The notes under the pieces are model-generated. The model ran no database searches. It had not been told where the DNA came from and was given only the letters and a program-made list of their open reading frames with translations. Source: an uncultured delta proteobacterium (GTDB lineage Bacteria > Desulfobacterota > WTBG01 > JAGOGO01). Taken from it: 64,000 nt of DNA. The position numbers and the translations under genes were made by a program. Each line of letters begins with the position of its first letter. The first letter of the stretch is position 1. This document shows, one piece after another, positions 1 through 64,000 of this stretch. The stretch is taken from the NCBI GenBank assembly GCA_963727835.1, contig CAVSIB010000016.1:20511-84510 (forward strand), read 5' to 3'.

Positions 1-1036
1 TACGTGGCCGCCGCTTTCCCGTCGGCCTGCGGCAAAACCAATCTTGCCATGCTGATTCCCACCGTCCCCGGCTGGAAGGTGGAAATGCGTCGGTGACGAT
101 ATCGCCTGGATGAAATTCGGCGAGGACGGCCGTTTGTACGCCATCAATCCCGAAGCCGGCTTCTTCGGAGTTGCTCCGGGCACGTCGCTGGATTCCAATT
201 ACAACGCCATGAAAGCAATAGAAAAGAACACCATCTTTACCAATGTTGCTTTGACAGAAGACAAAGACGTCTGGTGGGAAGGTATTGGATACGATGCGCC
301 TGCCGGCAAAATTATCGACTGGACGGGCAATGTCTGGACCAAAGACAGCGGTAAGGTTGCCGCTCATGCCAACTCCCGGTTCACGGCCCCGGCCAGACAG
401 TGTCCCGCGATCGACCCCGACTGGGAAAACCCCAAAGGCGTGCCCATCAGCGCATTTTTGTTCGGCGGCCGTCGCCCTTCCACCATTCCGCTGGTGCATC
501 AGTCGTTTAACTGGAATCACGGCGTATTCCTCGGATCGATTGTCGGCTCCGAAATTACCGCCGCCGCCATTTCCGCCAATATCGGACAGGTCCGGCGCGA
601 TCCGTTCGCCATGCTGCCTTTCTGCGGATACAACATGGGAGATTATTTCAAACACTGGATCAGCATCGGCACGAAAACGACGGAAGACAAACTGCCGAAA
701 ATCTTTTACGTCAACTGGTTTAGAAAAACGGCGGACGGCAAGTGGCTGTGGCCCGGCTACGGCGAAAACAGCCGCGTGTTGAAGTGGGTCTTCGAACGGT
801 CGGCCGGAAAGGGAAAAGCCAAGGAAACGCCGATCGGCTTTATGCCCACTGAAGATGCCATCGACACGACCGGACTGAGTGTAAGCGCAGCGGATATGAA
901 GGAACTTCTGGATGTCAATAAAGACGAGTGGAAGAAAGAAGTCCCCAGCATCCGCGAACATTACGCCAAGTTCGGCGATCGTCTGCCGGAAGAACTTAAA
1001 AAAGAACTCGACGCTCTGGAAAAACGTCTGAGCTAG
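1..1036 (+). CDS. pckG: GTP-dependent phosphoenolpyruvate carboxykinase, C-terminal part (5' end outside window); one reading-frame break near nt 83-85
   Basis: Frame 1 (nt 1-96) reads [28 protein letters not shown] then hits TGA. The frame starting ~nt 90 continues [33 protein letters not shown]...[10 protein letters not shown]...[15 protein letters not shown]. This is near-identical in pattern to eukaryotic/bacterial PEPCK-GTP. The two pieces join if one A is removed from the AAA run at 83-85. Confidence 0.85.
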
Positions 1037-1080
1037 TCAAAAAGGACGTCAGGCGTCAGTCAAAACTGACGAATCATGCA

Positions 1081-1132
1081 AAAGGCAGGGTATATTTGAA
1101 CATTTCATCAAGTGTGCCCTGCCTTATTTGTT
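1081..1132 (+). terminator. Possible intrinsic terminator after pckG (9-bp stem AAGGCAGGG/CCCTGCCTT, large loop, T-rich tail)
   Basis: Inverted repeat aaggcaggg...ccctgcctt is directly followed by atttgttg. The loop is long (~25 nt), so the call is weak. Confidence 0.25.
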
Positions 1133-1399
1133 GCGTCATGCCGGTCCGGTGTTCTTCAGGGAATATCCGGAATGTAAAAATATCTGTTTTATAATTATTT
1201 TGGTGACTTTAACCGGTTGGTAAAATTTTTCATTTTGTTCCGCAGAAGTGAGGAAATAATCAAAAACTTTCGCTCGTGATGTAACCGCATCGTATTTAAT
1301 TAAAGCACTTAAGCTTGCCCATTAGGTAACCTGCATAATTTTCCAAATATTTTTGGGCTTACCCCAGATAACAATCACCTATTTTTAGTGATCTTAAAT

Positions 1400-1985
1400 T
1401 AAGTAACTATAAAAAGGAGACGTCAAATGGAAAGCGCAGTGAGTTACCCCGCCCACAGGGCGGGGCATCTTAAAATAGTTTTAATTGCTTAGGAGATTTC
1501 GAGATGTTCACGATGGTATTTTATGTATTTGCTAATCACTTCTTTTGTCACCTTATCCCCAACCGTACGCACAAAATATCCATCCTCCCAAAATTCTCCT
1601 CCCCAAAGCTCTTCCTTTACTTCCGGATTCTCCTGAAATATTACACTGCACTGATTCCCTACTACCTTGGAAATACTGTGCCTCGGTGGAAACGAAAGAA
1701 AAATATGAACGTGATCTTCTGCTACCTCCAGCGTATCTATCTCGAAATCATGATTATTGGAAATCTCCTTAAATATTTCTTTTATTCGCACTCGAATATC
1801 TCTTCTCAAAATCAATTTTCGATACTTCGGAACCCACACCAGATGATATTTCGTGTCATATACCGCATGACTGATTCTTTTCAGTTCCATGCGTTAACTA
1901 TAACACGTTTTTCCCTGCCTTCGGCAGGAGAACTTTTCATCCCCGTTTACAAAACGGGGTATTCAAGTTCTGATTTTGCATAAAA
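1400..1985 (-). mobile_element. IS200/IS605-family insertion sequence (tnpA only) with subterminal hairpins
   Basis: Carries a Y1 HuH transposase ORF. Flanking GC-rich hairpins sit at 1447-1465 (ccccgccc acagg gcgggg), 1924-1938 (cctgcc-ttcg-ggcagg) and 1951-1969 (ccccgt-ttacaaa-acgggg). These are typical of IS200/IS605 ends and lie in an otherwise AT-rich intergenic region. Confidence 0.7.
1489..1890 (-). CDS. tnpA: IS200/IS605 family transposase TnpA (Y1 HuH tyrosine transposase)
   Basis: 133 aa. It has the YHLVWVPKYRK motif, the HuH motif HVHIFLSFPP and the catalytic Y-region (YFVRTVG...YIKYHRE), i.e. the classic IS200 TnpA architecture. Confidence 0.9.
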   Translation of the reverse strand: MELKRISHAVYDTKYHLVWVPKYRKLILRRDIRVRIKEIFKEISNNHDFEIDTLEVAEDHVHIFLSFPPRHSISKVVGNQCSVIFQENPEVKEELWGGEFWEDGYFVRTVGDKVTKEVISKYIKYHREHLEIS

Positions 1986-2098
1986 AAATTGCTCGGGTGA
2001 GTCTCTAAGGTCTGATTGATTTTTTTGGGTTTAAGGAAGCTAGAAGAGCATAATCTTTAAGGATAAATAAAATGAAGCTCCGACCAAACGGTGGGGCT

Positions 2099-2437
2099 TC
2101 ATTTTATGCGCTTTAGCTTGGGCGGGTCATCTTTGGGTTTATCCTTGTCCTCTTTTTCACCCTCGTTCGGAAAATTTACCACTGCTTTGCGGGAGATCAT
2201 TGCCCGCACCGAAGCCCAAGGGAAATAACAGGCAAATCTAGTTTCTCCAAACCGCAAAGGAGCAGTAACTCCGCTTTCATCCGCAAGCAGACGGGGCGAA
2301 GAGACATTTCCAAGGATAAAGTTGTGGAGTTTCCCGTAAAGATAGGGAGGAACCTTTACCCCACCCACATTGGTATCAACCACCAGATTGATATCCCCTT
2401 CGTCAAAAAGGACGTTGAAGATTGTCAGTTTTACCAT
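2099..2437 (-). CDS. Hypothetical protein (112 aa) with an acidic/lysine-rich C-terminal tail
   Basis: ORF with a plausible RBS context. No family recognised from sequence alone. Confidence 0.4.
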   Translation of the reverse strand: MVKLTIFNVLFDEGDINLVVDTNVGGVKVPPYLYGKLHNFILGNVSSPRLLADESGVTAPLRFGETRFACYFPWASVRAMISRKAVVNFPNEGEKEDKDKPKDDPPKLKRIK

Positions 2438-2605
2438 ATCTATTCTTCCTCAGGTGACCATTCTATCAGGAAAAGCTTAAAAGATAAAGTGTTTTCAAAA
2501 ATTTCTTTAACCAAGCTTTTTTTGACATAAAACATTCCCCAGTTGCCAACCTTCCCTTCCTGTGATAAGGAAATGCTTTATAAATCATTTTTTGGAGTAA
2601 TACCT

Positions 2606-3790
2606 ATGCCCATCGCTGATAAAATCCGTGATTTTATTGACCATGCCTCTTGGATCAGGCGGATGTTTGAGGAAGGCCGGCAGATGAAAACCCAATACGG
2701 GGAGAAAAATGTTTTTGATTTTAGTCTCGGAAACCCCATCCTTGAACCTCCCTTGGAATTCTCCGAAACACTCATGCACGTGGTTCAGGATAAAACTCCC
2801 GGCCGGCATGTGTATATGCCGAATGCTGGCTACCCTGAAACCAGGATGGCCATTGCTGATTATGTTTCCCATGAGCAGATGACCGCGGTTCCCTGGGATA
2901 ACATTGTGATGACCTGCGGCGCAGCCGGCGCCATCAATGTTATTTTTAAATCCTTACTCAACCCCGGAGAAGAAGTAATTCTTTTTACCCCCTACTTTGC
3001 GGAATATTATTTTTATGTGGACAACGCTGGCGGAAAACCGATACTGGTTCCTACTAAGGAGGACTTTTCGATTGATGTGGCAAAGCTCGAAACGTTTTTA
3101 AATTGTCAAACCAGAGCAGTGCTTATCAACTCTCCGAATAACCCCACCGGGAAAGTCTATTCTGAAAACAACTTAAAGGAATTAGCCCAGCTTCTTGCCC
3201 AAAAGAGCAAAGCATTCGGAAAACCCATCTACCTGATTTCTGATGAGCCTTACAAAAAGATCATTTATGATGGCGTGCGGGTCCCGGCGGTTTTACCCCT
3301 CTACCCCTACAGTTTTATTGCCACCTCGTATTCCAAAACGCTTTCCTTGGCCGGCGAGCGGATTGGCTATATTGCCGCCCACCCTGCGATTGACGATGTC
3401 AAAAAAATCATCGATGGTTTTATTATCTGCCTCCGGATATTGGGTTTTGTTAATGCCCCTGCGCTTATGCAGCGAGTAATCGCAAAGGTTACTGAATTAG
3501 CCTGTGATCCGACTGAGTATAAAAAGAAACGCGATCTCCTTTGCGAAGGATTAGCCGCCCGTGGCTATCAGTTTTACAAGCCAGAAGGAGCGTTTTATCT
3601 TTTTCCCAAAAGTCTCATCCCGGATGATGTCCAGTTTGTCCGGTTGCTGCAAAAGGAACGAATCCTCACCGTCCCAGGCTCTGGATTTGGTACGTCTGGC
3701 TACTTCCGGATTTCGTACTGTGTGGCAGATGAAACGATCGCGAGGTCAATGGAGGGGTTTAAGACGGTTGCTGAGAGGTTTCTACGCTAA
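2606..3790 (+). CDS. PLP-dependent aminotransferase, class I/II fold (AspC/alanine-aminotransferase-like)
   Basis: Contains NPTGKVY and the PLP-lysine context SYSKTLSLAGERIGY, with overall aminotransferase class I length. The start is taken at MPIADKIRDF; the ORF extends 5' to 2543. Confidence 0.8.
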   Translation: MPIADKIRDFIDHASWIRRMFEEGRQMKTQYGEKNVFDFSLGNPILEPPLEFSETLMHVVQDKTPGRHVYMPNAGYPETRMAIADYVSHEQMTAVPWDNIVMTCGAAGAINVIFKSLLNPGEEVILFTPYFAEYYFYVDNAGGKPILVPTKEDFSIDVAKLETFLNCQTRAVLINSPNNPTGKVYSENNLKELAQLLAQKSKAFGKPIYLISDEPYKKIIYDGVRVPAVLPLYPYSFIATSYSKTLSLAGERIGYIAAHPAIDDVKKIIDGFIICLRILGFVNAPALMQRVIAKVTELACDPTEYKKKRDLLCEGLAARGYQFYKPEGAFYLFPKSLIPDDVQFVRLLQKERILTVPGSGFGTSGYFRISYCVADETIARSMEGFKTVAERFLR

Positions 3791-4235
3791 AATTTTCTCA
3801 TCAATAAAATAAAGCGCGGCAATGGGCCATGTGTTCCAAAGTTGATTGCTTTCGTCAGTTTGGATGAAGAGTGAGCACCGCCCGGATAATTCGATCTTTG
3901 CTCTCCTGACCATAGAAATCTTGATTCCAAAGCCTAATGATACAAAAAAAGAATTGCCATCCTCTTTCACAAAAATAAAAAAATCCAAGACCAGTATATC
4001 TTATTCCCTATTTTGCGGACATTTTGCGAAAAGAAGGCAAGAAGGTTATTTTTTTATTCGGCACCAAAAAATTGGTGTTCGTTGATACTAACAAAACAAC
4101 CAGCATGGGAACAGCCACGTATGCCCTGAAGGTAAAACCGTTTGATAACCGCCGGACTGGAGGAATCTATTTTTATTTTTAAATCTCTGATTCTTGTTAA
4201 ATCAATACTCACTATTAAAGTCAATCGCCTAAGCA

Positions 4236-5195
4236 ATGACTAAAGCTAATACACAGATTGCTTGTGGAGTTATTCTCTTTGCCTTTGCGGAAATCTTCAT
4301 GCTCCAGAGAGTAGAGCCGTTTGCCTCCTGGTTTTATCCTCTTGCGTGGTGGTGTTATATCTTCATTGTTGATGGGATCATCTTTCGCATCCGGGGAAAC
4401 TCCCTCATATTAAGCCGGAGGCGTGAATTTTTGGTCATAATCCCCTGGTCAGTTGCCTTCTGGCTTTTTTTCGAAATGATCAACCTTCGTATGCAAAACT
4501 GGCAATACGTAAATGTAATCGGAACCCTTTGGCTACGCTGGGTTGGCTATTTCATATCTTTTGCCACGGTCTTACCCGGCATGTTTGAAACCTATGAGCT
4601 TCTTGGTTGCCTTAATCTTTATTTAAAAGTTAAAACCCGCCGACTGGTTTTTTCCAATTCCTGGATTTCCGTCTTTTCTATTTTGGGCGCCCTGTTTCTG
4701 CTTGCCCCGCTTATTTTTCCCCGATATTGTTTTCCGCTTATCTGGCTTGGGGTCTTTTTTCTCTTGGACCCCATAAACTATCTCCACGGAAGTCCTTCTT
4801 TGATTCGAGACTTGGAGAAAGGAAATTTTCGTAGACTGTTGCTCTTGCTTACTGCAGGTTTAATCTGCGGGTTCCTCTGGGAATTTTGGAATTTTTGGGC
4901 GGCTTCTAAATGGGTTTACACAGTCCCCTTTTTTGAAAGACTTAAAATCTTTGAGATGCCTTTAGCAGGATTTCTCGGGTTTCCTCCTTTGGCTTTAGAA
5001 GCTTTCGTCTTTTACAATTTTATCTCTTTATTCCGCTTTAAGCGAAACTGGGATAAAGACGGTTCCCTCATATCTCCTGAAAAGAAACTGAGCAAAAAGG
5101 CAATTTTTGTGGTCGCAATAATTCTTTTGGGTTTCTATGTCTTAGCTTTTCATGCTCTTGATGTTTGCACCGTAAAATCCTATTCCTACCCATAG
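4236..5195 (+). CDS. Hypothetical polytopic membrane protein (~8 TM helices)
   Basis: Multiple hydrophobic segments rich in W/F. No recognisable catalytic motif. Confidence 0.5.
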   Translation: MTKANTQIACGVILFAFAEIFMLQRVEPFASWFYPLAWWCYIFIVDGIIFRIRGNSLILSRRREFLVIIPWSVAFWLFFEMINLRMQNWQYVNVIGTLWLRWVGYFISFATVLPGMFETYELLGCLNLYLKVKTRRLVFSNSWISVFSILGALFLLAPLIFPRYCFPLIWLGVFFLLDPINYLHGSPSLIRDLEKGNFRRLLLLLTAGLICGFLWEFWNFWAASKWVYTVPFFERLKIFEMPLAGFLGFPPLALEAFVFYNFISLFRFKRNWDKDGSLISPEKKLSKKAIFVVAIILLGFYVLAFHALDVCTVKSYSYP

Positions 5196-5374
5196 AATTT
5201 TTACACCTCCCCCTGCCAAATAAATAGTCTTCCTTAACGTCAAATCAATGAATTGATGGGCTTGAGCGAGGTGATAAATGGATTGCAAGGCATCCGAAAT
5301 AATGTTAGACAACCTTTCTGAAAAGTGTTAACATATTAATATATATTTAATATAGTTGAATTAACGGTTATTTT

Positions 5375-6232
5375 TTGCATCTGGGAAAGGAAATCTTGCG
5401 CATGTTAAATGCTGAACAGATTAAAAAATTAGAGTCTCTTGCCAAGACCATTCGCGTTGATATTCTAAAAATGCTCAACCAAGCTTCCTCCGGCCATACA
5501 GGTGGCTCTCTTTCTACAGTTGAGATTATCGTTTCTTTATATTTTCATAAAATGCGGCACAACCCTAAAGATCCAACCTGGCCTGATCGGGACCGTTTTG
5601 TTCTTTCTAAAGGACATGGGGCACCGGCTCTCTATACTGTCTTAGCCCGAAGTGGTTACTTTGATCTTTCTGAGCTTATGAATTTAAGAAAATTAGGGAG
5701 TATTCTCCAAGGTCATCCGGACATGAAGGTGACGCCGGGAATTGATATTTCGACTGGCTCCCTCGGCCAGGGTCTTTCCATGGCCAATGGAATGGCATTG
5801 GCGTTAAAGCTTGATAAACGTCCTTCGCGTGTCTATGTACTTATGGGAGACGGAGAAAACCAGGAAGGTCAAATTTGGGAAGCTGCGATGGCAGCGGCTC
5901 ACTATAAGTTGGATAATGTATGCGGGATTCTTGATCATAATGGACTCCAAATTGATGGCCCGGTAAACGAAATTATGGAGATAGAACCAATTGCCGATAA
6001 GTGGGCCTGTTTCGGGTGGGAAGTTTTTCGTGTCAATGGACATGATTTTCAGGAGATTATCTCTGCTTTGGATAAAGCCGAAACCGTAAAGAACAAACCT
6101 TCCGTGATCGTTGCGAGAACGATAAAAGGTAAAGGCGTGTCTTTTTTTGAAGGTAAAGTTGAATATCATGGGATCCCCCCCACGGACGAGGAGTTGGCAA
6201 AAGCATTAATTGAGTTAGGAATAAAATCGTAA
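5375..6232 (+). CDS. tkt: Transketolase, N-terminal (TPP-binding) subunit
   Basis: GHTGGSLS, LSKGHGAPALY and GDGENQEG (TPP-binding GDG) motifs. This is the split transketolase arrangement. Confidence 0.9.
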   Translation: MHLGKEILRMLNAEQIKKLESLAKTIRVDILKMLNQASSGHTGGSLSTVEIIVSLYFHKMRHNPKDPTWPDRDRFVLSKGHGAPALYTVLARSGYFDLSELMNLRKLGSILQGHPDMKVTPGIDISTGSLGQGLSMANGMALALKLDKRPSRVYVLMGDGENQEGQIWEAAMAAAHYKLDNVCGILDHNGLQIDGPVNEIMEIEPIADKWACFGWEVFRVNGHDFQEIISALDKAETVKNKPSVIVARTIKGKGVSFFEGKVEYHGIPPTDEELAKALIELGIKS

Positions 6233-6247
6233 GAAAGGGGTAAGGTC

Positions 6248-7207
6248 TTGAAGTTAACAGGAATACGAGAAGCTTACGGAGAAACCTTAGCTGCGCTGGG
6301 TGAACTCTATCCCGAAATTGTGGTCTTAGATGCTGATTTATCTGGTTCTACCAAAACCAGCCTGTTTGCCAAAAAATTTCCCGGCCGCTTTTTCAACATG
6401 GGTGTAGCGGAGCAAAACCTGATGGGTACAGCAGCCGGATTGGCGGCAAGCGGGAAAACAGTTTTCGCAAGCACGTTTGCTATTTTTGCCAGTGGTAGAG
6501 CTTGGGAACAAGTCAGATACAATATCGCTTACAACAAGCTCAACGTAAAGATTGTGGCCAGTCATGGCGGTGTTACGGTAGGGGAGGATGGGGGGTCGCA
6601 CCAGTCGGCGGAAGACATAGCAATAATGAGAGTACTGCCGGGGATGCACGTTATTGTTCCCATGGATGGGAAAGAGATGCAGGAAGTCATCAGGACCGTA
6701 GTAAAAATACCTGGGCCTTTTTATATCCGTTCATCCCGGGTTAAGTTTCCCCTTATTTTAGGCGATGACTACACCTTTGAACTCGGTAAAGGAAAAATTC
6801 TCAGAGAAGGCAAAGATATATCCCTTATTGGGTGCGGCCTTATGGTTTCGCAATGTCTGGAAGCTGCTGAAACCTTGGCGAAGGAAGGCATCACCGCGCG
6901 GGTAGTGAGCCTCTCCACCATCAAACCTATCGATGAAGAACTGCTGGTTGACTGCTCCTTAAAGACCCGTGGTATTGTGACGGCCGAAGAACACTCAGTT
7001 ATTGGTGGTCTGGGCAGTGCGGTTGCCGAGGTGCTTTCGGGGAAAAACCCTACCCGTATTGCAAGAATTGGGGTTCAGGATAAATTTGGAGTATCGGGGA
7101 GTGCCCCTGATCTGCTCAAATATTTGGGGTTAACTCCCGGCAATATTGTGAAAGCCGCTCAACAAATAATGGAACACAGAAGCCAGAAGACGGCACCGGT
7201 GGTCTGA
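6248..7207 (+). CDS. tkt: Transketolase, C-terminal (pyrimidine-binding/C-terminal domain) subunit
   Basis: FNMGVAEQNLMGTAAGLA...HGGVTVGEDGGSHQ is typical of transketolase subunit B. It lies immediately downstream of subunit A. Confidence 0.9.
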   Translation: MKLTGIREAYGETLAALGELYPEIVVLDADLSGSTKTSLFAKKFPGRFFNMGVAEQNLMGTAAGLAASGKTVFASTFAIFASGRAWEQVRYNIAYNKLNVKIVASHGGVTVGEDGGSHQSAEDIAIMRVLPGMHVIVPMDGKEMQEVIRTVVKIPGPFYIRSSRVKFPLILGDDYTFELGKGKILREGKDISLIGCGLMVSQCLEAAETLAKEGITARVVSLSTIKPIDEELLVDCSLKTRGIVTAEEHSVIGGLGSAVAEVLSGKNPTRIARIGVQDKFGVSGSAPDLLKYLGLTPGNIVKAAQQIMEHRSQKTAPVV

Positions 7208-7281
7208 GCAGTAAAGTGATTGGGGTACACCACAACATAAGAAGGATGAAAAGCAATCTGGGTTGACGCTTTTTACACGAG

Positions 7282-8004
7282 ATGAGCAGCATGATTCAGA
7301 TGTTCCATGTTTATAAAAACTATTCTCCTAAATACTCCGCTCTATCTGATATCAGCCTGAAGATTGAGAAGGGAGAATTTGTCTTTATTTTTGGTCCAAG
7401 TGGGGCTGGAAAGAGTACTCTCTTAAAACTAATTTTTGGAGCGGAACACCCGTCCAAGGGACAGATAATCGTTAATGGAATGAATTTCGGGAGGATCAAA
7501 AAATCAACTCTTCCTTTGTTGCGACGGCGGATGGGATTTGTTTTTCAGGACTTTAAGCTTTTAAATCACCGGACGGTGTTTGATAATGTTGGTTTGGCTT
7601 TGGAAGTGGTTGGACTTAAACAAACTGAAATCAAACGCAAAGTCCAACAGGTCTTAAAACATGTTGGGCTGTCAACCCGGATCAACACCCTGCCCTTAGT
7701 TCTCTCCGGTGGTGAACAACAGCGGGTTGCTATTGCCCGGGCGATTGTTAACGAACCCACACTCCTTTTGGCCGATGAACCCACCGGTAATTTAGATGCC
7801 GAACTTACCAAAGAAATCATGAAACTTTTTAAAATAATCAATGCCTGGGGAACAACCATCGTCATCGCCACCCATGATAAAAATCTTTTAAACTTTCACC
7901 CCACCAAAGTGGTAGCCTTGGAGAAAGGTAAAATCAAAGGAGTCTTTGTTGCCGGTCGAAAAGGTGCAGAAGACGCGGCCACCCGGGAAGGTTCAATAAA
8001 TTAG
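7282..8004 (+). CDS. ftsE: Cell-division ABC transporter ATP-binding protein FtsE
   Basis: Walker [13 protein letters not shown] signature [14 protein letters not shown], Walker [13 protein letters not shown]. Followed by ftsX. Confidence 0.9.
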
Positions 8005-8014
8005 GGCACTCATC

Positions 8015-8911
8015 GTGAAGCGATTTTATTATTTTATTAAAAAAGCTTTTCAAAACTTAAGACACTTTTTTCTTATCAACCTTATTACTGTTGGCATCAT
8101 CAGCCTTTCTTTGCTAGTGCTCAGCACCTTTTTTATGGTATTTTTAAACCTCCAAACTTACCTGAATAAATGGAAGGACCAAATCCAGGTTTCCGTTTAC
8201 TTGGCGGATAGCAATACGCCTGAAGATATTCCTTTAATCCAAAAAAAAATAAACTCATTTCCACAGGTGAAAAAATTGTCCCTTATCACCAAAGAAGAAG
8301 CGCTCAGTTTTTTTAAAGACAGCTTTCCCGGACAAAAGAAGGCGTTAGAAAGTTTGAAAGATAATCCTCTTCCTGCTTCAATGGATATTCAACTGCAGGA
8401 TGAGTATCGAGGTCCTGAGGAAGTAAAATTTTTTGCCCTCCAGATTAAAAAAATACCCGGCGTTGAAGACGTGGAGTATGGTCAAACCTGGATTGAGGGG
8501 TATGCAAATTTTCTAAGATTCATGCGATCAGCAGGATTAGCAGTGGGAGTTGTTATTTTGCTGGCCACAATCTTTATTATCTCCAATACCATAAAACTTA
8601 CGCTTTTTGCCCGAAAAGATGAGATCGAGATAATGAAACTCGTAGGCGCAACCAATTTTTTTATAAGAGTCCCTTTCTTTCTGGAGGGAATTCTCCAAGG
8701 TCTCTTGGGCGCTTTTTTTGCACTCATTGTCCTGTTCGTTTCCTATCAACTCTTTAGCAACTGGATCGCCCAATCATCGTATTTCTCGTTAAAATTTTTT
8801 AAAATATTTTTTCTTCCGCTTCCTTACCTTCTTCTTATTACTGCGGTGGGGGTGGCAACAGGATTCTTGGGGAGTTTTTTCTCTTTGGGCAGATATTTAA
8901 AGTATGAATAA
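8015..8911 (+). CDS. ftsX: Cell-division permease FtsX
   Basis: N-terminal TM helix, periplasmic domain, then three C-terminal TM helices. Position after ftsE. Confidence 0.85.
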   Translation: MKRFYYFIKKAFQNLRHFFLINLITVGIISLSLLVLSTFFMVFLNLQTYLNKWKDQIQVSVYLADSNTPEDIPLIQKKINSFPQVKKLSLITKEEALSFFKDSFPGQKKALESLKDNPLPASMDIQLQDEYRGPEEVKFFALQIKKIPGVEDVEYGQTWIEGYANFLRFMRSAGLAVGVVILLATIFIISNTIKLTLFARKDEIEIMKLVGATNFFIRVPFFLEGILQGLLGAFFALIVLFVSYQLFSNWIAQSSYFSLKFFKIFFLPLPYLLLITAVGVATGFLGSFFSLGRYLKYE

Positions 8912-10079
8912 AAAGTTATTGTTTTTTTTAGCGTTAGTCTTTTCTGGTTTTTTTGCCCTTTCTGGAGACTTAAAAGCTGAGGAAAAAAAAGCACCTAAGG
9001 AAAAAAATGAATTAAAAGAGATTCAAAAAAAAATTGAAGCTAAACAGGCCCGAATCAAAAAAGCTGAAAAAACGGAAGAAAAAGTCATTTCTGATTTAGA
9101 CGACATCGAAGAAGTGCTTTCCCAAAAACAACAAGAACTTAAACATTATGGGGTCAACTTAAAAAATCAGGAGAAAAAGATTACTGCTTTAAATCAGGAA
9201 ATTGACAAACTAAAGGCAGAAATAATTCAAGAGGAAAGGTTTTTGGCTGATCGGGTAAAGGTTCTTTACCAACTGGGACGCTTGAGTTTTTCAAAAGCAA
9301 TTTTTTCTTCTGAGTCTTTTTCTACATTGATGCGACGGTATGGTTACCTAACCCGATTAATTGATTATAATGTGGGCACAATTAATGATTATTCCCAAAA
9401 ACTCGATCTGCTCCAACACGACAAACAAAGACTCAAGGAGACCGAAAATGCACTGGAAGTTTTGACCCAACAAACCCGTTCCGTTCAGAAAACAATTCTT
9501 AACCATCAAGAAGAAAAAACTAGTTTATTAGTCAGGGTCAGATCGGAAAAGCAACTCCAGCTTAAGGCGCTCGAAGAACTTAAGCAGGCTTCCCAACGGC
9601 TCCAGAGATTGATTGATAAGTTGGATAAGCAAAAAGCCATAACGTCTCTTCCTTCTGAAAAGTTTCCCTCGGAATACCCTTTTTCCTTACGGGGAAAGCT
9701 CGATTTCCCCGTGGAGGGCAAAGTCATTACTTTCTTTGGCGAGCATGAAGACCAAGAATTTGCCACCGTCTCTTTCAATAAGGGAATTGAAATAACTGCC
9801 CGACTCGGAAGCCCGATAAAGGCAGTCTTAAAGGGTACTGTTATTTATTCCGGGTGGTTTAAAGGTTACGGAAATATTATTATCATTGATCATGGTGCTG
9901 GGCTTTATACCCTTTCTGGTCATGTTTCCGAGCTTTTAAAACCGGTGGGCACCCCAGTGAAAACCGGAGAGACAATCGCCCTTGTGGGTGATACTGGATC
10001 GCTTAAGGGCTCTAACCTTTACTTTGAAATTAGGCACCACGGCCAGCCCTTAAATCCGCTGGAGTGGTTAAAAAAATAA
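8904..10079 (+). CDS. envC: EnvC-like murein hydrolase activator (coiled coil + degenerate M23/LytM domain)
   Basis: Signal peptide, long K/E/Q-rich coiled coil, and a C-terminal LytM domain (IIIDHGAGLYTLSGH...LYFEIRHHGQPLNPLEWL) lacking the HxH metal motif, as in EnvC. Encoded directly after ftsEX. Confidence 0.8.
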   Translation: MNKKLLFFLALVFSGFFALSGDLKAEEKKAPKEKNELKEIQKKIEAKQARIKKAEKTEEKVISDLDDIEEVLSQKQQELKHYGVNLKNQEKKITALNQEIDKLKAEIIQEERFLADRVKVLYQLGRLSFSKAIFSSESFSTLMRRYGYLTRLIDYNVGTINDYSQKLDLLQHDKQRLKETENALEVLTQQTRSVQKTILNHQEEKTSLLVRVRSEKQLQLKALEELKQASQRLQRLIDKLDKQKAITSLPSEKFPSEYPFSLRGKLDFPVEGKVITFFGEHEDQEFATVSFNKGIEITARLGSPIKAVLKGTVIYSGWFKGYGNIIIIDHGAGLYTLSGHVSELLKPVGTPVKTGETIALVGDTGSLKGSNLYFEIRHHGQPLNPLEWLKK

Positions 10080-10105
10080 ACGGATAAGCATAAGGAGAGG
10101 AAAAA

Positions 10106-11434
10106 GTGAAATTGAAAAAACTTAGATCGCCGTGGCTTCTGATTTTTGGTTTTTTTATTATCGGCTATATGGTCGGTGAACACGGAGAGCGCATTGTCTC
10201 CGCGGTTACGGACAAAAATTACGAAAACCTGAAACTCTTTAGCGATGTGCTCTATATCGTTCAGAAGGACTACGTGGAGGAACCTAAGGTTGACCAGCTG
10301 GTTGAAGGGGCGATAAACGGCATGTTAAACACTTTAGATCCCCATTCCTCCTATATGCCCCCTGATGTTTATAAAGAGATGCAGGTTGAAACTCAAGGCA
10401 AATTTGGTGGATTAGGAATAGAAATTACCATCAAAGATGAAATGCTTACCGTTGTCTCTCCGATTGAAGACACCCCTGCTTATCAAGCAGGAATAAAGGC
10501 TGGAGACCAGATTGTAAAGATAGAAGAGGAGTTTACCAAAAATATGACCATGTTCGACGCAGTAAAAAAGCTCAGAGGTAAAGAAGGAACGAAAGTGACC
10601 CTTACGATTATGCGAGAAGGTTTTACGCAACCAAAAGATTTCACGCTTACCCGAGCGACTATTCAAATAAAGAGTGTCAAGTCTAAAATAGTAGACGAAA
10701 GGATTGGCTATATCCGGATAACTCAGTTCCAGGAGCAGACAACGAGAGACTTCCGGAAAGCTTTGGCTGAACTTGAGTCTAAAGTGACTTCGCTTCAAGG
10801 CCTTATCCTGGATTTGCGCAATAATCCGGGAGGGTTGCTCGACTCAGCGGTGGAGGTAAGTGACGAGTTTATTGATTCGGGCCTCATTGTTTATACTGAA
10901 GGCCGCTCTGAGGGACAAAAGATGGAGTTTAAAGCAAAAAATAATGGGCCCAAACATCACCACCCAATGATCGTCCTCGTCAATGCAGGAAGCGCGAGTG
11001 GATCAGAAATTGTGGCCGGTGCTTTACAAGACTATGGGCTGGCTGTTTTGCTCGGGACCAGGACCTTTGGTAAAGGCTCGGTCCAGACCGTGATCCCGCT
11101 GGACAATGGAGCAGGCCTGCGGCTCACCACCGCCAAGTATTTCACACCCAAGGGCCGCTCAATTCACGCTAAAGGCATTGAACCTGATGTGATAGTAGAA
11201 GACAAAACTGAGGCTGAAGAGGCTTCATCGCCAAAAGTCAAAATCATGCGGGAAAAAGATTTGGAAAATTTCTACCGGAACGCTAAACCAAAAGAGAAAT
11301 CCGATGATGTCTCTAAAGAAGTCCCGGAAAAAAATCAAGGGAAAAATGCAGATGATCCCCAGCTTAACCGGGCGATCGGGATTCTAAAAAGCTGGGAGAT
11401 TTTTAAGGGAAAAGATAATAATAAACCTGCCTAA
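10106..11434 (+). CDS. ctpA: Carboxyl-terminal processing protease (S41, PDZ-containing)
   Basis: PDZ region (GGLGIEI...SPIEDTPAYQAGIKAGDQIVKI) and S41 catalytic region (LILDLRNNPGGLL...GSASGSEI...GKGSVQTV). Confidence 0.9.
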   Translation: MKLKKLRSPWLLIFGFFIIGYMVGEHGERIVSAVTDKNYENLKLFSDVLYIVQKDYVEEPKVDQLVEGAINGMLNTLDPHSSYMPPDVYKEMQVETQGKFGGLGIEITIKDEMLTVVSPIEDTPAYQAGIKAGDQIVKIEEEFTKNMTMFDAVKKLRGKEGTKVTLTIMREGFTQPKDFTLTRATIQIKSVKSKIVDERIGYIRITQFQEQTTRDFRKALAELESKVTSLQGLILDLRNNPGGLLDSAVEVSDEFIDSGLIVYTEGRSEGQKMEFKAKNNGPKHHHPMIVLVNAGSASGSEIVAGALQDYGLAVLLGTRTFGKGSVQTVIPLDNGAGLRLTTAKYFTPKGRSIHAKGIEPDVIVEDKTEAEEASSPKVKIMREKDLENFYRNAKPKEKSDDVSKEVPEKNQGKNADDPQLNRAIGILKSWEIFKGKDNNKPA

Positions 11435-11461
11435 ATCATATTAAACGCACGAGGTTGCCTT

Positions 11462-11851
11462 ATGATAGAATTACATGTTTGGGAACTTGTATTGTTAGTT
11501 TTAATAGTAGTGTTCTTGGGGGGGATATTTATCTTTATTCTGGTCTCACTGCTCCCCCTCACAAAACAACTTAAAAAGACCTCTCAACAGCTCGAAATAG
11601 CTGCTTCCAGTTTGAACAAAGTCATCAATGTTGACTTCAAGGGTTTGTTAAACCGGGGCGAAAGAGTTTTGGGAAACTGGGAAGAAGAGCTTCAGCCTTT
11701 AATAGTGGAGAAGGTCAGAAATATTCCTTCCGCAACCGCACAGTTTGCCTTTTCCGAAGTGGGTAGCCGACTTTTCCGGGTTCTGATCCTTTGGGCCCTG
11801 AAAGAAGCGTGGGGAAAGATACGGGGAAAGCGAAAACAAAAGAGTTCTTGA
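11462..11851 (+). CDS. DUF948/YtxG-like small membrane protein
   Basis: N-terminal TM helix followed by a helical region; resembles Bacillus YtxG. Lies directly upstream of a YtxH-like gene, as in the ytxGH operon. Confidence 0.55.
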   Translation: MIELHVWELVLLVLIVVFLGGIFIFILVSLLPLTKQLKKTSQQLEIAASSLNKVINVDFKGLLNRGERVLGNWEEELQPLIVEKVRNIPSATAQFAFSEVGSRLFRVLILWALKEAWGKIRGKRKQKSS

Positions 11852-11917
11852 TTGAAATAATGTTGTTTGTGATAAGGGTAGGAGCAATTTATCACGTGAG
11901 AGAAAGGGGGTGATTAT

Positions 11918-12214
11918 ATGAATTCTGATCGGACGGAGTATGGTTTTGCTGCTCTCACCTTAGCCTTTGTCGCTGGAGGTCTTATCGGTGCAACTCTTGG
12001 GGTGCTTTTTGCTCCCCGTCCAGGAGTTGAGACGAGAGAAAAAATAAAAGAGCGAGCAGAGGAAGCCCGGGAAAAACTAAGGGGTGCCGTTGAGACGATC
12101 CGGGATAAAGCAGAGGGGTTAGGGGAAACAGGAAAAGAAAAATATGCGGAGGTCTGCGGAAAAGTCCGAGACTCGGTAGACAAAATTAAAGAAAAGGTTC
12201 ACCATTCAGAGTAA
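11918..12214 (+). CDS. YtxH-like protein (glycine-zipper TM + charged helical domain)
   Basis: FAALTLAFVAGGLIGATLGVLFAPRPGVETREKIKE is the characteristic YtxH N-terminus. Confidence 0.65.
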   Translation: MNSDRTEYGFAALTLAFVAGGLIGATLGVLFAPRPGVETREKIKERAEEAREKLRGAVETIRDKAEGLGETGKEKYAEVCGKVRDSVDKIKEKVHHSE

Positions 12215-12246
12215 CCGAAGAATAAATTCGTTTTCGGCAGTTTTAC

Positions 12247-12695
12247 TCACCACGCGCCCGATGGAGGTAATGGTAATACTCTCACGGGGACAAGCTTCTT
12301 TTGTTGAAAAAAAGAGGTTTGTCCCTTTCTTTTACAAGCGGGTTTGTTTTTATGTTTTCTGTTTTTTGAAGCCTTCTTAAACTTTTTAAGCAAAACGTCA
12401 AGATCTTCGCTCGTTATCTTGTTCATCTCAACCAGTATTTCCCCAAGCAAAGGCCGGCTTATTTTTTGCCTTTCGAGTAACCTTTCAACCTCTTTGTTTT
12501 TCAAAAATCCTTTTTCAACCGCAAGCTCTCCAAATAGCTTAGCAGTGCTAATCCGGGCATTGAGAACCTCAAAGACCTGGTTGATGGAAAGAATTCTTTC
12601 CTGAAGTGCGATCTAGCCGACAGCGATACTTCTTTTTTCTGAAGGTTAAGGGCTTCAAGTGCTGCTGCGACATCAACAATACCATGCTTAACCAA
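12247..12695 (-). CDS. Small MshEN/T2SSE_N-like domain protein, reading frame disrupted (frameshift or mis-assembly)
   Basis: One minus-strand frame encodes two tandem half-repeats KLFGELAVEKGFLKNKEVERLLERQ and RPLLGEILVEMNKITSEDLDVLLKKFKK. These match the (R)LGExLVexGxIT/SxExLxxxL pattern of the c-di-GMP-binding MshEN domain, plus a K-rich tail. That frame has a TAG upstream and no start. The upstream piece (VKHGIVDVAAALEALNLQKK) is in another frame behind a strong AAGGAGGAG RBS. Confidence 0.45.
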
Positions 12696-12759
12696 AAATT
12701 GACAAAATCTCTCTGCCCCGTTCTCCTCCTTCCCTTAAAAACAAACATTGATGGCAAAA

Positions 12760-13059
12760 CTAAAGAACCTTCGTAATCTCCCTTTTGGTTCTTCCTTTAA
12801 ATTGAGAGCTGAAAGAAGGCACATCTCCCATATTTTCGTCAAGGTAACAGCGCACAACTCGATGCATGGGGAAAAAAACGGTGGTGGGAAAAATGATGGT
12901 TGTCGGTTGTCTTTGGGTAAACTGCTTCGTCCAGTCGCTAAACGAGTTTACATCCACTCCCTTAATGGTAATCCCAGAAGGTGAAATGCTAAGGAGTTTT
13001 CCGACGATCTTTTCTTTCGGGTCCTGGAGATTGAGGATTATTATGCTTCCGTTTTCCAT
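12760..13059 (-). CDS. Hypothetical protein, possibly a non-canonical PilZ-like domain
   Basis: 99 aa. The motif LSISPSGITIKG resembles the PilZ D/NxSxxG motif, but the N-terminal RxxxR is absent. Co-oriented with and directly upstream of the MshEN-like ORF. Confidence 0.35.
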   Translation of the reverse strand: MENGSIIILNLQDPKEKIVGKLLSISPSGITIKGVDVNSFSDWTKQFTQRQPTTIIFPTTVFFPMHRVVRCYLDENMGDVPSFSSQFKGRTKREITKVL

Positions 13060-13242
13060 GTTTGCTTTTTTATTGCAAAAGTACCTCTTGCTGCCCTTTT
13101 AACGAAAGGAATTGAATTTTTTCTATCTTAGCAAAAAATCATTATTTGTAAAAAAATTATCTTCCTCTATTTCACATTACCATACAAAAAAAGGATAGAA
13201 ACAATCCCTGTGATTCATTAAAGATATACAACCCATATTGCT

Positions 13243-14233
13243 CTATTCAATATGGTGAAGGATCCTTTGAACCACATGATCATACGTATGGTGTTCATGA
13301 ACATAGTGATATCCTTCTCTGCTAATCCTTTCTCTTTCCTCATCTTTTTTGAGATATTCAGCAATAAGATTGAGGCACTCCTCAACACTATGATACCAAA
13401 CCAGATGCTTTTTATTGATAAAAATTTTTTCCAGACCCGGAACATAGCGGGTAAGGAGAAACCCCCCGCACCCCAACGTTATCCAGGTTCGGTTGGAGAA
13501 GTATCCTTCTACCTGATACGGACACATCAATGCCCAAAATTATTTTTGTCCCTGAACAAATCCTTGCAAATTCATCCGGATAGACATTGCGCTTATGACA
13601 TTTTAATCCGTGCCTTTTCCACCTCCCCCCCCAAACTTTGAGGTTAAAATGTTTAACAACCTCCTTTATAAGGTTAATCCTCTCACGCCCCTCAGCTCCG
13701 CCGATAAAAGCCACGTCGCTTTTCCATTTCTTACTTTTACTTTTAATAATTCGGTGCGCTTCTCGATCGCATCCCTGAGTAATGAAAATAGGGTTTTTTA
13801 TCCCCTGCTCCTTCAAAAAAGAAATCTGCCCCTGGTTAGTAATAAAAAAATAGTCGACTAATTTCCCCCGTTCAATCATCTCTTCTTTATAAGGAGTAAT
13901 AAACTCCGAAAACTCGCTACTATCAGAAAGAGCTATTAAGTCCGGAAGGTAAATGGCAACCTTGGTCTTCCTGGCGATCTGGGACAACATCTTAAATGGG
14001 ATATCAATACTATTGATAAAAACCAATTGAGGTTGGAAACGATTCAAGGTGGAAAAAAGATATTTTTCCGTAAGCCATTTTCCCCAGCGCCGCTCTATCC
14101 TTCGATAATTGATAGCGCGCACTGTGATGCCCTGGTTACGAAAGGCTTTTATGAAAAATGAGGTGGTTTGGGTGCGTTTTCGTGTCTTTCCAAAAAAAAG
14201 AAGCCGGTTAATTTTTTCGGACATGGTTAACAT
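13243..14233 (-). CDS. CgeB-like glycosyltransferase (DUF3880 + glycosyl transferases group 1), one frameshift
   Basis: N-terminal part (13412-14233) and C-terminal part (13243-13530: GGFLLTRYVPGLEKIF...EEERERISREGYHYV..HTYDHVVQRIL) overlap in different frames. A C6/G6 run at 13462-13467 lies in the overlap. The C-terminus matches the CgeB/spore-maturation GT family. Confidence 0.7.
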
Positions 14234-17043
14234 CTCTGTCCAGCAATCATTTTTTGATAAACTTTAATATTGCCTTCAACCATACCATCAGCGCTAAACT
14301 TTTCCACGACCTTCATTCTGCCTTCTTTTGCCATTTCCTTGGCTTTATCATAGTTATTTAAGGTCCAGATGATCCCATGAGCCAAAGCATCCGGATCAGC
14401 AGGCGGAACCAGAAGGCCTGTTTCTTCATGAGTAATAATTTCAGGAATCCCACCAACACGAGTGGCGACAACCGGAACATCTAAAGCAAGGGCGTCGATA
14501 ATTGTAGTACAAAAGCCTTCATCCAGACTCGAAAACACCGATACAGTAAAAATGTTCATAAACACACCCACATCATCGCGAAAACCTGTAAAAGTTATGT
14601 TTTTGGCTAAACCTAAACGTGAGGTAATTTCTTTTAATTCATTTTCAAGTTCCCCTTTGCCAATGATAAAAAGATGAGCCTGCGGAAATTTTTTTACCAC
14701 TTTCTCCATTGCCTCGATAAGCCATCTTTGCCCTTTGACTTCCAGCAGATTGGCCACATTTCCGAGAATTGGAATACCGGGTGGCAAAGAGAATTCACGG
14801 AAGACACAATCCCCCTTGAGTCCCTGATAGCAATCCATATCTGTGCCGCTATGCACTACCGATATCTTTTTCAATGGGATGCCATCTTTGGTAAGCACAT
14901 CTTTAATACTCTGCGACACCGCAATGATATGGTCGATACATTTTGTGTACTTAATAACATTCAATCCCAAAAAATTGTGTCGAAAGATACTGAAATTTAC
15001 TCGGCGGGTAACAATACGTATCGGTGGTTTTTTCAGAAAGCACGATGCCCACGCCACCAGAGCCTGCGCATGGGGAGTATGGCAATGAATTATATCATAG
15101 TTTTCTTTTTTTATTTTCAGGGCAAGCTTAAAAGCAGCGAAAAAATCTATTTCTCCTCTCATCTTAAGGGGAAAAGTGATAATGCTTTTCTGAAGAGCGC
15201 GTTGGTAGAGACTTCCATCAGGTTGGCAGATCAGGTGTGCAAAATGGCCACGATTATTGAGCCCCTCCATGAGATACATCACTTGCCGCTCTCCCCCTCC
15301 CATGGATAACTCAGAATTGATGTGGAGAATTTTAAGAAAACGGTCTCCGATAGAGGGGGGATGTTTTCTCTTAAAACTCACACCATATTGGGCTTGTTTG
15401 AAGGCGTTTGTACTGGAGCTGCAGATGGTTAAAATTCGACGGTAGATTGTTTTTCTCTGTTTGCGGGTCCATTTATTTTTTTCACTGTAATCTTTAAAAA
15501 ATTTAATTCGGTCAGAAGGAGATAGGCATTGCTCAATCGTAGCATTGAGTTGAGCGAAGTTTTTAATCCGGTGAGAAAGCGAAACCCCTTTGCCAAAATA
15601 TACCCGGTCAGTATCTACGATTAAGCATTCCCACTCTTTTTCTCCCTTTTCTTTAATCAAAAAATTGTCCGACTTTAAGTCACCATGATAAATCCTTTTC
15701 TGATGAAGGGTCCGAATAAAAATCGCCATAAAAGAAATGAAAGCCCTTTTCTTTTGAAAAACTTCGGGATTGGAGGGAGCTTTAAAAATTTGGACATAGT
15801 AGCGAAGGGGAATCGCACCTTCCGCGTATTCCATAATTAAAAAGCTTCTCATCCGAACACCCAATCTCTTCTCTTCAAGAAGAGCTAAGCCACGGGGAGT
15901 GGGAATTTTTTTGATAATTAATTTATTACTATTAGCCCAGGATCGCCGGTTTCGTAACTGCGCTATCAAAAACCGAAACGAAAACCGCAACGCGTCGTTT
16001 CTACCTTCTTTCACGAGAAAGGTCTGACCTTTTATATCAATTTTCGTGACAATAGCTTTGCGGGAAGTTTTGAGAATAGCGGGAGAAAGTTGATCACAAC
16101 GGGGATGAATAATTCCCCGGATGGGCGTGGTAATCTCCTCATGCTCCTTAAGAATATCCGGAATAAGTTTAGGGTCGAATTCCCAGCGATAAATTAAAAA
16201 CTTCCCCTTCCCTTTAATAATGTTAAAAAATTTACCTGTCCGGAAGCTTTTTCTTCCCCAGCTGAGGAATCTTTGGTCCCTTAGTTTTTTGATCTGGGAA
16301 AAAATTTTTTTAGTCATGGAATTGAGTTTTTCCTCAGAAAAATCATCTTCGGAGTAATAAAGCCGGATAAACTTTTCTTGATCATTCGGTCCAAAAAGAT
16401 TTACTTCAGAAATGTCAAAAATGAGAAGAGCAAGGTTAAGCATTTTTTCTTTTTCGCTCGGGTTTCTCTTAATTCGCGTTTTATATAAGTCAACAAGAAA
16501 AAAAGCGAGCGGGTCTACCCGCTCGCTTGGGACGATAATGTTTTCAAGGTGGATATCATGATGAAGGATACCTTTATGGTGAAGCAACCGCAGGTACGTG
16601 GCTAATAATTTTATAAAGGTTTCTTTTTCAAGGTCGTTTTTTATATTCTCCTTATAAAATCTATGTAAATCTATCATTTCTCCCAAAGACTGAGTTATGA
16701 GAAATGCTTCCTTTAAAAACCCAAACTTTCGGTTGATTCCCAAGGCCACAGGATAGGGTATAGAGATATCCAGCCCCATTAACTGATTCATGATTCGCCA
16801 TTCAGTAAAAATTTTTCTGGGAAGGAAAAAATATTTCGCGGTGGTTTCCCAACCCTTAATTTTAATATGTTTGACAAAAAAAGATCCCTTCCCCTCAAGC
16901 TCCAATTTCTTCACCGTTCTTCGAGGCTTATCCTTTTTAACCTCACCTTTTCCCCTCATAAATTCCGAGACCAAATACTCCATGTCCTGAGGGTTGAGGT
17001 AAGGGAAAAGCTGCTTATTAATCTGCCAGTTGATGTGATTCAT
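14227..17043 (-). CDS. Tri-domain fusion: two lipopolysaccharide kinase (Kdo/WaaP-family, protein-kinase-like) domains + C-terminal GT4 (GT-B) glycosyltransferase
   Basis: 938 aa. Domain 1 (~aa 40-260) has catalytic loop HHDIHLENIIV and DLY. Domain 2 (~aa 380-560) has HGDLKSDNFLI...VDTD. The C-terminal ~370 aa is a GT4 glycosyltransferase with the EX7E-type motif EGFCTTIIDALALDVPVVATRVGGIPEI. The start overlaps the stop of the CgeB-like GT (ATG..TGA). Confidence 0.8.
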   Translation of the reverse strand: MNHINWQINKQLFPYLNPQDMEYLVSEFMRGKGEVKKDKPRRTVKKLELEGKGSFFVKHIKIKGWETTAKYFFLPRKIFTEWRIMNQLMGLDISIPYPVALGINRKFGFLKEAFLITQSLGEMIDLHRFYKENIKNDLEKETFIKLLATYLRLLHHKGILHHDIHLENIIVPSERVDPLAFFLVDLYKTRIKRNPSEKEKMLNLALLIFDISEVNLFGPNDQEKFIRLYYSEDDFSEEKLNSMTKKIFSQIKKLRDQRFLSWGRKSFRTGKFFNIIKGKGKFLIYRWEFDPKLIPDILKEHEEITTPIRGIIHPRCDQLSPAILKTSRKAIVTKIDIKGQTFLVKEGRNDALRFSFRFLIAQLRNRRSWANSNKLIIKKIPTPRGLALLEEKRLGVRMRSFLIMEYAEGAIPLRYYVQIFKAPSNPEVFQKKRAFISFMAIFIRTLHQKRIYHGDLKSDNFLIKEKGEKEWECLIVDTDRVYFGKGVSLSHRIKNFAQLNATIEQCLSPSDRIKFFKDYSEKNKWTRKQRKTIYRRILTICSSSTNAFKQAQYGVSFKRKHPPSIGDRFLKILHINSELSMGGGERQVMYLMEGLNNRGHFAHLICQPDGSLYQRALQKSIITFPLKMRGEIDFFAAFKLALKIKKENYDIIHCHTPHAQALVAWASCFLKKPPIRIVTRRVNFSIFRHNFLGLNVIKYTKCIDHIIAVSQSIKDVLTKDGIPLKKISVVHSGTDMDCYQGLKGDCVFREFSLPPGIPILGNVANLLEVKGQRWLIEAMEKVVKKFPQAHLFIIGKGELENELKEITSRLGLAKNITFTGFRDDVGVFMNIFTVSVFSSLDEGFCTTIIDALALDVPVVATRVGGIPEIITHEETGLLVPPADPDALAHGIIWTLNNYDKAKEMAKEGRMKVVEKFSADGMVEGNIKVYQKMIAGQRC

Positions 17044-17061
17044 CGGGACTTTTACAAGAAA

Positions 17062-17310
17062 TCAATAGGTAACGTATGATTCCCTTTTAGAGATTATCAA
17101 ATAATAGGTTGCTTCTTTATAATACTTTATGGGATAGACTTCAAGATTTTTTGGAGAGAGGCCTTGTGAAATTTGAGTAAATTCTTTCTGCGACGTTAGG
17201 CAGGCATGGGGTTCATATTTTTTAGTCAGAAAATTTACAACGTCCGATTCGCCAGAAAACTTTGGAGCCACTGTATCCAAATAAAAATCGATTAAAATCG
17301 CTTTTCCCAA
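17062..17310 (-). CDS. Hypothetical small protein (82 aa), TTG start
   Basis: ORF 18 nt upstream of, and co-directional with, the kinase-GT fusion gene. No recognisable domain and a weak RBS. Confidence 0.3.
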   Translation of the reverse strand: MGKAILIDFYLDTVAPKFSGESDVVNFLTKKYEPHACLTSQKEFTQISQGLSPKNLEVYPIKYYKEATYYLIISKRESYVTY

Positions 17311-17552
17311 ACTTTTTCCAAGTCAAAGTTGTTGTGAGAAGAAAAAAATAACGAATGAGGGTTTAATTTTATTTGGCTCATGTCGAAAAATTAGGTTTTT
17401 AGGGTGGGGAAGTTATATGTTACCTTTTGACAGCCTGATGACTGAGACTCAGTTACAAAATATTTTTTGCGGAATAATTTCCCGTCAAATTATTTTATTG
17501 GTTTAACGTGGTCTCCTCTCCGAAAAAAATAAGCAACCCCGGTGAACTAAAA

Positions 17553-17590
17553 TGCATAACAAAAAAAAATTATTTTTTTGTTATGCATGA
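17553..17590 (-). terminator. Near-perfect AT-rich palindrome (ATGCATAACAAAAAAA..TTTTTTTGTTATGCAT), candidate bidirectional terminator after the LAB_N gene
   Basis: The two 16-nt arms are exact reverse complements with a ~5-nt spacer. It lies ~60 nt downstream of the minus-strand stop at 17651. Confidence 0.4.
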
Positions 17591-17650
17591 AGTTGCCTAT
17601 CTATAACCTCTTTCAAGGGTTTCGTGCGCTTAAACTTTAGCCCCTTTGAG

Positions 17651-17962
17651 TTAGCCTTCCTTCTTACGAAAAATGAGAACCAGATTCCGAATATAAACAA
17701 AGGCCCCCGCGCCTTGTCCAAGGATAAAGACAGCATCGCGGATATAAATCGCATACGCAAGTAAGATAAGTCCCCCGGCTAAGCTGAAATACCAGAAAGA
17801 AACAGGCACGACAGTCTCCCCTTTCCGTTCCGAGGCAATCCACTGCACCAGAAACCTCATAAAAAACAAAGCTTGTCCAACATATCCGATAACGCTCCAC
17901 CTATCCATTTTCATGCAAGACAAAGTTTGTCCAATATATCCGATAATGTTCCACCTATTCAT
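17651..17962 (-). CDS. Lipid-A-disaccharide synthase N-terminal domain (LAB_N) family small membrane protein; 5' end carries an in-frame 54-bp tandem duplication
   Basis: MDRWSVIGYVGQALFFMRFLVQWIASER...FWYFSLAGGLILLAYAIYIRDAVFILGQ matches the LAB_N family. It is preceded by a degenerate duplicate MNRWNIIGYIGQTLSCMK. The likely native start is the second Met (~17908). Confidence 0.75.
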   Translation of the reverse strand: MNRWNIIGYIGQTLSCMKMDRWSVIGYVGQALFFMRFLVQWIASERKGETVVPVSFWYFSLAGGLILLAYAIYIRDAVFILGQGAGAFVYIRNLVLIFRKKEG

Positions 17963-17963
17963 T
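17866..17963 (-). repeat. 54-bp in-frame tandem duplication (2 copies, ~89% identical) covering the start codon region of the LAB_N gene
   Basis: acaaagcttgtccaacatatccgataacgctccacctatccatt (17866-17909) versus acaaagtttgtccaatatatccgataatgttccacctattcatt (17920-17963). Period 54 nt = 18 codons. Confidence 0.8.
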
Positions 17964-18330
17964 CAACACCTCCCTAACGATCTTTTAGGTCCCTCCTCAG
18001 GGAATTAATGCGGTCAAAAAATATCCAAAGCCCAAGGGCAATAAAAAGTTAAAAATAATAAAATTAATACTCTCTTTTGTCAAACGCTCACTTGTTTTCG
18101 AAAATATAATGTAAAAAGCCACTCAACCGCACTGGAAAAAACGGCAAACCCAAGCAATTGATTACTGGGGTTAGTTTTTGTTACGCTCCTTCGCCCCTAT
18201 CTACCGTTAAAACCCAAGCAAAGCATCGGGGAAATAGCCCCTCAGAAATAACTTCTTATCAGGTATTACCTTTCAAAAAAAATATACTGCTACGCTACGC
18301 GGTTACCTTCCTTGGCTCGGTACGCCTTTA

Positions 18331-19989
18331 TTATTTTTCCTGAGGATCATCATAGAATTGGGCAAATACGAAGCCGCGGTCACTATCCACAAACGCTGGT
18401 TGTGGAAGCTGGAGCTTATCGTCCCTATAGCGTTTTTCGCGGGTAATAAGCGTTATACGTCGAGAAGGTTGCGAAACCAGCTCCCGAAACTGATCAAGGC
18501 TAAATAAACGGTTCTTCTCGGGTGCGCGAGATACTCCGTAGTCGAGTTCTCCGGGTTTGCCGAGCAGGCATACGTCGCTTCGCTTATAAAACCAGCAAAC
18601 CGCAGACACGAGGTAGTTATCAGAAACCAAGGTCGTGTCCGGGCTTATCCTGTCTGTATGACGCAGTAAAAACTCACCCGGGACGAGATCATCTTTAAAT
18701 CTATCCGGCATGGCAACGTGCGAGATCAGCATGAGCAACAAGGGTCCAAGACAAAACAAGACAAGTTTTTGCTTAACATCCGAGGTTGCCGCGGCAACCA
18801 TAAAAAACACCGTCCAAGTCACAAGTCCCAAAAATAGGAAAACAAGTTTCCAGATTTCACCTGGCTCAAAAATTTTCCAATCCGGCGAAACCGGTAGCAC
18901 CTGACTGAGAAGCAGGCCGACTGCGCATAATCCCATTACCACCGCCAAAAAAAATGCGCCAATTGTTACCCATTTTGTTTCCTTTTTGAGGTAGTCAAGA
19001 AGACCCGCAGTAATAAGAATTACCAGAGGCTGAAAACAGGGGAGGATGTAAGTGCCGAGCTTGCCCCGTGAGGCGGAGAGGAACAAGAAAGGAAAGAGTA
19101 ACCAGCAGAAGGCAAACCGGAGAAGTGAATCCTTGAGAGCTCTCTCCTTGAGGCCTGAAAATGCAGCCGGAATGAATACCGTCCAGGGCAGCCCGCCCAG
19201 AAACAACAAGGGAATAAAGTAGTAGAAAGGCTGCGGATGCTGTGCGTCCTCTGACATAAACCGTTTGATGTGTTCTACCCAAAAAAAGTAGTGCCAGAAA
19301 TCAGGCTCCCGTTGATGGATTATCACGCTCCAAGGCAAAGCAACAAGGAGAGCAGCCACAAGGGGTACCCAGCAAATCCTGACAAGTTCCTGCCATCGGC
19401 GTTCCCAGATCATAAACGGCACAATCGTCATTACTGGTATCGCAAAAGCAAGAAATCCCTTGGCAAGGAACGCGAGACCGCAGAAGACTCCGAAAATCAC
19501 CAGAAAGCCAATCTTTCTCCCGGCCTGCTTCTCACTATGGGCAAAAAAGAAAGAAACCATCGCGCCAGCCAAAAATAGGGAAAATATGCTATCTAAAACA
19601 TTGAAACATCCAACCCCGAAGACTTCCATAGAGGTAAGAAAAACTGCAGCAGTGCTGATGCCTGCTAAAGATCCGCCTCCGAACTTTCGGACGAGCAAAA
19701 AAAGCAGTAGCGCAGACATGCCCATGGTGAGAGCGGACGGCAGACGCACCGCAAAGGCGTTTTGGCCAAAAAGAAACATCGCGGCTGCATTAAACCAATA
19801 TCCCATCACCGGTTTTTCAAAATACCGGAGTCCATCAAGATGGGGCACAACCCAATCTCCCGAAACGAGCATCTCCCGGGGAATCTCAGCGTACCGGGTC
19901 TCGTCGGGGAGGACGATCGGTCGAAGGCCGAGCGGCACGATGTAAATCAAAATAAAAAGTCCGATTACAACAAGAGATAATTTTTTCAT
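18331..19989 (-). CDS. arnT: Undecaprenyl-phosphate-alpha-L-Ara4N : lipid A arabinosyltransferase ArnT (GT83)
   Basis: 552 aa. N-terminus PDETRYAEIPREMLVSGDWVVPHLDGLRYFEKP and the internal QREPDFWHYFFWVEHIKRF are near-identical to the E. coli ArnT signature regions. ~12 TM helices plus a C-terminal periplasmic domain. Confidence 0.9.
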   Translation of the reverse strand: MKKLSLVVIGLFILIYIVPLGLRPIVLPDETRYAEIPREMLVSGDWVVPHLDGLRYFEKPVMGYWFNAAAMFLFGQNAFAVRLPSALTMGMSALLLFLLVRKFGGGSLAGISTAAVFLTSMEVFGVGCFNVLDSIFSLFLAGAMVSFFFAHSEKQAGRKIGFLVIFGVFCGLAFLAKGFLAFAIPVMTIVPFMIWERRWQELVRICWVPLVAALLVALPWSVIIHQREPDFWHYFFWVEHIKRFMSEDAQHPQPFYYFIPLLFLGGLPWTVFIPAAFSGLKERALKDSLLRFAFCWLLFPFLFLSASRGKLGTYILPCFQPLVILITAGLLDYLKKETKWVTIGAFFLAVVMGLCAVGLLLSQVLPVSPDWKIFEPGEIWKLVFLFLGLVTWTVFFMVAAATSDVKQKLVLFCLGPLLLMLISHVAMPDRFKDDLVPGEFLLRHTDRISPDTTLVSDNYLVSAVCWFYKRSDVCLLGKPGELDYGVSRAPEKNRLFSLDQFRELVSQPSRRITLITREKRYRDDKLQLPQPAFVDSDRGFVFAQFYDDPQEK

Positions 19990-20086
19990 TGGTTATTTTT
20001 TGTTGCCAGCGGGAACTGCGTTAACGCCTGAAAGGAGTATCGGCCTATGCGGATTTTGGGTGAACTTTTCGCAGCGTTCACATCTT

Positions 20087-20473
20087 TTACCCACTTCGGG
20101 TGATCAGAAAAACTCCACAACAAATGACAAGAATGCCCATCCACCGTGCAAAACCAAGAACCTCTCCAAAAAAAATTTGTCCTACTAATGCAGTCACGAT
20201 ATACCCTACGCTTAACAGCGGATACGCATAACTTACATCCACCCGAGACAGAACCATGAGCCACACAACGATACTAAAAGCATAGCACGCCATACCCAGG
20301 AGGATATGCGGATTAAGTGCCACCTTCAGCCCAACCGATATAAAGTTTTTTGCGACAAAAGAAAACGGCCCAATGGCTCGCATTCCTTGCTTGAGAAAAA
20401 GTTGGGCTGAGGCATTCAAAAGCACACCACATAAGGCCAACGGAAGATAGCGATTCATAGGGTATCCTCGCAA
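20087..20473 (-). CDS. arnF: ArnE/ArnF-family (SMR/EamA-like, 4-TM) Und-P-Ara4N flippase subunit
   Basis: 128 aa with four hydrophobic helices, similar in size and pattern to E. coli ArnF. Located between arnD and arnT. Only one such subunit is present in the locus. Confidence 0.75.
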   Translation of the reverse strand: MRGYPMNRYLPLALCGVLLNASAQLFLKQGMRAIGPFSFVAKNFISVGLKVALNPHILLGMACYAFSIVVWLMVLSRVDVSYAYPLLSVGYIVTALVGQIFFGEVLGFARWMGILVICCGVFLITRSG

Positions 20474-20479
20474 TTTATA

Positions 20480-21400
20480 TTAAGATACTGTTGCCTGGCA
20501 AGAAACCCATCCCTCACGGCCAGGAATTGTTTTGGGAATCATGGGAGAACATTCATACTGGGAAGCATCAGCAAGCAAACCTCCTAAGGGGCTAAACGTG
20601 GCCCCCTGGGATTGGGCTTGTTTCAAAAACTGCTCAAACATCTTAAGACAGATCATTCCTTCTACTTCCGCGTGAATGGTCAACACATTAAGCCCATGGG
20701 GTTGCAGTAGAGAAAGAATATACTCATTGTAATTGTGGTTTGAAATCCCCTTACGTCCAATAACTTCATCATACGTTGGTAAGGTAACGGGAATTTGGGG
20801 TTGGGAAAGTGTTATTCCATTCACCAGGGGGAAAAATATGCTTTTCCCCCGGCAGTCACTGTTGTAGGTAAAAGGAAATGTGGCTTTCTCCTTTAAGACC
20901 TGATCGTTACATTTCCATCCCGGAACCGCAGAACATGATGGTGGCCGGTCCACAATCGCGGTAAGCAATGCGATACCTCTTTTAAACGTATCATGGATGA
21001 CATCACTGCTCATGTTGTGAAGATACCTCTGCCATGCGTAATGATCCCAGGAATGAAAGCCAATTTCATGGCCTGCCCCTGCTGTCGCTCGAATAAGAGG
21101 CCCCAATTTTTCCCCAATAACTGGTCCCGGCCAGAACACCCCCTTGAGAAGGATATCCCACCCATACAGTTTCGTTGCCTGGGAACGCAGCATCTTTTTT
21201 AAAAATGCGGGACGAAACAATCGCCACAGATGACGCCCCATATTATCCGGCCCCACAGAAAAAAAGAATGAGGCGGTGATACCGAACTCCGCTAAAAGTT
21301 TACCTAGACTGGGCACGCCGAAACGGGTACCTCTAAAGGTGTCAACGTCAATGCGCAGGCCTATCTTCATGGCATCGTGATTATAACGGCTCATTCGCAA
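20480..21400 (-). CDS. arnD: 4-deoxy-4-formamido-L-arabinose-phosphoundecaprenol deformylase ArnD
   Basis: KIGLRIDVDTFRGTRFGVPSLGKLL...SFFFSVGPDNMGRHLWRL...GWDILLKG...NSDCRG...IPVTLPTYDEVIG...TIHAEVEG is collinear with E. coli ArnD (polysaccharide deacetylase fold). Confidence 0.92.
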   Translation of the reverse strand: MRMSRYNHDAMKIGLRIDVDTFRGTRFGVPSLGKLLAEFGITASFFFSVGPDNMGRHLWRLFRPAFLKKMLRSQATKLYGWDILLKGVFWPGPVIGEKLGPLIRATAGAGHEIGFHSWDHYAWQRYLHNMSSDVIHDTFKRGIALLTAIVDRPPSCSAVPGWKCNDQVLKEKATFPFTYNSDCRGKSIFFPLVNGITLSQPQIPVTLPTYDEVIGRKGISNHNYNEYILSLLQPHGLNVLTIHAEVEGMICLKMFEQFLKQAQSQGATFSPLGGLLADASQYECSPMIPKTIPGREGWVSCQATVS

Positions 21401-23404
21401 TCACTGGTTGTCTTCATGGTATCGACCAGAGCCGATAGCTTCCCGCAAGAAAAAATCGAGGGTTTGCTCTACCGATTGCTCAAGCTCTATCGAAGGTTCC
21501 CACTGCAAGAGCTGCTTGGCTTTCCGAATGCTTGGTCTTCGGTGTTGCAGATCCTGATAACCACTTCCATAATATACTGAGCTTTCTACCTCCTGAAAAC
21601 CGGCAAATGGCGGGAAGTTTGACCGAAGGGGATGTTTTTCAAATTTTTTCACCAACATCTCTCCCAGCGCTTTGATGCTCGCCTCATTATCCGGGTTGCC
21701 AATATTGATGATCTGCCCATCACAACAGTGGTTAGGATTTTCGATAATGCGAAACAAGCATTCGATCCCGTCGGAAATATCGGTAAAACAACGTTTCTGA
21801 TTTCCGCCGTCAATGAGCTTAATCGGTGTTCCTTCTACCAGGTTAAGGATGAGTTGGGTAATAGCGCGAGAACTCCCGATCCGTGCCGAGTTCAAGCTGT
21901 CCAAGCGCGGCCCGATCCAATTAAAAGGACGAAAAAGTGTAAAATGAAGCCCTTCCTGCTGACCGTATGCCCAGATAACCCGGTCAAGCAATTGCTTGCT
22001 GCAGGAATATATCCAGCGCTGCATGCGGATGGGGCCTAACACTAATTTCGAAGTATCTTCATTAAACTCGCCTTCATCGCACATGCCATAAACTTCAGAC
22101 GTTGAGGGGAAAATAATCCGTTTTTTATATTTTACACAGTATCGGACAACTCTCAGATTTTGTTCAAAATCGAGTTCAAAAACTTGGAGTGGTCTGCGCG
22201 TATATTCGATGGGTGTGGCGATGGCCACGAGCGGGATGACTATATCGCATTTTTTTATGTGGTACTCGATCCATTCGCGGTGAATGGCAATATCCCCTTC
22301 ATGAAAGTAAAATCCTGGTTTTCCCAAAAAACGTTGGATAGAGTTGGATTGGAGGTCTAACCCGTGTACTTCATAGTTTCCGTTATCCAGAAGCTTTTCA
22401 CTTAAGGCGTTACCGATAAAACCATCCATTCCTAAAATGAGAATTTTTTTCTTTTTTACCATCTCGATGTATTTGCTAGTAGAAAGTCCAAAGGTCATCC
22501 CCTCAACAAGATTGAATTCACGGGCAAGCTGAGTGCCACCCATGTAAATACCATTTTCAGCCTGGCCGAAATCAACACGGATGGCGCCTTTCCCGCACTG
22601 AATCACCAAAGGATCAAGAGAAATAATGGTGCCGGGATTCGCTTTTTTTTCATAATCCGGCATTTCAGTAACCATCCAAAAAAAACATTTGCGGTCACCG
22701 ATATAGCTGAATGCGCCCGGATAAGGAATGGTCACCGCCCGCACCAGATTTTTTACCTGGGAGGCCGTGGCAGCCCAGTTGATTTCACCGTCTTTGGGCC
22801 TGCGTCCGCCATAATAGGTTGCCTGAGAATGCTCCTGAGGTTGGCGCGTTACCGTTCTTTTTTTTATCTGGGGAAGAATTTCATCGAGCAATTGGCGCGA
22901 AGCCACAACCATTTTTTCGTAAAGCGACCGCGCAGTGTCATAATCAGAAATTGGGATTCGCTTCTGACCGACAATGTCTCCATCGTCAGCCCGGGGAGTC
23001 ATGTAATGAAGCGTAACCCCGGTTTCTTTCTCACCGTTGATCAGCACCCAGTTTATCGGACAACGTCCACGGTACTTGGGAAGGAGCGATCCGTGAAGAT
23101 TGAAGCATCCCGCAGGTGGGATGTTAAGGATAGGAGGACGTATAAGGTAGCGGTAATAGAAAGAAAAAATAATATCCGGCGCGAGTTCTTGAATCTTTTT
23201 TACCCAGAGGGGGTGATTGATATCATCGGGTGCATAAACGAGAAGATTATGGCTCGCAGCGCATTCGGTAACCGAATTAAACCAAAGGTTTTCATGAGGA
23301 TCATCCTTATGGGTAAAAACCGCAGCAATCTCGAACCCGTTTCGCACCAGGGCTTCAATGCCAGCACAGCCGATGTTATGATAGGCAAAAACTACAGCTT
23401 TCAT
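21401..23404 (-). CDS. arnA: Bifunctional UDP-glucuronate decarboxylase / UDP-Ara4N formyltransferase ArnA
   Basis: 667 aa. N-terminal formyltransferase ([13 protein letters not shown]...SFYYRYLI...[33 protein letters not shown]). C-terminal SDR dehydrogenase ([12 protein letters not shown]...[13 protein letters not shown]...[11 protein letters not shown]...[19 protein letters not shown]...[18 protein letters not shown]). Near-collinear with E. coli ArnA. Confidence 0.95.
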
Positions 23405-23484
23405 TTTGTCACCTTAAAATTAATTTTAATCAAATTTAGCTCCATAGAGCTCTTTGCTTTAGCCTCATAATAAAAAAATATAGT

Positions 23485-25172
23485 TTATCCTCCTTCTCTT
23501 TTAATCTCCCAAGCCACAAGCTTCTTTTCAGAGTTCTTCTCCCAAGGGAAGATCTTTTCGTTCACGCTCGGTTGCCCCAAGGTTCCGGCAGGAAGCTCTC
23601 GGAACAGATACTTGAGGTCACGACGGGTCGAAATCAGCACTTTGGTGTCTTTCCCTGATCGGAGAAAATTTGTGACTGATTCAGGAGACTTCACTACCCG
23701 CACAAAGCCGGGGACATCCAAATAGAACAGAACAGTGGTCTCGATTTCGCGATAGAACGCGATATCTGTGGGCATGATATTCGTTACCTGGGTTTGTATC
23801 TCCCGAGCAAATGGTTTTTTTGTACGGTAATCTTCAAACCTTACCTGCTGCCAGCAGAAAAAGCCTCCCATGAGAATAGCTGCTGTGGCAACCAAACAAG
23901 CTGCCTTTTGATTGATCCCCGTAACCTTGACCAGCAGGTTGAGACGCCATCTTTTTATAATCCAGGGGGTTAAGGCAAAAAAGCTTACTATGAGCGTAGC
24001 AAGCTTAATACCCCCGGAACTACAAAATCTATGCGTTTTTGAAGAAAGAAGCAAATCGCCGGACTCAAAAACCCAAAAAGTACAATAAGGGCAAAGAGTC
24101 CTTCCTGGATGCCAAGCCCCAAACGTTTCCACCCTTCTTCGCCGACAGTCTTTAAATAAACTGCAACAATTAGAGCGCAGAAGGGGAGGATCGGGAGAAT
24201 GTAGTAACTCCTCCTTGAACCGGAAGCAGTAAACAAGAGAAAAATGAGAAGCGTGGCCTCTACAAGCCACCTAGTTTTGCCATCAAGGTTCTTTATCGAG
24301 GCAGTCGTTCTGAAAATCGCCACGAGAAGTAATGGGGTCCAGGGCAAAAAGAGGACAGGGAGATAATAGAAATACACATAAAAAGGTTCCACATGATCAA
24401 AGGGATGGAAAAAGCGCTGAATATTTTCCTGGAACACCAGGGCAAGTCCAGTTTCCTGATATGATCCTTGGGTCAGGTTAGCATAAATAAATGGAGCCAG
24501 ATAAAGGGCAAGGCCGATAATAAGGGACATAGCGTGGGAAGGCGAAAGGAGTGCCCGCCACCGCCGTTCTCGAAGAACATCCGGCAATAGCGCTACCATT
24601 GGCACTACCACTGCGGTAAGCCCTTTGGTTTGGGCGCCAATAAAGCAAATGAGATAAAAAACGAGATAGGTCAAAAAATTTTCTCTTCCCCGCCAAGTCC
24701 AATACCAGGCGATAGATAGGATGACCGTGGCAAGGTTTTCCATGTCTGCGGTCCCTGACCTTGACCAAAAAAGAAATCCAAATGCAGTAAGAAGAATCCA
24801 GCCGGATGTCCTTCCAGCTTCCTCTGACCATAATCTTCTCCCCAGAAACACTGTTGCCCAAAGCACCATTATGCCTGCAATTGCGCTTGGAAGCCTTACC
24901 GTCCATTCATTGAGTTTGCCCGTGAGGGCAGAGACTAGAGCGATAAGCCAGTAGGTAAGAAGGGGCTTGTCAAAGTAGGGTTCGCCATTGATAGTGGGGT
25001 GGAAGAAATTCCCCGAAAGAAACATCTCTCGGGTGACCTCAGCCCAACGGTCCTCGGAGGCCCAGAGGCCTCGGTTACCAAGTACCCAGAAAAGAAAAAA
25101 CAATGCAACTACCCAAAAGATGATATCCGAAATTCGTATCCGTACCTTTGCTTTTGAGACACTACTATCCAC
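23485..25172 (-). CDS. ArnT/PMT-family (GT83/COG1807) membrane glycosyltransferase, paralog 2; one frameshift
   Basis: N-terminal part (23988-25172) has SEDRWAEVTREMFLSGNFFHPTINGEPYFDKPLLTYW and multiple TM helices. The C-terminal part (23485-24270 frame) continues after a C5/G5 run at 24011-24015: reading ..DFVVPGV then GIKLATLIV.. joins if one G is inserted. Confidence 0.75.
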
Positions 25173-26106
25173 GATGGATCTTCCTCAAGAGGTATGGTGG
25201 TCGCCTCCTAACCGCCTGGAAAATTCTTCCGATGTACTCGCCCAGAACCCCGAGCGCAAAAAGCTGAGCACCGATAAAGCAGAAAAGTACGGCAAAGAGA
25301 GTAAATACTCCTTGTCCCGCCCATTGTGCCCCGTAATAAAATCGGAGAAACAGTATAAGCATCCCAAGCAGGAGACCCAGTATAGCAATCACGGTTCCTA
25401 CAAAGAAAAGAACCCGGAGAGGCAACAGAGAAAACCCAGTCACAAGATCAAGTTGCAAGCTGAAAAGCTTCAGGAGTGAGTACTTTGATTCTCCCGCACA
25501 TCTTTCTTTATGAAGAACAGGGATCTCTATTGGATTTCTCGCAAACAAGGTAGCTAAAGCAGGAATAAATGTCCGGTACTCAGGATTCGCCAGTATCGCT
25601 TCCACAACTTCCCGACTGTAACCCCGAAGCATACAACCGAAATCATCCAGAGATATGCCGGATATTTTTTTTACAAGCTTGTTCGTAAATTTCGATGCCC
25701 ATCTCCTAAAGAACGTATCTTGCCGGTTAATTCGGATGCTTCCCACGAGATCGTGCCCTTTGTTAAAGGCCTCGACTAACTTCGGAATCTCTTCCGGAGG
25801 ATTCTGCAAGTCAGCGTCGAGGGTAACGACAAACTCGCCTCGCGACTCAGCAAATCCAGCCAAAACCGCAGCGTGCTGTCCATAATTTCGGTTTAGCAGG
25901 ATCCCAATGACTTTACCCGGGTTCTGTTCGGCAGCCTCAGTAATAAGTTGGGCAGATCGGTCAATACTGCCATCATCCACCAGAATAATCTCGAAGGTCT
26001 TCCCCAGGTTGTTACAGGCTGTCAAGCAACGGCTGATAAGTTCCTTAAGGTTTGCCTCCTCGTTAAACGCAGGAATAACAACCGATAACAAAGGTGATGC
26101 ACTCAT
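25165..26106 (-). CDS. arnC: Undecaprenyl-phosphate 4-deoxy-4-formamido-L-arabinose transferase ArnC (GT2)
   Basis: LSVVIPAFNEE...IILVDDGS.DRS...NRNYGQHAAVLAGF...VVTLDADLQNPPEEIPKLV...GCMLRGYSR..TFIPALA...ESKYS, plus two C-terminal TM helices. Collinear with E. coli ArnC. Confidence 0.92.
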   Translation of the reverse strand: MSASPLLSVVIPAFNEEANLKELISRCLTACNNLGKTFEIILVDDGSIDRSAQLITEAAEQNPGKVIGILLNRNYGQHAAVLAGFAESRGEFVVTLDADLQNPPEEIPKLVEAFNKGHDLVGSIRINRQDTFFRRWASKFTNKLVKKISGISLDDFGCMLRGYSREVVEAILANPEYRTFIPALATLFARNPIEIPVLHKERCAGESKYSLLKLFSLQLDLVTGFSLLPLRVLFFVGTVIAILGLLLGMLILFLRFYYGAQWAGQGVFTLFAVLFCFIGAQLFALGVLGEYIGRIFQAVRRRPPYLLRKIHRG

Positions 26107-27254
26107 CGCTTTAACACCTCTTTTATTGTATCCACAACCTCATCCACATCTTCACTGGTCATGTCCGGGAAAAGCGGGAGAGAGCAGATCCGGTCGGAGT
26201 TCCACTCTGTGTTCGGCAGCATGCCCCGGCACGTGCCCATTGATTCCCGAAAATATTTTTGAAGGTGAACCGCCCGAAAATGAAGTCCGGTGCCGATATT
26301 TCTCTTTTTTAATTCTTCCATAAACGCATCCCGGGATAGGCCTGCCTTATCAATATTTAAGCGAATAATAAAAAGATTCCAGGAGTGCTTCATCGAATAC
26401 AATGGATCAGAGAGGGGCGTGATTTCATCAAGTTCGACAAGCCGTTCACGGTATCGCAGAGCTAATGCGGTTCGTTTTTTAATCAACTCCTCGAGCCGGG
26501 CCAGTTGTTTCAGTCCCAAAGCAGCAGCAATGTCGGTGAGGTTATACTTATATCCGGGGACAAGAACTTGGGCTTGGGGAGAACGGCCGCGGGTAAAACG
26601 ATCATACGCATCCACGCCCAGCCCGTGGAACTTCAGTTGGCGGATACCCTCCAGAAGCTCGGGGTTGTCCGAACAAAACATACCTCCCTCACCCGTGGTA
26701 ATATTTTTTATGGGGTGAAAAGAAAAAATTGCTGTTCCGGTTTGGCCAATACGGGTATCCTTATACTCAGTTCCCAACGCGTGGGCTGCATCATCAGCAA
26801 GAAAAATATTATTCCGTGCAGCGAGCCGGCGAATAGAATCTATATCCGCAGGAGCCCCAGCAAAATGAACCGGAACAATTAACCGTGTTCGCTCGCTCAG
26901 GCATTCCCTCATTGAATCACCAGATACCATCAACGTGTCCCGTTCAATATCCGCAAACACGGGTTTCGCACCTGCGAGGACAATAAGATTCACCGTAGAA
27001 ACCCAGGTCATTGACGGCGTAATAACCTCATCTCCCGGGCCGATACGTAAAGCGTGCAGCAAAAGATGCATGCCCGCAGTCGCGGAAGTGAGCGCTACCG
27101 CCCCCGAACAACCAACGTACTTGCAGAAATTCTCTTCAAAGTCAGTACATTTCACCCCGGTTGTTATCCATCCTGACCGCAGCACCCCGGCAATGGCGGT
27201 GATATCTTCCTCAGTAATGGAGGGACGCGAAAATGGCAAAAATTCTTTTCTCAT
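26103..27254 (-). CDS. arnB: UDP-4-amino-4-deoxy-L-arabinose--oxoglutarate aminotransferase ArnB (DegT/DnrJ/EryC1 family)
   Basis: EFLPFSRPSITEEDI...GWITTG...SATAGMHLLLHAL.IGPGDEVITPSMTWVSTVN...HFAGAPADID...SFHPIKNIT.GEGG...LKFHGLGVDAYDR...PGYKYNLTDIAAA...NTEWNSDRICSLPLFPDMT. Very close to E. coli ArnB. Confidence 0.95.
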   Translation of the reverse strand: MRKEFLPFSRPSITEEDITAIAGVLRSGWITTGVKCTDFEENFCKYVGCSGAVALTSATAGMHLLLHALRIGPGDEVITPSMTWVSTVNLIVLAGAKPVFADIERDTLMVSGDSMRECLSERTRLIVPVHFAGAPADIDSIRRLAARNNIFLADDAAHALGTEYKDTRIGQTGTAIFSFHPIKNITTGEGGMFCSDNPELLEGIRQLKFHGLGVDAYDRFTRGRSPQAQVLVPGYKYNLTDIAAALGLKQLARLEELIKKRTALALRYRERLVELDEITPLSDPLYSMKHSWNLFIIRLNIDKAGLSRDAFMEELKKRNIGTGLHFRAVHLQKYFRESMGTCRGMLPNTEWNSDRICSLPLFPDMTSEDVDEVVDTIKEVLKR

Positions 27255-27364
27255 CAGTTTTTTCGTTACCGTCTGTTTTTCAGAACTTTTTTAACTTCAA
27301 CGCTTTCTGCAGCGGTCATTTTTCTTTTTTAGCACACCGCCGTTGGGAGAAGCAATACTTATTT

Positions 27365-29158
27365 TCACTTCGCGCTAAGAGCGCTCCATGCATAAAGACA
27401 ATAGGCACGACGATCCCCGAGATGCCAGCATCGAAGTACCTGAAGCCGCGAGCGAACGTCATCCGGAAGATTGGGAAAAACCGCTTCGAACACGAGAAGT
27501 TTTCCCCGGGGAGTTGTCACTATATAACGGTCAAGTTCTTCAGAGGTAGCTATGTTCTTTGGCACAAAACCGGTGTCATACGGAATAACTCCCATCGTCG
27601 TTTCATCCAGACGATAGCCGATAAGCTCCGGGAAAGTGGCTTTCATAGTCTGGAGGTCTCTGGTAAAATAATGGAGATTTTTGACACCATCTCCCAAACG
27701 GAAAAACAGCGAGCCACCACACACAAAAAAAATAAAGACCAAACAAGCGCAGACCAATCCCACTCGTGGAGAGCCGCTTTTCCAGAGACGCATACCATAC
27801 GTAGTCAATCCTATACTCATGATCAAAAGTAACCCAAAGAGCATGAAAAACATTAACGCGGAAGGTTTGGCCTGCAACACCGCATGAAACCGGGCGAAAA
27901 AGCTCGCGCCGCCGAAATAGGCGACCGGCATGGCCACCAAAGTGGCTAAAACAGACAAAGCTAAAATCATAAGCATAATGACGTGCGTAGCGTGATCAAT
28001 TTTTTGCGAGTATTCCCTTTTAGCGGTTGCCGCAACCCACGCGCCGATAACGGCGCCAAGCGGGGCAAAGAGCGGCAAAAGGTAAAGCATGCGCTTGGTT
28101 GCTGGAAGACTTAGAAGAATAACGCCAATTGGAAATATTGAAGCAAGGGAAAATAACGCCGGACCATTCCATTCCGAAGGCCAGCATTTGCGCCAAAGCC
28201 AGTGACCAACCGCGGGAAGCGCAATCACCCACGGAATAATTTCGCTCGGAAATTGCAGGTAGTACCAGAAAGGGTGACGGTGCCCCCCTTCGTGGTATTG
28301 TCCGAATGCCGGGGAAATACGACCAAATACGTTGGGGCGTATAAAGCCGTCGAAAAGAAGCTCTTTGCCCCCCCGAAAATAAAGCATTAAAGGCCACCAC
28401 AGGCACAAAGCCAAAAAAATAACTATGCCCGGAATGTGCACCCACGAGCGAAAGAAGTTCCATCGCCGTGTTATCAGAGCAGCCACAAACAACGGTACCG
28501 CAACAAGACCCGGGCCAACCGGCCCTTTAACAAGGAAAGCAAGTCCGCCGGCAAGATAGATCACAAAAATGCCCCATGCGGAAGGCTTGATCGCTTTCTC
28601 ATCATCTAAATCTTTTTTACTGAAGACAGCAACCACAAAGCCCCAATAGCCTAGCATGACAAAAAGGGCAAGCCAGGGGTCAACCACCACCCTATGGAAA
28701 TGGTGATAAAAACCAGACAGGGTGGCCGTCACGATGGTAGCCATAAGGCCGGCAAACGGGTTTGCAATCCGCCTAGCCACATCAAATACCAAAATCAGCG
28801 TCATAACTCCGGCAAGAGCACTCGTGCTGCGCGCCACTCCGTCTGAAACCCCAAAGAGGTGGTACATTCCCGCCATGGCCCACCAGTAAAGCGGAGGTTT
28901 TTCCAGGAATGGTTTTCCTGCCAAGGTGGGAACAACAAAGTCGCCGCTCACCAACAGCTCCCGTCCAACCTCGGCATCGCGGGGTTCATCAGGAGTCCAG
29001 AGCGCATGATCAAAGACTCCGGTGAAAGAAATGAGAAGGCTTGCGGCAAGTGCCACCAAAAACGCCTGCCGATTAGTCAAGACAGTTAACTTCTCAACAA
29101 GGCTACCGATCAGTTTTAAAATCCAACTATTCATTATAACACTCGATTTTTTAAACAA
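27365..29158 (-). CDS. ArnT/PMT-family (GT83/COG1807) membrane glycosyltransferase, paralog 3
   Basis: 597 aa. PDEPRDAEVGRELLVSGDFVVPTLAGKPFLEKPPLYWW is followed by ~12 TM helices and a C-terminal soluble domain. Confidence 0.8.
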   Translation of the reverse strand: MFKKSSVIMNSWILKLIGSLVEKLTVLTNRQAFLVALAASLLISFTGVFDHALWTPDEPRDAEVGRELLVSGDFVVPTLAGKPFLEKPPLYWWAMAGMYHLFGVSDGVARSTSALAGVMTLILVFDVARRIANPFAGLMATIVTATLSGFYHHFHRVVVDPWLALFVMLGYWGFVVAVFSKKDLDDEKAIKPSAWGIFVIYLAGGLAFLVKGPVGPGLVAVPLFVAALITRRWNFFRSWVHIPGIVIFLALCLWWPLMLYFRGGKELLFDGFIRPNVFGRISPAFGQYHEGGHRHPFWYYLQFPSEIIPWVIALPAVGHWLWRKCWPSEWNGPALFSLASIFPIGVILLSLPATKRMLYLLPLFAPLGAVIGAWVAATAKREYSQKIDHATHVIMLMILALSVLATLVAMPVAYFGGASFFARFHAVLQAKPSALMFFMLFGLLLIMSIGLTTYGMRLWKSGSPRVGLVCACLVFIFFVCGGSLFFRLGDGVKNLHYFTRDLQTMKATFPELIGYRLDETTMGVIPYDTGFVPKNIATSEELDRYIVTTPRGKLLVFEAVFPNLPDDVRSRLQVLRCWHLGDRRAYCLYAWSALSAK

Positions 29159-29392
29159 TTATAGCAAATTTGTTTCAAAGACTCTTAAAAATATTATTAA
29201 TAACTCAATGAAGATTAACGGTGCATTAATTAAAAATTAATTTTTCTTAAGAAATATATACTACGAAAGGTTATCTCTGGTGAACTGATGCTCGTTACGG
29301 ATGCGAGAAAAAATTTTTGAATCACCTTCGCGGGTTATAACAGTCAATGGTATCGTTTTTTTATCTGAGCCATGCCTTTTCCCTTCCAACCA

Positions 29393-30981
29393 CTACCGAG
29401 CAACAAAATGCACCAAGAGCAGAGGTATGGCATTATTTTTTTCCGAACTCTCATGGCTGAGAACCACCTCAAACATGAGTTGATCTTTTCCTAAAGCCGA
29501 AAGCATTTCATAGATGTCTTGAGCGACAAGAAAGTAACCTTGTTTTCTGGAAGCCAGCGCGGAAACAACCGCCCGGGGTTGTGGATCAAGATCCAACCTT
29601 CGAAACTCGCGTCGCGCGTAGAAAGGAAGAGCGTCTTTCGTTTGAGTGAAATATATCGGTTCATTCCTGGGCACAAGGCGGTTAATGCCCTGGGCAAAGC
29701 TAACAATGCTCCTCCGAGCGCTCACCGGTGGTTCAATCCAGCCAGAAATCGTGATTATACATAGCACGCCGGTTAAAACGAAAAGTTTGAAAGCCCTTTG
29801 AGGGCGTGAAAAAAGAAAACAGGAACCTATGGATGCTGGAATGGCAAGACAGCAGCCCACGGCAAGTGCCACCGTGAGGCTCGCAATTCCGCGGGAATAG
29901 ATAGAGAAACCGACCCCGAAAGAGAAGAGCACACAGCACAGTGAAAGCAACCCAGCCAAAACCCAGCCAAAACGATCTATATTCCTGCTCTCAATTATTT
30001 TCAAAAACTGCCTCAGCAGCACAGCCTCAATCACGCCCACGGAAGGAATCACCGGCAAGAGGTGATGGATCGGCTGTTTGGCACACGCTGCGAAGAAAAC
30101 GAAGTTTCCGGTCAACCACAAGGAACAAAACCGCAGTCGTGACCAGCTTTGCAATTTTCGTCCCCAGGCCGGCAAAAAAAGTGCCCCAATGCCGAAAATA
30201 CTCCAGGGGTAAGTGAACCACGGCCAATTGCCCAGGTGTTGGAAATAACTCCAGCCATTATGCTCCTGGCTCGGAACCACAGACCGTTTTACGTCAGCAA
30301 TCACCTGCAGCAGAAAGTCTTTTTCCATAACCAAAGCATTATCGGCCAGGCAAATGCGAACCCTATCACCATGAGCAGTCCCCACCACGGTCGCATCCGC
30401 ACCCCCAGCTGCCATTGATGCGACACCCATAGTTCCAGCACAATAGGTATACTCACAATAACCAGTGCCAACGGCCCCTTGAACAAGCAGGCTAACGACA
30501 GGCTAACATAAAACCCCCACCACGAAGCTGACCACGCTCGGCCCTCCTTTTTCCATACCAGCCACAACAGCAGAGCAAGGCCTGTAAAAAAGCTCAGCAA
30601 TAAATCTTGGCTCGGCGAATGACATTCGGAAATAAAATAAGGTGTGACGGCCAAAATCAGGGCGGCAATCCGTCCGGTTTCCCTGTCAAAAAGTCGGCGC
30701 GTTATCGCCCAGGCCACAAAGATAATCCCCAGGCCGGCGAGCGCAAACGGCAGTCGGAAGCCCAACTCATTTCGTCCCAGCAGCCGCATGCTTCCCACCA
30801 CGATCCAATCCGCAAACGGGGGTTTCAAAATCCGCGGTTTACCTTCCAATTGCGGCAACAGCCAATGGCCGTTGTCAGCTACATCCGCCGCCGTGCCGGC
30901 GATTCTCCGTTCACGCACATCCGCGATATCGCGCGACCCAAGAAAACAGAACACCGATACGATGCAGACGATGCCAACCAA
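29393..30981 (-). CDS. ArnT/PMT-family (GT83/COG1807) membrane glycosyltransferase, paralog 4; one frameshift in 30301-30430
   Basis: N-terminal ORF (30301-30981) has RERRIAGTAADV...HWLLPQLEGKPRILKPPFADW. The C-terminal ORF (29393-30430) is in another frame. Homopolymers at 30320-30324 and 30402-30406 lie in the overlap. This stretch is visibly more GC-rich than the neighbouring arn genes. Confidence 0.7.
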
Positions 30982-31641
30982 CAGGTCAGCATATTGTGCC
31001 CAGAACAGATATGTCTGCGCGTTCTTTCTGAGAAACTCGCAAAGCCTGCGATTTGGCGCAGCGGGGCAGAAATCTAATAAAAGCTTGCTGTTTAGCTGAC
31101 AAAAGAATATCTAACCAATGTTTATAAAAATGAATAAAAACTATTTTTATGCTGGCAACCTCAGAACTATACTTATGAATCTGGCGAGATACCAGGAATT
31201 AAGGGGACCACCACTAAAGATAACATTTTACGATGTCTTTTCTTCTTCCGTTATTTTTTAAAAGAAGCATGCGGTAGAGCATCAGCAAAATCAGCGATAG
31301 CAACAAACTAAAAAAAACCTCCCAGGACTGCAACCACCAAAGACTCCTTTAGAATTTCTGGTCAATAAGTCCGAATATATCTATTTATGATAGTGTACAT
31401 GAATTAAAAATTCAAATCCTTTTTTTACCTATTGCTCCCTGTAACATTCTAAAGATTTTTTAAATTAAATTTTTTTAATGGTGAGAACTTTTTTAATTAC
31501 TACTTGTCACCAAAGTATGCTAAGTTGACTTTTTTTACTTTCTTTCGATTAAAGTGATTATGAAAAAATTTTTAAAAAAGATCCAAGAGATAATTTAGTT
31601 TTACGGCACTTAAAAAACGCGGAACTTCAGGAGTATAATCT

Positions 31642-32532
31642 ATGTCGGTTGTTATACGGTTTTCTTCGCCAAATCTTGTTGCCGCTGGTTCAGTCGCCGC
31701 GAGTGTTGAAGAAAAGCTTTATTTTCAAGGGACAAACGGCCGGGCTGTTCTTTTAGTACATGGGCTTACCGGCTCGCCTTATGAGATGAAATATTTGGCG
31801 CATTTTTTTCATGAACGCGGCTATACAGTGTCGTGTCCCAGGCTGGCAAATCATGGACAGCCGCTGGATGTGTTAAAACAGACAAAATGGACTGAATTTT
31901 ATGATTCAGTCCGTAAAGCTTTTTTTGATTTAACATCCGGCCATGATAAGATTTTTGTCGCCGGATTATCGATGGGGGCGTTGTTATCGCTGGCCCTGGC
32001 TGAAGAGTATCCGGATGCGGTCGCCGGAGTAAGCTGTTTGTCACCGACTTTATTTTATGATGGCTGGAACGTTCCCTGGTCGCGAATCTTTTTGCCGCTG
32101 GTCTGCGCTACGCCGCTTAAAGATTTTTTTTATTTTAAAGAAGAACCTCCGTATGGTATTAAAAACGAAAAAATACGCCAGTTAATCCATAGGTATTACA
32201 GCCGGGCAACTTTGGATAACATGAAAGAAGTGGCAAGGCACGGTTATCCGTATTTTCCAGTGGTGTTATTAAACCAGCTAAAGTTATTGATCGTTTTTTT
32301 GCGTAAACGTTTTAATAAGATAATTACTCCGGTGCAGATGATCCAGGCTAGATATGATGACATGACCAGCCCTCGTAATGCACGGTTTATATATGACCGG
32401 GTCAGTTCAAAGAAAAAAGAGATCGTGTATTTGGAAGATTCGTATCATGTGATTACGGCTGATCAGGAGAAAGATAAGGTGGCTTATGTGATGGATGAGT
32501 TTTTTGGGAACATCCGAGGAGCCAGTTCATGA
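31642..32532 (+). CDS. Alpha/beta-hydrolase fold esterase/lipase-like protein
   Basis: VLLVHGLTGSPYEM, nucleophile elbow GLSMGA and a downstream D/H region. Its stop overlaps the next start (ATGA). Confidence 0.75.
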   Translation: MSVVIRFSSPNLVAAGSVAASVEEKLYFQGTNGRAVLLVHGLTGSPYEMKYLAHFFHERGYTVSCPRLANHGQPLDVLKQTKWTEFYDSVRKAFFDLTSGHDKIFVAGLSMGALLSLALAEEYPDAVAGVSCLSPTLFYDGWNVPWSRIFLPLVCATPLKDFFYFKEEPPYGIKNEKIRQLIHRYYSRATLDNMKEVARHGYPYFPVVLLNQLKLLIVFLRKRFNKIITPVQMIQARYDDMTSPRNARFIYDRVSSKKKEIVYLEDSYHVITADQEKDKVAYVMDEFFGNIRGASS

Positions 32533-33254
32533 TGCCGAAAAAAGCTGATGATCAGGAACTGAAACTTCTTTTGGAAGCAGGCAACCTTGATATTTCCGCC
32601 TGTGGGGTATTTTTTGATTTTGATAACACTATTACTTCCTATGACGTGCTGGACGAGATAATCAAGCGGTTTGCTGTAGACAGCGAGTGGGAGGAATTTG
32701 AAAAGGCCTGGGCTGAAGGAAAGATTGGTTCGCGTGAATGCCTTAAGGGGCAGTTAAAGTGTTTGCGGGCAACAAAAGACGATCTGATCAAGTATGTTTC
32801 TGAGGTAAAGGTCGATCCATATTTTAGCAATATAATTAACTTATTAGTGGTTGCCGGGATTGAGCCGGTACTAACCAGCGATAGTTTTACTTTTGTGATA
32901 AACCAGATATTGCGCTGTAACGGGATCAAAGGGGTCAAAGTCTACGCCAACCAATTGCGGTTTTCAGGTAAAAATCTGATCCCGGTGTTTCCGCTTTCCG
33001 ACCCGCTTTGCAGTAAATGTGCGCATTGCAAGAGAAACCGTTTGTCTGACAGCCGAAGCCGCTCGAGATTCCTGGTCTATGTCGGCGATGGGCGTTCGGA
33101 TATTTGTCCGGCTCAGGCCGCGGATTTGGTATTTGCGAAAGACAGCCTGATCCGTTATTGTGCGGATATGAATAAGCCTTGCGTTGAGTTTAAAGACCTC
33201 AGCGAAGTATATAACCATTTAAGGAGGCAGCCCAATGGCACAAACGTTAAGTGA
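32529..33254 (+). CDS. HAD-superfamily phosphatase, MtnX-like (DxDxT, with a CxxC..C cysteine cluster)
   Basis: FFDFDNTIT (motif I), GDGRSD (motif IV) and SKCAHCKRN. Resembles 2-hydroxy-3-keto-5-methylthiopentenyl-1-phosphate phosphatase-type HADs. Translationally coupled to its neighbours. Confidence 0.65.
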   Translation: MMPKKADDQELKLLLEAGNLDISACGVFFDFDNTITSYDVLDEIIKRFAVDSEWEEFEKAWAEGKIGSRECLKGQLKCLRATKDDLIKYVSEVKVDPYFSNIINLLVVAGIEPVLTSDSFTFVINQILRCNGIKGVKVYANQLRFSGKNLIPVFPLSDPLCSKCAHCKRNRLSDSRSRSRFLVYVGDGRSDICPAQAADLVFAKDSLIRYCADMNKPCVEFKDLSEVYNHLRRQPNGTNVK

Positions 33255-34623
33255 TAAAGAATTGCTTGAATTAGAAGCTAAATATTGTTCCTGGGGTGAT
33301 ACGGTCCACTATACCGAAAAGCTGGATATTTTTGAACGCTCAGAAGGTATTTATCTGTATGATAATCACGGTACGCAGTATTTGGATCTTCAGATGTGGT
33401 ATTCAGCGGCGAATTTCGGTTATAAAAATTCGCGGCTTAATGAGGCGTTAATAAAACAGATCAACACCTTGCCGCAGTTGGCTTGTCAATATTTGCATAA
33501 AGAAAAGATCTTGTTGGCGGCTAAGATAGCCCAGAATATGGAACAAACCTTCAATGTAAAAGGCAGAGTCCATTTTAACGTCGGCGGCGCTTCAGCTGTC
33601 GAAGATTCTATGAAACTAGTCCGTAATCATACCGGCAAGACGCTTGCCTTCGCGTTTATGGGCGGTTATCACGGCCGGACCTTAGGGGTATCCGCGATAA
33701 CTTCCAGCTATCGTTATCGTGAACGTTACGGCCATTTTTCCGATCGAGCAAATTTTATTCCGTATCCTTATTGTTTTCGTTGTTTCTATGAAAAAAAGCC
33801 GGAGTCTTGCGGCTTATACTGTTTAAAGCAATTTGAAAAACTTTTTGAGACGGAATACTACGCGGTAGTGAATAAGAAAAACAGCAATTGCGAATTCGGA
33901 GCGTTTTATGTCGAAGCGTTGCAGGGTACCGGCGGATATATCGTGCCGCCGATGAATTATTTTAAAGAACTCAAGAAGATACTGGACCAGTATAAGATCC
34001 TTTTTATTGATGACGAGGTCCAGATGGGTTTTTATCGTACCGGTAAATTATGGGCGATCGAACATTTTGGCGTAACGCCGGATGTTTTGGTTTGCGGCAA
34101 ATCTCTGACTAACGGGCTTAATCCGCTATCCTGTATCTGGGCAAAAGAAGAATTGATCTCGCCGAAAGTATTCGGGCCAGGTTCTACGCATTCTACATTT
34201 TCTTCGAACTCTTTAGGCACCACGGTCGGGTTAGAAGTCATGAAGGTGATCGAAGAATCGGATTTCGCGGTATCGGTTCCGGCTAAAGGAAAATATTTTG
34301 TCGAACGGTTAAAACAATTGCAGAAAAAATACCCCTATATCGGGCATGTCGAAGGTTTGGGCTTGGCGATCCGTGTGGAGATCTGCGAAAAAGACGGCTA
34401 TAAGCCGAGCAAAAAACTTACTGACGCGATATTTGACATCGGCTTAGGCGGCGAGTTGACTGCCGGCGGTAAAAAACGCGGATTGATCCTGAATGTCGGC
34501 GGGTATTATAAAAACGTGTTTACTTTGGTACCGTCATTGTACATCACTGAGAAAGAAATCGATACCGCGATAGAGCTGTTTGAAGAAGCTCTGCAAAAAG
34601 GTATCGCTCAAGTCTGCACTTAA
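33235..34623 (+). CDS. Class-III (fold type I) PLP-dependent aminotransferase
   Basis: GGYHGRT, FIDDEVQMGFYRTGKLWA and lysine context VCGKSL. Its 5' end overlaps the HAD gene by 20 nt. Confidence 0.8.
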   Translation: MAQTLSDKELLELEAKYCSWGDTVHYTEKLDIFERSEGIYLYDNHGTQYLDLQMWYSAANFGYKNSRLNEALIKQINTLPQLACQYLHKEKILLAAKIAQNMEQTFNVKGRVHFNVGGASAVEDSMKLVRNHTGKTLAFAFMGGYHGRTLGVSAITSSYRYRERYGHFSDRANFIPYPYCFRCFYEKKPESCGLYCLKQFEKLFETEYYAVVNKKNSNCEFGAFYVEALQGTGGYIVPPMNYFKELKKILDQYKILFIDDEVQMGFYRTGKLWAIEHFGVTPDVLVCGKSLTNGLNPLSCIWAKEELISPKVFGPGSTHSTFSSNSLGTTVGLEVMKVIEESDFAVSVPAKGKYFVERLKQLQKKYPYIGHVEGLGLAIRVEICEKDGYKPSKKLTDAIFDIGLGGELTAGGKKRGLILNVGGYYKNVFTLVPSLYITEKEIDTAIELFEEALQKGIAQVCT

Positions 34624-34690
34624 GGCGATATGCTGAAAAAGGAAACTCATCACTTACTTTTACGGTTATAGCGCTTTTATTAGCTACTGA

Positions 34691-34992
34691 TTTGGCGGAA
34701 ATGGCCGCGGAAGCATTGTTTACACAGATAAATTTCACGACTATGATTCTCTGGTATTCTGTGGTTACCGCCACATCAAGATTGACCATGGCAAGTACTT
34801 CGCTTCCGGCAAAGTGTATATTAATGACCTTGAAGGGTTCTGGACTTTCGCCAAAGAACGCCTAATGAAATATCATGGAGTTTCACAAAAGAAATTTCCC
34901 TTGTAGTTAAAAGAGCTGGAATTCCATTATAATAACAGATACAAAAATATGTTCGCTTTATTAACTCAATTACTGGCTGAGTTCGAACCAAA
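34691..34992 (+). pseudogene. IS1595-family (ISXO2-like) transposase C-terminal remnant with an internal stop
   Basis: Translation GSIVYTDKFHDYDSLVFCGYRHIKIDHGKYFASGKVYINDLEGFWTFAKERLMKYHGVSQKKFPL*LKELEFHYNNRYKNMF matches the conserved C-terminus of IS1595 DDE transposases. The N-terminal ~200 aa is not present. Confidence 0.7.
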
Positions 34993-35132
34993 TCTTTTAT
35001 AATCACCTAAAATTTGATATTGCATACAAAAATGAAATTCAGCGGCGTGGTTGAGTAGGTATAAAGGGGAAATCCCAGGTGCTATAATTTTCCGGTAAAG
35101 CTTTGTCAGCATCGGCATGAATAGAATCGAAA

Positions 35133-35885
35133 GTGAGCAGAGTGATGGGCACACGGGTCTTTGAGCGCACGGAACATTTCAACCCAGTAGTGGTCGCTCC
35201 CACATTCAACAATGTATCAACACTGATCCAAGTCCTCAATCGAATAATTGTACTCAATTTACCGCTGATCGTCGTTAATGACGGCTCAACTGACCGGACC
35301 GGGGATTTATTAAAAACCTGGTATCAGGATCAACCGCGCCGAGAGCATATCCATATTTTCGACCACATTCAAAATCGCGGCAAAGGGCAGGCTTTACGGA
35401 CCGCCTTTTCCATGACCGAGGGGCTTGGTTTCACGCACGCCGTCACCATCGACACGGACGGCCAACTCGATCCTGAACAAATACCGGATCTCCTTTTAGC
35501 CGCTTCGGCAAATCCCGATGCGCTGATACTTGGGTTCCGCGATGATACTGCTTTTGATTATCCCAAAAAAAGCAGAGTAGGCCGACGACTTTCAAATTTT
35601 TTCATCCGGGTGGAATGCGGCCTGTCTCTCGGAGACAGCCAATGCGGGTTTCGGGTGTATCCGATCAGGCTTGTCCAAAATATCACCTGCGGCGCGGGAC
35701 GTTACGGTTACGAGACTGAGATAATTGTGAGGGCAGTATGGGCGGGATGTCCGATTGTGGAAGTGCCGGTTCGATGCCGCTATTTTTTTGGCGAAAATCA
35801 CCGTACTCATTTTAAACCATGGCAGGACACATTCAGACACGTCAGCTTACACGCACGCATGTTAGCCAGACGCTTTTGCCGGTGA
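35133..35885 (+). CDS. GT2-family glycosyltransferase (polyprenyl-phosphate sugar transferase-like, ArnC/LgmA-like), soluble
   Basis: VVAPTFNNVSTL...VVNDGSTDRTGDLL...TIDTDGQLDPEQIP; GT-A DxD present. GTG start at 35133 or ATG at 35145. GC-rich codon usage distinct from the flanks. Confidence 0.75.
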   Translation: MSRVMGTRVFERTEHFNPVVVAPTFNNVSTLIQVLNRIIVLNLPLIVVNDGSTDRTGDLLKTWYQDQPRREHIHIFDHIQNRGKGQALRTAFSMTEGLGFTHAVTIDTDGQLDPEQIPDLLLAASANPDALILGFRDDTAFDYPKKSRVGRRLSNFFIRVECGLSLGDSQCGFRVYPIRLVQNITCGAGRYGYETEIIVRAVWAGCPIVEVPVRCRYFFGENHRTHFKPWQDTFRHVSLHARMLARRFCR

Positions 35886-36020
35886 CTCATACAAGGATAG
35901 TTAAAAAAACAGCGATGATTCACCACTGTTAAAGAACACCTGACGGCAGTGAGAGCAAACCCCCGCCAGATCCTGACAGGAATTTTGTCAAAATCCCCAT
36001 GACCGGAGAGCTTTGTCGCA

Positions 36021-36878
36021 GTGCACCAAAAATCGTGTGAATTAAAAAACCAGTATGCCATCAGTTGCAAAGAGCTGACATTCGCTCTCATCATCGTAGG
36101 GCTTTCATGTGCAGTGCGAATTCTTTATTCACTGCATTGCCAGCTCTGTAGCGATGAGCCGCAGCATCTTCATGTGATCTGGGGCTGGTATCATGGCCTT
36201 GTGCAATATCGGGATATCTTTGATAATCACATGCCGCTCTTTCATATACTCCTGAGCCCGCTTTTCTCGGCTATCGGCGAGCGGCCCACCCTCATGATCT
36301 GGATGCGTCTGGCGATGCTACCGCTCTTTGCCGTAATCATTTTTTGCATTTACGTGATTGGGGCGTCTGTTTTCAGCAAGCGGGTTGGTCTCTGGGCGGC
36401 AGTGTGGACAACGGTTTTTCCATCAATGAGCCTGTTTATTGAATTCCGAACCGACATTCTCTGGGCACTGTGCTGGTTTTCCTGTATCGCGATTCTGGTA
36501 AGCGGCCGGCTGACCATACGGCGTAGTGCGGTTGCCGGATTTTTTGCCGGATTGACGTTCGCAACCTCTCTTAAAACATCATTTCTGGCAGTCGCGTTAG
36601 CCGCTTCAATTGTCGCAACCATCCTCATAACCCGTAAATCTTACCATTGGGCCGGCCAAGCTTCTCAATTGATCCTAAAAGGTTGCGCATTTATTGTTTG
36701 CCTCTTAATTCCCCCTGCGGTGCTCGTTGCTTATTTTTACGCCCGCGGTGCTGCTGATTCGATGTATTACTGCGTGGTTGCGCATAATCTTGTCTTAGAA
36801 CGCGAATTTTTTTTTCGACATTTAATATCCATGAGCTATAGCAATATCTGTTTCATTGGTCTGTTCGGTAGGTCTTAA
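36021..36878 (+). CDS. Polytopic membrane protein, probable N-terminal portion of a GT-C (ArnT/PMT-like) glycosyltransferase
   Basis: ~8 TM helices. The first loop has DEPQHLHV...YRDIFDNHMPLF, resembling the GT-C DEx motif. Its 3' end overlaps the next ORF by 23 nt in a different frame. Confidence 0.55.
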   Translation: MHQKSCELKNQYAISCKELTFALIIVGLSCAVRILYSLHCQLCSDEPQHLHVIWGWYHGLVQYRDIFDNHMPLFHILLSPLFSAIGERPTLMIWMRLAMLPLFAVIIFCIYVIGASVFSKRVGLWAAVWTTVFPSMSLFIEFRTDILWALCWFSCIAILVSGRLTIRRSAVAGFFAGLTFATSLKTSFLAVALAASIVATILITRKSYHWAGQASQLILKGCAFIVCLLIPPAVLVAYFYARGAADSMYYCVVAHNLVLEREFFFRHLISMSYSNICFIGLFGRS

Positions 36879-37716
36879 GCGACTTGAACAGTCCGATACA
36901 AAGATGCTCCGGAAAACTTTCATCATGCTTCTGGCAGGGTTCTCGTTTGCAATGCTGCAACTCTGGCCTGTTCTGACTCAGCAGGACTATGCTGTCATCC
37001 TGCCGGCATTTCTGGTGGTTGGGGCTGCGCTAATCGAGTTTGCACAGGTATCCGCTTTAAAGCGCCGGCCTTTTTTACCTCTTCGCCAGCTCTTTCCGGT
37101 TATCATGGCCATCCAACTTGGTATGATGGCGATCTTTGCGCCCTGGCACAGCGCTCTGACATATAACCTTCAGCAATGGCGTGATGTGTTGCGCATGACC
37201 GATCCCGATCAAACGGTAATGGATCTTAAGGGTGAATTAATTTTCAGACCCCGGCCGTACTATTATGTTGTCGAAACATTCACCAGTAAAAGGATCCACC
37301 AAGGCCTGCTGAAAGATGATATTCCAGAGCAGATGGTAGCCCGCGGAACGTGTGTTGCAAACCATCCGATGGGCTGGGAAGGCCGCATGCCCGCGCGGAC
37401 CGGCGAATTCATAAAACGCAATTACGTTTCTGTTGGAACGCTGCTGGTGGCCGGGAAAGTCCTTGAAAGGACCTCTCCAACCGATCGCATTGAATTTGAA
37501 ATTGAATTGCCGGCACAGTATTCTCTCGTTTCCGCATCTGGACCAGCAACGGGTCTGCTCGATAACGAGCCGGTTGGGCAAACGGTTTTGCTCAAACCTG
37601 GACGACATTTTTACCAGCCTCGCACAACGGAAACTAAATTTGCTCTCGTGTGGTCACAGGCTCTTGAGCGAGGTTTCTGGCCCGTGAAAATAGTAAAACG
37701 GAATCCCCAGCCATGA
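36856..37716 (+). CDS. Membrane-anchored protein with C-terminal soluble domain; possibly the C-terminal half of the preceding GT-C gene
   Basis: Three N-terminal TM helices then a ~190-aa hydrophilic domain. The ORF-track start is TTG at 36856; the first ATG is at 36904. The stop overlaps the PIG-L gene start (ATGA). Confidence 0.5.
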   Translation: MVCSVGLKRLEQSDTKMLRKTFIMLLAGFSFAMLQLWPVLTQQDYAVILPAFLVVGAALIEFAQVSALKRRPFLPLRQLFPVIMAIQLGMMAIFAPWHSALTYNLQQWRDVLRMTDPDQTVMDLKGELIFRPRPYYYVVETFTSKRIHQGLLKDDIPEQMVARGTCVANHPMGWEGRMPARTGEFIKRNYVSVGTLLVAGKVLERTSPTDRIEFEIELPAQYSLVSASGPATGLLDNEPVGQTVLLKPGRHFYQPRTTETKFALVWSQALERGFWPVKIVKRNPQP

Positions 37717-38798
37717 CCGGGGCCATTTTTGACACCAACAGCAGGGTGCTGGTAATGGCGCCTCATCCTGATGATGAATCCCTTGCTGCTGGCGCCCTTC
37801 TCCAGTATGCACATCAAGCCGGCGCCCAAATCCGGATTCTGTTTATGACCAACGGAGAAAATAATCCCTGGCCTCAGCGCGTGCTGGAACGACGCTGGCG
37901 AATTCGCCCGGAAGATAAAATTCGCTTCGGCCTGCTCCGCAAAGCTGAAGCGCAATCCGCAATCGAGACCTTGGGATTAGATTGCGCCTGCGCTCAATTC
38001 CTTGGGTTCCCTGATCGGGGGATAACGCATCTCCTGCTCACCGCGGCCCCGCAGACAATTATTCCGGCACTGGTCCAGAACTTCGAACAATTCGGGCCCA
38101 GCCATATCGTTTACCCTTCGGGATTTGACCTTCATCCGGACCACAATGGCCTGAATGTGCTGGTGGAAATGGCTTTGCGGCAATCCAAAAACCACCCGCC
38201 ATCGGGTATGACCTATATTGTGCACCGGAGAAAACACAGAGAGAACGCTCCTGCTACTATAATACTAAACGTAACTCCTAGCCAGATACAGATTAAACGT
38301 GGCGCAATCCTCTGCCATACGTCACAGCTTACATTAAGGCCCTGGAGTCTTCTCGCCAGGGCAAAAGATACCGAGGAATTCCTTGCGGTCGAAAAACCCC
38401 AGGTTTATTGTCCATACCATCCCGTCCGTAACGCACAAATTCAGGACGACAGACTTCAGGCCGCGCTTGCCTTGCAACCTCACCCCAGCGCATTTGGCAA
38501 ACCTTACCTTTACCTGATAGGGATTTTGGAGAATGGAATGGTCAGCGCCTATAAATTGCTGTTCGATGCTAGCCCGATGCCGTGGTCCGGAATTTCCAAG
38601 GTCGAACTTGTTGATCTGGCCTCAAATTCAGTTCGTGGGCAGGGCCACTATCGCGGTAATTTTAAATCGGGATTGATTGAGATGGATTGTGAGCCGATTT
38701 CGCAGTTTCAACGAGTGTTTATCAAACTTAATCGGCCATTCGGTTTCTTTGATGAGGCAGGGTGGCGTGAATTGCCAATCGACCCATGCAAGGATTAG
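37713..38798 (+). CDS. PIG-L/LmbE-family N-acetylglucosaminyl deacetylase-like protein
   Basis: RVLVMAPHPDDESLAAGALL...ILFMTNGE...HPDHN is the LmbE/PIG-L zinc-deacetylase signature. 361 aa with an extra C-terminal domain. Confidence 0.8.
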   Translation: MTGAIFDTNSRVLVMAPHPDDESLAAGALLQYAHQAGAQIRILFMTNGENNPWPQRVLERRWRIRPEDKIRFGLLRKAEAQSAIETLGLDCACAQFLGFPDRGITHLLLTAAPQTIIPALVQNFEQFGPSHIVYPSGFDLHPDHNGLNVLVEMALRQSKNHPPSGMTYIVHRRKHRENAPATIILNVTPSQIQIKRGAILCHTSQLTLRPWSLLARAKDTEEFLAVEKPQVYCPYHPVRNAQIQDDRLQAALALQPHPSAFGKPYLYLIGILENGMVSAYKLLFDASPMPWSGISKVELVDLASNSVRGQGHYRGNFKSGLIEMDCEPISQFQRVFIKLNRPFGFFDEAGWRELPIDPCKD

Positions 38799-39180
38799 AG
38801 GCAGATCTGGAGAAAGCAGTATAATAGGCAACGACCCCACAGCTCTTTAAGCGGGTTAACACCGTATGCATTTATCAAAGAACAACAAAACAAAAACCTT
38901 ACTAAGGAAGAAACTGTCAATGTGAAACTGGCCCACACTACGGGGTAAGGTCAGGTTACGTATCCAGAATATCCCATGAGAAAACAAGGGCAAAAAATCG
39001 TATTAAAATTTTACCATTTGGTTTCTTGGTTACCTGCGTGTAATGAGGCCAAGCCCTGGCAACTATTTTACTCCATAAAATTATAACTGATTGTTTTTTT
39101 TATTTACTTGAACTAATCCATTGGCAACGTCTTTGTTTTTATGTAGTTTGCGCCGATAGTAACTGAGGATTAAGATAAGA

Positions 39181-40645
39181 TTAGTTTTTCTTAATGGTTG
39201 GTGAAATCCCGATAGGTTTTGTGGGAAGCGTAACGGTAAACGTGGTCCCCTGATGTAACTGACTTTTTACGTCAATGGTTCCGTGATGAGCCTTTACAAT
39301 CCATTGACAAATACTTAAGCCAAGACCTACTCCGCCCGATAGCCGGGAGCGGGATGTATCTACCCGGTAAAATCGGTCGAATATATGGGGTAAATCATCG
39401 CTGGGTATTCCTATGCCCGTGTCTTTTAGGACAACTGTTACCTGGCCTTTTCCCGGTTGTACTAGCAGGCTAATATTCCCTCCATTAGGGGTATATTTTA
39501 TGGCATTATCAATGAGGTTGCTGAAAAGCTGTTTCAGCTTTATACTGTCGAAATTTATCAGTACCTCCTCGGGTGCCGAAAGGGTAAAACTAATTTTTTT
39601 CTGCATTACCACAATATTGAAGGCCTCATAGAGTTCTTTAAGCAGTTCGGAAAAATTTAGATTTTCAATCTTGAGGCTTGCCTTGCCTTCGTCTGCTTGA
39701 GAGAGAATGAGGAGATCATTAACGAGCTTGATCAAGAAATCAAGCCGTTCGAGGTTATTAGTCAGAGCCTCTTGGTAGTCTTCTGAAGACCGTTTTCGAG
39801 AAAGCAAAACTTCAGTCTCCCCCTTAAGCGAAGCGAGCGGCGTGCGCAACTCATGGGCGGCATCACCAGTAAACCGGGAGAGTTTTTCAAAAGATTCTTC
39901 CAGACGTTCCATCATCTGATTGATAGTCGTGACCAGCCTATCCAGATCATCGCCAGTCCCTTGGAGGGGTAGTCGTTCGCTCAGGTTGTTGGCCGTTATT
40001 CGTTTGGTAGCTTCCGTTATTTTATCAATAGGCTTCAGGGATTTGCCGGGATAAGAACCACCCCCCGATGGAGCCAAAAAACAAAGCCAGAAAAAATGCG
40101 ATAAAAAGATGTTCCCGAAAATTTTCGATGCTTTTGCGCATGGTGCGGAGATGGGTTGCGATTTGAACAACATATTTTAATTCCCCACCTTCCCTATAAA
40201 AATAAGTGCAGAGGCGAAAAGGGGTTGTCCCGTGGTGATAAACATTCAATGTTGTATTAATAGGTTTTTGATAACTAACATGATCTAAAAAAACTTTGGG
40301 GAAAGAAAGATCCGACAATGTTGCGGAGGAAAAAATGATCTTACCTTTTTGATCGAGCACCCGGAAAGCGATCGGGTAATACCTGTGATTAGAAACAACC
40401 TTCTCATAGTCTTTTAACTGATCATTGAAACTTCCTGATTTTTTAATTCCCTCCTTTATGATTTCTTGCGCCTCATCCGCAAGCATCCGGTCAATCTCCT
40501 TAAGGAGATTCCGACGAAGGCGATAGTCTAAAAATCCAAAGATGAGAATTATAATGGTCAAGAACGTTATCGTGTACCATAACGCCATCCTTACATCGAG
40601 TCGTTGATAAAACCTAATCCTTCTCTTTAAAAACATAACCAACAC
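39181..40645 (-). CDS. Sensor histidine kinase (2 TM + periplasmic loop, HisKA, HATPase_c), one frameshift
   Basis: The N-terminal ORF (40025-40645) has two TM helices flanking a ~150-aa loop. The C-terminal ORF (39181-40173) has H-box AAHELRTPL and the N/G1/G2 boxes (NLIDNAIKYT, DTGIGI, GGVGLGLSI). A C6 run at 40061-40066 sits in the 40025-40173 overlap. Confidence 0.8.
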
Positions 40646-41288
40646 CCTTAACAGTATGAATTAGTTTCGGAGAGAAGTCGTTGTCAATTTTGGAGCGGAG
40701 ATGATTTATATGAACATCAATTACATTGGTCATGGTGTCAAAATTATAATTCCAGATGTGCTCAGAAAGCATGGTGCGAGTTAGCACCTGGTCAGGATTC
40801 TTCATAAAATATTCGAGTAAAGCGTATTCTTTTGGGGTAAGGTCAATAAGAGCATCCCCCCGCCGGACCTCACGGCTGATTTGATTCAAACTTAAATCAG
40901 CATACTGTAAAGTTGGAGATACTACCTCTTTGCCCCGACGCAGTATAGCCCTTATTCGCGCCAACAGTTCATAGAAAGAAAAGGGCTTAACGATATAATC
41001 GTCAGCCCCTAAATTTAATCCATTCACTATACTTCCTTCGGAATCTTTTGCAGTGAGAAATATGACTGGAGTAGTATTTCCCCTTTCTCTTAAATGAAGA
41101 AGAATTTTATCCCCGCTCAAAAGAGGGAGCATAATGTCCAAGATAATGAGGTCATAATTTTCTTGGGTTGCCAAATGAAGACCATCTTCGCCATTTTCCG
41201 CAATGTCCACGCTAAAAGAGTTTTCTTTTAACCCTTTTTCGATAAAACGGGCCACATTTTTATCGTCTTCGACTAATAAAATTTTCAC
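40614..41288 (-). CDS. OmpR/PhoB-family response regulator (PmrA/BasR-like)
   Basis: MKILLVEDD...DLIILDIMLP..SG...PVIFLTAKD...GADDYIVKPFSFYELLARIRAILRR, plus a winged-helix C-terminus (TPKEYALLEYF...VKGVGYVF). Confidence 0.9.
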   Translation of the reverse strand: MKILLVEDDKNVARFIEKGLKENSFSVDIAENGEDGLHLATQENYDLIILDIMLPLLSGDKILLHLRERGNTTPVIFLTAKDSEGSIVNGLNLGADDYIVKPFSFYELLARIRAILRRGKEVVSPTLQYADLSLNQISREVRRGDALIDLTPKEYALLEYFMKNPDQVLTRTMLSEHIWNYNFDTMTNVIDVHINHLRSKIDNDFSPKLIHTVKGVGYVFKEKD

Positions 41289-41297
41289 AATACCCGC

Positions 41298-42224
41298 CTA
41301 ATTGGTCCCCAGTATTTCTCTTGCCTCAGATACGTCATTGGCTATCTGTGCCATAAGCTCATCCGAAGATGCAAAAGTTTTTTCCTTTCTAATGCGTGCG
41401 ACAAAAGAAATTTCTATTTCTTTTCCATAGAGGTCTCGATTAAAATCAAGAATATGAACTTCAAGGGAAAGCCCCTGCCCAGAGAATGTAGGATTATATC
41501 CGATATTCATCGCCCCGGGAAATTGATTGTTCTCACATTTTACCCAGACGGCATACACGCCAACCCCTGGGTGAAGAGCTTTATTGGGCCTTATATTTGC
41601 CGTCGGATACCCGAGGGTTATCCCTCGTCCTCTTCCTTTTATTACCTGGCCAGTAATACTATAGTCTCTGCCGAGAAGGCGATGAGCGACCTCTACTTTT
41701 CCCATTTGAATAAATTCTCGAATTTTACTGCTTTTTACTATGATGTTGTCCTTAATCTGTGATTCAATAATTTTAACCCGAAAATTGAGACTTTTACCCA
41801 TCGTTGTGAGAAAATAAATATTTCCCTGACGCTTACTCCCAAAAGTGTAATCCTCCCCCACAAAGATCTCTTTTGTTCCGATTTTCCCCCAGAGAATATT
41901 TTTAACGAATTCTTCAGCCGTGAGCCGAGAAAATTCTAAAGTAAAAGGCTCACAAATTACTACATCAATACCAGCCTTCTCAATAAGTTTTAATTTTTCC
42001 TCTAATGTGGTAATATTTAAAAATTGTCTTCCCCGTGTCAGCACGGAGAGAGGATGAGGATGAAAAGTGTAGACCAAAGAAGTCCCTTGTATCTCTTTTG
42101 CCCTTTCTCGTATGCGAGAAAAGATTTCCTGATGACCCAAGTGGACTCCATCAAAATTGCCCAAGGTCACAACCGGGTTCAAAAATTTTTGGTTTAGATC
42201 TTTATAACCTTCAAAGACTTCCAT
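41298..42224 (-). CDS. ribF: Bifunctional riboflavin kinase / FMN adenylyltransferase
   Basis: VVTLGNFDGVHLGHQEIF (FAD synthetase) plus the C-terminal riboflavin kinase region (GRGRGITLGYPTANI...GVYAVWV). Confidence 0.9.
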   Translation of the reverse strand: MEVFEGYKDLNQKFLNPVVTLGNFDGVHLGHQEIFSRIRERAKEIQGTSLVYTFHPHPLSVLTRGRQFLNITTLEEKLKLIEKAGIDVVICEPFTLEFSRLTAEEFVKNILWGKIGTKEIFVGEDYTFGSKRQGNIYFLTTMGKSLNFRVKIIESQIKDNIIVKSSKIREFIQMGKVEVAHRLLGRDYSITGQVIKGRGRGITLGYPTANIRPNKALHPGVGVYAVWVKCENNQFPGAMNIGYNPTFSGQGLSLEVHILDFNRDLYGKEIEISFVARIRKEKTFASSDELMAQIANDVSEAREILGTN

Positions 42225-42262
42225 ATCTTTTTAAAGTTCAAAAACTTACGGGTAGATACCGC

Positions 42263-42291
42263 TTGACTATCGAAGCTTACTATTATAAAAT
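42263..42291 (+). promoter_or_regulatory. Sigma70-like promoter for tRNA-Leu: -35 TTGACT (42263-42268), 17-bp spacer, -10 TAAAAT (42286-42291)
   Basis: Near-consensus hexamers at canonical spacing, ~18 nt upstream of the tRNA 5' end. Confidence 0.5.
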
Positions 42292-42308
42292 TTCTCCTAA
42301 AAAGAAAC

Positions 42309-42393
42309 TGCCGAAGTGGCGGAATTGGCAGACGCGCTAGGTTCAGGGTCTAGTGAGGGTAGCCTCGTAGGGGTTCAAATCCCCTCTTCGGCA
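42309..42393 (+). tRNA. tRNA-Leu (anticodon CAG), class II with long variable arm
   Basis: GCCGAAG...CTTCGGC acceptor stem with discriminator A, D-arm GCGGAATTGGCAGACGC, anticodon stem-loop CTAGG-TTCAGGG-TCTAG (anticodon CAG), a long variable arm and T-arm GGGGTTCAAATCCCC. Confidence 0.85.
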
Positions 42394-42673
42394 TGGTAAA
42401 CTTTCCGATAGTTAATTTTTTTCGTTCTTCTGAAAAATATCTTTTTTCCTCCATGCAAAAGAAAGAAGGTTTACTTTACTCCTTTTTTTAATTTTTTTCT
42501 ATACTCTTGACATTATTTTTATATTAGATTAAAAAGTTACCGATCAAAAAATGGCTAAGGCCATTTAAATTTTAGAGGTTGATAAATAAGTATTAAGATA
42601 TCTAAAAAGATATAGAAGAAAATAAAGAGCACAACGTAATAGATAAGATTTCAGAAGTAAAGGAGAAATTAAG

Positions 42674-42928
42674 ATGGCGCATAAAAAAGGACAGGGTAGC
42701 TCCCGAAATGGTCGCGACAGTCAAAGCCAGAGGTTTGGAGTTAAACGCTTTGGCGGCCAATCAGTACTCGCCGGAAATATCCTGGCTCGCCAGGTGGGCA
42801 CTAAATGGCATCCTGGGAACAATGTTGGGTTGGGAAAAGACTTCACTCTCTTTGCCAAAATTGATGGAAAAGTAAAATTTGAAAGACTTGGCCGAGACCG
42901 AATAAAAGTAAGTGTTTATGCTAACTAA
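42674..42928 (+). CDS. rpmA: 50S ribosomal protein L27
   Basis: [57 protein letters not shown] is the L27 signature. Confidence 0.95.
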
Positions 42929-42944
42929 CCAATCTTACAAATAA

Positions 42945-43949
42945 ATGCGGTTCGTAGATGAAGCCAAGATCTGGGTACAGTCAGGCGATGGAGGTCGCGG
43001 TTGTGTAAGCTTTCGCCGTGAAAAATTTGTTCCTCGAGGCGGTCCTGATGGCGGCAATGGAGGAAAAGGTGGGGATGTAATTTTAGTTGCCTCCAACAAA
43101 CACCCAACCCTGTTGGATATCGCTCTTCAGCAGCATTACCGGGCTAAGCGGGGACAACACGGAAAAGGTAAGCTGCAGCAAGGCAAACAAGGTGAAGACC
43201 GTGAGATTTTTGTTCCCTTAGGAACAATAGTGCGAGATAGTCAAACAAACAACATTCTCAAAGATTTAGTTTCAGAGGGAGAACGCTTTATCGTTGTCCG
43301 AGGCGGAAGAGGTGGACGAGGCAATGCTTCTTTTAAGTCTTCTACCAACCAGGCGCCCAGAACAGCTCAAGAAGGGCAGAAGGGTGAAACTGCGTGGCTT
43401 AAGCTGGAACTTAAACTTTTAGCTGATGTCGGGATTATTGGCCTACCCAATGCAGGAAAATCAACGCTCATTTCTAACATATCTTCAGCCCATCCCAAAA
43501 TTGCTGATTATCCTTTCACTACGTTAACTCCTAACCTGGGGGTGGTACAGGGTAAAAATTTTGAAAATTTTGTGGTAGCTGATATTCCGGGACTCGTTAA
43601 GGGTGCTCACACCGGATCAGGCCTTGGGCTTAAGTTCCTCAAACATATCGAAAGAACAAACCTTTTAATATATTTACTTGATGCGAGTCTTATGGATGGT
43701 GATGATCCAGGAAGAGATTACACCATTATTCTTAATGAGTTAGAAAGCTATAATCCTATCCTTTTGAAAAAACCGCGAATTATCGCCTTGAATAAGTTGG
43801 ATTTACTTTCCCCACCCGTGCTTCCTGATGCCATCGAGTCTTATTACAAAAAACTTTCCGTCCCTTTTGTTTCTCTTTCTGCCCTTACGGGAGAAGGAAT
43901 AAAAAAATTACTAACCCTGGTAAAAAGCACGTTAAAGCAAAAGCCATGA
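42945..43949 (+). CDS. obg: GTPase Obg/CgtA
   Basis: MRFVDEAKIWVQSGDGGRGCVSFRREKF.PRGGPDGGNGGKGGDVIL (Obg fold) followed by the G-domain GLPNAGKSTL...DIPGL. Confidence 0.95.
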   Translation: MRFVDEAKIWVQSGDGGRGCVSFRREKFVPRGGPDGGNGGKGGDVILVASNKHPTLLDIALQQHYRAKRGQHGKGKLQQGKQGEDREIFVPLGTIVRDSQTNNILKDLVSEGERFIVVRGGRGGRGNASFKSSTNQAPRTAQEGQKGETAWLKLELKLLADVGIIGLPNAGKSTLISNISSAHPKIADYPFTTLTPNLGVVQGKNFENFVVADIPGLVKGAHTGSGLGLKFLKHIERTNLLIYLLDASLMDGDDPGRDYTIILNELESYNPILLKKPRIIALNKLDLLSPPVLPDAIESYYKKLSVPFVSLSALTGEGIKKLLTLVKSTLKQKP

Positions 43950-45082
43950 CCACTGATAACCTGCGCGCGGAAATAATTAAAAAAGTTCGAAGAGTAGTCA
44001 TCAAGATTGGAAGCAGCATCTTGACTGATTCCGCAATCACCATTAATTTTAATGCGTTTGCCAGTATTGTTGATCAAATTGCCTGGATCAAAGAGCATGG
44101 GATTGAACCGGTCATTGTCTCTTCGGGCGCTATTGCGATCGGTATGCAAAAAATAGGTCTCAAACAACTGCCCAAAAGCATTCCTCTTAAGCAAGCGGCA
44201 GCTGCGGTTGGGCAGTCCGGTTTAATGGAAAATTATGAGCGGTTTTTTAAAGAAAAGAATTTAAAAATCGGCCAGGTTCTGCTTACCAACCTAATTCTCA
44301 AAGAACGCCCCTTGTTTTTAAATGCCCGTAATACCCTTTTTGCCTTGCTTGAATTGGGAATCATCCCGATTATTAATGAAAATGATTCGGTCGTAGTCGA
44401 TGAAATTAAACTTGGGGATAATGATAACTTAGCCACCATTACCACGAACTTAGTTGAAGCCGATCTCCTTATTATTCTCACAGATCAGGATGGGCTGTTT
44501 GAGGCTGATCCCCAAACATATAAGGATGCCCGATTGATTCCCTTGGTAAAAAAAATTGATAAAAAACTTGAATCCTTAGCAAGCACAAGAAAAAGCGCCT
44601 ACGGGGTGGGCGGAATGGAAACAAAACTTGCTGCCGCAAAAAATGCCACCACCTACGGAATTCCTGTTGTTATGGCGAATGGCCGGGTCCATGGTATCCT
44701 GGAAGCAATTTTTCAGGGAAAAGAGGTCGGCACCCTTTTTCTTCCTCAAACATCAAAGCTCAAGAGCCGAAAGCACTGGATCGCCTTTACTCTCAAGCCC
44801 AAGGGTAAAATCTTTATCGATCATGGGGCAGAGGAAGCAATTCTCAAAAAAGGAAAGAGCCTTTTAGCCATCGGAATCACTAAAGCAGAAGGCGAGTTTC
44901 AGTTTGGCGATTCAGTGAGCATCCTGAATCAACACCAGCACGAGATTGCCCGCGGACTGGTAAATTATGGTTCTTTAGAGATTAAAAGGATCAAGGGAGC
45001 ACCAACCAAGGAGATTGAACGAATATTGGGTTATAAATATTATGATGAGGTCATCAACCGGGATGATCTGGTTGTTTTATAA
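43946..45082 (+). CDS. proB: Glutamate 5-kinase (with C-terminal PUA domain)
   Basis: RVVIKIGSSILTD..., an amino-acid-kinase fold and a C-terminal PUA region. Adjacent to proA. Confidence 0.9.
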   Translation: MTTDNLRAEIIKKVRRVVIKIGSSILTDSAITINFNAFASIVDQIAWIKEHGIEPVIVSSGAIAIGMQKIGLKQLPKSIPLKQAAAAVGQSGLMENYERFFKEKNLKIGQVLLTNLILKERPLFLNARNTLFALLELGIIPIINENDSVVVDEIKLGDNDNLATITTNLVEADLLIILTDQDGLFEADPQTYKDARLIPLVKKIDKKLESLASTRKSAYGVGGMETKLAAAKNATTYGIPVVMANGRVHGILEAIFQGKEVGTLFLPQTSKLKSRKHWIAFTLKPKGKIFIDHGAEEAILKKGKSLLAIGITKAEGEFQFGDSVSILNQHQHEIARGLVNYGSLEIKRIKGAPTKEIERILGYKYYDEVINRDDLVVL

Positions 45083-45093
45083 GGAACAATTCT

Positions 45094-46353
45094 ATGACGT
45101 CTATTCAAGAACAAGTCCTCACTATTGCTCAAGGCGCAAAAAAGGCTTCGCGCATTGTTGGCCGTCTTTCCACCGAGAAAAAAAATAAAGCCTTATGTCG
45201 GATGGCAGAGGCGCTTATTGACAATGCTGCCCGATTAAAAGAAGAAAACAGTAAAGATGTAAGCCTTGCTCAAAAAAGTGCTTTAAGCAGCGCGCTTATT
45301 GACCGGCTCTTGATCACCGATAAAACCATAACAGAAATGGCTTCAGGATTACGAGAGGTGGCGAACCTTCCTGACCCGGTGGGAGAAGTGACCGGAATGT
45401 GGCGAAGGCCAAATAATCTTTTGGTAGGAAGGATGCGGATCCCGCTCGGGGTAATCGGAATAATTTATGAGGCCCGGCCAAATGTTACTGCGGACGCAGC
45501 CGGACTTTGTTTAAAATCAGGCAATGCCGTTATTTTGCGAGGAGGGTCCGAAGCGTTTCACTCAAACGTTTTCATAGCCGATATCCTCCAAAAAGAAGCT
45601 GAGAAAGAAGGGATCCCGCGCGAGGCTATTTCATTTCTTCCGATTACTGACCGGGAAGCGGTGTATGAGCTTTTACAATTAGAAGATCTGATTGATGTAA
45701 TTATCCCGCGGGGAGGAGAAGAACTTATCCGCGCAGTAGTGGAAAAATCAAAGATCCCCGTCATAAAGCACTATAAAGGCACCTGCCATATTTTTATCGA
45801 TCGCACAGCAGATTGTGAGATGAGTGAAAAAATCGTTCTTAATGCGAAATGTCAGAGACCCGGAGTCTGTAATGCCGTTGAAACTCTTTTGGTTCATCAG
45901 GATATTGCCCCCCAAATTCTTCCCCTCCTTATTTCACAGCTCCAGAAAGCGGGAGTGGAAATTCGAGGATGTTCTCAAACCCTAACCCTTGTGCCGGATT
46001 TAAACAAAGCCACAGAAGACGACTGGTACGCCGAATACTTAGCTCTCATTTTAGCAGTCAAGATAGTAAAAAATATTGACGAGGCAATTGAACATATTGA
46101 AACCTATGGCTCCCTCCATACGGAAACAATCATTACCCAATCCTATGAAAATTCCCAGAAATTCCTTAAAGAGGTGAATTCTTCAACGGTATTGGTCAAT
46201 GCCTCCACTCGTTTTAGCGATGGATTTCAGCTCGGCTTGGGTGCGGAAGTAGGAATCAGCACTACCAAGCTCCATGCCTTCGGGCCCATGGGGCTTAAAG
46301 AACTTACAACCACTAAATTTATTGTCTTTGGAGAAGGACAGGTTCGAGAGTAA
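45094..46353 (+). CDS. proA: Gamma-glutamyl phosphate reductase
   Basis: Aldehyde-dehydrogenase-family protein of ~419 aa with GKTCHIFID..CNAVETLLVH. Position after proB. Confidence 0.9.
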   Translation: MTSIQEQVLTIAQGAKKASRIVGRLSTEKKNKALCRMAEALIDNAARLKEENSKDVSLAQKSALSSALIDRLLITDKTITEMASGLREVANLPDPVGEVTGMWRRPNNLLVGRMRIPLGVIGIIYEARPNVTADAAGLCLKSGNAVILRGGSEAFHSNVFIADILQKEAEKEGIPREAISFLPITDREAVYELLQLEDLIDVIIPRGGEELIRAVVEKSKIPVIKHYKGTCHIFIDRTADCEMSEKIVLNAKCQRPGVCNAVETLLVHQDIAPQILPLLISQLQKAGVEIRGCSQTLTLVPDLNKATEDDWYAEYLALILAVKIVKNIDEAIEHIETYGSLHTETIITQSYENSQKFLKEVNSSTVLVNASTRFSDGFQLGLGAEVGISTTKLHAFGPMGLKELTTTKFIVFGEGQVRE

Positions 46354-46480
46354 ATCTGAATTTAAGGGGTTACTGAAAAAGACGATCTCTTGTTATTACC
46401 CCCATAACGGGGGGACAAAAAATTTTCGCACGCTACCACGCAAAAAACAAAGAATGATTTTGAAAGCAAAAGAAAACGAC

Positions 46481-47161
46481 ATGGAGAAAACAGAGGAATT
46501 AGAAACCGCACAGGAGCGGATCGGCCTTTTTGGTGGAACCTTCAGTCCCATTCACTTCGGTCATCTTCGAGCATCTGAAGAAGTCCAAGAGTTCTTTCAT
46601 CTGGATAAAATTATTTTCATCCCCGCTCGAATTCCGCCCCATAAAACGGAAAAAACAATTGTTGCCCCGGAACATCGTTTAAACATGGTTAAACTGGCTA
46701 TCCAAGACAATCCTTGTTTTGAAATCTCTGACTTTGAGATCCAAAGAAATTCGAAATCTTATTCAATCATAACCATCGAGCATTTTCAAAAAAAACTGGG
46801 CTTTGATACTTCTCTTTTTTTCTTAATGGGCATGGATGCTTTTCTCGAAATCAATACCTGGAAAGACTTTGCCCGATTGTTTTTTCTGACAAATTTTATT
46901 ATTATGTCGCGGCCTGGGTATCCCAAAAAAGCAAGCGCTGATCTGCTTCCCATTGACGGAAATAAAAATTTTGCTTATAATTCTGATGGAAATTACTATA
47001 TTCATTCATCAGGCCATAAACTGTTTTTTCAAGCAATAACATTGTTAGATTTTTCATCCCGGGCAATTCGAAGCCGATTAAAAGGCAAGCGGTCAATCCG
47101 TTATTTAGTGCCGCCGGTAATTGAGCATTACATAAAAAAACATGGCCTTTATCAGGATTAG
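46481..47161 (+). CDS. nadD: Nicotinate-nucleotide adenylyltransferase
   Basis: RIGLFGGTFSPIHFGHL...FIPARIPPHK (HxGH-type nucleotidyltransferase). Start uncertain (ATG 46454 or 46481); the ORF extends 5' into proA. Confidence 0.85.
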   Translation: MEKTEELETAQERIGLFGGTFSPIHFGHLRASEEVQEFFHLDKIIFIPARIPPHKTEKTIVAPEHRLNMVKLAIQDNPCFEISDFEIQRNSKSYSIITIEHFQKKLGFDTSLFFLMGMDAFLEINTWKDFARLFFLTNFIIMSRPGYPKKASADLLPIDGNKNFAYNSDGNYYIHSSGHKLFFQAITLLDFSSRAIRSRLKGKRSIRYLVPPVIEHYIKKHGLYQD

Positions 47162-47167
47162 CTTTTT

Positions 47168-47629
47168 TTGTATAAAAACAAGTTGTGTGAGATTAAAAAA
47201 CAAAACAAATTAAAGGAGGGAACTATTCCAAAAACGAAACTCGCAAAAGATCCCAAAGAAAAATTTCCTCTCTGCGTTCAAAGCGCCCTCGATAAAAAAG
47301 CAAAAAAATTGGTCGTTTTAAAAGTTGCAGAGATTTCATCATTTGCTGATTATTTTCTTATTTGTCACGGAGATTCAAGCCGACAGGTTCAAGGGATCGC
47401 CAGAAATATTGAAGAAAAGTTGAAAAAAACAGGCATTGCCCCTCTCGGCATTGAAGGTTATCAAGAAGGCAACTGGATACTCATGGATTATGGCGATGTT
47501 ATCATTCATATCTTTCAAAAACCGGTCAGGGAGTTCTATGACCTTGAACGCCTTTGGGTTGATGCCCCCCGGCTTGACATGGACGAAGAGAAACCAATTA
47601 CCACGCTTTTGGACTGGTGGGGTAGCTAA
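47168..47629 (+). CDS. rsfS: Ribosomal silencing factor RsfS (Iojap-like), with N-terminal extension
   Basis: LVVLKVAEISSFADYFLICHGDSSRQVQGIARNIEEKL...ILMDYGDVIIHIFQKPVREFYDLERLW. The start codon is uncertain (TTG at 47168). Confidence 0.85.
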   Translation: MYKNKLCEIKKQNKLKEGTIPKTKLAKDPKEKFPLCVQSALDKKAKKLVVLKVAEISSFADYFLICHGDSSRQVQGIARNIEEKLKKTGIAPLGIEGYQEGNWILMDYGDVIIHIFQKPVREFYDLERLWVDAPRLDMDEEKPITTLLDWWGS

Positions 47630-48353
47630 AGTAATCTCCTTAGCGCTCAACTTCCTGTTTCCCCCAGTTTGTTTACTCTGTGGCTCTAAGGACTTATACC
47701 AAGCAGGGTGCCTTATATGTAAAGATTACTTCAATTCAATTTCTTTTATTTCCCACCCCGTTTGTGTGCGCTGTGGTAAGCCATTTTTGACTGAAACGAC
47801 TCGTGATCATGTCTGTGGCAATTGTTTAACTCAAGAACCTTCCTTCAATCTCGTCCGCGCGCTCGGCAGATAGGAAGGCGCTCTGGAGACAATCATTTAT
47901 AAGCTTAAATATAGACAGAAATTTTCCATGGTGAATCTTTTTAACTTCCTACTTGATCATATGCACAACCACGCGATTACCTTTTCCTCCTACGATCTTC
48001 TGATACCCGTACCGCTCCATAGGAGTCGTCTTCGGCAAAGAGGATTTCACCAGACAGTAATTTTAGAAAATATCCTTAAGAAAAAATATCACCTGTCCTT
48101 GCACACCACTATCCTGCAAAGGATAGCACAGACCCTGCCTCAGGTAGCCCTACCCGTTAAAGCAAGAAAAGTTAATATACGAAACGCTTTTAAGGTTAAA
48201 GAGCCACGATCCGTTGAAGGGAAAGCTATTCTCCTTCTTGATGATGTGTACACAACGGGAGCGACGATGAATGAACGTGCCCGGATTTTGAAAAAAATCC
48301 GGCGCTTCCCGAGTAGATGGATTTGTTTATCGCCCGCGCAGTATAGAGGATAA
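47559..48353 (+). pseudogene. comF: ComF-family (ComFC) phosphoribosyltransferase-domain protein interrupted by an in-frame TAG (47871-47873)
   Basis: LFPPVCLLCG...CKDYF...HPVCVRCGKPF...HVCGNCL (Zn-finger N-terminus) then *EGALETIIYKLKYRQKF... and the PRTase motif ILLLDDVYTTGATM, all in one frame. The stop replaces the residue normally Tyr before the conserved E-G. Confidence 0.75.
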
Positions 48354-48356
48354 GAA

Positions 48357-49331
48357 ATGAACATTGAGTCGGTTTACAGGATGATCGCTCGAGACCTTCA
48401 AGCAGTAGAACGAGAGCTGGATAAAAACATTCAATCGAAAATAGCTCTGGTCCCAACCATGGGGAGGTATATTCTTAATAGTGGAGGCAAGCGTTTTCGT
48501 CCTTTGCTCCTTATCTTGTCCGCCCGGTTGTGCGGATATAAAGGCAAGGGACACATCCAACTCGCCTGTATTTTGGAATTTATTCACACTGCCACGCTTC
48601 TCCATGACGATGTGGTCGATAACGCGAATATCCGGAGAGGAAATACGTCAGCGAACACGTTATGGGGAAACCAGGCAAGCATCCTCATCGGAGATTTATT
48701 TTTTGCTCAGTCATTTTCCCTGATCGCCCAAACCCGGAATTGGCGGGTACTTAAGGTATTGACGGGAGCAACCACAAAATTAGCGCAAGGGGAAGTATTA
48801 GATTTGGTGCAAGAAAGCGATCTTGCTTGTGATGAGGCAGGATATTTAGCCACGATTACCTATAAAACTGCGAGTTTGATCAAAGCCGCCTGCCACATCG
48901 GCGCTATTTTAGGAAATGTGGATCAAAAAAAAGAAAAGGCCATGAAGAATTTCGGTAACAATCTTGGTGTTGCCTATCAGCTTATGGATGACACTCTGGA
49001 TTATGTTTCAACCGAAGAAGAGTTTGGAAAAACAATCGGAAAAGACCTGGAAGAAGGGAAAATTACCCTCCCGCTTATTTACACCTTACAGAAATGCGCT
49101 CCCGAAGATCGGGGGTTTATTATTTCTGCCTTAAAAAAAGAAAAATTAACCAAAAAGCTCCTTACGAAAATTCTGCATTTAATAAAGCACTATCAGGGAT
49201 TAGAATATACGGCACAAAGAGCAAGAGAGTACGCGCTTAAAGCAAAAAAAGAACTAAAAAGCTTTCTCCCTTCTCTTGAAAAGGAAGCGTTGATGGCAAT
49301 GGCTGATTATGTAGTAGACCGTCGTCACTAA
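48357..49331 (+). CDS. ispB: Polyprenyl (octaprenyl/heptaprenyl) diphosphate synthase
   Basis: First DDxxD motif LLHDDVVDNANIRRG and second DD motif QLMDDTLDY, in a trans-IPPS fold. Confidence 0.9.
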   Translation: MNIESVYRMIARDLQAVERELDKNIQSKIALVPTMGRYILNSGGKRFRPLLLILSARLCGYKGKGHIQLACILEFIHTATLLHDDVVDNANIRRGNTSANTLWGNQASILIGDLFFAQSFSLIAQTRNWRVLKVLTGATTKLAQGEVLDLVQESDLACDEAGYLATITYKTASLIKAACHIGAILGNVDQKKEKAMKNFGNNLGVAYQLMDDTLDYVSTEEEFGKTIGKDLEEGKITLPLIYTLQKCAPEDRGFIISALKKEKLTKKLLTKILHLIKHYQGLEYTAQRAREYALKAKKELKSFLPSLEKEALMAMADYVVDRRH

Positions 49332-49550
49332 TGAAGCCCTTGCCACAGGCCAGAGCCAGCAACACTTTTGCTCTTGGGGAAAGAGGAGGGAAGACATCAC
49401 GTGTTGAGATGGTTATCATCTTAAATTATTCTCCAACAACCATCGGGGAGAAGGATCTCATTTAAATTGTCCCACAGTTTCTTTCTCTCCCTCTTTCTCG
49501 ATCGTAAGCGAGAATGAGATTCTGGGAAAAACCTCGAAAAAAGAATACCA

Positions 49551-50123
49551 ATGCTTGAACTACTTAATAATCTTGATATTAAGCTTTTTCTGTTTCTAAA
49601 TGGGTTTCATTCCCCTTTTGGGGATACGCTCATGCTTTATTTGAGCAAAACGGTGGTCTGGTTACCATTGCACCTCTTTACGATGTATTTAATTTTCAGA
49701 AAATTTCATTGGAAGGGGTTCTGGGTTCTTTTGTTTATAGCAGTGTGCGTAACCCTTACCGACATGTTGTCATTCCACGCATTCAAAGAAGTTTTTCACC
49801 GGCTACGCCCCTGTTACGATCCTTCCATTTCTCACCTGGTTCATATGGTGGGTAAAAAAGGGGGCGGACTGTATGGTTTTGTATCCTCACATGCAGCCAA
49901 CGTTTTTGGGGTGGCGATGTTTACAAGCTTTCTATTGAAAAATAAGTGGTTTATCATAATAATTTTCCTCTGGGCTTTTTGGGTTTCCTACAGCAGAATA
50001 TACCTGGGTGCTCATTTTCCGGGCGATATTGTAGGCGGGGCTTTTCTGGGTATGCTTGTTGGATGGTCTGTCTACTGGCTCCAAAAAATACTCATTGCCC
50101 AATTACCTCCCTCTAAAAAATAA
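49551..50123 (+). CDS. PAP2-family membrane phosphatase (lipid phosphate/Und-PP/lipid A phosphatase-like)
   Basis: KX6RP (KEVFHRLRP), SSH (FVSSHAANV) and SRX5HX3D-like (SRIYLGAHFPGDIVGG) acid-phosphatase motifs. ~6 TM helices. Confidence 0.8.
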   Translation: MLELLNNLDIKLFLFLNGFHSPFGDTLMLYLSKTVVWLPLHLFTMYLIFRKFHWKGFWVLLFIAVCVTLTDMLSFHAFKEVFHRLRPCYDPSISHLVHMVGKKGGGLYGFVSSHAANVFGVAMFTSFLLKNKWFIIIIFLWAFWVSYSRIYLGAHFPGDIVGGAFLGMLVGWSVYWLQKILIAQLPPSKK

Positions 50124-50392
50124 AAAAATAAGCAGTCTCCGGACAAAAAAGTACTCATGACAATTTCTGATAAGGAGCTTGATTGCCCGGGGAAATAAAA
50201 AAACAAGATACGGGTGGTGGGTAATAATATTGTGATGTACTTAAAAAAATATTGCAGTTTCAAAATCTTGAAAAAATTACACAGAGCTTTACTTGATTTT
50301 ATCCTAATACCATGAAATTATATTCTTTATAAAAGACGTAATAAAACAAACAAAACTTCATGCAAACAATAAATTAATCGAAAGCTACTTTT

Positions 50393-52045
50393 TTGTTTTT
50401 GCGAAGGATAATTGAGGTGGAGAAAAAAAGGATGGATTGTGTTTCCCAATGTTATAAAAATTTCCTATCGAAACGTGCTATTTCCCATATTCTTTGCTTT
50501 TATTTGTCAATTGGTTTTACCCTTGGTTGGCTTTTAATCTTTCCAGGTTCAACATTATCGGCCAATGCCCCCAAAGTAAAAAAACCCTTTACTTTTGAAA
50601 ATGTCGTTGCCAAAGCCCGTGATCTTGCTAACCAGTCATTTCAACTCTCGGCAGAAGAGGTTCCGGAGTTTTTGTTAAAAATCAATTACAACGCCTGGAG
50701 AAACATTCGGTTTAAACCGGAAAAAGCTCTTTGGGGAAAAGAAAAGCTTCCCTTTACTGCTCAATTCTTTCATCCTGGTTTTTATTACAACCGCCTTGTT
50801 GCCATTAATGTCGTTGAACCTTCAGGAGTAAAACAAATCCCGTTTTCTCCTGCTTTGTTTGACTATGGCAAAAATGATTTTCAAGATAAGGTTCCGCCTC
50901 ACTTGGGGTTTGCGGGGTTTCGTTTACATTACCCGATTAATACTAAAGCCTATTATGATGAAGTCGTCGTATTTCTTGGTGCCAGCTATTTTCGCGCAGT
51001 TGCTCAAAACCAGAATTATGGTCTGTCCGCCCGAGGTCTTGCAATCAACACCGCTCTGCCTAACGGAGAGGAATTCCCTTACTTTAAAGAATTCTGGCTC
51101 GTAAAACCGCCTCCTGGTGCTAAGCAAATGACGGTCTTTGCATTGCTTGACAGCCCAAGCGTAACCGGGGCGTATACTTTTATTATCGTTCCGGGAAAAG
51201 AAACCTCTATCCAAGTAAAAAGCACCCTGTTTATGCGACACAAAGTAGAAAAGCTCGGTATCGCCCCTTTAACCAGCATGTTTTTTTATGGAGAAAATAC
51301 CAGCATAAAGCCGGTTGATGATTTTCGTCCTGAAATTCATGATTCTGATGGATTGATGATCGCTCTACGCTCTGGTGAATGGCTCTGGCGCCCCTTGAAA
51401 AACCCCCGAACCCTTCTCATCAATTCCTTTATGGCTACAAACCCAATTGGTTTTGGGCTTATGCAACGTGATCTTGACTTTGATCACTACCAAGACCTTG
51501 AAGCCCACTATGAAAAACGACCCAGCACCTGGATCACCCCAATCGGTTCATGGGGCGATGGCCATATCGAACTCACCCAAATCCCGATGGATAACGAATG
51601 GAATAACAATATTATTGCTTTTTGGGTTCCCTCTGTTCAAACAGTACCAGGCCAAAAGCTTTCTTTTGCTTATACTATGAACTGGCAATTTTCTGGAGAT
51701 ATCCGTCCGCCGGATGGCCGAGTCGTTGCAACTCGAACCGCACAAGGGAAAGATGATCTTACGAAAAAATTTATTATTGATTTTGCGGGGGGAAAGCTGG
51801 AGTCGCTTCCTCCAAAAAAGAAACTCGATGCGGTGATTACGGTAGATCCGAGAGCGATACTGGTGGAACACCAGCTCATAAAAAACGAGATTACCAAGGG
51901 ATGGCGATTGGTGTTTCAAGTCCGTTTTGAAGAAGAAGGCTTGATGCAACGAATACTCACGGGTAAGAAACCTGCGCTTGAGCTGCGAGCCTTTTTAAAA
52001 GAGGGTGATAAAGTCCTTACCGAAACGTGGAGTTATGCCTATTAG
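50393..52045 (+). CDS. opgG: Periplasmic glucan biosynthesis protein OpgG/MdoG family
   Basis: Signal peptide then GFAGFRLHYPIN...VVVFLGASYFRAVAQNQNYGLSARGLAINTA...EEFPYFKEFWLVKP, the characteristic MdoG/MdoD core. Start probably at MDCV (~50432). Confidence 0.9.
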   Translation: MFLRRIIEVEKKRMDCVSQCYKNFLSKRAISHILCFYLSIGFTLGWLLIFPGSTLSANAPKVKKPFTFENVVAKARDLANQSFQLSAEEVPEFLLKINYNAWRNIRFKPEKALWGKEKLPFTAQFFHPGFYYNRLVAINVVEPSGVKQIPFSPALFDYGKNDFQDKVPPHLGFAGFRLHYPINTKAYYDEVVVFLGASYFRAVAQNQNYGLSARGLAINTALPNGEEFPYFKEFWLVKPPPGAKQMTVFALLDSPSVTGAYTFIIVPGKETSIQVKSTLFMRHKVEKLGIAPLTSMFFYGENTSIKPVDDFRPEIHDSDGLMIALRSGEWLWRPLKNPRTLLINSFMATNPIGFGLMQRDLDFDHYQDLEAHYEKRPSTWITPIGSWGDGHIELTQIPMDNEWNNNIIAFWVPSVQTVPGQKLSFAYTMNWQFSGDIRPPDGRVVATRTAQGKDDLTKKFIIDFAGGKLESLPPKKKLDAVITVDPRAILVEHQLIKNEITKGWRLVFQVRFEEEGLMQRILTGKKPALELRAFLKEGDKVLTETWSYAY

Positions 52046-52586
52046 CCATAAAACAATCAATAGCAGCAGGTCACAAACGCCTCCCCTCGATAGTTTTGGT
52101 GCCGACAACCCCACCGTTCATTGTGAGCGGAAACCCGGCTTAATTTTCCCGGACTGGCAGGAGGCTTTTCACCGAGTTTTTCTTTATCTTCAAACGCTCA
52201 ATGTCCCAGAAGACAAAGCTTTGGAACTCACTCGCGAGGCATTACGGCTTGCCAGCAGCAACCAAAGAGATACCGCCGGAAGCCTCTCCATCCCGGAAGC
52301 GATGCGTGCTCTCCGCGAGCTTTTAACAAAACAACTTTCCCTCTTAAGGAAAGAATCATTCAGCCAAAAAGACGTGTTCCTTCATGAAAATCTGAACGGA
52401 CTAAGCTCCATGCCGCCACTAAACCGGGGCTTTATGGTTCCGGATGCGATTGATTTAATCCCCTGGCTCACTTTTCTCGTCCGTTCCTTAAAAAGTGCTG
52501 TTACCATTGTTTCCCGGCCATTAATTTTTTTGATTCTTTTTATCTTTCTTCTCCTTTTGTTCGTTTTTCTTACCCTTTGGAAATAA
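52035..52586 (+). CDS. Hypothetical protein with C-terminal TM anchor, inserted between opgG and opgH
   Basis: ORF overlapping the opgG stop. Hydrophilic N-terminal ~150 aa then LIFLILFIFLLLLFVFLTLW. No family recognised. Confidence 0.4.
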   Translation: MPISHKTINSSRSQTPPLDSFGADNPTVHCERKPGLIFPDWQEAFHRVFLYLQTLNVPEDKALELTREALRLASSNQRDTAGSLSIPEAMRALRELLTKQLSLLRKESFSQKDVFLHENLNGLSSMPPLNRGFMVPDAIDLIPWLTFLVRSLKSAVTIVSRPLIFLILFIFLLLLFVFLTLWK

Positions 52587-52603
52587 TCTATTAGAGGAGG
52601 CTC

Positions 52604-54715
52604 ATGAATCAAATATTTGTCAATGCTGCCTGGGAAAAGGTTTCACGAACACGACGTATCTTCTTGATAACCATTATCCTTATTACCACTGTTGTTGCCT
52701 GCTTGTTTATGTCTAATATTCTGCCCCACAAAGGCTCTACCGGGTTGGAGGTTGCTATGGTCCTGGTTTTTGGAGCTTTATTTGCCTGGATCTCAATCGG
52801 GTTCTGGATGGCAACGGCAGGTTTTGTGACTTTGATGCGTAAGCATGATCCTTTTGCCATTACGTCTACCTGCGTAGAGAACAATCGCCAGGGGGGACTC
52901 CCCGGCCGCACCGCCATCCTGATCCCCATCTGTAATGAAGAAGTTGAACGGGTATTTGCCCGCCTGCGGATTACTTATCAGTCTCTTGAAGCAACCGGCA
53001 AGCTGCAAGATTTCGACTTCTTTATTCTCAGCGATTCGACCAATCCTGATACCTGGATTGAGGAAGAGGCTGCCTGGGCTGCGTTATGTCAAACGCTCGG
53101 AGCTGTTAATCGAATTTTTTACCGGCACCGAAGAGTTAATCTCAAGTATAAAAGTGGCAATATTGCTGATTTTTGCCGACGTTGGGGCAAGAACTACTAT
53201 TATATGATTGTTTTTGATGCGGACAGCATGATGACCGGTCACAGCCTGATCCAAATGCTTCAGGTGATGGAACAAAATCAAACCATTGGGATTCTCCAGA
53301 CCGCCCCGCTTGGGGTTAACCGAGAAAGCGCCATTGCCCGGGTCCAGCAATTTGCTAATCATGTTTACGGGCCAATTTTTGGAGCAGGTCTGAATTTTAT
53401 CCAGCTGGGGGACTCTTTCTTCTGGGGACACAATGCCATTATTCGGGTTGCTCCTTTCATGAAACACTGCTCTCTTCCTCGTCTTTCTGGCAACCCTCCT
53501 CTCGGAGGAAATATTCTCAGTCATGATTTTGTAGAAGCAGCATTGATGCGTCGAGCTGGATGGGAGGTGTGGTTAGCCTACGACCTTGAAGGCAGTTATG
53601 AGGAGATGCCCCCAACGTTGCTGGAAGAGTTGAAACGCGACCGGCGATGGTGTCAGGGGAATATTCAGCATATGCGTCTGCTTTTCTCCAAGGGCTTGTT
53701 TCCGGCCCACCGAGCCCTTTTCCTTCACGGCGCTATGGCTTATGTATCCGCGCTCCTTTGGTTTTTGTTTCTGAGCTTAAGCACTGCAGAAGCGATTGTG
53801 GAAGCAATTCGTGTGCCCGATTATTTTCCAATCATGCGGAGTCTCTTTCCCACGTGGCCGGTTTGGCATCCGCAATGGGCTTTAACCCTTTTAGCGTCAA
53901 CCGGAATAATTTTATTTTTGCCAAAATTTTTAAGCTTACTTTTAATAATTTTCCGGCAAAAACGATCCAAGGAGTTCGGGGGGATAATAAAACTGTTTTT
54001 GGGTGTTATAGCAGAGATAATTTTTTCTTTCCTGTTTGCGCCGATCAGGATGCTTTTCCACAGCAAATTCGTTTTTATAACCCTGATGGGACGGCAGGTT
54101 GGCTGGACATCGCAGCAGCGGAGCGAACACGAGACGTCCTGGTTTGAGGCGATCCGCTTTCATGGACCCGGGATGGTTTTAGGATTAATCTGGGGAACAG
54201 CCCTTTTTTTTATTAACCGGTCTTTTTTCTGGTGGAATATACCCATTATTGTTCCGCTTATCCTTTCGATTCCGCTCTCGGTATTGTCTAGCAGCATCGG
54301 TCTGGGAAAACTTTTTCAAAAAATAGGCCTCTTTCTCATCCCTGAGGAAATTAATCCTCCCCGGGAACTCCACCTCTTGCAAACGATGACGCAAAACCAA
54401 GAAACCTCTTTTGCGCCCACTTCAATTTCCGCAAAGGAAGGTTTTACCAGGGCGGTGGTGGATCCTAATATAAATGCCTTACATCGATCCTTGCTCCGAA
54501 AAAAACGAAAACTCATGCCTTCCATAATGAAGCGCCGCCAAGAACTTCTAGAAAAAGCGCTCACCCAGGGGCCAAAGACCTTAAGCCCCAAAGAAAAAAA
54601 AGAACTTTTACTCGATCCTCAGTGTCTTCTCCAACTTCACGAGCGTTTATGGGAAACCCTTGACTACACGATCGCGCAAAAGTGGGGGTTTTCCCCAGAG
54701 AGGAATTCTCTTTAG
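52604..54715 (+). CDS. opgH: Glucans biosynthesis glucosyltransferase H (GT2)
   Basis: GNIADFCRRWG..YMIVFDADSMMTG...YGPIFGAGLNFIQLGDSFFWGHNAIIRVAPFMKHC...SHDFVEAALMRRAGWEVWLAYDL.GSYEEMPPTLLEELKRDRRWCQGN is nearly collinear with E. coli MdoH. Confidence 0.93.
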   Translation: MNQIFVNAAWEKVSRTRRIFLITIILITTVVACLFMSNILPHKGSTGLEVAMVLVFGALFAWISIGFWMATAGFVTLMRKHDPFAITSTCVENNRQGGLPGRTAILIPICNEEVERVFARLRITYQSLEATGKLQDFDFFILSDSTNPDTWIEEEAAWAALCQTLGAVNRIFYRHRRVNLKYKSGNIADFCRRWGKNYYYMIVFDADSMMTGHSLIQMLQVMEQNQTIGILQTAPLGVNRESAIARVQQFANHVYGPIFGAGLNFIQLGDSFFWGHNAIIRVAPFMKHCSLPRLSGNPPLGGNILSHDFVEAALMRRAGWEVWLAYDLEGSYEEMPPTLLEELKRDRRWCQGNIQHMRLLFSKGLFPAHRALFLHGAMAYVSALLWFLFLSLSTAEAIVEAIRVPDYFPIMRSLFPTWPVWHPQWALTLLASTGIILFLPKFLSLLLIIFRQKRSKEFGGIIKLFLGVIAEIIFSFLFAPIRMLFHSKFVFITLMGRQVGWTSQQRSEHETSWFEAIRFHGPGMVLGLIWGTALFFINRSFFWWNIPIIVPLILSIPLSVLSSSIGLGKLFQKIGLFLIPEEINPPRELHLLQTMTQNQETSFAPTSISAKEGFTRAVVDPNINALHRSLLRKKRKLMPSIMKRRQELLEKALTQGPKTLSPKEKKELLLDPQCLLQLHERLWETLDYTIAQKWGFSPERNSL

Positions 54716-54836
54716 CTTTGACTTGGCTCAAGAGTTTATGGTATTTTTTCTTGCAAAGTTATTTTTTTTTTGCTAAAAGCAATGCTTTCTTTAAATCATT
54801 ATAAATTTTAGCCTTGGAAAAATATGGAGAATCACA

Positions 54837-56072
54837 ATGAGCATCAAAATTATGATCGATAAAATCAATTCAACCCCGGTGCCGAAAGTTAAAAAAGTAG
54901 CCTTGGCGTATTCTGGGGGTTTGGATTCTTCTCTGGCTGTAGCTTTGCTCAGACGAGTATATAAAGCTAAAGAGATTGTTCCCATAACCGTGGATATTGG
55001 ACAGGGAGAGGAAGAAATCATCGAAGGAAATAAAAAGGCCAAAGTTCTTGGTATCGAACCGATTATAGTGGATATGAAAAAAGAATTTACTCAGAACTGG
55101 CTTACCCGCGCTATCCATGCCAACTCTGACTATTTAGGTTATCCCGTATCAACCTCCATGACCAGGCAAATTATCGCCAGGAAAGTTGCAGAAATGGCAG
55201 TGGAAAAGGGATGTGACGCCATCGCCGAAGGGTCCACAGGAAAAGGAAATGATCAATATCGAATGCATAATGTTTTCAAGACGTTTGCCCCTGCCCTCAC
55301 CATCTTAGTGCCGGTGCGTGACTTTGATCTTACCCGTGTGGAAGAAGAAGACCTTTGCCGCCACTGGGGTGTTCCCGTAACTGAAACAATCCGCGGAGGA
55401 GATGATAAAACCATGTGGTGCCGATCTATTGCCAGCGGAGCAATTGACCTTAACCAAGCGTTGCCGGATGATGTGTGGCTGTGGTACCTCCCCCCAGAAA
55501 AAGCGCCGGATAAACCGGAAATAATCTCTCTCGAATTTAAGGAAGGCATACCGGTTGTACTGAATGGTAAGAAAAAAAAATTAGCTCAAATAATCTTTGA
55601 CCTCAATGTAATCGGGGGCCGGAATGCGGTTGGAAAAATTGATATGTTTGAGGATGGCATTATGGATATTAAGAGCCGGGAAATTTACGAAGCACCGGCA
55701 GCTACGATTATCTTGAAGCTTCATCGTGATTTAGAGCAGTTCTGCTTAACCAAAGATGAGATTCAGTATAAAAAAATGGTGGAGCAGAAGTGGGCCTATC
55801 TCGTTTATCACGGCATGGCTTATCATCCTTTACGAGCCGCTCTGGATGCGTTTTTGAAGACTACCCAAAATGTAGTGAGTGGGAAATATCAGGTGAAACT
55901 TTATAAAGGAAATATCGACATCCTTACGCGCGAATCAACCACCAGTCTTTTTGCTCCCGAGATTCGGTCAATCGCCAGTAAGAGCTTTAACCAGAAAATG
56001 TGTGCGGATGCTGCTCAAGTGAGAGGAGTTCCTTTTGAAATTCTGGCTAAACGGGGAATCATCCCGTCTTAA
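54837..56072 (+). CDS. argG: Argininosuccinate synthase
   Basis: VALAYSGGLDSS (PP-loop SGGxDS) and the argininosuccinate synthase core. Confidence 0.93.
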   Translation: MSIKIMIDKINSTPVPKVKKVALAYSGGLDSSLAVALLRRVYKAKEIVPITVDIGQGEEEIIEGNKKAKVLGIEPIIVDMKKEFTQNWLTRAIHANSDYLGYPVSTSMTRQIIARKVAEMAVEKGCDAIAEGSTGKGNDQYRMHNVFKTFAPALTILVPVRDFDLTRVEEEDLCRHWGVPVTETIRGGDDKTMWCRSIASGAIDLNQALPDDVWLWYLPPEKAPDKPEIISLEFKEGIPVVLNGKKKKLAQIIFDLNVIGGRNAVGKIDMFEDGIMDIKSREIYEAPAATIILKLHRDLEQFCLTKDEIQYKKMVEQKWAYLVYHGMAYHPLRAALDAFLKTTQNVVSGKYQVKLYKGNIDILTRESTTSLFAPEIRSIASKSFNQKMCADAAQVRGVPFEILAKRGIIPS

Positions 56073-56178
56073 TAAAGTTTCGCGTTGAGATGTTGTAGAG
56101 GCACGCGAAACCGTAAATGCAAACCCGATGAGTTGTGTTTCTCCTTATTCATCAAACATATTGAGTGGGGAACTTCCA

Positions 56179-57696
56179 TGAAGGTTGAACGGCTCTGGGG
56201 ATCAAGACTGAACCAAGCACCCGATAAAGAATTTATTAAATTTATTTCTGGCCGAGACATCCAGGGATTACCTCCCTGTGACGAGCTGCTTATCCCCTTT
56301 GACATCTGGGGCAGTCGCGCCCATACTATCATGCTCTGGAAACAGGGAATTATTTCGCAAAAAGATGCTCACTTAATCATCACGGGCCTTAAGGAAATCA
56401 ATCAATTATTTGAGCAGGACAAATTCCCTTTAGATCCCTCTAAAGAGGATGTTCACACCAACATTGAAAGCTTTCTGATCGAAAAATATGGAATTGCCGT
56501 CGGGGGGAAGCTCCATACTGCTCGAAGCCGCAATGATCAGGTTACGCTGGATATGACCCTGTTCTTGCGCGGAAAAAACCTCGATTTCTTGAAGCGGATC
56601 CTTCTTCTCGAAGATTCCATCGTAAACTTGTCAAGAACTCACGCGGAAACTATCATCCCGGGCTATACTCACCACCAACATGCCATGGTAACCACCTTTG
56701 GTCATCTTATCTTCGCTTACGGAGAATCCTTCTTCCGGGATCTCTTGCGACTTAAACACTGGCATACCCTTTTTAATGCTAACCCCTTGGGTGGTGCTGC
56801 CTCCTATGGAACCAGTTTTCCGATCGATCGGGAACTCACTTCCCAGTTGTTAGGTTTTGACCGACCATCATTAAGCTCTCTTGACCTCATAACCAACCGA
56901 TGGGAAGCTGAGACTGAGTTTGCATATGCGATCTCCACTGTTATGAACCATTTAAGTGGTTTGGCTCAGACGCTCCTTTTATTTACTACCACGGAATTCG
57001 GCTTTGTTACTTTAAGCGATCGATACTGCGGGGGAAGTTCCATCATGCCGCAGAAACGAAACCCCAGCGCCTTAGAAGTAAGCAAGGCCAAAACTGCGTT
57101 AGCGCAGGGACTATTGAGTACTCTCCTCTCGTTGAGCCGAGGATTCTTTGTAGGTTACAACCGAGACTCTCAATGGACAAAATATGTCATTATGGATTTA
57201 ATCTATGAATGCTCAGAAGCTCCGACAATCATGGCTTCAGTGCTCAACACACTCACTATCAACCAAGAGAGGGCAAAGGAACTCTGCCAAAAGGGCTTTA
57301 TTACTGCCACGGATTTGATGGAGGCCTTGGCCCATGACTTTTCTCTCCCTTTACGGCAAGCAAAGATGGTTATTGAAAGAGCGGTGAAATATTCTGCATC
57401 GCACACCGCAGAAACCGTATCCTGGGAAGGGTTTAAGGAGGGCCTTAAAAGAAATGAACCTTACCTTGGATATTTCCCCGAATTTTGTAAAGGAACAGCA
57501 AGAACCAGAAGTAGTGGTTCGCCGCCGAAAAGCGATTGGGGGCCCTGCGCCGGAAGTCTTGTTGAAAGCCGTTGATACTCTGAGATCCCACGTACAGGAC
57601 GTTAAAGTGTGGCTTGCGGAAAAAGAAAACCAGCTTCAATCATCATACAAAAGCCTGGAGGATCTTGAAAAAGGTTTATTAAACCTTACGCCATGA
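56179..57696 (+). CDS. argH: Argininosuccinate lyase; C-terminal ~75 codons in a different frame (frameshift at A4 run 57447-57450)
   Basis: MKVERLWGSRL.. and the fumarate-lyase signature GSSIMPQKRNP. The true C-terminus (AIGGPAPEVLLKAVDTLRS, matching the ArgH ...GGTAPEQV... tail) is in ORF 57454-57696. Deleting one A gives ..GLKEMNLTLDISPNF.. Confidence 0.85.
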
Positions 57697-59054
57697 CTAC
57701 CACCACCCGGCGGATTGCCCTTGAGATTCTCAATACTCTTGACAAAGAAGGAGTCCACGCTGATCAGTTCCTGGGTAAAGGATTTAAAAACAAACCCGAA
57801 TTAACCTCTCGAGAAAAAGCTTTTATTACTGAGCTGGTCTATGGTGTCCTGAGATGGCGTGATAGCATTGACTGGGTGATAAGTACTTTTTCTACGCAAC
57901 CCCACCGACCAACGAGCCGGCTCCTCCATAACTTCCTCCGGCTCGGAATCTATCAAGTGCTCTACTTAACCCACATTCCGGTTCCGATATCGGTTTCGGA
58001 AACCGTTGAAGTAGCAAAAGAAGTATTCAACGAGAAAATCGCGAAGTTGGTCAATGGCGTCCTCCGCACCGTGGAGCGCAACCGCGAGGCGCTCCCCTAC
58101 CCTTCTTTTCACGATGATCCTCGCAAGGCGATAGCGATCCAGTATTCGCATCCCTTATGGTTAGTAGAAAAATGGGTTGAACAGTATGGGGTGGAAACAA
58201 CCCTCTCCCTTTGTAAAGCTAATAATACTTCTCCACCCCTCATTATTCGCACCAATACGTTAAAAATAACCAGAGCAAAGCTGATTGAGAGCCTCCATAA
58301 GGAAGGCTTGTCCTGTGAACCAACCGCATATTCTCCCGAAGGCATCCGCGTCCATCACCCTGCTGATATTACCCGCCTTTCCTCTTTCCAAAAAGGATGG
58401 TTTTTGGTGCAAGATGAGGCTGCCCAATTAATTGCCTATTTAGTTAACCCAAAGCCCGGGGAACATCTTTTAGACCTCTGTGCAGCACCCGGAGGAAAAA
58501 CTACTCACATAGCTCAATTAATGCATAATGAGGGGCATATAATCGCAATAGATATCCGACAAGATAACACTCGTCTTCTCAAAGAAAACCAATGTCGCCT
58601 CGGGATAGGAATTATTGATCTTTTTTTGGCAGACGCTACTCGACCACTTCCCTTGTTGAAGGAAACGAGGCTCTTTGATAAGGTCCTCCTGGACATACCC
58701 TGCTCTGGCCTTGGAATCTTAAGGCGCCATCCTGATGGAAAATGGAGAAAATCGTTGGCAACCATCGCAAAACTGAAAAAAACCCAATGGGAAATTCTCA
58801 AAATTGCTTCCCAGTATGTTAAACTAGGAGGAATAATGGTTTACAGCACCTGCACGCTGAATTCTGAAGAAAACGAAGTCATGATCGAGCAATTTCTCTC
58901 GCGCCCGAGAAATGATTTCAGGGTTGAAAATCCGCTTCCTGACTTACCTCCTCACTGTTATTCTCTCATCACCGCACAAGGGTATCTCCAGACCTTTCCC
59001 CACCGGGATTTCATGGACGGTTTTTTTGGCGTGCGACTCCAGAAAAAGGGCTGA
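57693..59054 (+). CDS. rsmB: 16S rRNA (cytosine967-C5)-methyltransferase RsmB/Sun (NusB-like N-domain + SAM MTase)
   Basis: NusB-like N-terminus. MTase motifs DLCAAPGGKT, DIPCSGLG and the catalytic-Cys region VYSTCTL. Confidence 0.9.
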   Translation: MTTTTRRIALEILNTLDKEGVHADQFLGKGFKNKPELTSREKAFITELVYGVLRWRDSIDWVISTFSTQPHRPTSRLLHNFLRLGIYQVLYLTHIPVPISVSETVEVAKEVFNEKIAKLVNGVLRTVERNREALPYPSFHDDPRKAIAIQYSHPLWLVEKWVEQYGVETTLSLCKANNTSPPLIIRTNTLKITRAKLIESLHKEGLSCEPTAYSPEGIRVHHPADITRLSSFQKGWFLVQDEAAQLIAYLVNPKPGEHLLDLCAAPGGKTTHIAQLMHNEGHIIAIDIRQDNTRLLKENQCRLGIGIIDLFLADATRPLPLLKETRLFDKVLLDIPCSGLGILRRHPDGKWRKSLATIAKLKKTQWEILKIASQYVKLGGIMVYSTCTLNSEENEVMIEQFLSRPRNDFRVENPLPDLPPHCYSLITAQGYLQTFPHRDFMDGFFGVRLQKKG

Positions 59055-59055
59055 T

Positions 59056-60084
59056 TTATTTCGGCGGGTAATGCTTCTTGATTTCTTCTCTGATACATAT
59101 TAACTGCCTGATTATGTTCAGCCAGAGTAGAAGAGAAGCAGTGAGTACCATCATTCCTGGAGACAAAAAAAGGTAGTTAACATCCGCGGGATAGAGGGCC
59201 GCTTTAATCGAATCTAAGCCTGGACTTGCAATCGGCGTAGGAGGAAATCCGCAGATAAGATAGGTATTATAAGGGGTCTTTAATTTTAAATCTTCTTTGG
59301 TAAGATTGCCGTTAAAATTTTTAAGCCCAAATATTACCGTGGGATCACACTGGAGAGGCATATGGAGTTTCAATCGATTGTAAAACACTGCGGAGATAAT
59401 TGGTCGTTCTTGAGGGCAGGCCGCCTCTTTTTCAATCAGGGAAGCAAGGATTATCACTTCCCTTTGAGAAAGATTTAGTTCTTGTCCCCTTTTCTTAAAT
59501 TCTTCCCCATAAACTCCGTTAAAGCGCTGCACCATGCTTCGAATGATATTTTTCTCCCCGATGTTCCGAATAAATTTATACGTATCCGGAAAGAGATATC
59601 CTTCCAAGGTTTTTGCTTGCATCCCCAGCGAGGCGATAAAGTTTGGATTATTCGCCAGGTTAATAAATCGATTTTTTTCAGCCATCCCCAGTTTTTCATA
59701 TAGGGCAGCTATTTGCGCAATCGTCAACCCTTCCGGAATAGTAATACTGTAGTTGATTTGCTCTCCCCGAATTAATTTATTCAAAACCTCATGGGGAAGC
59801 ATCCGGTTGGTGAGTTGATATTCCCCAGATTTTATCTGTGTATCCGCCCTCAGACTCCGGACCAAGAGATTAAAAAGAGTTTGACTGCGGATGATGCCTT
59901 TCGAGAAAAGAAGATGAGTTACCTCATGCAGACTTATCCCCGGGGGTATCGTAATTACTTCAACAACCTCCATTTGCGGGGGAGGGGGAGCTGCAAATGA
60001 TAATAATATCCCGATGAGAGCAGGAATCCCCAAAGTCAGAATTAAACACGTAGTATTAGTAAAAACCTTTTTCATCGTGAGCAA
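59056..60084 (-). CDS. mltG: Endolytic murein transglycosylase MltG (YceG-like)
   Basis: N-terminal TM, then the YceG-like domain with LIEKEAACPQERPIISAVFYNRLK..MPLQCDPTVIFG. Confidence 0.9.
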   Translation of the reverse strand: MLTMKKVFTNTTCLILTLGIPALIGILLSFAAPPPPQMEVVEVITIPPGISLHEVTHLLFSKGIIRSQTLFNLLVRSLRADTQIKSGEYQLTNRMLPHEVLNKLIRGEQINYSITIPEGLTIAQIAALYEKLGMAEKNRFINLANNPNFIASLGMQAKTLEGYLFPDTYKFIRNIGEKNIIRSMVQRFNGVYGEEFKKRGQELNLSQREVIILASLIEKEAACPQERPIISAVFYNRLKLHMPLQCDPTVIFGLKNFNGNLTKEDLKLKTPYNTYLICGFPPTPIASPGLDSIKAALYPADVNYLFLSPGMMVLTASLLLWLNIIRQLICIREEIKKHYPPK

Positions 60085-60098
60085 GGATAGGCGAAAAA

Positions 60099-60518
60099 TC
60101 AGTTGAGCCGCCTATGGTTATCCAAAAATCCCTGCAGGATATACACTGCGGCTAATTTATCCACAACTTCTTTCCGGCGGCGACGGCTGACATTGGCACT
60201 TATCAGGGTGCGGGTTACCGCCACAGTAGAAAATCGTTCATCCCAAACATCAACGGGTATTGCTGTTTTAACCTTCATCTCTTGGATAAAGGCTAAAACC
60301 TGCTCAGCAGATTTTCCCAAGGTACCATTCATATTTTTTGGAAGCCCAATGACAATTTTTTCCACTTTATGCTGGCTGGCAATTTCCAAGAGTTTCCGAA
60401 TATCATTCTTAGGAGTGGTGCGGTTTAAGGTCGGGAGGCCTTGGGCAGTTATACCCAATTCATCACTTAAGGCTAATCCGATCCGCTTACTACCAATATC
60501 CAGTCCCAAAAATCGCAT
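60099..60518 (-). CDS. ruvX: Putative pre-16S rRNA nuclease / Holliday-junction resolvase-like YqgF (RuvX)
   Basis: MRFLGLDIGSKRIGLALSDELG...KIVIGLPKNMNGT is the YqgF signature. Confidence 0.9.
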   Translation of the reverse strand: MRFLGLDIGSKRIGLALSDELGITAQGLPTLNRTTPKNDIRKLLEIASQHKVEKIVIGLPKNMNGTLGKSAEQVLAFIQEMKVKTAIPVDVWDERFSTVAVTRTLISANVSRRRRKEVVDKLAAVYILQGFLDNHRRLN

Positions 60519-60834
60519 ATTTTTACTATCCTAATGAATTTATTATCTATTTTAGTTACATAGTGTTTGAAAAAACAATAAAAAATTTTGGACTAAAATT
60601 TATACAATTTCCTTTCATAAGTCAATTTATTCTTGCCCATAGCACCCCTATAATAATATCGTCATAAGGGTCTAAAAGCCCAAGGCGGAAAAGAACCCAG
60701 CCTTATATATTTTTGGGTTGTTTTTTACGGCAATAATGAGTAAAATTAAAAAATTTCTTACCCTCGGACGAATTCTCAGGACATTTATCTTTGGAGAATT
60801 TCGCCATACCCTCCTTGAAACCAGAGGTTTGATG

Positions 60835-61356
60835 AAACTTAACAAGGGATATGTCCATATTTATACCGGCGATGGAAAGGGGAAAACCACGGCTGCTATC
60901 GGTCTTGCCTTACGGGCAGTCGGCGCAGGCATGAAAGTATTTATTGTTCAATTTCTTAAAGGGAAGGCCTCAAGCGAATTTATTCCCTTAGCAAAGCTAA
61001 ACGATTCAATCGTGTTCGTTCACTATGGGCGAGGCTGTTTAATCAAAGATAAACCAACCAAAGAAGATAAGGATTTAGCCCTTCAAGGGCTCAAAGAGGC
61101 CCGCAAAGCCATCGTCTCAGGGAAGTATGATCTCGTCATTCTGGATGAGGCCATTGTTGCGGTGTTATTCGATCTTCTTTCTCTTGATGATCTTCTCGAT
61201 TTGATCAAAAAAAAGGCGGATCATGTCGAATTGGTCTTCACGGGCCGAAAAGCTCCTCCCAAACTGATTGAGGCCGCTGACTTGGTAACCGAGATGAAGG
61301 AGATTAAGCATTATTACACGCAAGGAGTTTTAGCGCGATCCGGAATTGAGGATTGA
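60835..61356 (+). CDS. cobO: Cob(I)yrinic acid a,c-diamide adenosyltransferase (CobA/CobO/BtuR family)
   Basis: GYVHIYTGDGKGKTTAAIGLALRAVGAGMKVFIVQFLKG...DLVILDE. The ORF extends 5' to 60718. Confidence 0.85.
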   Translation, partial: KLNKGYVHIYTGDGKGKTTAAIGLALRAVGAGMKVFIVQFLKGKASSEFIPLAKLNDSIVFVHYGRGCLIKDKPTKEDKDLALQGLKEARKAIVSGKYDLVILDEAIVAVLFDLLSLDDLLDLIKKKADHVELVFTGRKAPPKLIEAADLVTEMKEIKHYYTQGVLARSGIED

Positions 61357-61385
61357 GAGCAACGGTCAAGGGTGCAAAGTTTAAA

Positions 61386-61401
61386 AACGTGGGTTCACGT
61401 T
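61386..61401. terminator. Short palindromic hairpin (AACGTG-ggtt-CACGTT) between convergent cobO and metG; candidate bidirectional terminator
   Basis: 6-bp stem with a 4-nt loop, flanked by A/T runs on both sides. Confidence 0.35.
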
Positions 61402-61415
61402 AAAAGGTTCCCGTT

Positions 61416-62936
61416 TCAAAGGATACGGGGAAAGAGAGGAGGGATCTTTTTGAGCTCTGCTCCAGAGGGAAGATCACCCCACCTATATTTTTGGGATAAG
61501 TCTTGTTGAGTAATTTTTTCTTTTATCCCCAGCGAATCCCACATTTTTTCTGCCGCGGCAGGCATAAAAGGAAAGACGAAAAGAGTAATGACCCGAAGAG
61601 CATCAAGAATATTGTAGATAACCATGCTCAACTCACCTTTTTTCCCTTCGTCTTTTGCTAAGGTAAAAGGTGCAGACTCGACAATATACTTATTTACTGC
61701 TGATACCAGCTCGCCGATAGCAATAAGCGCTTTCTGAAAGGCAAGCTCATTGAGAGCGTTATCAACCTGAATAAAGGTTTTTTCCTGGATATCCCTCAGT
61801 CGGTCATTTCCCTGACCGCGAGCAGGAACCACCCCTCCAAAATACTTACTCGCCATAACGAGGCTTCGGTTCAACAAGTTTCCAAGGTCATTGGCCAAAT
61901 CGCTGTTTATCCGATTAACCATGGCTTTATGGGAAAAATCCGCATCCAGGCCAAACGGGACCTCCCGCATGAGAAAGTATCGAACCTGGTCAACTCCATA
62001 GTCATCAATTAATTTTACGGGTTCGATAAAATTTCCCAGGGACTTAGACATCTTTTTCCCTTCATGGGTCCACCAACCGTGGGCAAAAACCTTTTTAAAC
62101 AGAGGAATGCCCACCGACATAAGAAAAGTAGGCCAGTAAATAGTGTGATGACGGAGTATATCTTTTCCAATGAGGTGCACATCAGCTGGCCAGTAGCGGG
62201 TAAATTTATCCGAATCATTCAGATATCCAGCGCCGGAGATATAATTAACCAGCGCATCAATCCAGACATAGATAATATGCCGGGCATTTCCTGGTACTGG
62301 CACACCCCATTGAAATGACGTGCGGCTCACGCTTAAATCCCTTAACCCTTCTTTAATAAAACTGATTATTTCATTTCGCCTGCTCTCGGGCTGGATAAAT
62401 TCCGGGTGATTTTCGATGTGGGTCAAGAGGTTATTTTGATACTTGGACATGCGAAAGAAATAACTCTCTTCTTTTAATTTTTCCACCTCCCGACCACAAT
62501 CAGGGCACTTCCCCTCAAGTAACTGGTTTTGCGTCCAAAACGTTTCACAGGGCGTGCAATACCAATCTTCATAGTAACCCAAGTAGATATCTCCATTATC
62601 CAGTGCTTTTTTGAAAAGGAATTGCACTACCTGTTTATGCCGCTCCTCTGTGGTTCTAATAAAGTCATTATTGCTGATATTGAGTCTTACCCATAGGTCC
62701 TGGAACCTTTTTACCACTCGGTTAGCCAAGTCGATTGGTTTCTCCCCAAAGGCTTCTGCTGATTTTTCAACTTTGTGGCCATGTTCATCAGTCCCGGTCA
62801 AAAAGAAAACGTCATACCCGGTTAACCGTTTATACCGAGCCACTATATCCGCTGCAATAGTAGTATAAGCATGACCAATATGGGGTACATCGTTGACATA
62901 ATATATGGGAGTAGTAATATAAAAAGTTTTTGTCAT
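61416..62936 (-). CDS. metG: Methionyl-tRNA synthetase (short form, no C-terminal tRNA-binding domain)
   Basis: HIGH motif PHIGHAYT, Zn-knuckle CPDCG, KMSKS motif KMSKSLGN. Confidence 0.95.
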   Translation of the reverse strand: MTKTFYITTPIYYVNDVPHIGHAYTTIAADIVARYKRLTGYDVFFLTGTDEHGHKVEKSAEAFGEKPIDLANRVVKRFQDLWVRLNISNNDFIRTTEERHKQVVQFLFKKALDNGDIYLGYYEDWYCTPCETFWTQNQLLEGKCPDCGREVEKLKEESYFFRMSKYQNNLLTHIENHPEFIQPESRRNEIISFIKEGLRDLSVSRTSFQWGVPVPGNARHIIYVWIDALVNYISGAGYLNDSDKFTRYWPADVHLIGKDILRHHTIYWPTFLMSVGIPLFKKVFAHGWWTHEGKKMSKSLGNFIEPVKLIDDYGVDQVRYFLMREVPFGLDADFSHKAMVNRINSDLANDLGNLLNRSLVMASKYFGGVVPARGQGNDRLRDIQEKTFIQVDNALNELAFQKALIAIGELVSAVNKYIVESAPFTLAKDEGKKGELSMVIYNILDALRVITLFVFPFMPAAAEKMWDSLGIKEKITQQDLSQKYRWGDLPSGAELKKIPPLFPRIL

Positions 62937-62950
62937 CGAAACGTTCCTTG

Positions 62951-63751
62951 TTATGAAGCCTTTTCTTTAATTTCTTCCGCCTTTATCGTGAGCAGCCGAC
63001 CATCATCGAACTCTACTAACAATGTTTTTGCGAGAACATTCTGTTTAATGACCTTGCCTTCCCCAAACGATGTCGCTATTCGACTTCCGCATTTTGGAAG
63101 ATCCTTGAGAAATTCACTATAGGTACTTGCTTCATACTCTAAACAGCACAAAAGCCGTCCGCATAATCCAGAGATTTTTGTGGGATCCAAGGAAAGTCCT
63201 TGGTCTTTAGCCATCCGAATGGTAACAGGCTCAAAATCCGGAAGGAAAGAGACACAACAAAGAGGCCGTCCGCAGCAACCAACGCCACCCATCATTTTGG
63301 CTTCGTTACGAGCGCCGATCTGCCTCATTTCTATCCGGGCATGAAACTCCGAAGCTAATTGTTTAACCAATTCGCGGAAATTGATTCTGGTCTCCGCAGT
63401 AAAAAAAAAGGTGACCTTTTCTCCGCCCGATTGAAAGTCCACACCCACAACCTTCATGGGAAGCGCAAGTTGCTCAGCTTTCTCCTTGCATTTTTTCATG
63501 GTTTCTGCCACCTTTTTTTCTTCCTCTTCTTGCTTTTTGCGGTCCTCATCTGTCGCTAAACGGATAACCGGAGGGGTGGGATTAGAAAAAATTGCGGTGT
63601 TGAAATCCTGGGGTTCAGAAATGACCCTTCCCATCTGCGGGCCCCCCTTGGTTTCTACCACAACCAAGTCTCCAAGGTTAAAGTTCTCCTCTTTTGTATC
63701 GCATCTCAATACAATATGTCGTTTTTCCAATTTTACCTGTGCTACTCGCAT
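62951..63751 (-). CDS. ricT: PSP1 C-terminal domain protein (RicT/YaaT-like)
   Basis: N-terminal PSP1-type fold and the Cys cluster GGVGCCGRPLCC...GLCGRLLCCLEYE typical of YaaT/RicT. Confidence 0.8.
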   Translation of the reverse strand: MRVAQVKLEKRHIVLRCDTKEENFNLGDLVVVETKGGPQMGRVISEPQDFNTAIFSNPTPPVIRLATDEDRKKQEEEEKKVAETMKKCKEKAEQLALPMKVVGVDFQSGGEKVTFFFTAETRINFRELVKQLASEFHARIEMRQIGARNEAKMMGGVGCCGRPLCCVSFLPDFEPVTIRMAKDQGLSLDPTKISGLCGRLLCCLEYEASTYSEFLKDLPKCGSRIATSFGEGKVIKQNVLAKTLLVEFDDGRLLTIKAEEIKEKAS

Positions 63752-63868
63752 AACCAGTCTTTTCTATTAATCCTTATCATTAAAATTTCTTACCCCAAAA
63801 AAAATTCGCTCTTGGGGTTTAACGTCATGAGAATGGCTTCCAACGTTAATTGAGGGTTGGCATTGTAC

Positions 63869-64000
63869 TCAAGCAAGTTTACTGCTGTATTTCTCGATCC
63901 CGAGTAAAGCGTTTAAAAGTCTTTCGAGACTAAAGGCACTGCTTTGCGAAGCAATGTCTTCTGTTTTATCTTTATTTAAAACACAATCAACATTCCCATA
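63869..64000 (-). CDS. 3' end of an unidentified gene (partial; continues beyond window)
   Basis: Open frame to the window edge, ending ...LERLLNALLGIEKYSSKLA*. Not identifiable from 43 residues. Confidence 0.3.
   Translation of the reverse strand, partial: YGNVDCVLNKDKTEDIASQSSAFSLERLLNALLGIEKYSSKLA

Follow-up and report, generated by a model that had tools for sequence, protein, structure and literature searches.

A predicted aminosugar-glycosylation cassette with a PIG-L/LmbE-type deacetylase in a Desulfobacterota-type bacterium

Positions 35133-38798 of the window (the whole 64,000-nucleotide stretch analyzed here) encode a soluble GT2 glycosyltransferase, one GT-C membrane glycosyltransferase and a PIG-L/LmbE deacetylase. 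This cassette is a member of a widespread, uncharacterized family with a deacetylase unlike that of the known lipid A aminosugar systems. We put at roughly 0.6 the probability that it is a horizontally acquired extracytoplasmic aminosugar-glycosylation system that works like Arn with a different deacetylase, and its most likely role is to decorate the cell envelope with a free-amine hexosamine. An earlier note on this DNA had likened it to Arn and to the glucosamine-type lipid A systems. That reading is partly supported: the pathway logic stands, but homology at the deacetylase step does not. If the present reading is true, the cassette follows the same logic as Arn, Lgm and Flm/NaxD with a non-homologous deacetylase.

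Proteins encoded by the cassette

The open reading frames given in the earlier note (35133-35885, 36021-36878, 36856-37716 and 37713-38798) all match the ORF list. The first (plus strand) encodes the GT2, a protein of 250 aa (PF00535; E-value: 9e-21) with no predicted TM segment. Its true start is probably the ATG at 35145, giving 246 aa; the start is called there in contig L002, which is 98% identical. Of the two motifs previously described, DTDGQ is present, but the supposed DDGSTD is actually NDGSTD (VVNDGSTDRT); an alignment of homologs shows both of these, and motifs downstream of them, to be invariant. The best solved relatives are ArnC (9hwj, 8vxh and 9bhc; E-values: 2e-7 to 6e-7) and then the Dol-P-Man synthase 5mlz, while the top NCBIfam matches (AglJ, PgaC, PpgS, ArnC and Dol-P-hexose transferase) are all far under their cutoffs. 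This protein is predicted to be a polyprenyl-phosphate HexNAc synthase. It lacks the DUF2062 membrane domain of its closest outside relatives (L082, L004 and L038). The 135-nt gap that follows the gene without overlap (35886-36020) is the position where some relatives encode this domain, and it contains several small indels relative to L001 and L002.

The next two ORFs fuse, as had been suspected, into a single gene (36021-37716, plus strand) once an extra base is removed. A three-way DNA alignment places the insertion, a C outside any homopolymer, at 36836; over 5.3 kb compared with L002, no other 1-nt indel falls in coding sequence. The gene is intact both in L002, which is from the same population, and in L001. 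A T9 run at 36807-36815 was ruled out as the frameshift site, since stops continue in the downstream frame up to ~36833. The 23-nt overlap of the two ORFs is due to the frameshift and not to translational coupling. Of the ATGA overlaps proposed throughout the cassette, only that at the GT-C/PIG-L junction (37713-37716) exists, the GT2 and GT-C genes being separated by the gap described above. Because both the GT-C and a neighboring kinase are frameshifted, the module may be inactive in this genome, or the assembly may be in error.

The corrected protein (564 aa) has approximately 11-12 TM helices, together with a C-terminal domain of ~190 aa that is periplasmic. The acidic motif reported in its first periplasmic loop is present as SDEPQHLH, and the DE is invariant among aligned homologs. 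A Pfam search that identified PF00535 in the GT2 and PF02585 in the deacetylase gave no match to this protein. By structure comparison it is a GT-C by fold, all of the structurally matched GT-C transferases use a lipid-linked donor, and ArnT is among the top three matches. It is not detectably of the ArnT family by sequence. Profile comparison with the ArnT encoded in the window gave no significant similarity, so homology offers no ground for an ArnT-like acceptor. Weak CBM-like matches, probably in the periplasmic domain, would suggest a glycan acceptor as opposed to lipid A phosphate. That the protein is instead a PMT/GT39-type protein O-glycosyltransferase, putting hexosamine on periplasmic or outer-membrane proteins and not on LPS, is very improbable.

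The last gene (37713-38798, plus strand) encodes a cytoplasmic PIG-L/LmbE-fold zinc deacetylase of 361 aa (PF02585; E-value: 4e-22), for which neither a signal peptide nor a TM segment is predicted. The APHPDDE motif is present as reported, and the Zn-ligand and general-base motifs are intact (H18 P19 D20 D21 and H141 P142 D143 H144, all invariant), as are the invariant clade motifs GENNPWPQR and FGFFDEAGW. The structure model (pLDDT 90.9) matches the fold of all LmbE enzymes, with 16-27% identity to the solved members. A C-terminal beta domain (aa ~226-361, ~135 aa) is clade-specific and is found elsewhere only in PIG-L::GT2 fusions. This protein is predicted to be a polyprenyl-P-HexNAc de-N-acetylase.

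Gene linkage and the proposed pathway

In reference genomes, PIG-L is directly downstream of GT-C in 47 of 79 loci and near it in 9 more, in nine diderm phyla. A GT2 adjoins in 11 loci of this set, and in 6 it forms one protein with PIG-L. Of the 47 loci where PIG-L adjoins, 31 lack a GT2 within 3 kb. Approximately 17 PIG-L::GT2 fusions (598-632 aa) occur among the best 120 PIG-L homologs, and the order GT2-GT-C-PIG-L is also found in L004, L009, L038 and L082. ArnE/F-like EamA genes adjoin GT-C - PIG-L::GT2 on the same strand in L008, L034, L067, L077 and L003 (on both sides in L008 and L034), and Methylophilaceae operons have added ArnE/F-like flippase candidates. This comparative evidence links GT2, GT-C and PIG-L functionally.

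The best NCBIfam matches of the deacetylase are BshB2 and BshB1 (E-values: 2e-13 and 2e-12, respectively), as might be found for an ordinary enzyme of bacillithiol/mycothiol biosynthesis or detoxification lying beside unrelated glycosyltransferases. This explanation is effectively refuted: the protein scores 47-50 bits against cutoffs of 182-195, its structure is no closer to any one LmbE enzyme than to the others, its clade motifs and C-terminal domain are missing from BshB and MshB, and both the conserved GT-C adjacency and the GT2 fusions stand against it.

For the lipid carrier, sugar, order of steps, acceptor and regulation of the cassette, we infer the following model. The soluble GT2 would move HexNAc (most likely GlcNAc) from a UDP-sugar onto undecaprenyl phosphate (Und-P) at the inner face of the cytoplasmic membrane, and the cytoplasmic PIG-L/LmbE enzyme would strip the N-acetyl group to form Und-P-HexN. 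This lipid-linked aminosugar would then be flipped; the window's cassette contains no flippase gene, and relatives have ArnE/F-like EamA pairs or the DUF2062 membrane domain of GT2. Finally, GT-C would pass the free-amine hexosamine to an envelope acceptor in the periplasm, LPS being a plausible one (lipid A phosphate, core or other glycan), with expression presumably under the adjacent OmpR-type two-component system. GlcNAc/GlcN as the sugar, lipid A as the acceptor and a "cationic" resistance trait are likewise inferences. One support for the model is that the GT2 has its closest relatives among polyprenyl-phosphate GT2s (ArnC and DPMS).

The same three proteins could be connected by a GPI-like logic. 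Eukaryotic PIG-L de-N-acetylates a lipid-anchored GlcNAc (GlcNAc-PI) at the cytoplasmic face before GT-C mannosyltransferases use Dol-P-Man from DPM1 (a GT2). By analogy, the GT2 would make a polyprenyl-P-hexose (e.g., mannose or glucose) for GT-C, while PIG-L would de-N-acetylate a GlcNAc carried by the acceptor lipid or glycan before export. This is unlikely: the neighborhoods contain no recurrent GT4/PIG-A-like enzyme to make the GlcNAc-lipid acceptor, and the ArnE/F-like flippase candidates near the module fit a charged lipid-linked aminosugar. In addition, the beta domain joins PIG-L directly to GT2 in the fusions, for which product hand-over is the simplest explanation.

Relationship to known systems

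The Arn pathway (ArnC, ArnD, ArnE-F and ArnT) leads from Und-P-Ara4FN through Und-P-Ara4N to lipid A. Here too, Und-P receives an N-acylated aminosugar from a GT2, the amine is freed by a deacylase at the cytoplasmic face, and a small-membrane-protein flippase and a sugar-transferring GT-C in the periplasm complete the pathway. The cassette is similar in this logic, in the structural relatives of its GT2 (ArnC) and GT-C (ArnT among the best three) and in the ArnE/F-like genes that accompany some of its relatives. Unlike Arn, it has neither an ArnA/ArnB sugar-nucleotide branch nor a flippase, its GT-C is not detectably an ArnT-family member by sequence, and its deacylase has the PIG-L/LmbE fold in place of the CE4-type ArnD (the window's own ArnD, at 20480-21400, has PF01522).

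The closest functional analogues are FlmF2-NaxD-FlmK of Francisella/Acinetobacter (GalN) and LgmA-D of Bordetella (GlcN). In these systems, a GT2 makes Und-P-HexNAc, which is deacetylated to Und-P-HexN (LgmC is probably NaxD-like) and used by an ArnT-like GT-C to modify a lipid A phosphate (+161 Da). NaxD deacetylates Und-P-GalNAc prior to transfer to lipid A and belongs to the YdjC superfamily (PMC11279074), which is unrelated to PIG-L/LmbE; the cassette also differs in that its acceptor may be a glycan. In Bordetella, the lgm locus modifies lipid A with GlcN (+161) by means of an ArnT ortholog (PMC11401268, PMC11895810).

Three-component periplasmic glycosylation systems (GtrA/GtrB/Gtr*, CsbB/GtcA/YfhO and GT136 pentofuranose) likewise combine a polyprenyl-P-sugar synthase, either a GT2 or another enzyme, with a flippase and with a GT-C that modifies a finished envelope glycan. 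Some of their GT-Cs carry C-terminal carbohydrate-binding modules (PMC11127046), comparable to the weak CBM-like matches described above. Unlike the cassette, these systems transfer the sugar unmodified, without lipid-linked deacetylation, a PIG-L partner or a PIG-L::GT2 fusion. The cassette contains no GtrA-type flippase.

The deacetylase shares its fold and Zn site with PIG-L/LmbE (CE14) enzymes such as eukaryotic PIG-L, MshB, BshB, teicoplanin Orf2*, chitobiose deacetylase and DnpA, the last of which (PA5002 of P. aeruginosa) is encoded among LPS-core genes. It is set apart by its two clade motifs and beta domain, falls outside the BshB, MshB and Mca equivalogs, and is genetically coupled to GT-C and GT2; we know of no such coupling for MshB, BshB, Orf2*, chitobiose deacetylase or DnpA. 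A further parallel is mycobacterial PpgS (Rv3631), a short soluble GT2 that makes polyprenyl-P-GalNAc; this is then deacetylated, and a GT-C (Rv3779) moves GalN to arabinogalactan. To our knowledge, no deacetylase of this pathway has been identified. The NCBIfam PpgS model matches the cassette GT2 near full length (E-value: 1e-10) but at 41 bits against a cutoff of 370, and the host differs in being a diderm Desulfobacterota-type bacterium.

Origin, neighbors and integrity

The GC enrichment claimed for the cassette is real and moderate: GC is 50.3% (0.503) and GC3 0.522, versus 43.3% (0.433 +/- 0.032) and 0.443 +/- 0.053 in the 36 other genes. The largest tetranucleotide deviation in the window is at 35001-38000 (z = 3.1), and the offset of +7 GC points exceeds the cluster-minus-flank offset of any of 32 reference loci (mean +0.011 +/- 0.020, max +0.057). 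GC of the arn block is likewise elevated (0.488). The IS1595-family transposase remnant reported on the left is confirmed (~34709-35002, plus strand; PF12762, E-value: 3.6e-14). Only the C-terminal half is left (77-153 of the 153 profile positions), interrupted by a stop codon at 34904-34906, and it marks the left border: homology to the relative L001, which has RND efflux genes upstream instead, begins directly to its right at 35011. A second IS fragment (38799-39010, plus strand), previously overlooked, directly follows the PIG-L stop and encodes the C-terminal end of a transposase of the rve type (IS3/IS481-like) (rve_3 PF13683, E-value: 6.6e-7; the last 19 profile positions, 49-67 of 67). 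It separates PIG-L from the sensor kinase in the window and L002 but is missing in L001, and was inserted in the window/L002 lineage only.

The best reference-genome homolog is only 38-39% identical, and the host Obg falls among Desulfobacterota-type MAGs. Compositional foreignness, IS remnants and distant homologs count for transfer, and the cassette appears to be horizontally acquired. The acquisition is not recent, because the cassette occupies the corresponding position in a relative (93.7% nucleotide identity) without the right-hand IS fragment.

Convergent with the cassette is a sensor histidine kinase gene (39181-40645, minus strand) split into two ORFs (39181-40173 and 40025-40645) by a 1-nt insertion near 40045 relative to L001. 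It is paired with an OmpR-family response regulator (40614-41288, minus strand) that is 49.6% identical to the L082 regulator and has a dN/dS of 0.12 against L001. Homologous pairs adjoin the module in ~10 loci, often as RR-HK-GT-C-PIG-L: kinase homologs adjoin the GT-C/PIG-L pair in ~10 loci of several phyla and in L082, and regulator homologs (E-values: 1e-59 to 1e-73) in L013, L022, L024, L055 and L056. This two-component system is probably the regulator of the cassette. Two-component systems also control the hexosamine systems: PmrB controls A. baumannii NaxD and, as Marr et al. (2008) state in their title, BvgAS controls the Bordetella ArnT ortholog (PMC11279074, PMC11401268, PMC11895810). 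Upstream of the cassette and, as described before, opposite to it, the arn locus (minus strand) encodes ArnB, ArnC, ArnA, ArnD, an ArnE/F-like protein and ArnT.

The cassette may be a decaying remnant that no longer modifies the envelope, with a frameshifted GT-C and kinase and a truncated GT2; we consider this a serious possibility, at somewhat less than even odds. The insertions at 36836 and 40045 are both outside homopolymers, the DUF2062 domain has been lost relative to L082, L004 and L038, IS debris lies on both sides, and the arn block contains at least one further GT-C gene divided between frames. The dN/dS of the cassette in this lineage (0.31-0.71, versus 0.11-0.17 in neighboring housekeeping genes), together with the frameshifts, suggests relaxed selection or decay. 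These values are still below 1, however, the GT-C is intact in L002 and L001, and a single-base assembly error is possible, given one sequence only. Decay would concern activity in this genome and is compatible with the aminosugar pathway proposed for the family. PIG-L::GT2 fusions likewise carry a short GT2, and a short GT2 is therefore not degenerate in itself.

Genes of the cassette

The cassette at window positions 35133-38798 (plus strand) encodes a GT2 glycosyltransferase, a GT-C membrane transferase split between two reading frames and a PIG-L/LmbE deacetylase. The earlier note had described it as a second undecaprenyl-phosphate (Und-P) aminosugar module on a GC-rich island; overall this observation is confirmed with small corrections, and nothing that the note had named as grounds for rejecting it was found. 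The interpretation is upheld in part, with the lipid A target, the GlcN identity and a role in cationic resistance being putative.

The GT2 (35133-35885, plus strand, 250 aa) matches PF00535 (E-value: 9e-21), the family for which the note had suggested a search. The motifs NDGSTD and DTDGQ are invariant in its homologs (alignment A5), and with PF00535 they give it the GT-A catalytic domain of polyprenyl-phosphate GT2s. DTDGQ had been read correctly before, but the other motif is NDGSTD rather than DDGSTD. The top PDB sequence matches are three ArnC structures (E-values: 2e-7 to 6e-7), followed by Dol-P-Man synthase. The five best NCBIfam matches are AglJ, PpgS, ArnC, a Dol-P-hexose transferase and, at rank two, PgaC, all far below their equivalog cutoffs; apart from PgaC, these models describe polyprenyl-phosphate sugar synthases. 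No transmembrane segment such as anchors polyprenyl-phosphate GT2s was found in the 250 residues. A C-terminal DUF2062 membrane domain, for which the literature searched has no functional account, is carried by the GT2s of the closest outside relatives (homologous loci L082, L004 of Thermodesulfovibrionales and L038 of Phycisphaerales) and is absent from the window GT2. The short soluble form occurs in the window's lineage, in L009 (Desulfocapsaceae) and likewise as the GT2 domain of PIG-L::GT2 fusions. It is therefore no proof of degeneration, as the fusion proteins carry it too.

After a gap of 135 nt, the GT2 is followed by two hydrophobic ORFs, ORF2 (36021-36878) and ORF3 (36856-37716), both on the plus strand and both lacking a Pfam match. 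Joined, they align end to end with single proteins of 560-600 aa (at least 684 homologs), the closest being P0001 (96% identity) and P0002 (89% identity). Two separate membrane proteins are thus ruled out, and the fusion into one GT-C upon frameshift correction that the note had put up for checking is borne out. An intact GT-C with the same three genes is present on two metagenomic contigs, L002 (98% DNA identity over window positions 34335-39671) and L001 (93.7% from 35011 onward). According to a three-way alignment, the window has a single additional base at position 36836, which is not part of a homopolymer. The T9 homopolymer at 36807-36815 was considered as the frameshift site and rejected, since the frame downstream of it contains stops until approximately 36833 and the alignment puts the base at 36836. 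Over 5.3 kb, no other 1-nt indel separates the coding sequence of the window from that of L002, so the assembly is not generally error-ridden. The base may be a real frameshift or a single assembly error, one sequence being compatible with both.

The joined protein has approximately 11-12 hydrophobic helices up to residue 375, followed by a soluble domain of approximately 190 aa, which is the topology of GT-C enzymes. D45 and E46, within SDEPQHLH after TM1, are invariant in 35 sequences and form the acidic first-loop motif of this class; the first periplasmic loop contains the invariant block DEPQHLH...YRDxFDNHxP. The protein also matches solved GT-C enzymes in structure, and its GT-C fold class is certain. 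At the sequence level, the window protein is at the margin of PMT_2. The corrected GT-C has no Pfam match even at E ≤ 1, and its homologs just pass PMT_2 (27.6-36.5 bits; cutoff 26.1). The two halves have no NCBIfam ArnT match, a PDB sequence search with the GT-C family profile gave no matches, and the profile shows no significant similarity to the ArnT of the window (hhalign probability 0.1%) or to a paralogous GT-C. ArnT (GT83) membership by sequence, judged by PF02366/PF13231 or PRK13279 together with detectable homology, is not supported. The Pfam and hhalign results do not support the ArnT-like identity proposed in the note, and a recent origin as a paralog of ArnT or of the other GT-Cs in the arn locus is likewise rejected.

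The third protein (37713-38798, plus strand, 361 aa) has the domain PF02585, as the note had predicted (E-value: 4e-22; 79.5 bits against a gathering cutoff of 28.2). The ATGA overlaps claimed for the cassette are found at the GT-C/PIG-L junction only, the GT2 and ORF2 being separated by the 135-nt gap. The catalytic residues H18, D20, D21, H141, D143 and H144 are invariant in 38 sequences and comprise the zinc-ligand His-Asp-His set and the general-base Asp (AHPDDE ... HxDH). Two further invariant blocks, GENNPWPQR and a C-terminal FGFFDEAGW, are specific to this clade. PIG-L contains no hydrophobic segment and is therefore cytoplasmic. Its structural model (pLDDT 90.9) combines an LmbE alpha/beta domain with a C-terminal all-beta domain of approximately 135 aa. 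All 42 PDB structure matches have the LmbE fold (E-values: 1e-10 to 1e-7), and the N-terminal domain is no closer to any one solved LmbE-fold deacetylase than to the others (16-27% identity). The NCBIfam scores for BshB2, BshB1, MshB and Mca (50.3, 47.1, 28.7 and 21.6 bits) are far below the respective cutoffs (195, 182, 224 and 277), so PIG-L is not one of these thiol-pathway enzymes. The grouping with thiol-type LmbE proteins that would have spoken against the aminosugar module is thus not found. When the beta domain was searched alone against 1.84 billion representative proteins, it turned up in two settings only, C-terminally in proteins of this PIG-L clade and between PIG-L and GT2 in fusions. 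Truncation of the C-terminus by an IS insertion was rejected, as the protein ends where its homologs end. An exact look-up of the window PIG-L returned no record.

Homologous loci in other genomes

A scan of 185,579 species-representative genomes identified 520 GT-C relatives. No close copy of the cassette was found among these genomes, the best identity being 38-39%. The best 79 of the 520 loci were examined. They represent nine diderm phyla: Verrucomicrobiota (45 loci), Pseudomonadota (9), Desulfobacterota, Binatota and Acidobacteriota (5 each), Hydrogenedentota (3), Nitrospirota (2), and Planctomycetota and Eisenbacteria (1 each), with three loci unclassified. PIG-L is directly downstream of GT-C in 47 of the 79 and nearby in 9 more; in 6 of the 79, the sequence is too short to judge adjacency. 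In 11 of the 79 loci, a GT2 homolog is encoded within 3 kb, and in 6 it is fused to PIG-L; such PIG-L::GT2 fusions (598-632 aa) account for approximately 17 of the 120 best PIG-L homologs. The order GT2 - GT-C - PIG-L recurs in L004, L009, L038 and L082. A synthase, a deacylase and a GT-C are encoded together in the window, and the triad or a fusion is present in many loci.

ArnE/F-like EamA genes adjoin the module on the same strand in Methylophilaceae and Nitrospirota loci (L003, L008, L034, L067 and L077). In L008 (compare L083), the order EamA - GT-C - PIG-L::GT2 - EamA is a complete set of synthase, deacetylase, flippase and transferase. Operons of this type are found in L008 (2488-7183), L034 (6572-11847), L067, L077 and L083 (2285-9851), the last with additional upstream genes for an EamA::DegT aminotransferase fusion, a FemAB-like protein, ACP and KAS. 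The Methylophilaceae and Nitrospirota operons look like a larger aminosugar or lipid modification locus. In the Chthoniobacterales loci L007, L035, L041, L051, L066 and L070, two or three tandem GT-C paralogs are found beside one PIG-L or none, which suggests several transferases with a common lipid-linked donor.

An OmpR-type response regulator and a sensor histidine kinase (39181-41288, minus strand) are convergent with the cassette. Approximately ten loci from several phyla have a homologous pair (response regulator E-values: 1e-59 to 1e-73), frequently in the arrangement RR-HK-GT-C-PIG-L on one strand. L082 also has such a pair. This locus, the closest outside relative, has the order HK - RR - B12-binding radical-SAM enzyme - GT2::DUF2062 - GT-C - PIG-L (4600-15639); LptF/LptG (an LPS export permease) is convergent and downstream of the module.

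Proposed pathway and known systems

Decorating the envelope with free-amine sugars is the main route by which Gram-negative bacteria reduce their surface charge and withstand polymyxins and cationic peptides. To our knowledge, the characterised aminosugar routes all follow one scheme with ArnD-type or NaxD-type deacylases.

The best-supported reading of the module, on evidence that is computational throughout, is an Arn-like scheme, to which we assign a probability of roughly 0.6. The GT2 would make Und-P-HexNAc, and the cytoplasmic PIG-L would strip off its acetyl group. The lipid-linked aminosugar would then be flipped, and the GT-C would hand HexN to an envelope acceptor. Control of expression probably lies with the adjoining two-component system. 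What is inferred here comprises the lipid carrier and its sugar, the sequence of the steps, the acceptor and the regulation. GlcNAc is the probable sugar, since GlcNAc-type substrates are those on which the characterised LmbE-family deacetylases known to us act. No dedicated ArnE/F-type flippase gene was found in 35133-38798; an ArnE/F-like gene is present in the arn locus of the window (20087-20470, minus strand). Lipid A is one possible acceptor, and a rather unlikely one. Weak CBM-like matches of the GT-C, probably to its periplasmic domain, give a weak hint of a glycan acceptor rather than lipid A phosphate.

The proposed scheme is that of the Arn pathway, but ArnD belongs to PF01522 (CE4) and the cassette deacetylase to PF02585 only. 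NaxD of Francisella and Acinetobacter, which deacetylates Und-P-GalNAc, is a member of the YdjC superfamily (PMC11279074), so neither an ArnD nor a NaxD homolog fills this step in the cassette. In the lgm locus of Bordetella, GlcN (+161 Da) is added to lipid A via an ArnT ortholog (PMC11401268, PMC11895810). The resemblance to hexosamine lipid A systems that the earlier note had seen therefore holds for pathway logic but fails for homology at the deacetylase step (PF02585 as against YdjC/CE4). Pseudomonas aeruginosa DnpA (PA5002) is a PIG-L family deacetylase encoded among LPS-core genes; unlike the window PIG-L, it has no GT-C partner (PMC13552734). In the literature searched for links of PIG-L/LmbE proteins to undecaprenyl, GT-C, ArnT or lipid A, no enzyme of this family coupled to a GT2 and a GT-C is described; matches from Actinoplanes and C. 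difficile were irrelevant.

More tentatively, at odds that we put a little short of even, the triad may constitute an undescribed and widespread envelope-modification pathway of environmental diderms, among them Verrucomicrobiota, Nitrospirota, Desulfobacterota, Acidobacteriota, Binatota and Methylophilaceae. An LmbE enzyme with a dedicated beta domain would de-N-acetylate polyprenyl-phosphate-HexNAc, and a dedicated two-component system would govern the transfer of the free-amine hexosamine to LPS or a different surface glycan. If so, a third kind of deacetylase would have been recruited to this task, independently of ArnD (CE4) and NaxD (YdjC), and PIG-L would parallel in bacteria the de-N-acetylation of GlcNAc-PI in eukaryotes; one scheme would have evolved at least three times with unrelated deacetylases. 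Soil and freshwater phyla, whose envelopes have hardly been studied, would commonly have the pathway (520 GT-C relatives in the 185,579 genomes), and a large clade of proteins that carry no annotation beyond "LmbE family" or "glycosyltransferase family 39" would gain a function. Bioinformatic markers would be the FGFFDEAGW domain, the fusion of PIG-L with GT2 and the conserved pairing of GT-C and PIG-L genes. The culturable Methylophilaceae relatives, with flippase candidates in their operons, would offer an experimental starting point.

Origin and present state of the cassette

Foreign origin, like the logic of the module, stands on several independent lines of evidence. The cassette genes have a GC content of 50.3%, compared to 43.3 ± 3.2% for 36 other genes of the window, and the tetranucleotide deviation of 35-38 kb is the window maximum (z = 3.1). 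The distinct composition that the note had proposed to check by such a profile is thus present. In 32 reference loci, the GC offset between cluster and flanks is only +0.011 ± 0.020 (maximum +0.057); the window value of +0.07 exceeds all of these, and the excess is therefore not intrinsic to the genes. The L082 cluster matches its flanks at approximately 50% GC. The GC content of the arn block is also raised (0.488 versus 0.433).

Remnants of mobile elements lie at both borders. The IS1595 transposase remnant noticed earlier is found on the left at approximately 34709-35002, where synteny with L001 breaks. On the right, an rve-type (rve_3) fragment at approximately 38799-39010 is present in the window and L002 and absent from L001, and so arrived after the cassette. 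With the composition, these remnants uphold the horizontal acquisition suggested in the note. The cassette is not absent from relatives: L001 (93.7% nucleotide identity) and L002 (98%) both have it in this position; because it is common to the window and L001, it is older than the split of these 93.7%-identical lineages. No tRNA or att-type integration site was found at the cassette. The only tRNA gene of the window, tRNA-Leu (CAG) at 42309-42394 (plus strand), is separated from it by 3.5 kb that include the two-component system and ribF. The window's Obg groups with uncultured Desulfobacterota-type MAGs ("Deltaproteobacteria", Thermodesulfobacteriota, Syntrophales), its best named relatives being 67-72% identical. 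The dS of the cassette relative to L001 is 0.06-0.13, and that of flanking housekeeping genes is 0.17-0.25; this could reflect a more recent exchange between lineages or an effect of composition.

In this lineage, the three cassette genes have dN/dS values of 0.31-0.71, compared to 0.11-0.17 for the response regulator, ribF and obg. Single-nucleotide insertions are found in the cassette GT-C (36836) and in the sensor kinase (40045). The module is constrained across the wider family and looks relaxed here, possibly inactivated, and this copy may be dead. A promoter and terminator scan of 34600-39250 gave nothing above shuffled expectation. Many genes of L001 (ENA ERZ25039477 contig_107017) are fragmented, among them an RND pump in three pieces and OEP, kinase and proB in two pieces each, and several of the breaks coincide with homopolymers. 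The contig probably comes from an error-prone long-read assembly, and its gene breaks should not be taken as pseudogenes.

The arn locus (18331-30981) is on the minus strand, opposite in direction to the cassette as previously noted. It encodes ArnB (26103-27254), ArnC (25165-26106), ArnA (21401-23404), ArnD (20480-21400; PF01522), the ArnE/F-like protein and ArnT (18331-19989), interspersed with three PMT_2-type GT-C genes (23485-25172, 27365-29158 and 29393-30981, all on the minus strand). Including that of the cassette, the window has five GT-C genes. One GT-C of the arn block (29393-30981) is split across two frames according to tblastn, and another (23485-25172) may be split as well, with a 283-nt ORF overlap. 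In the window, apparent frame breaks are confined to genes for envelope modification or regulation; they could result from relaxed selection on surface modification or from assembly errors. In this genome, a second, predicted aminosugar system was acquired beside a full arn locus, and selection on it now seems relaxed.

The arn block and the IS1595 remnant are separated by a three-gene operon (31642-34623, plus strand), which encodes an alpha/beta hydrolase, an MtnX-like HAD-IB phosphatase and a class-III aminotransferase, the last with a sub-threshold NCBIfam match to the aminophosphonate lyase PbfA (E-value: 6e-70; 236 bits against a cutoff of 525). L001 lacks this block at the same position. 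Just downstream of ArnT is a gene for a small LAB_N membrane protein (17651-17962, minus strand; PF07578, E-value: 7e-31). In a 938-aa fusion protein (14227-17043, minus strand), a GT4 glycosyltransferase domain comes after two Kdo/WaaP-type LPS kinase regions, an unusual LPS-core architecture.
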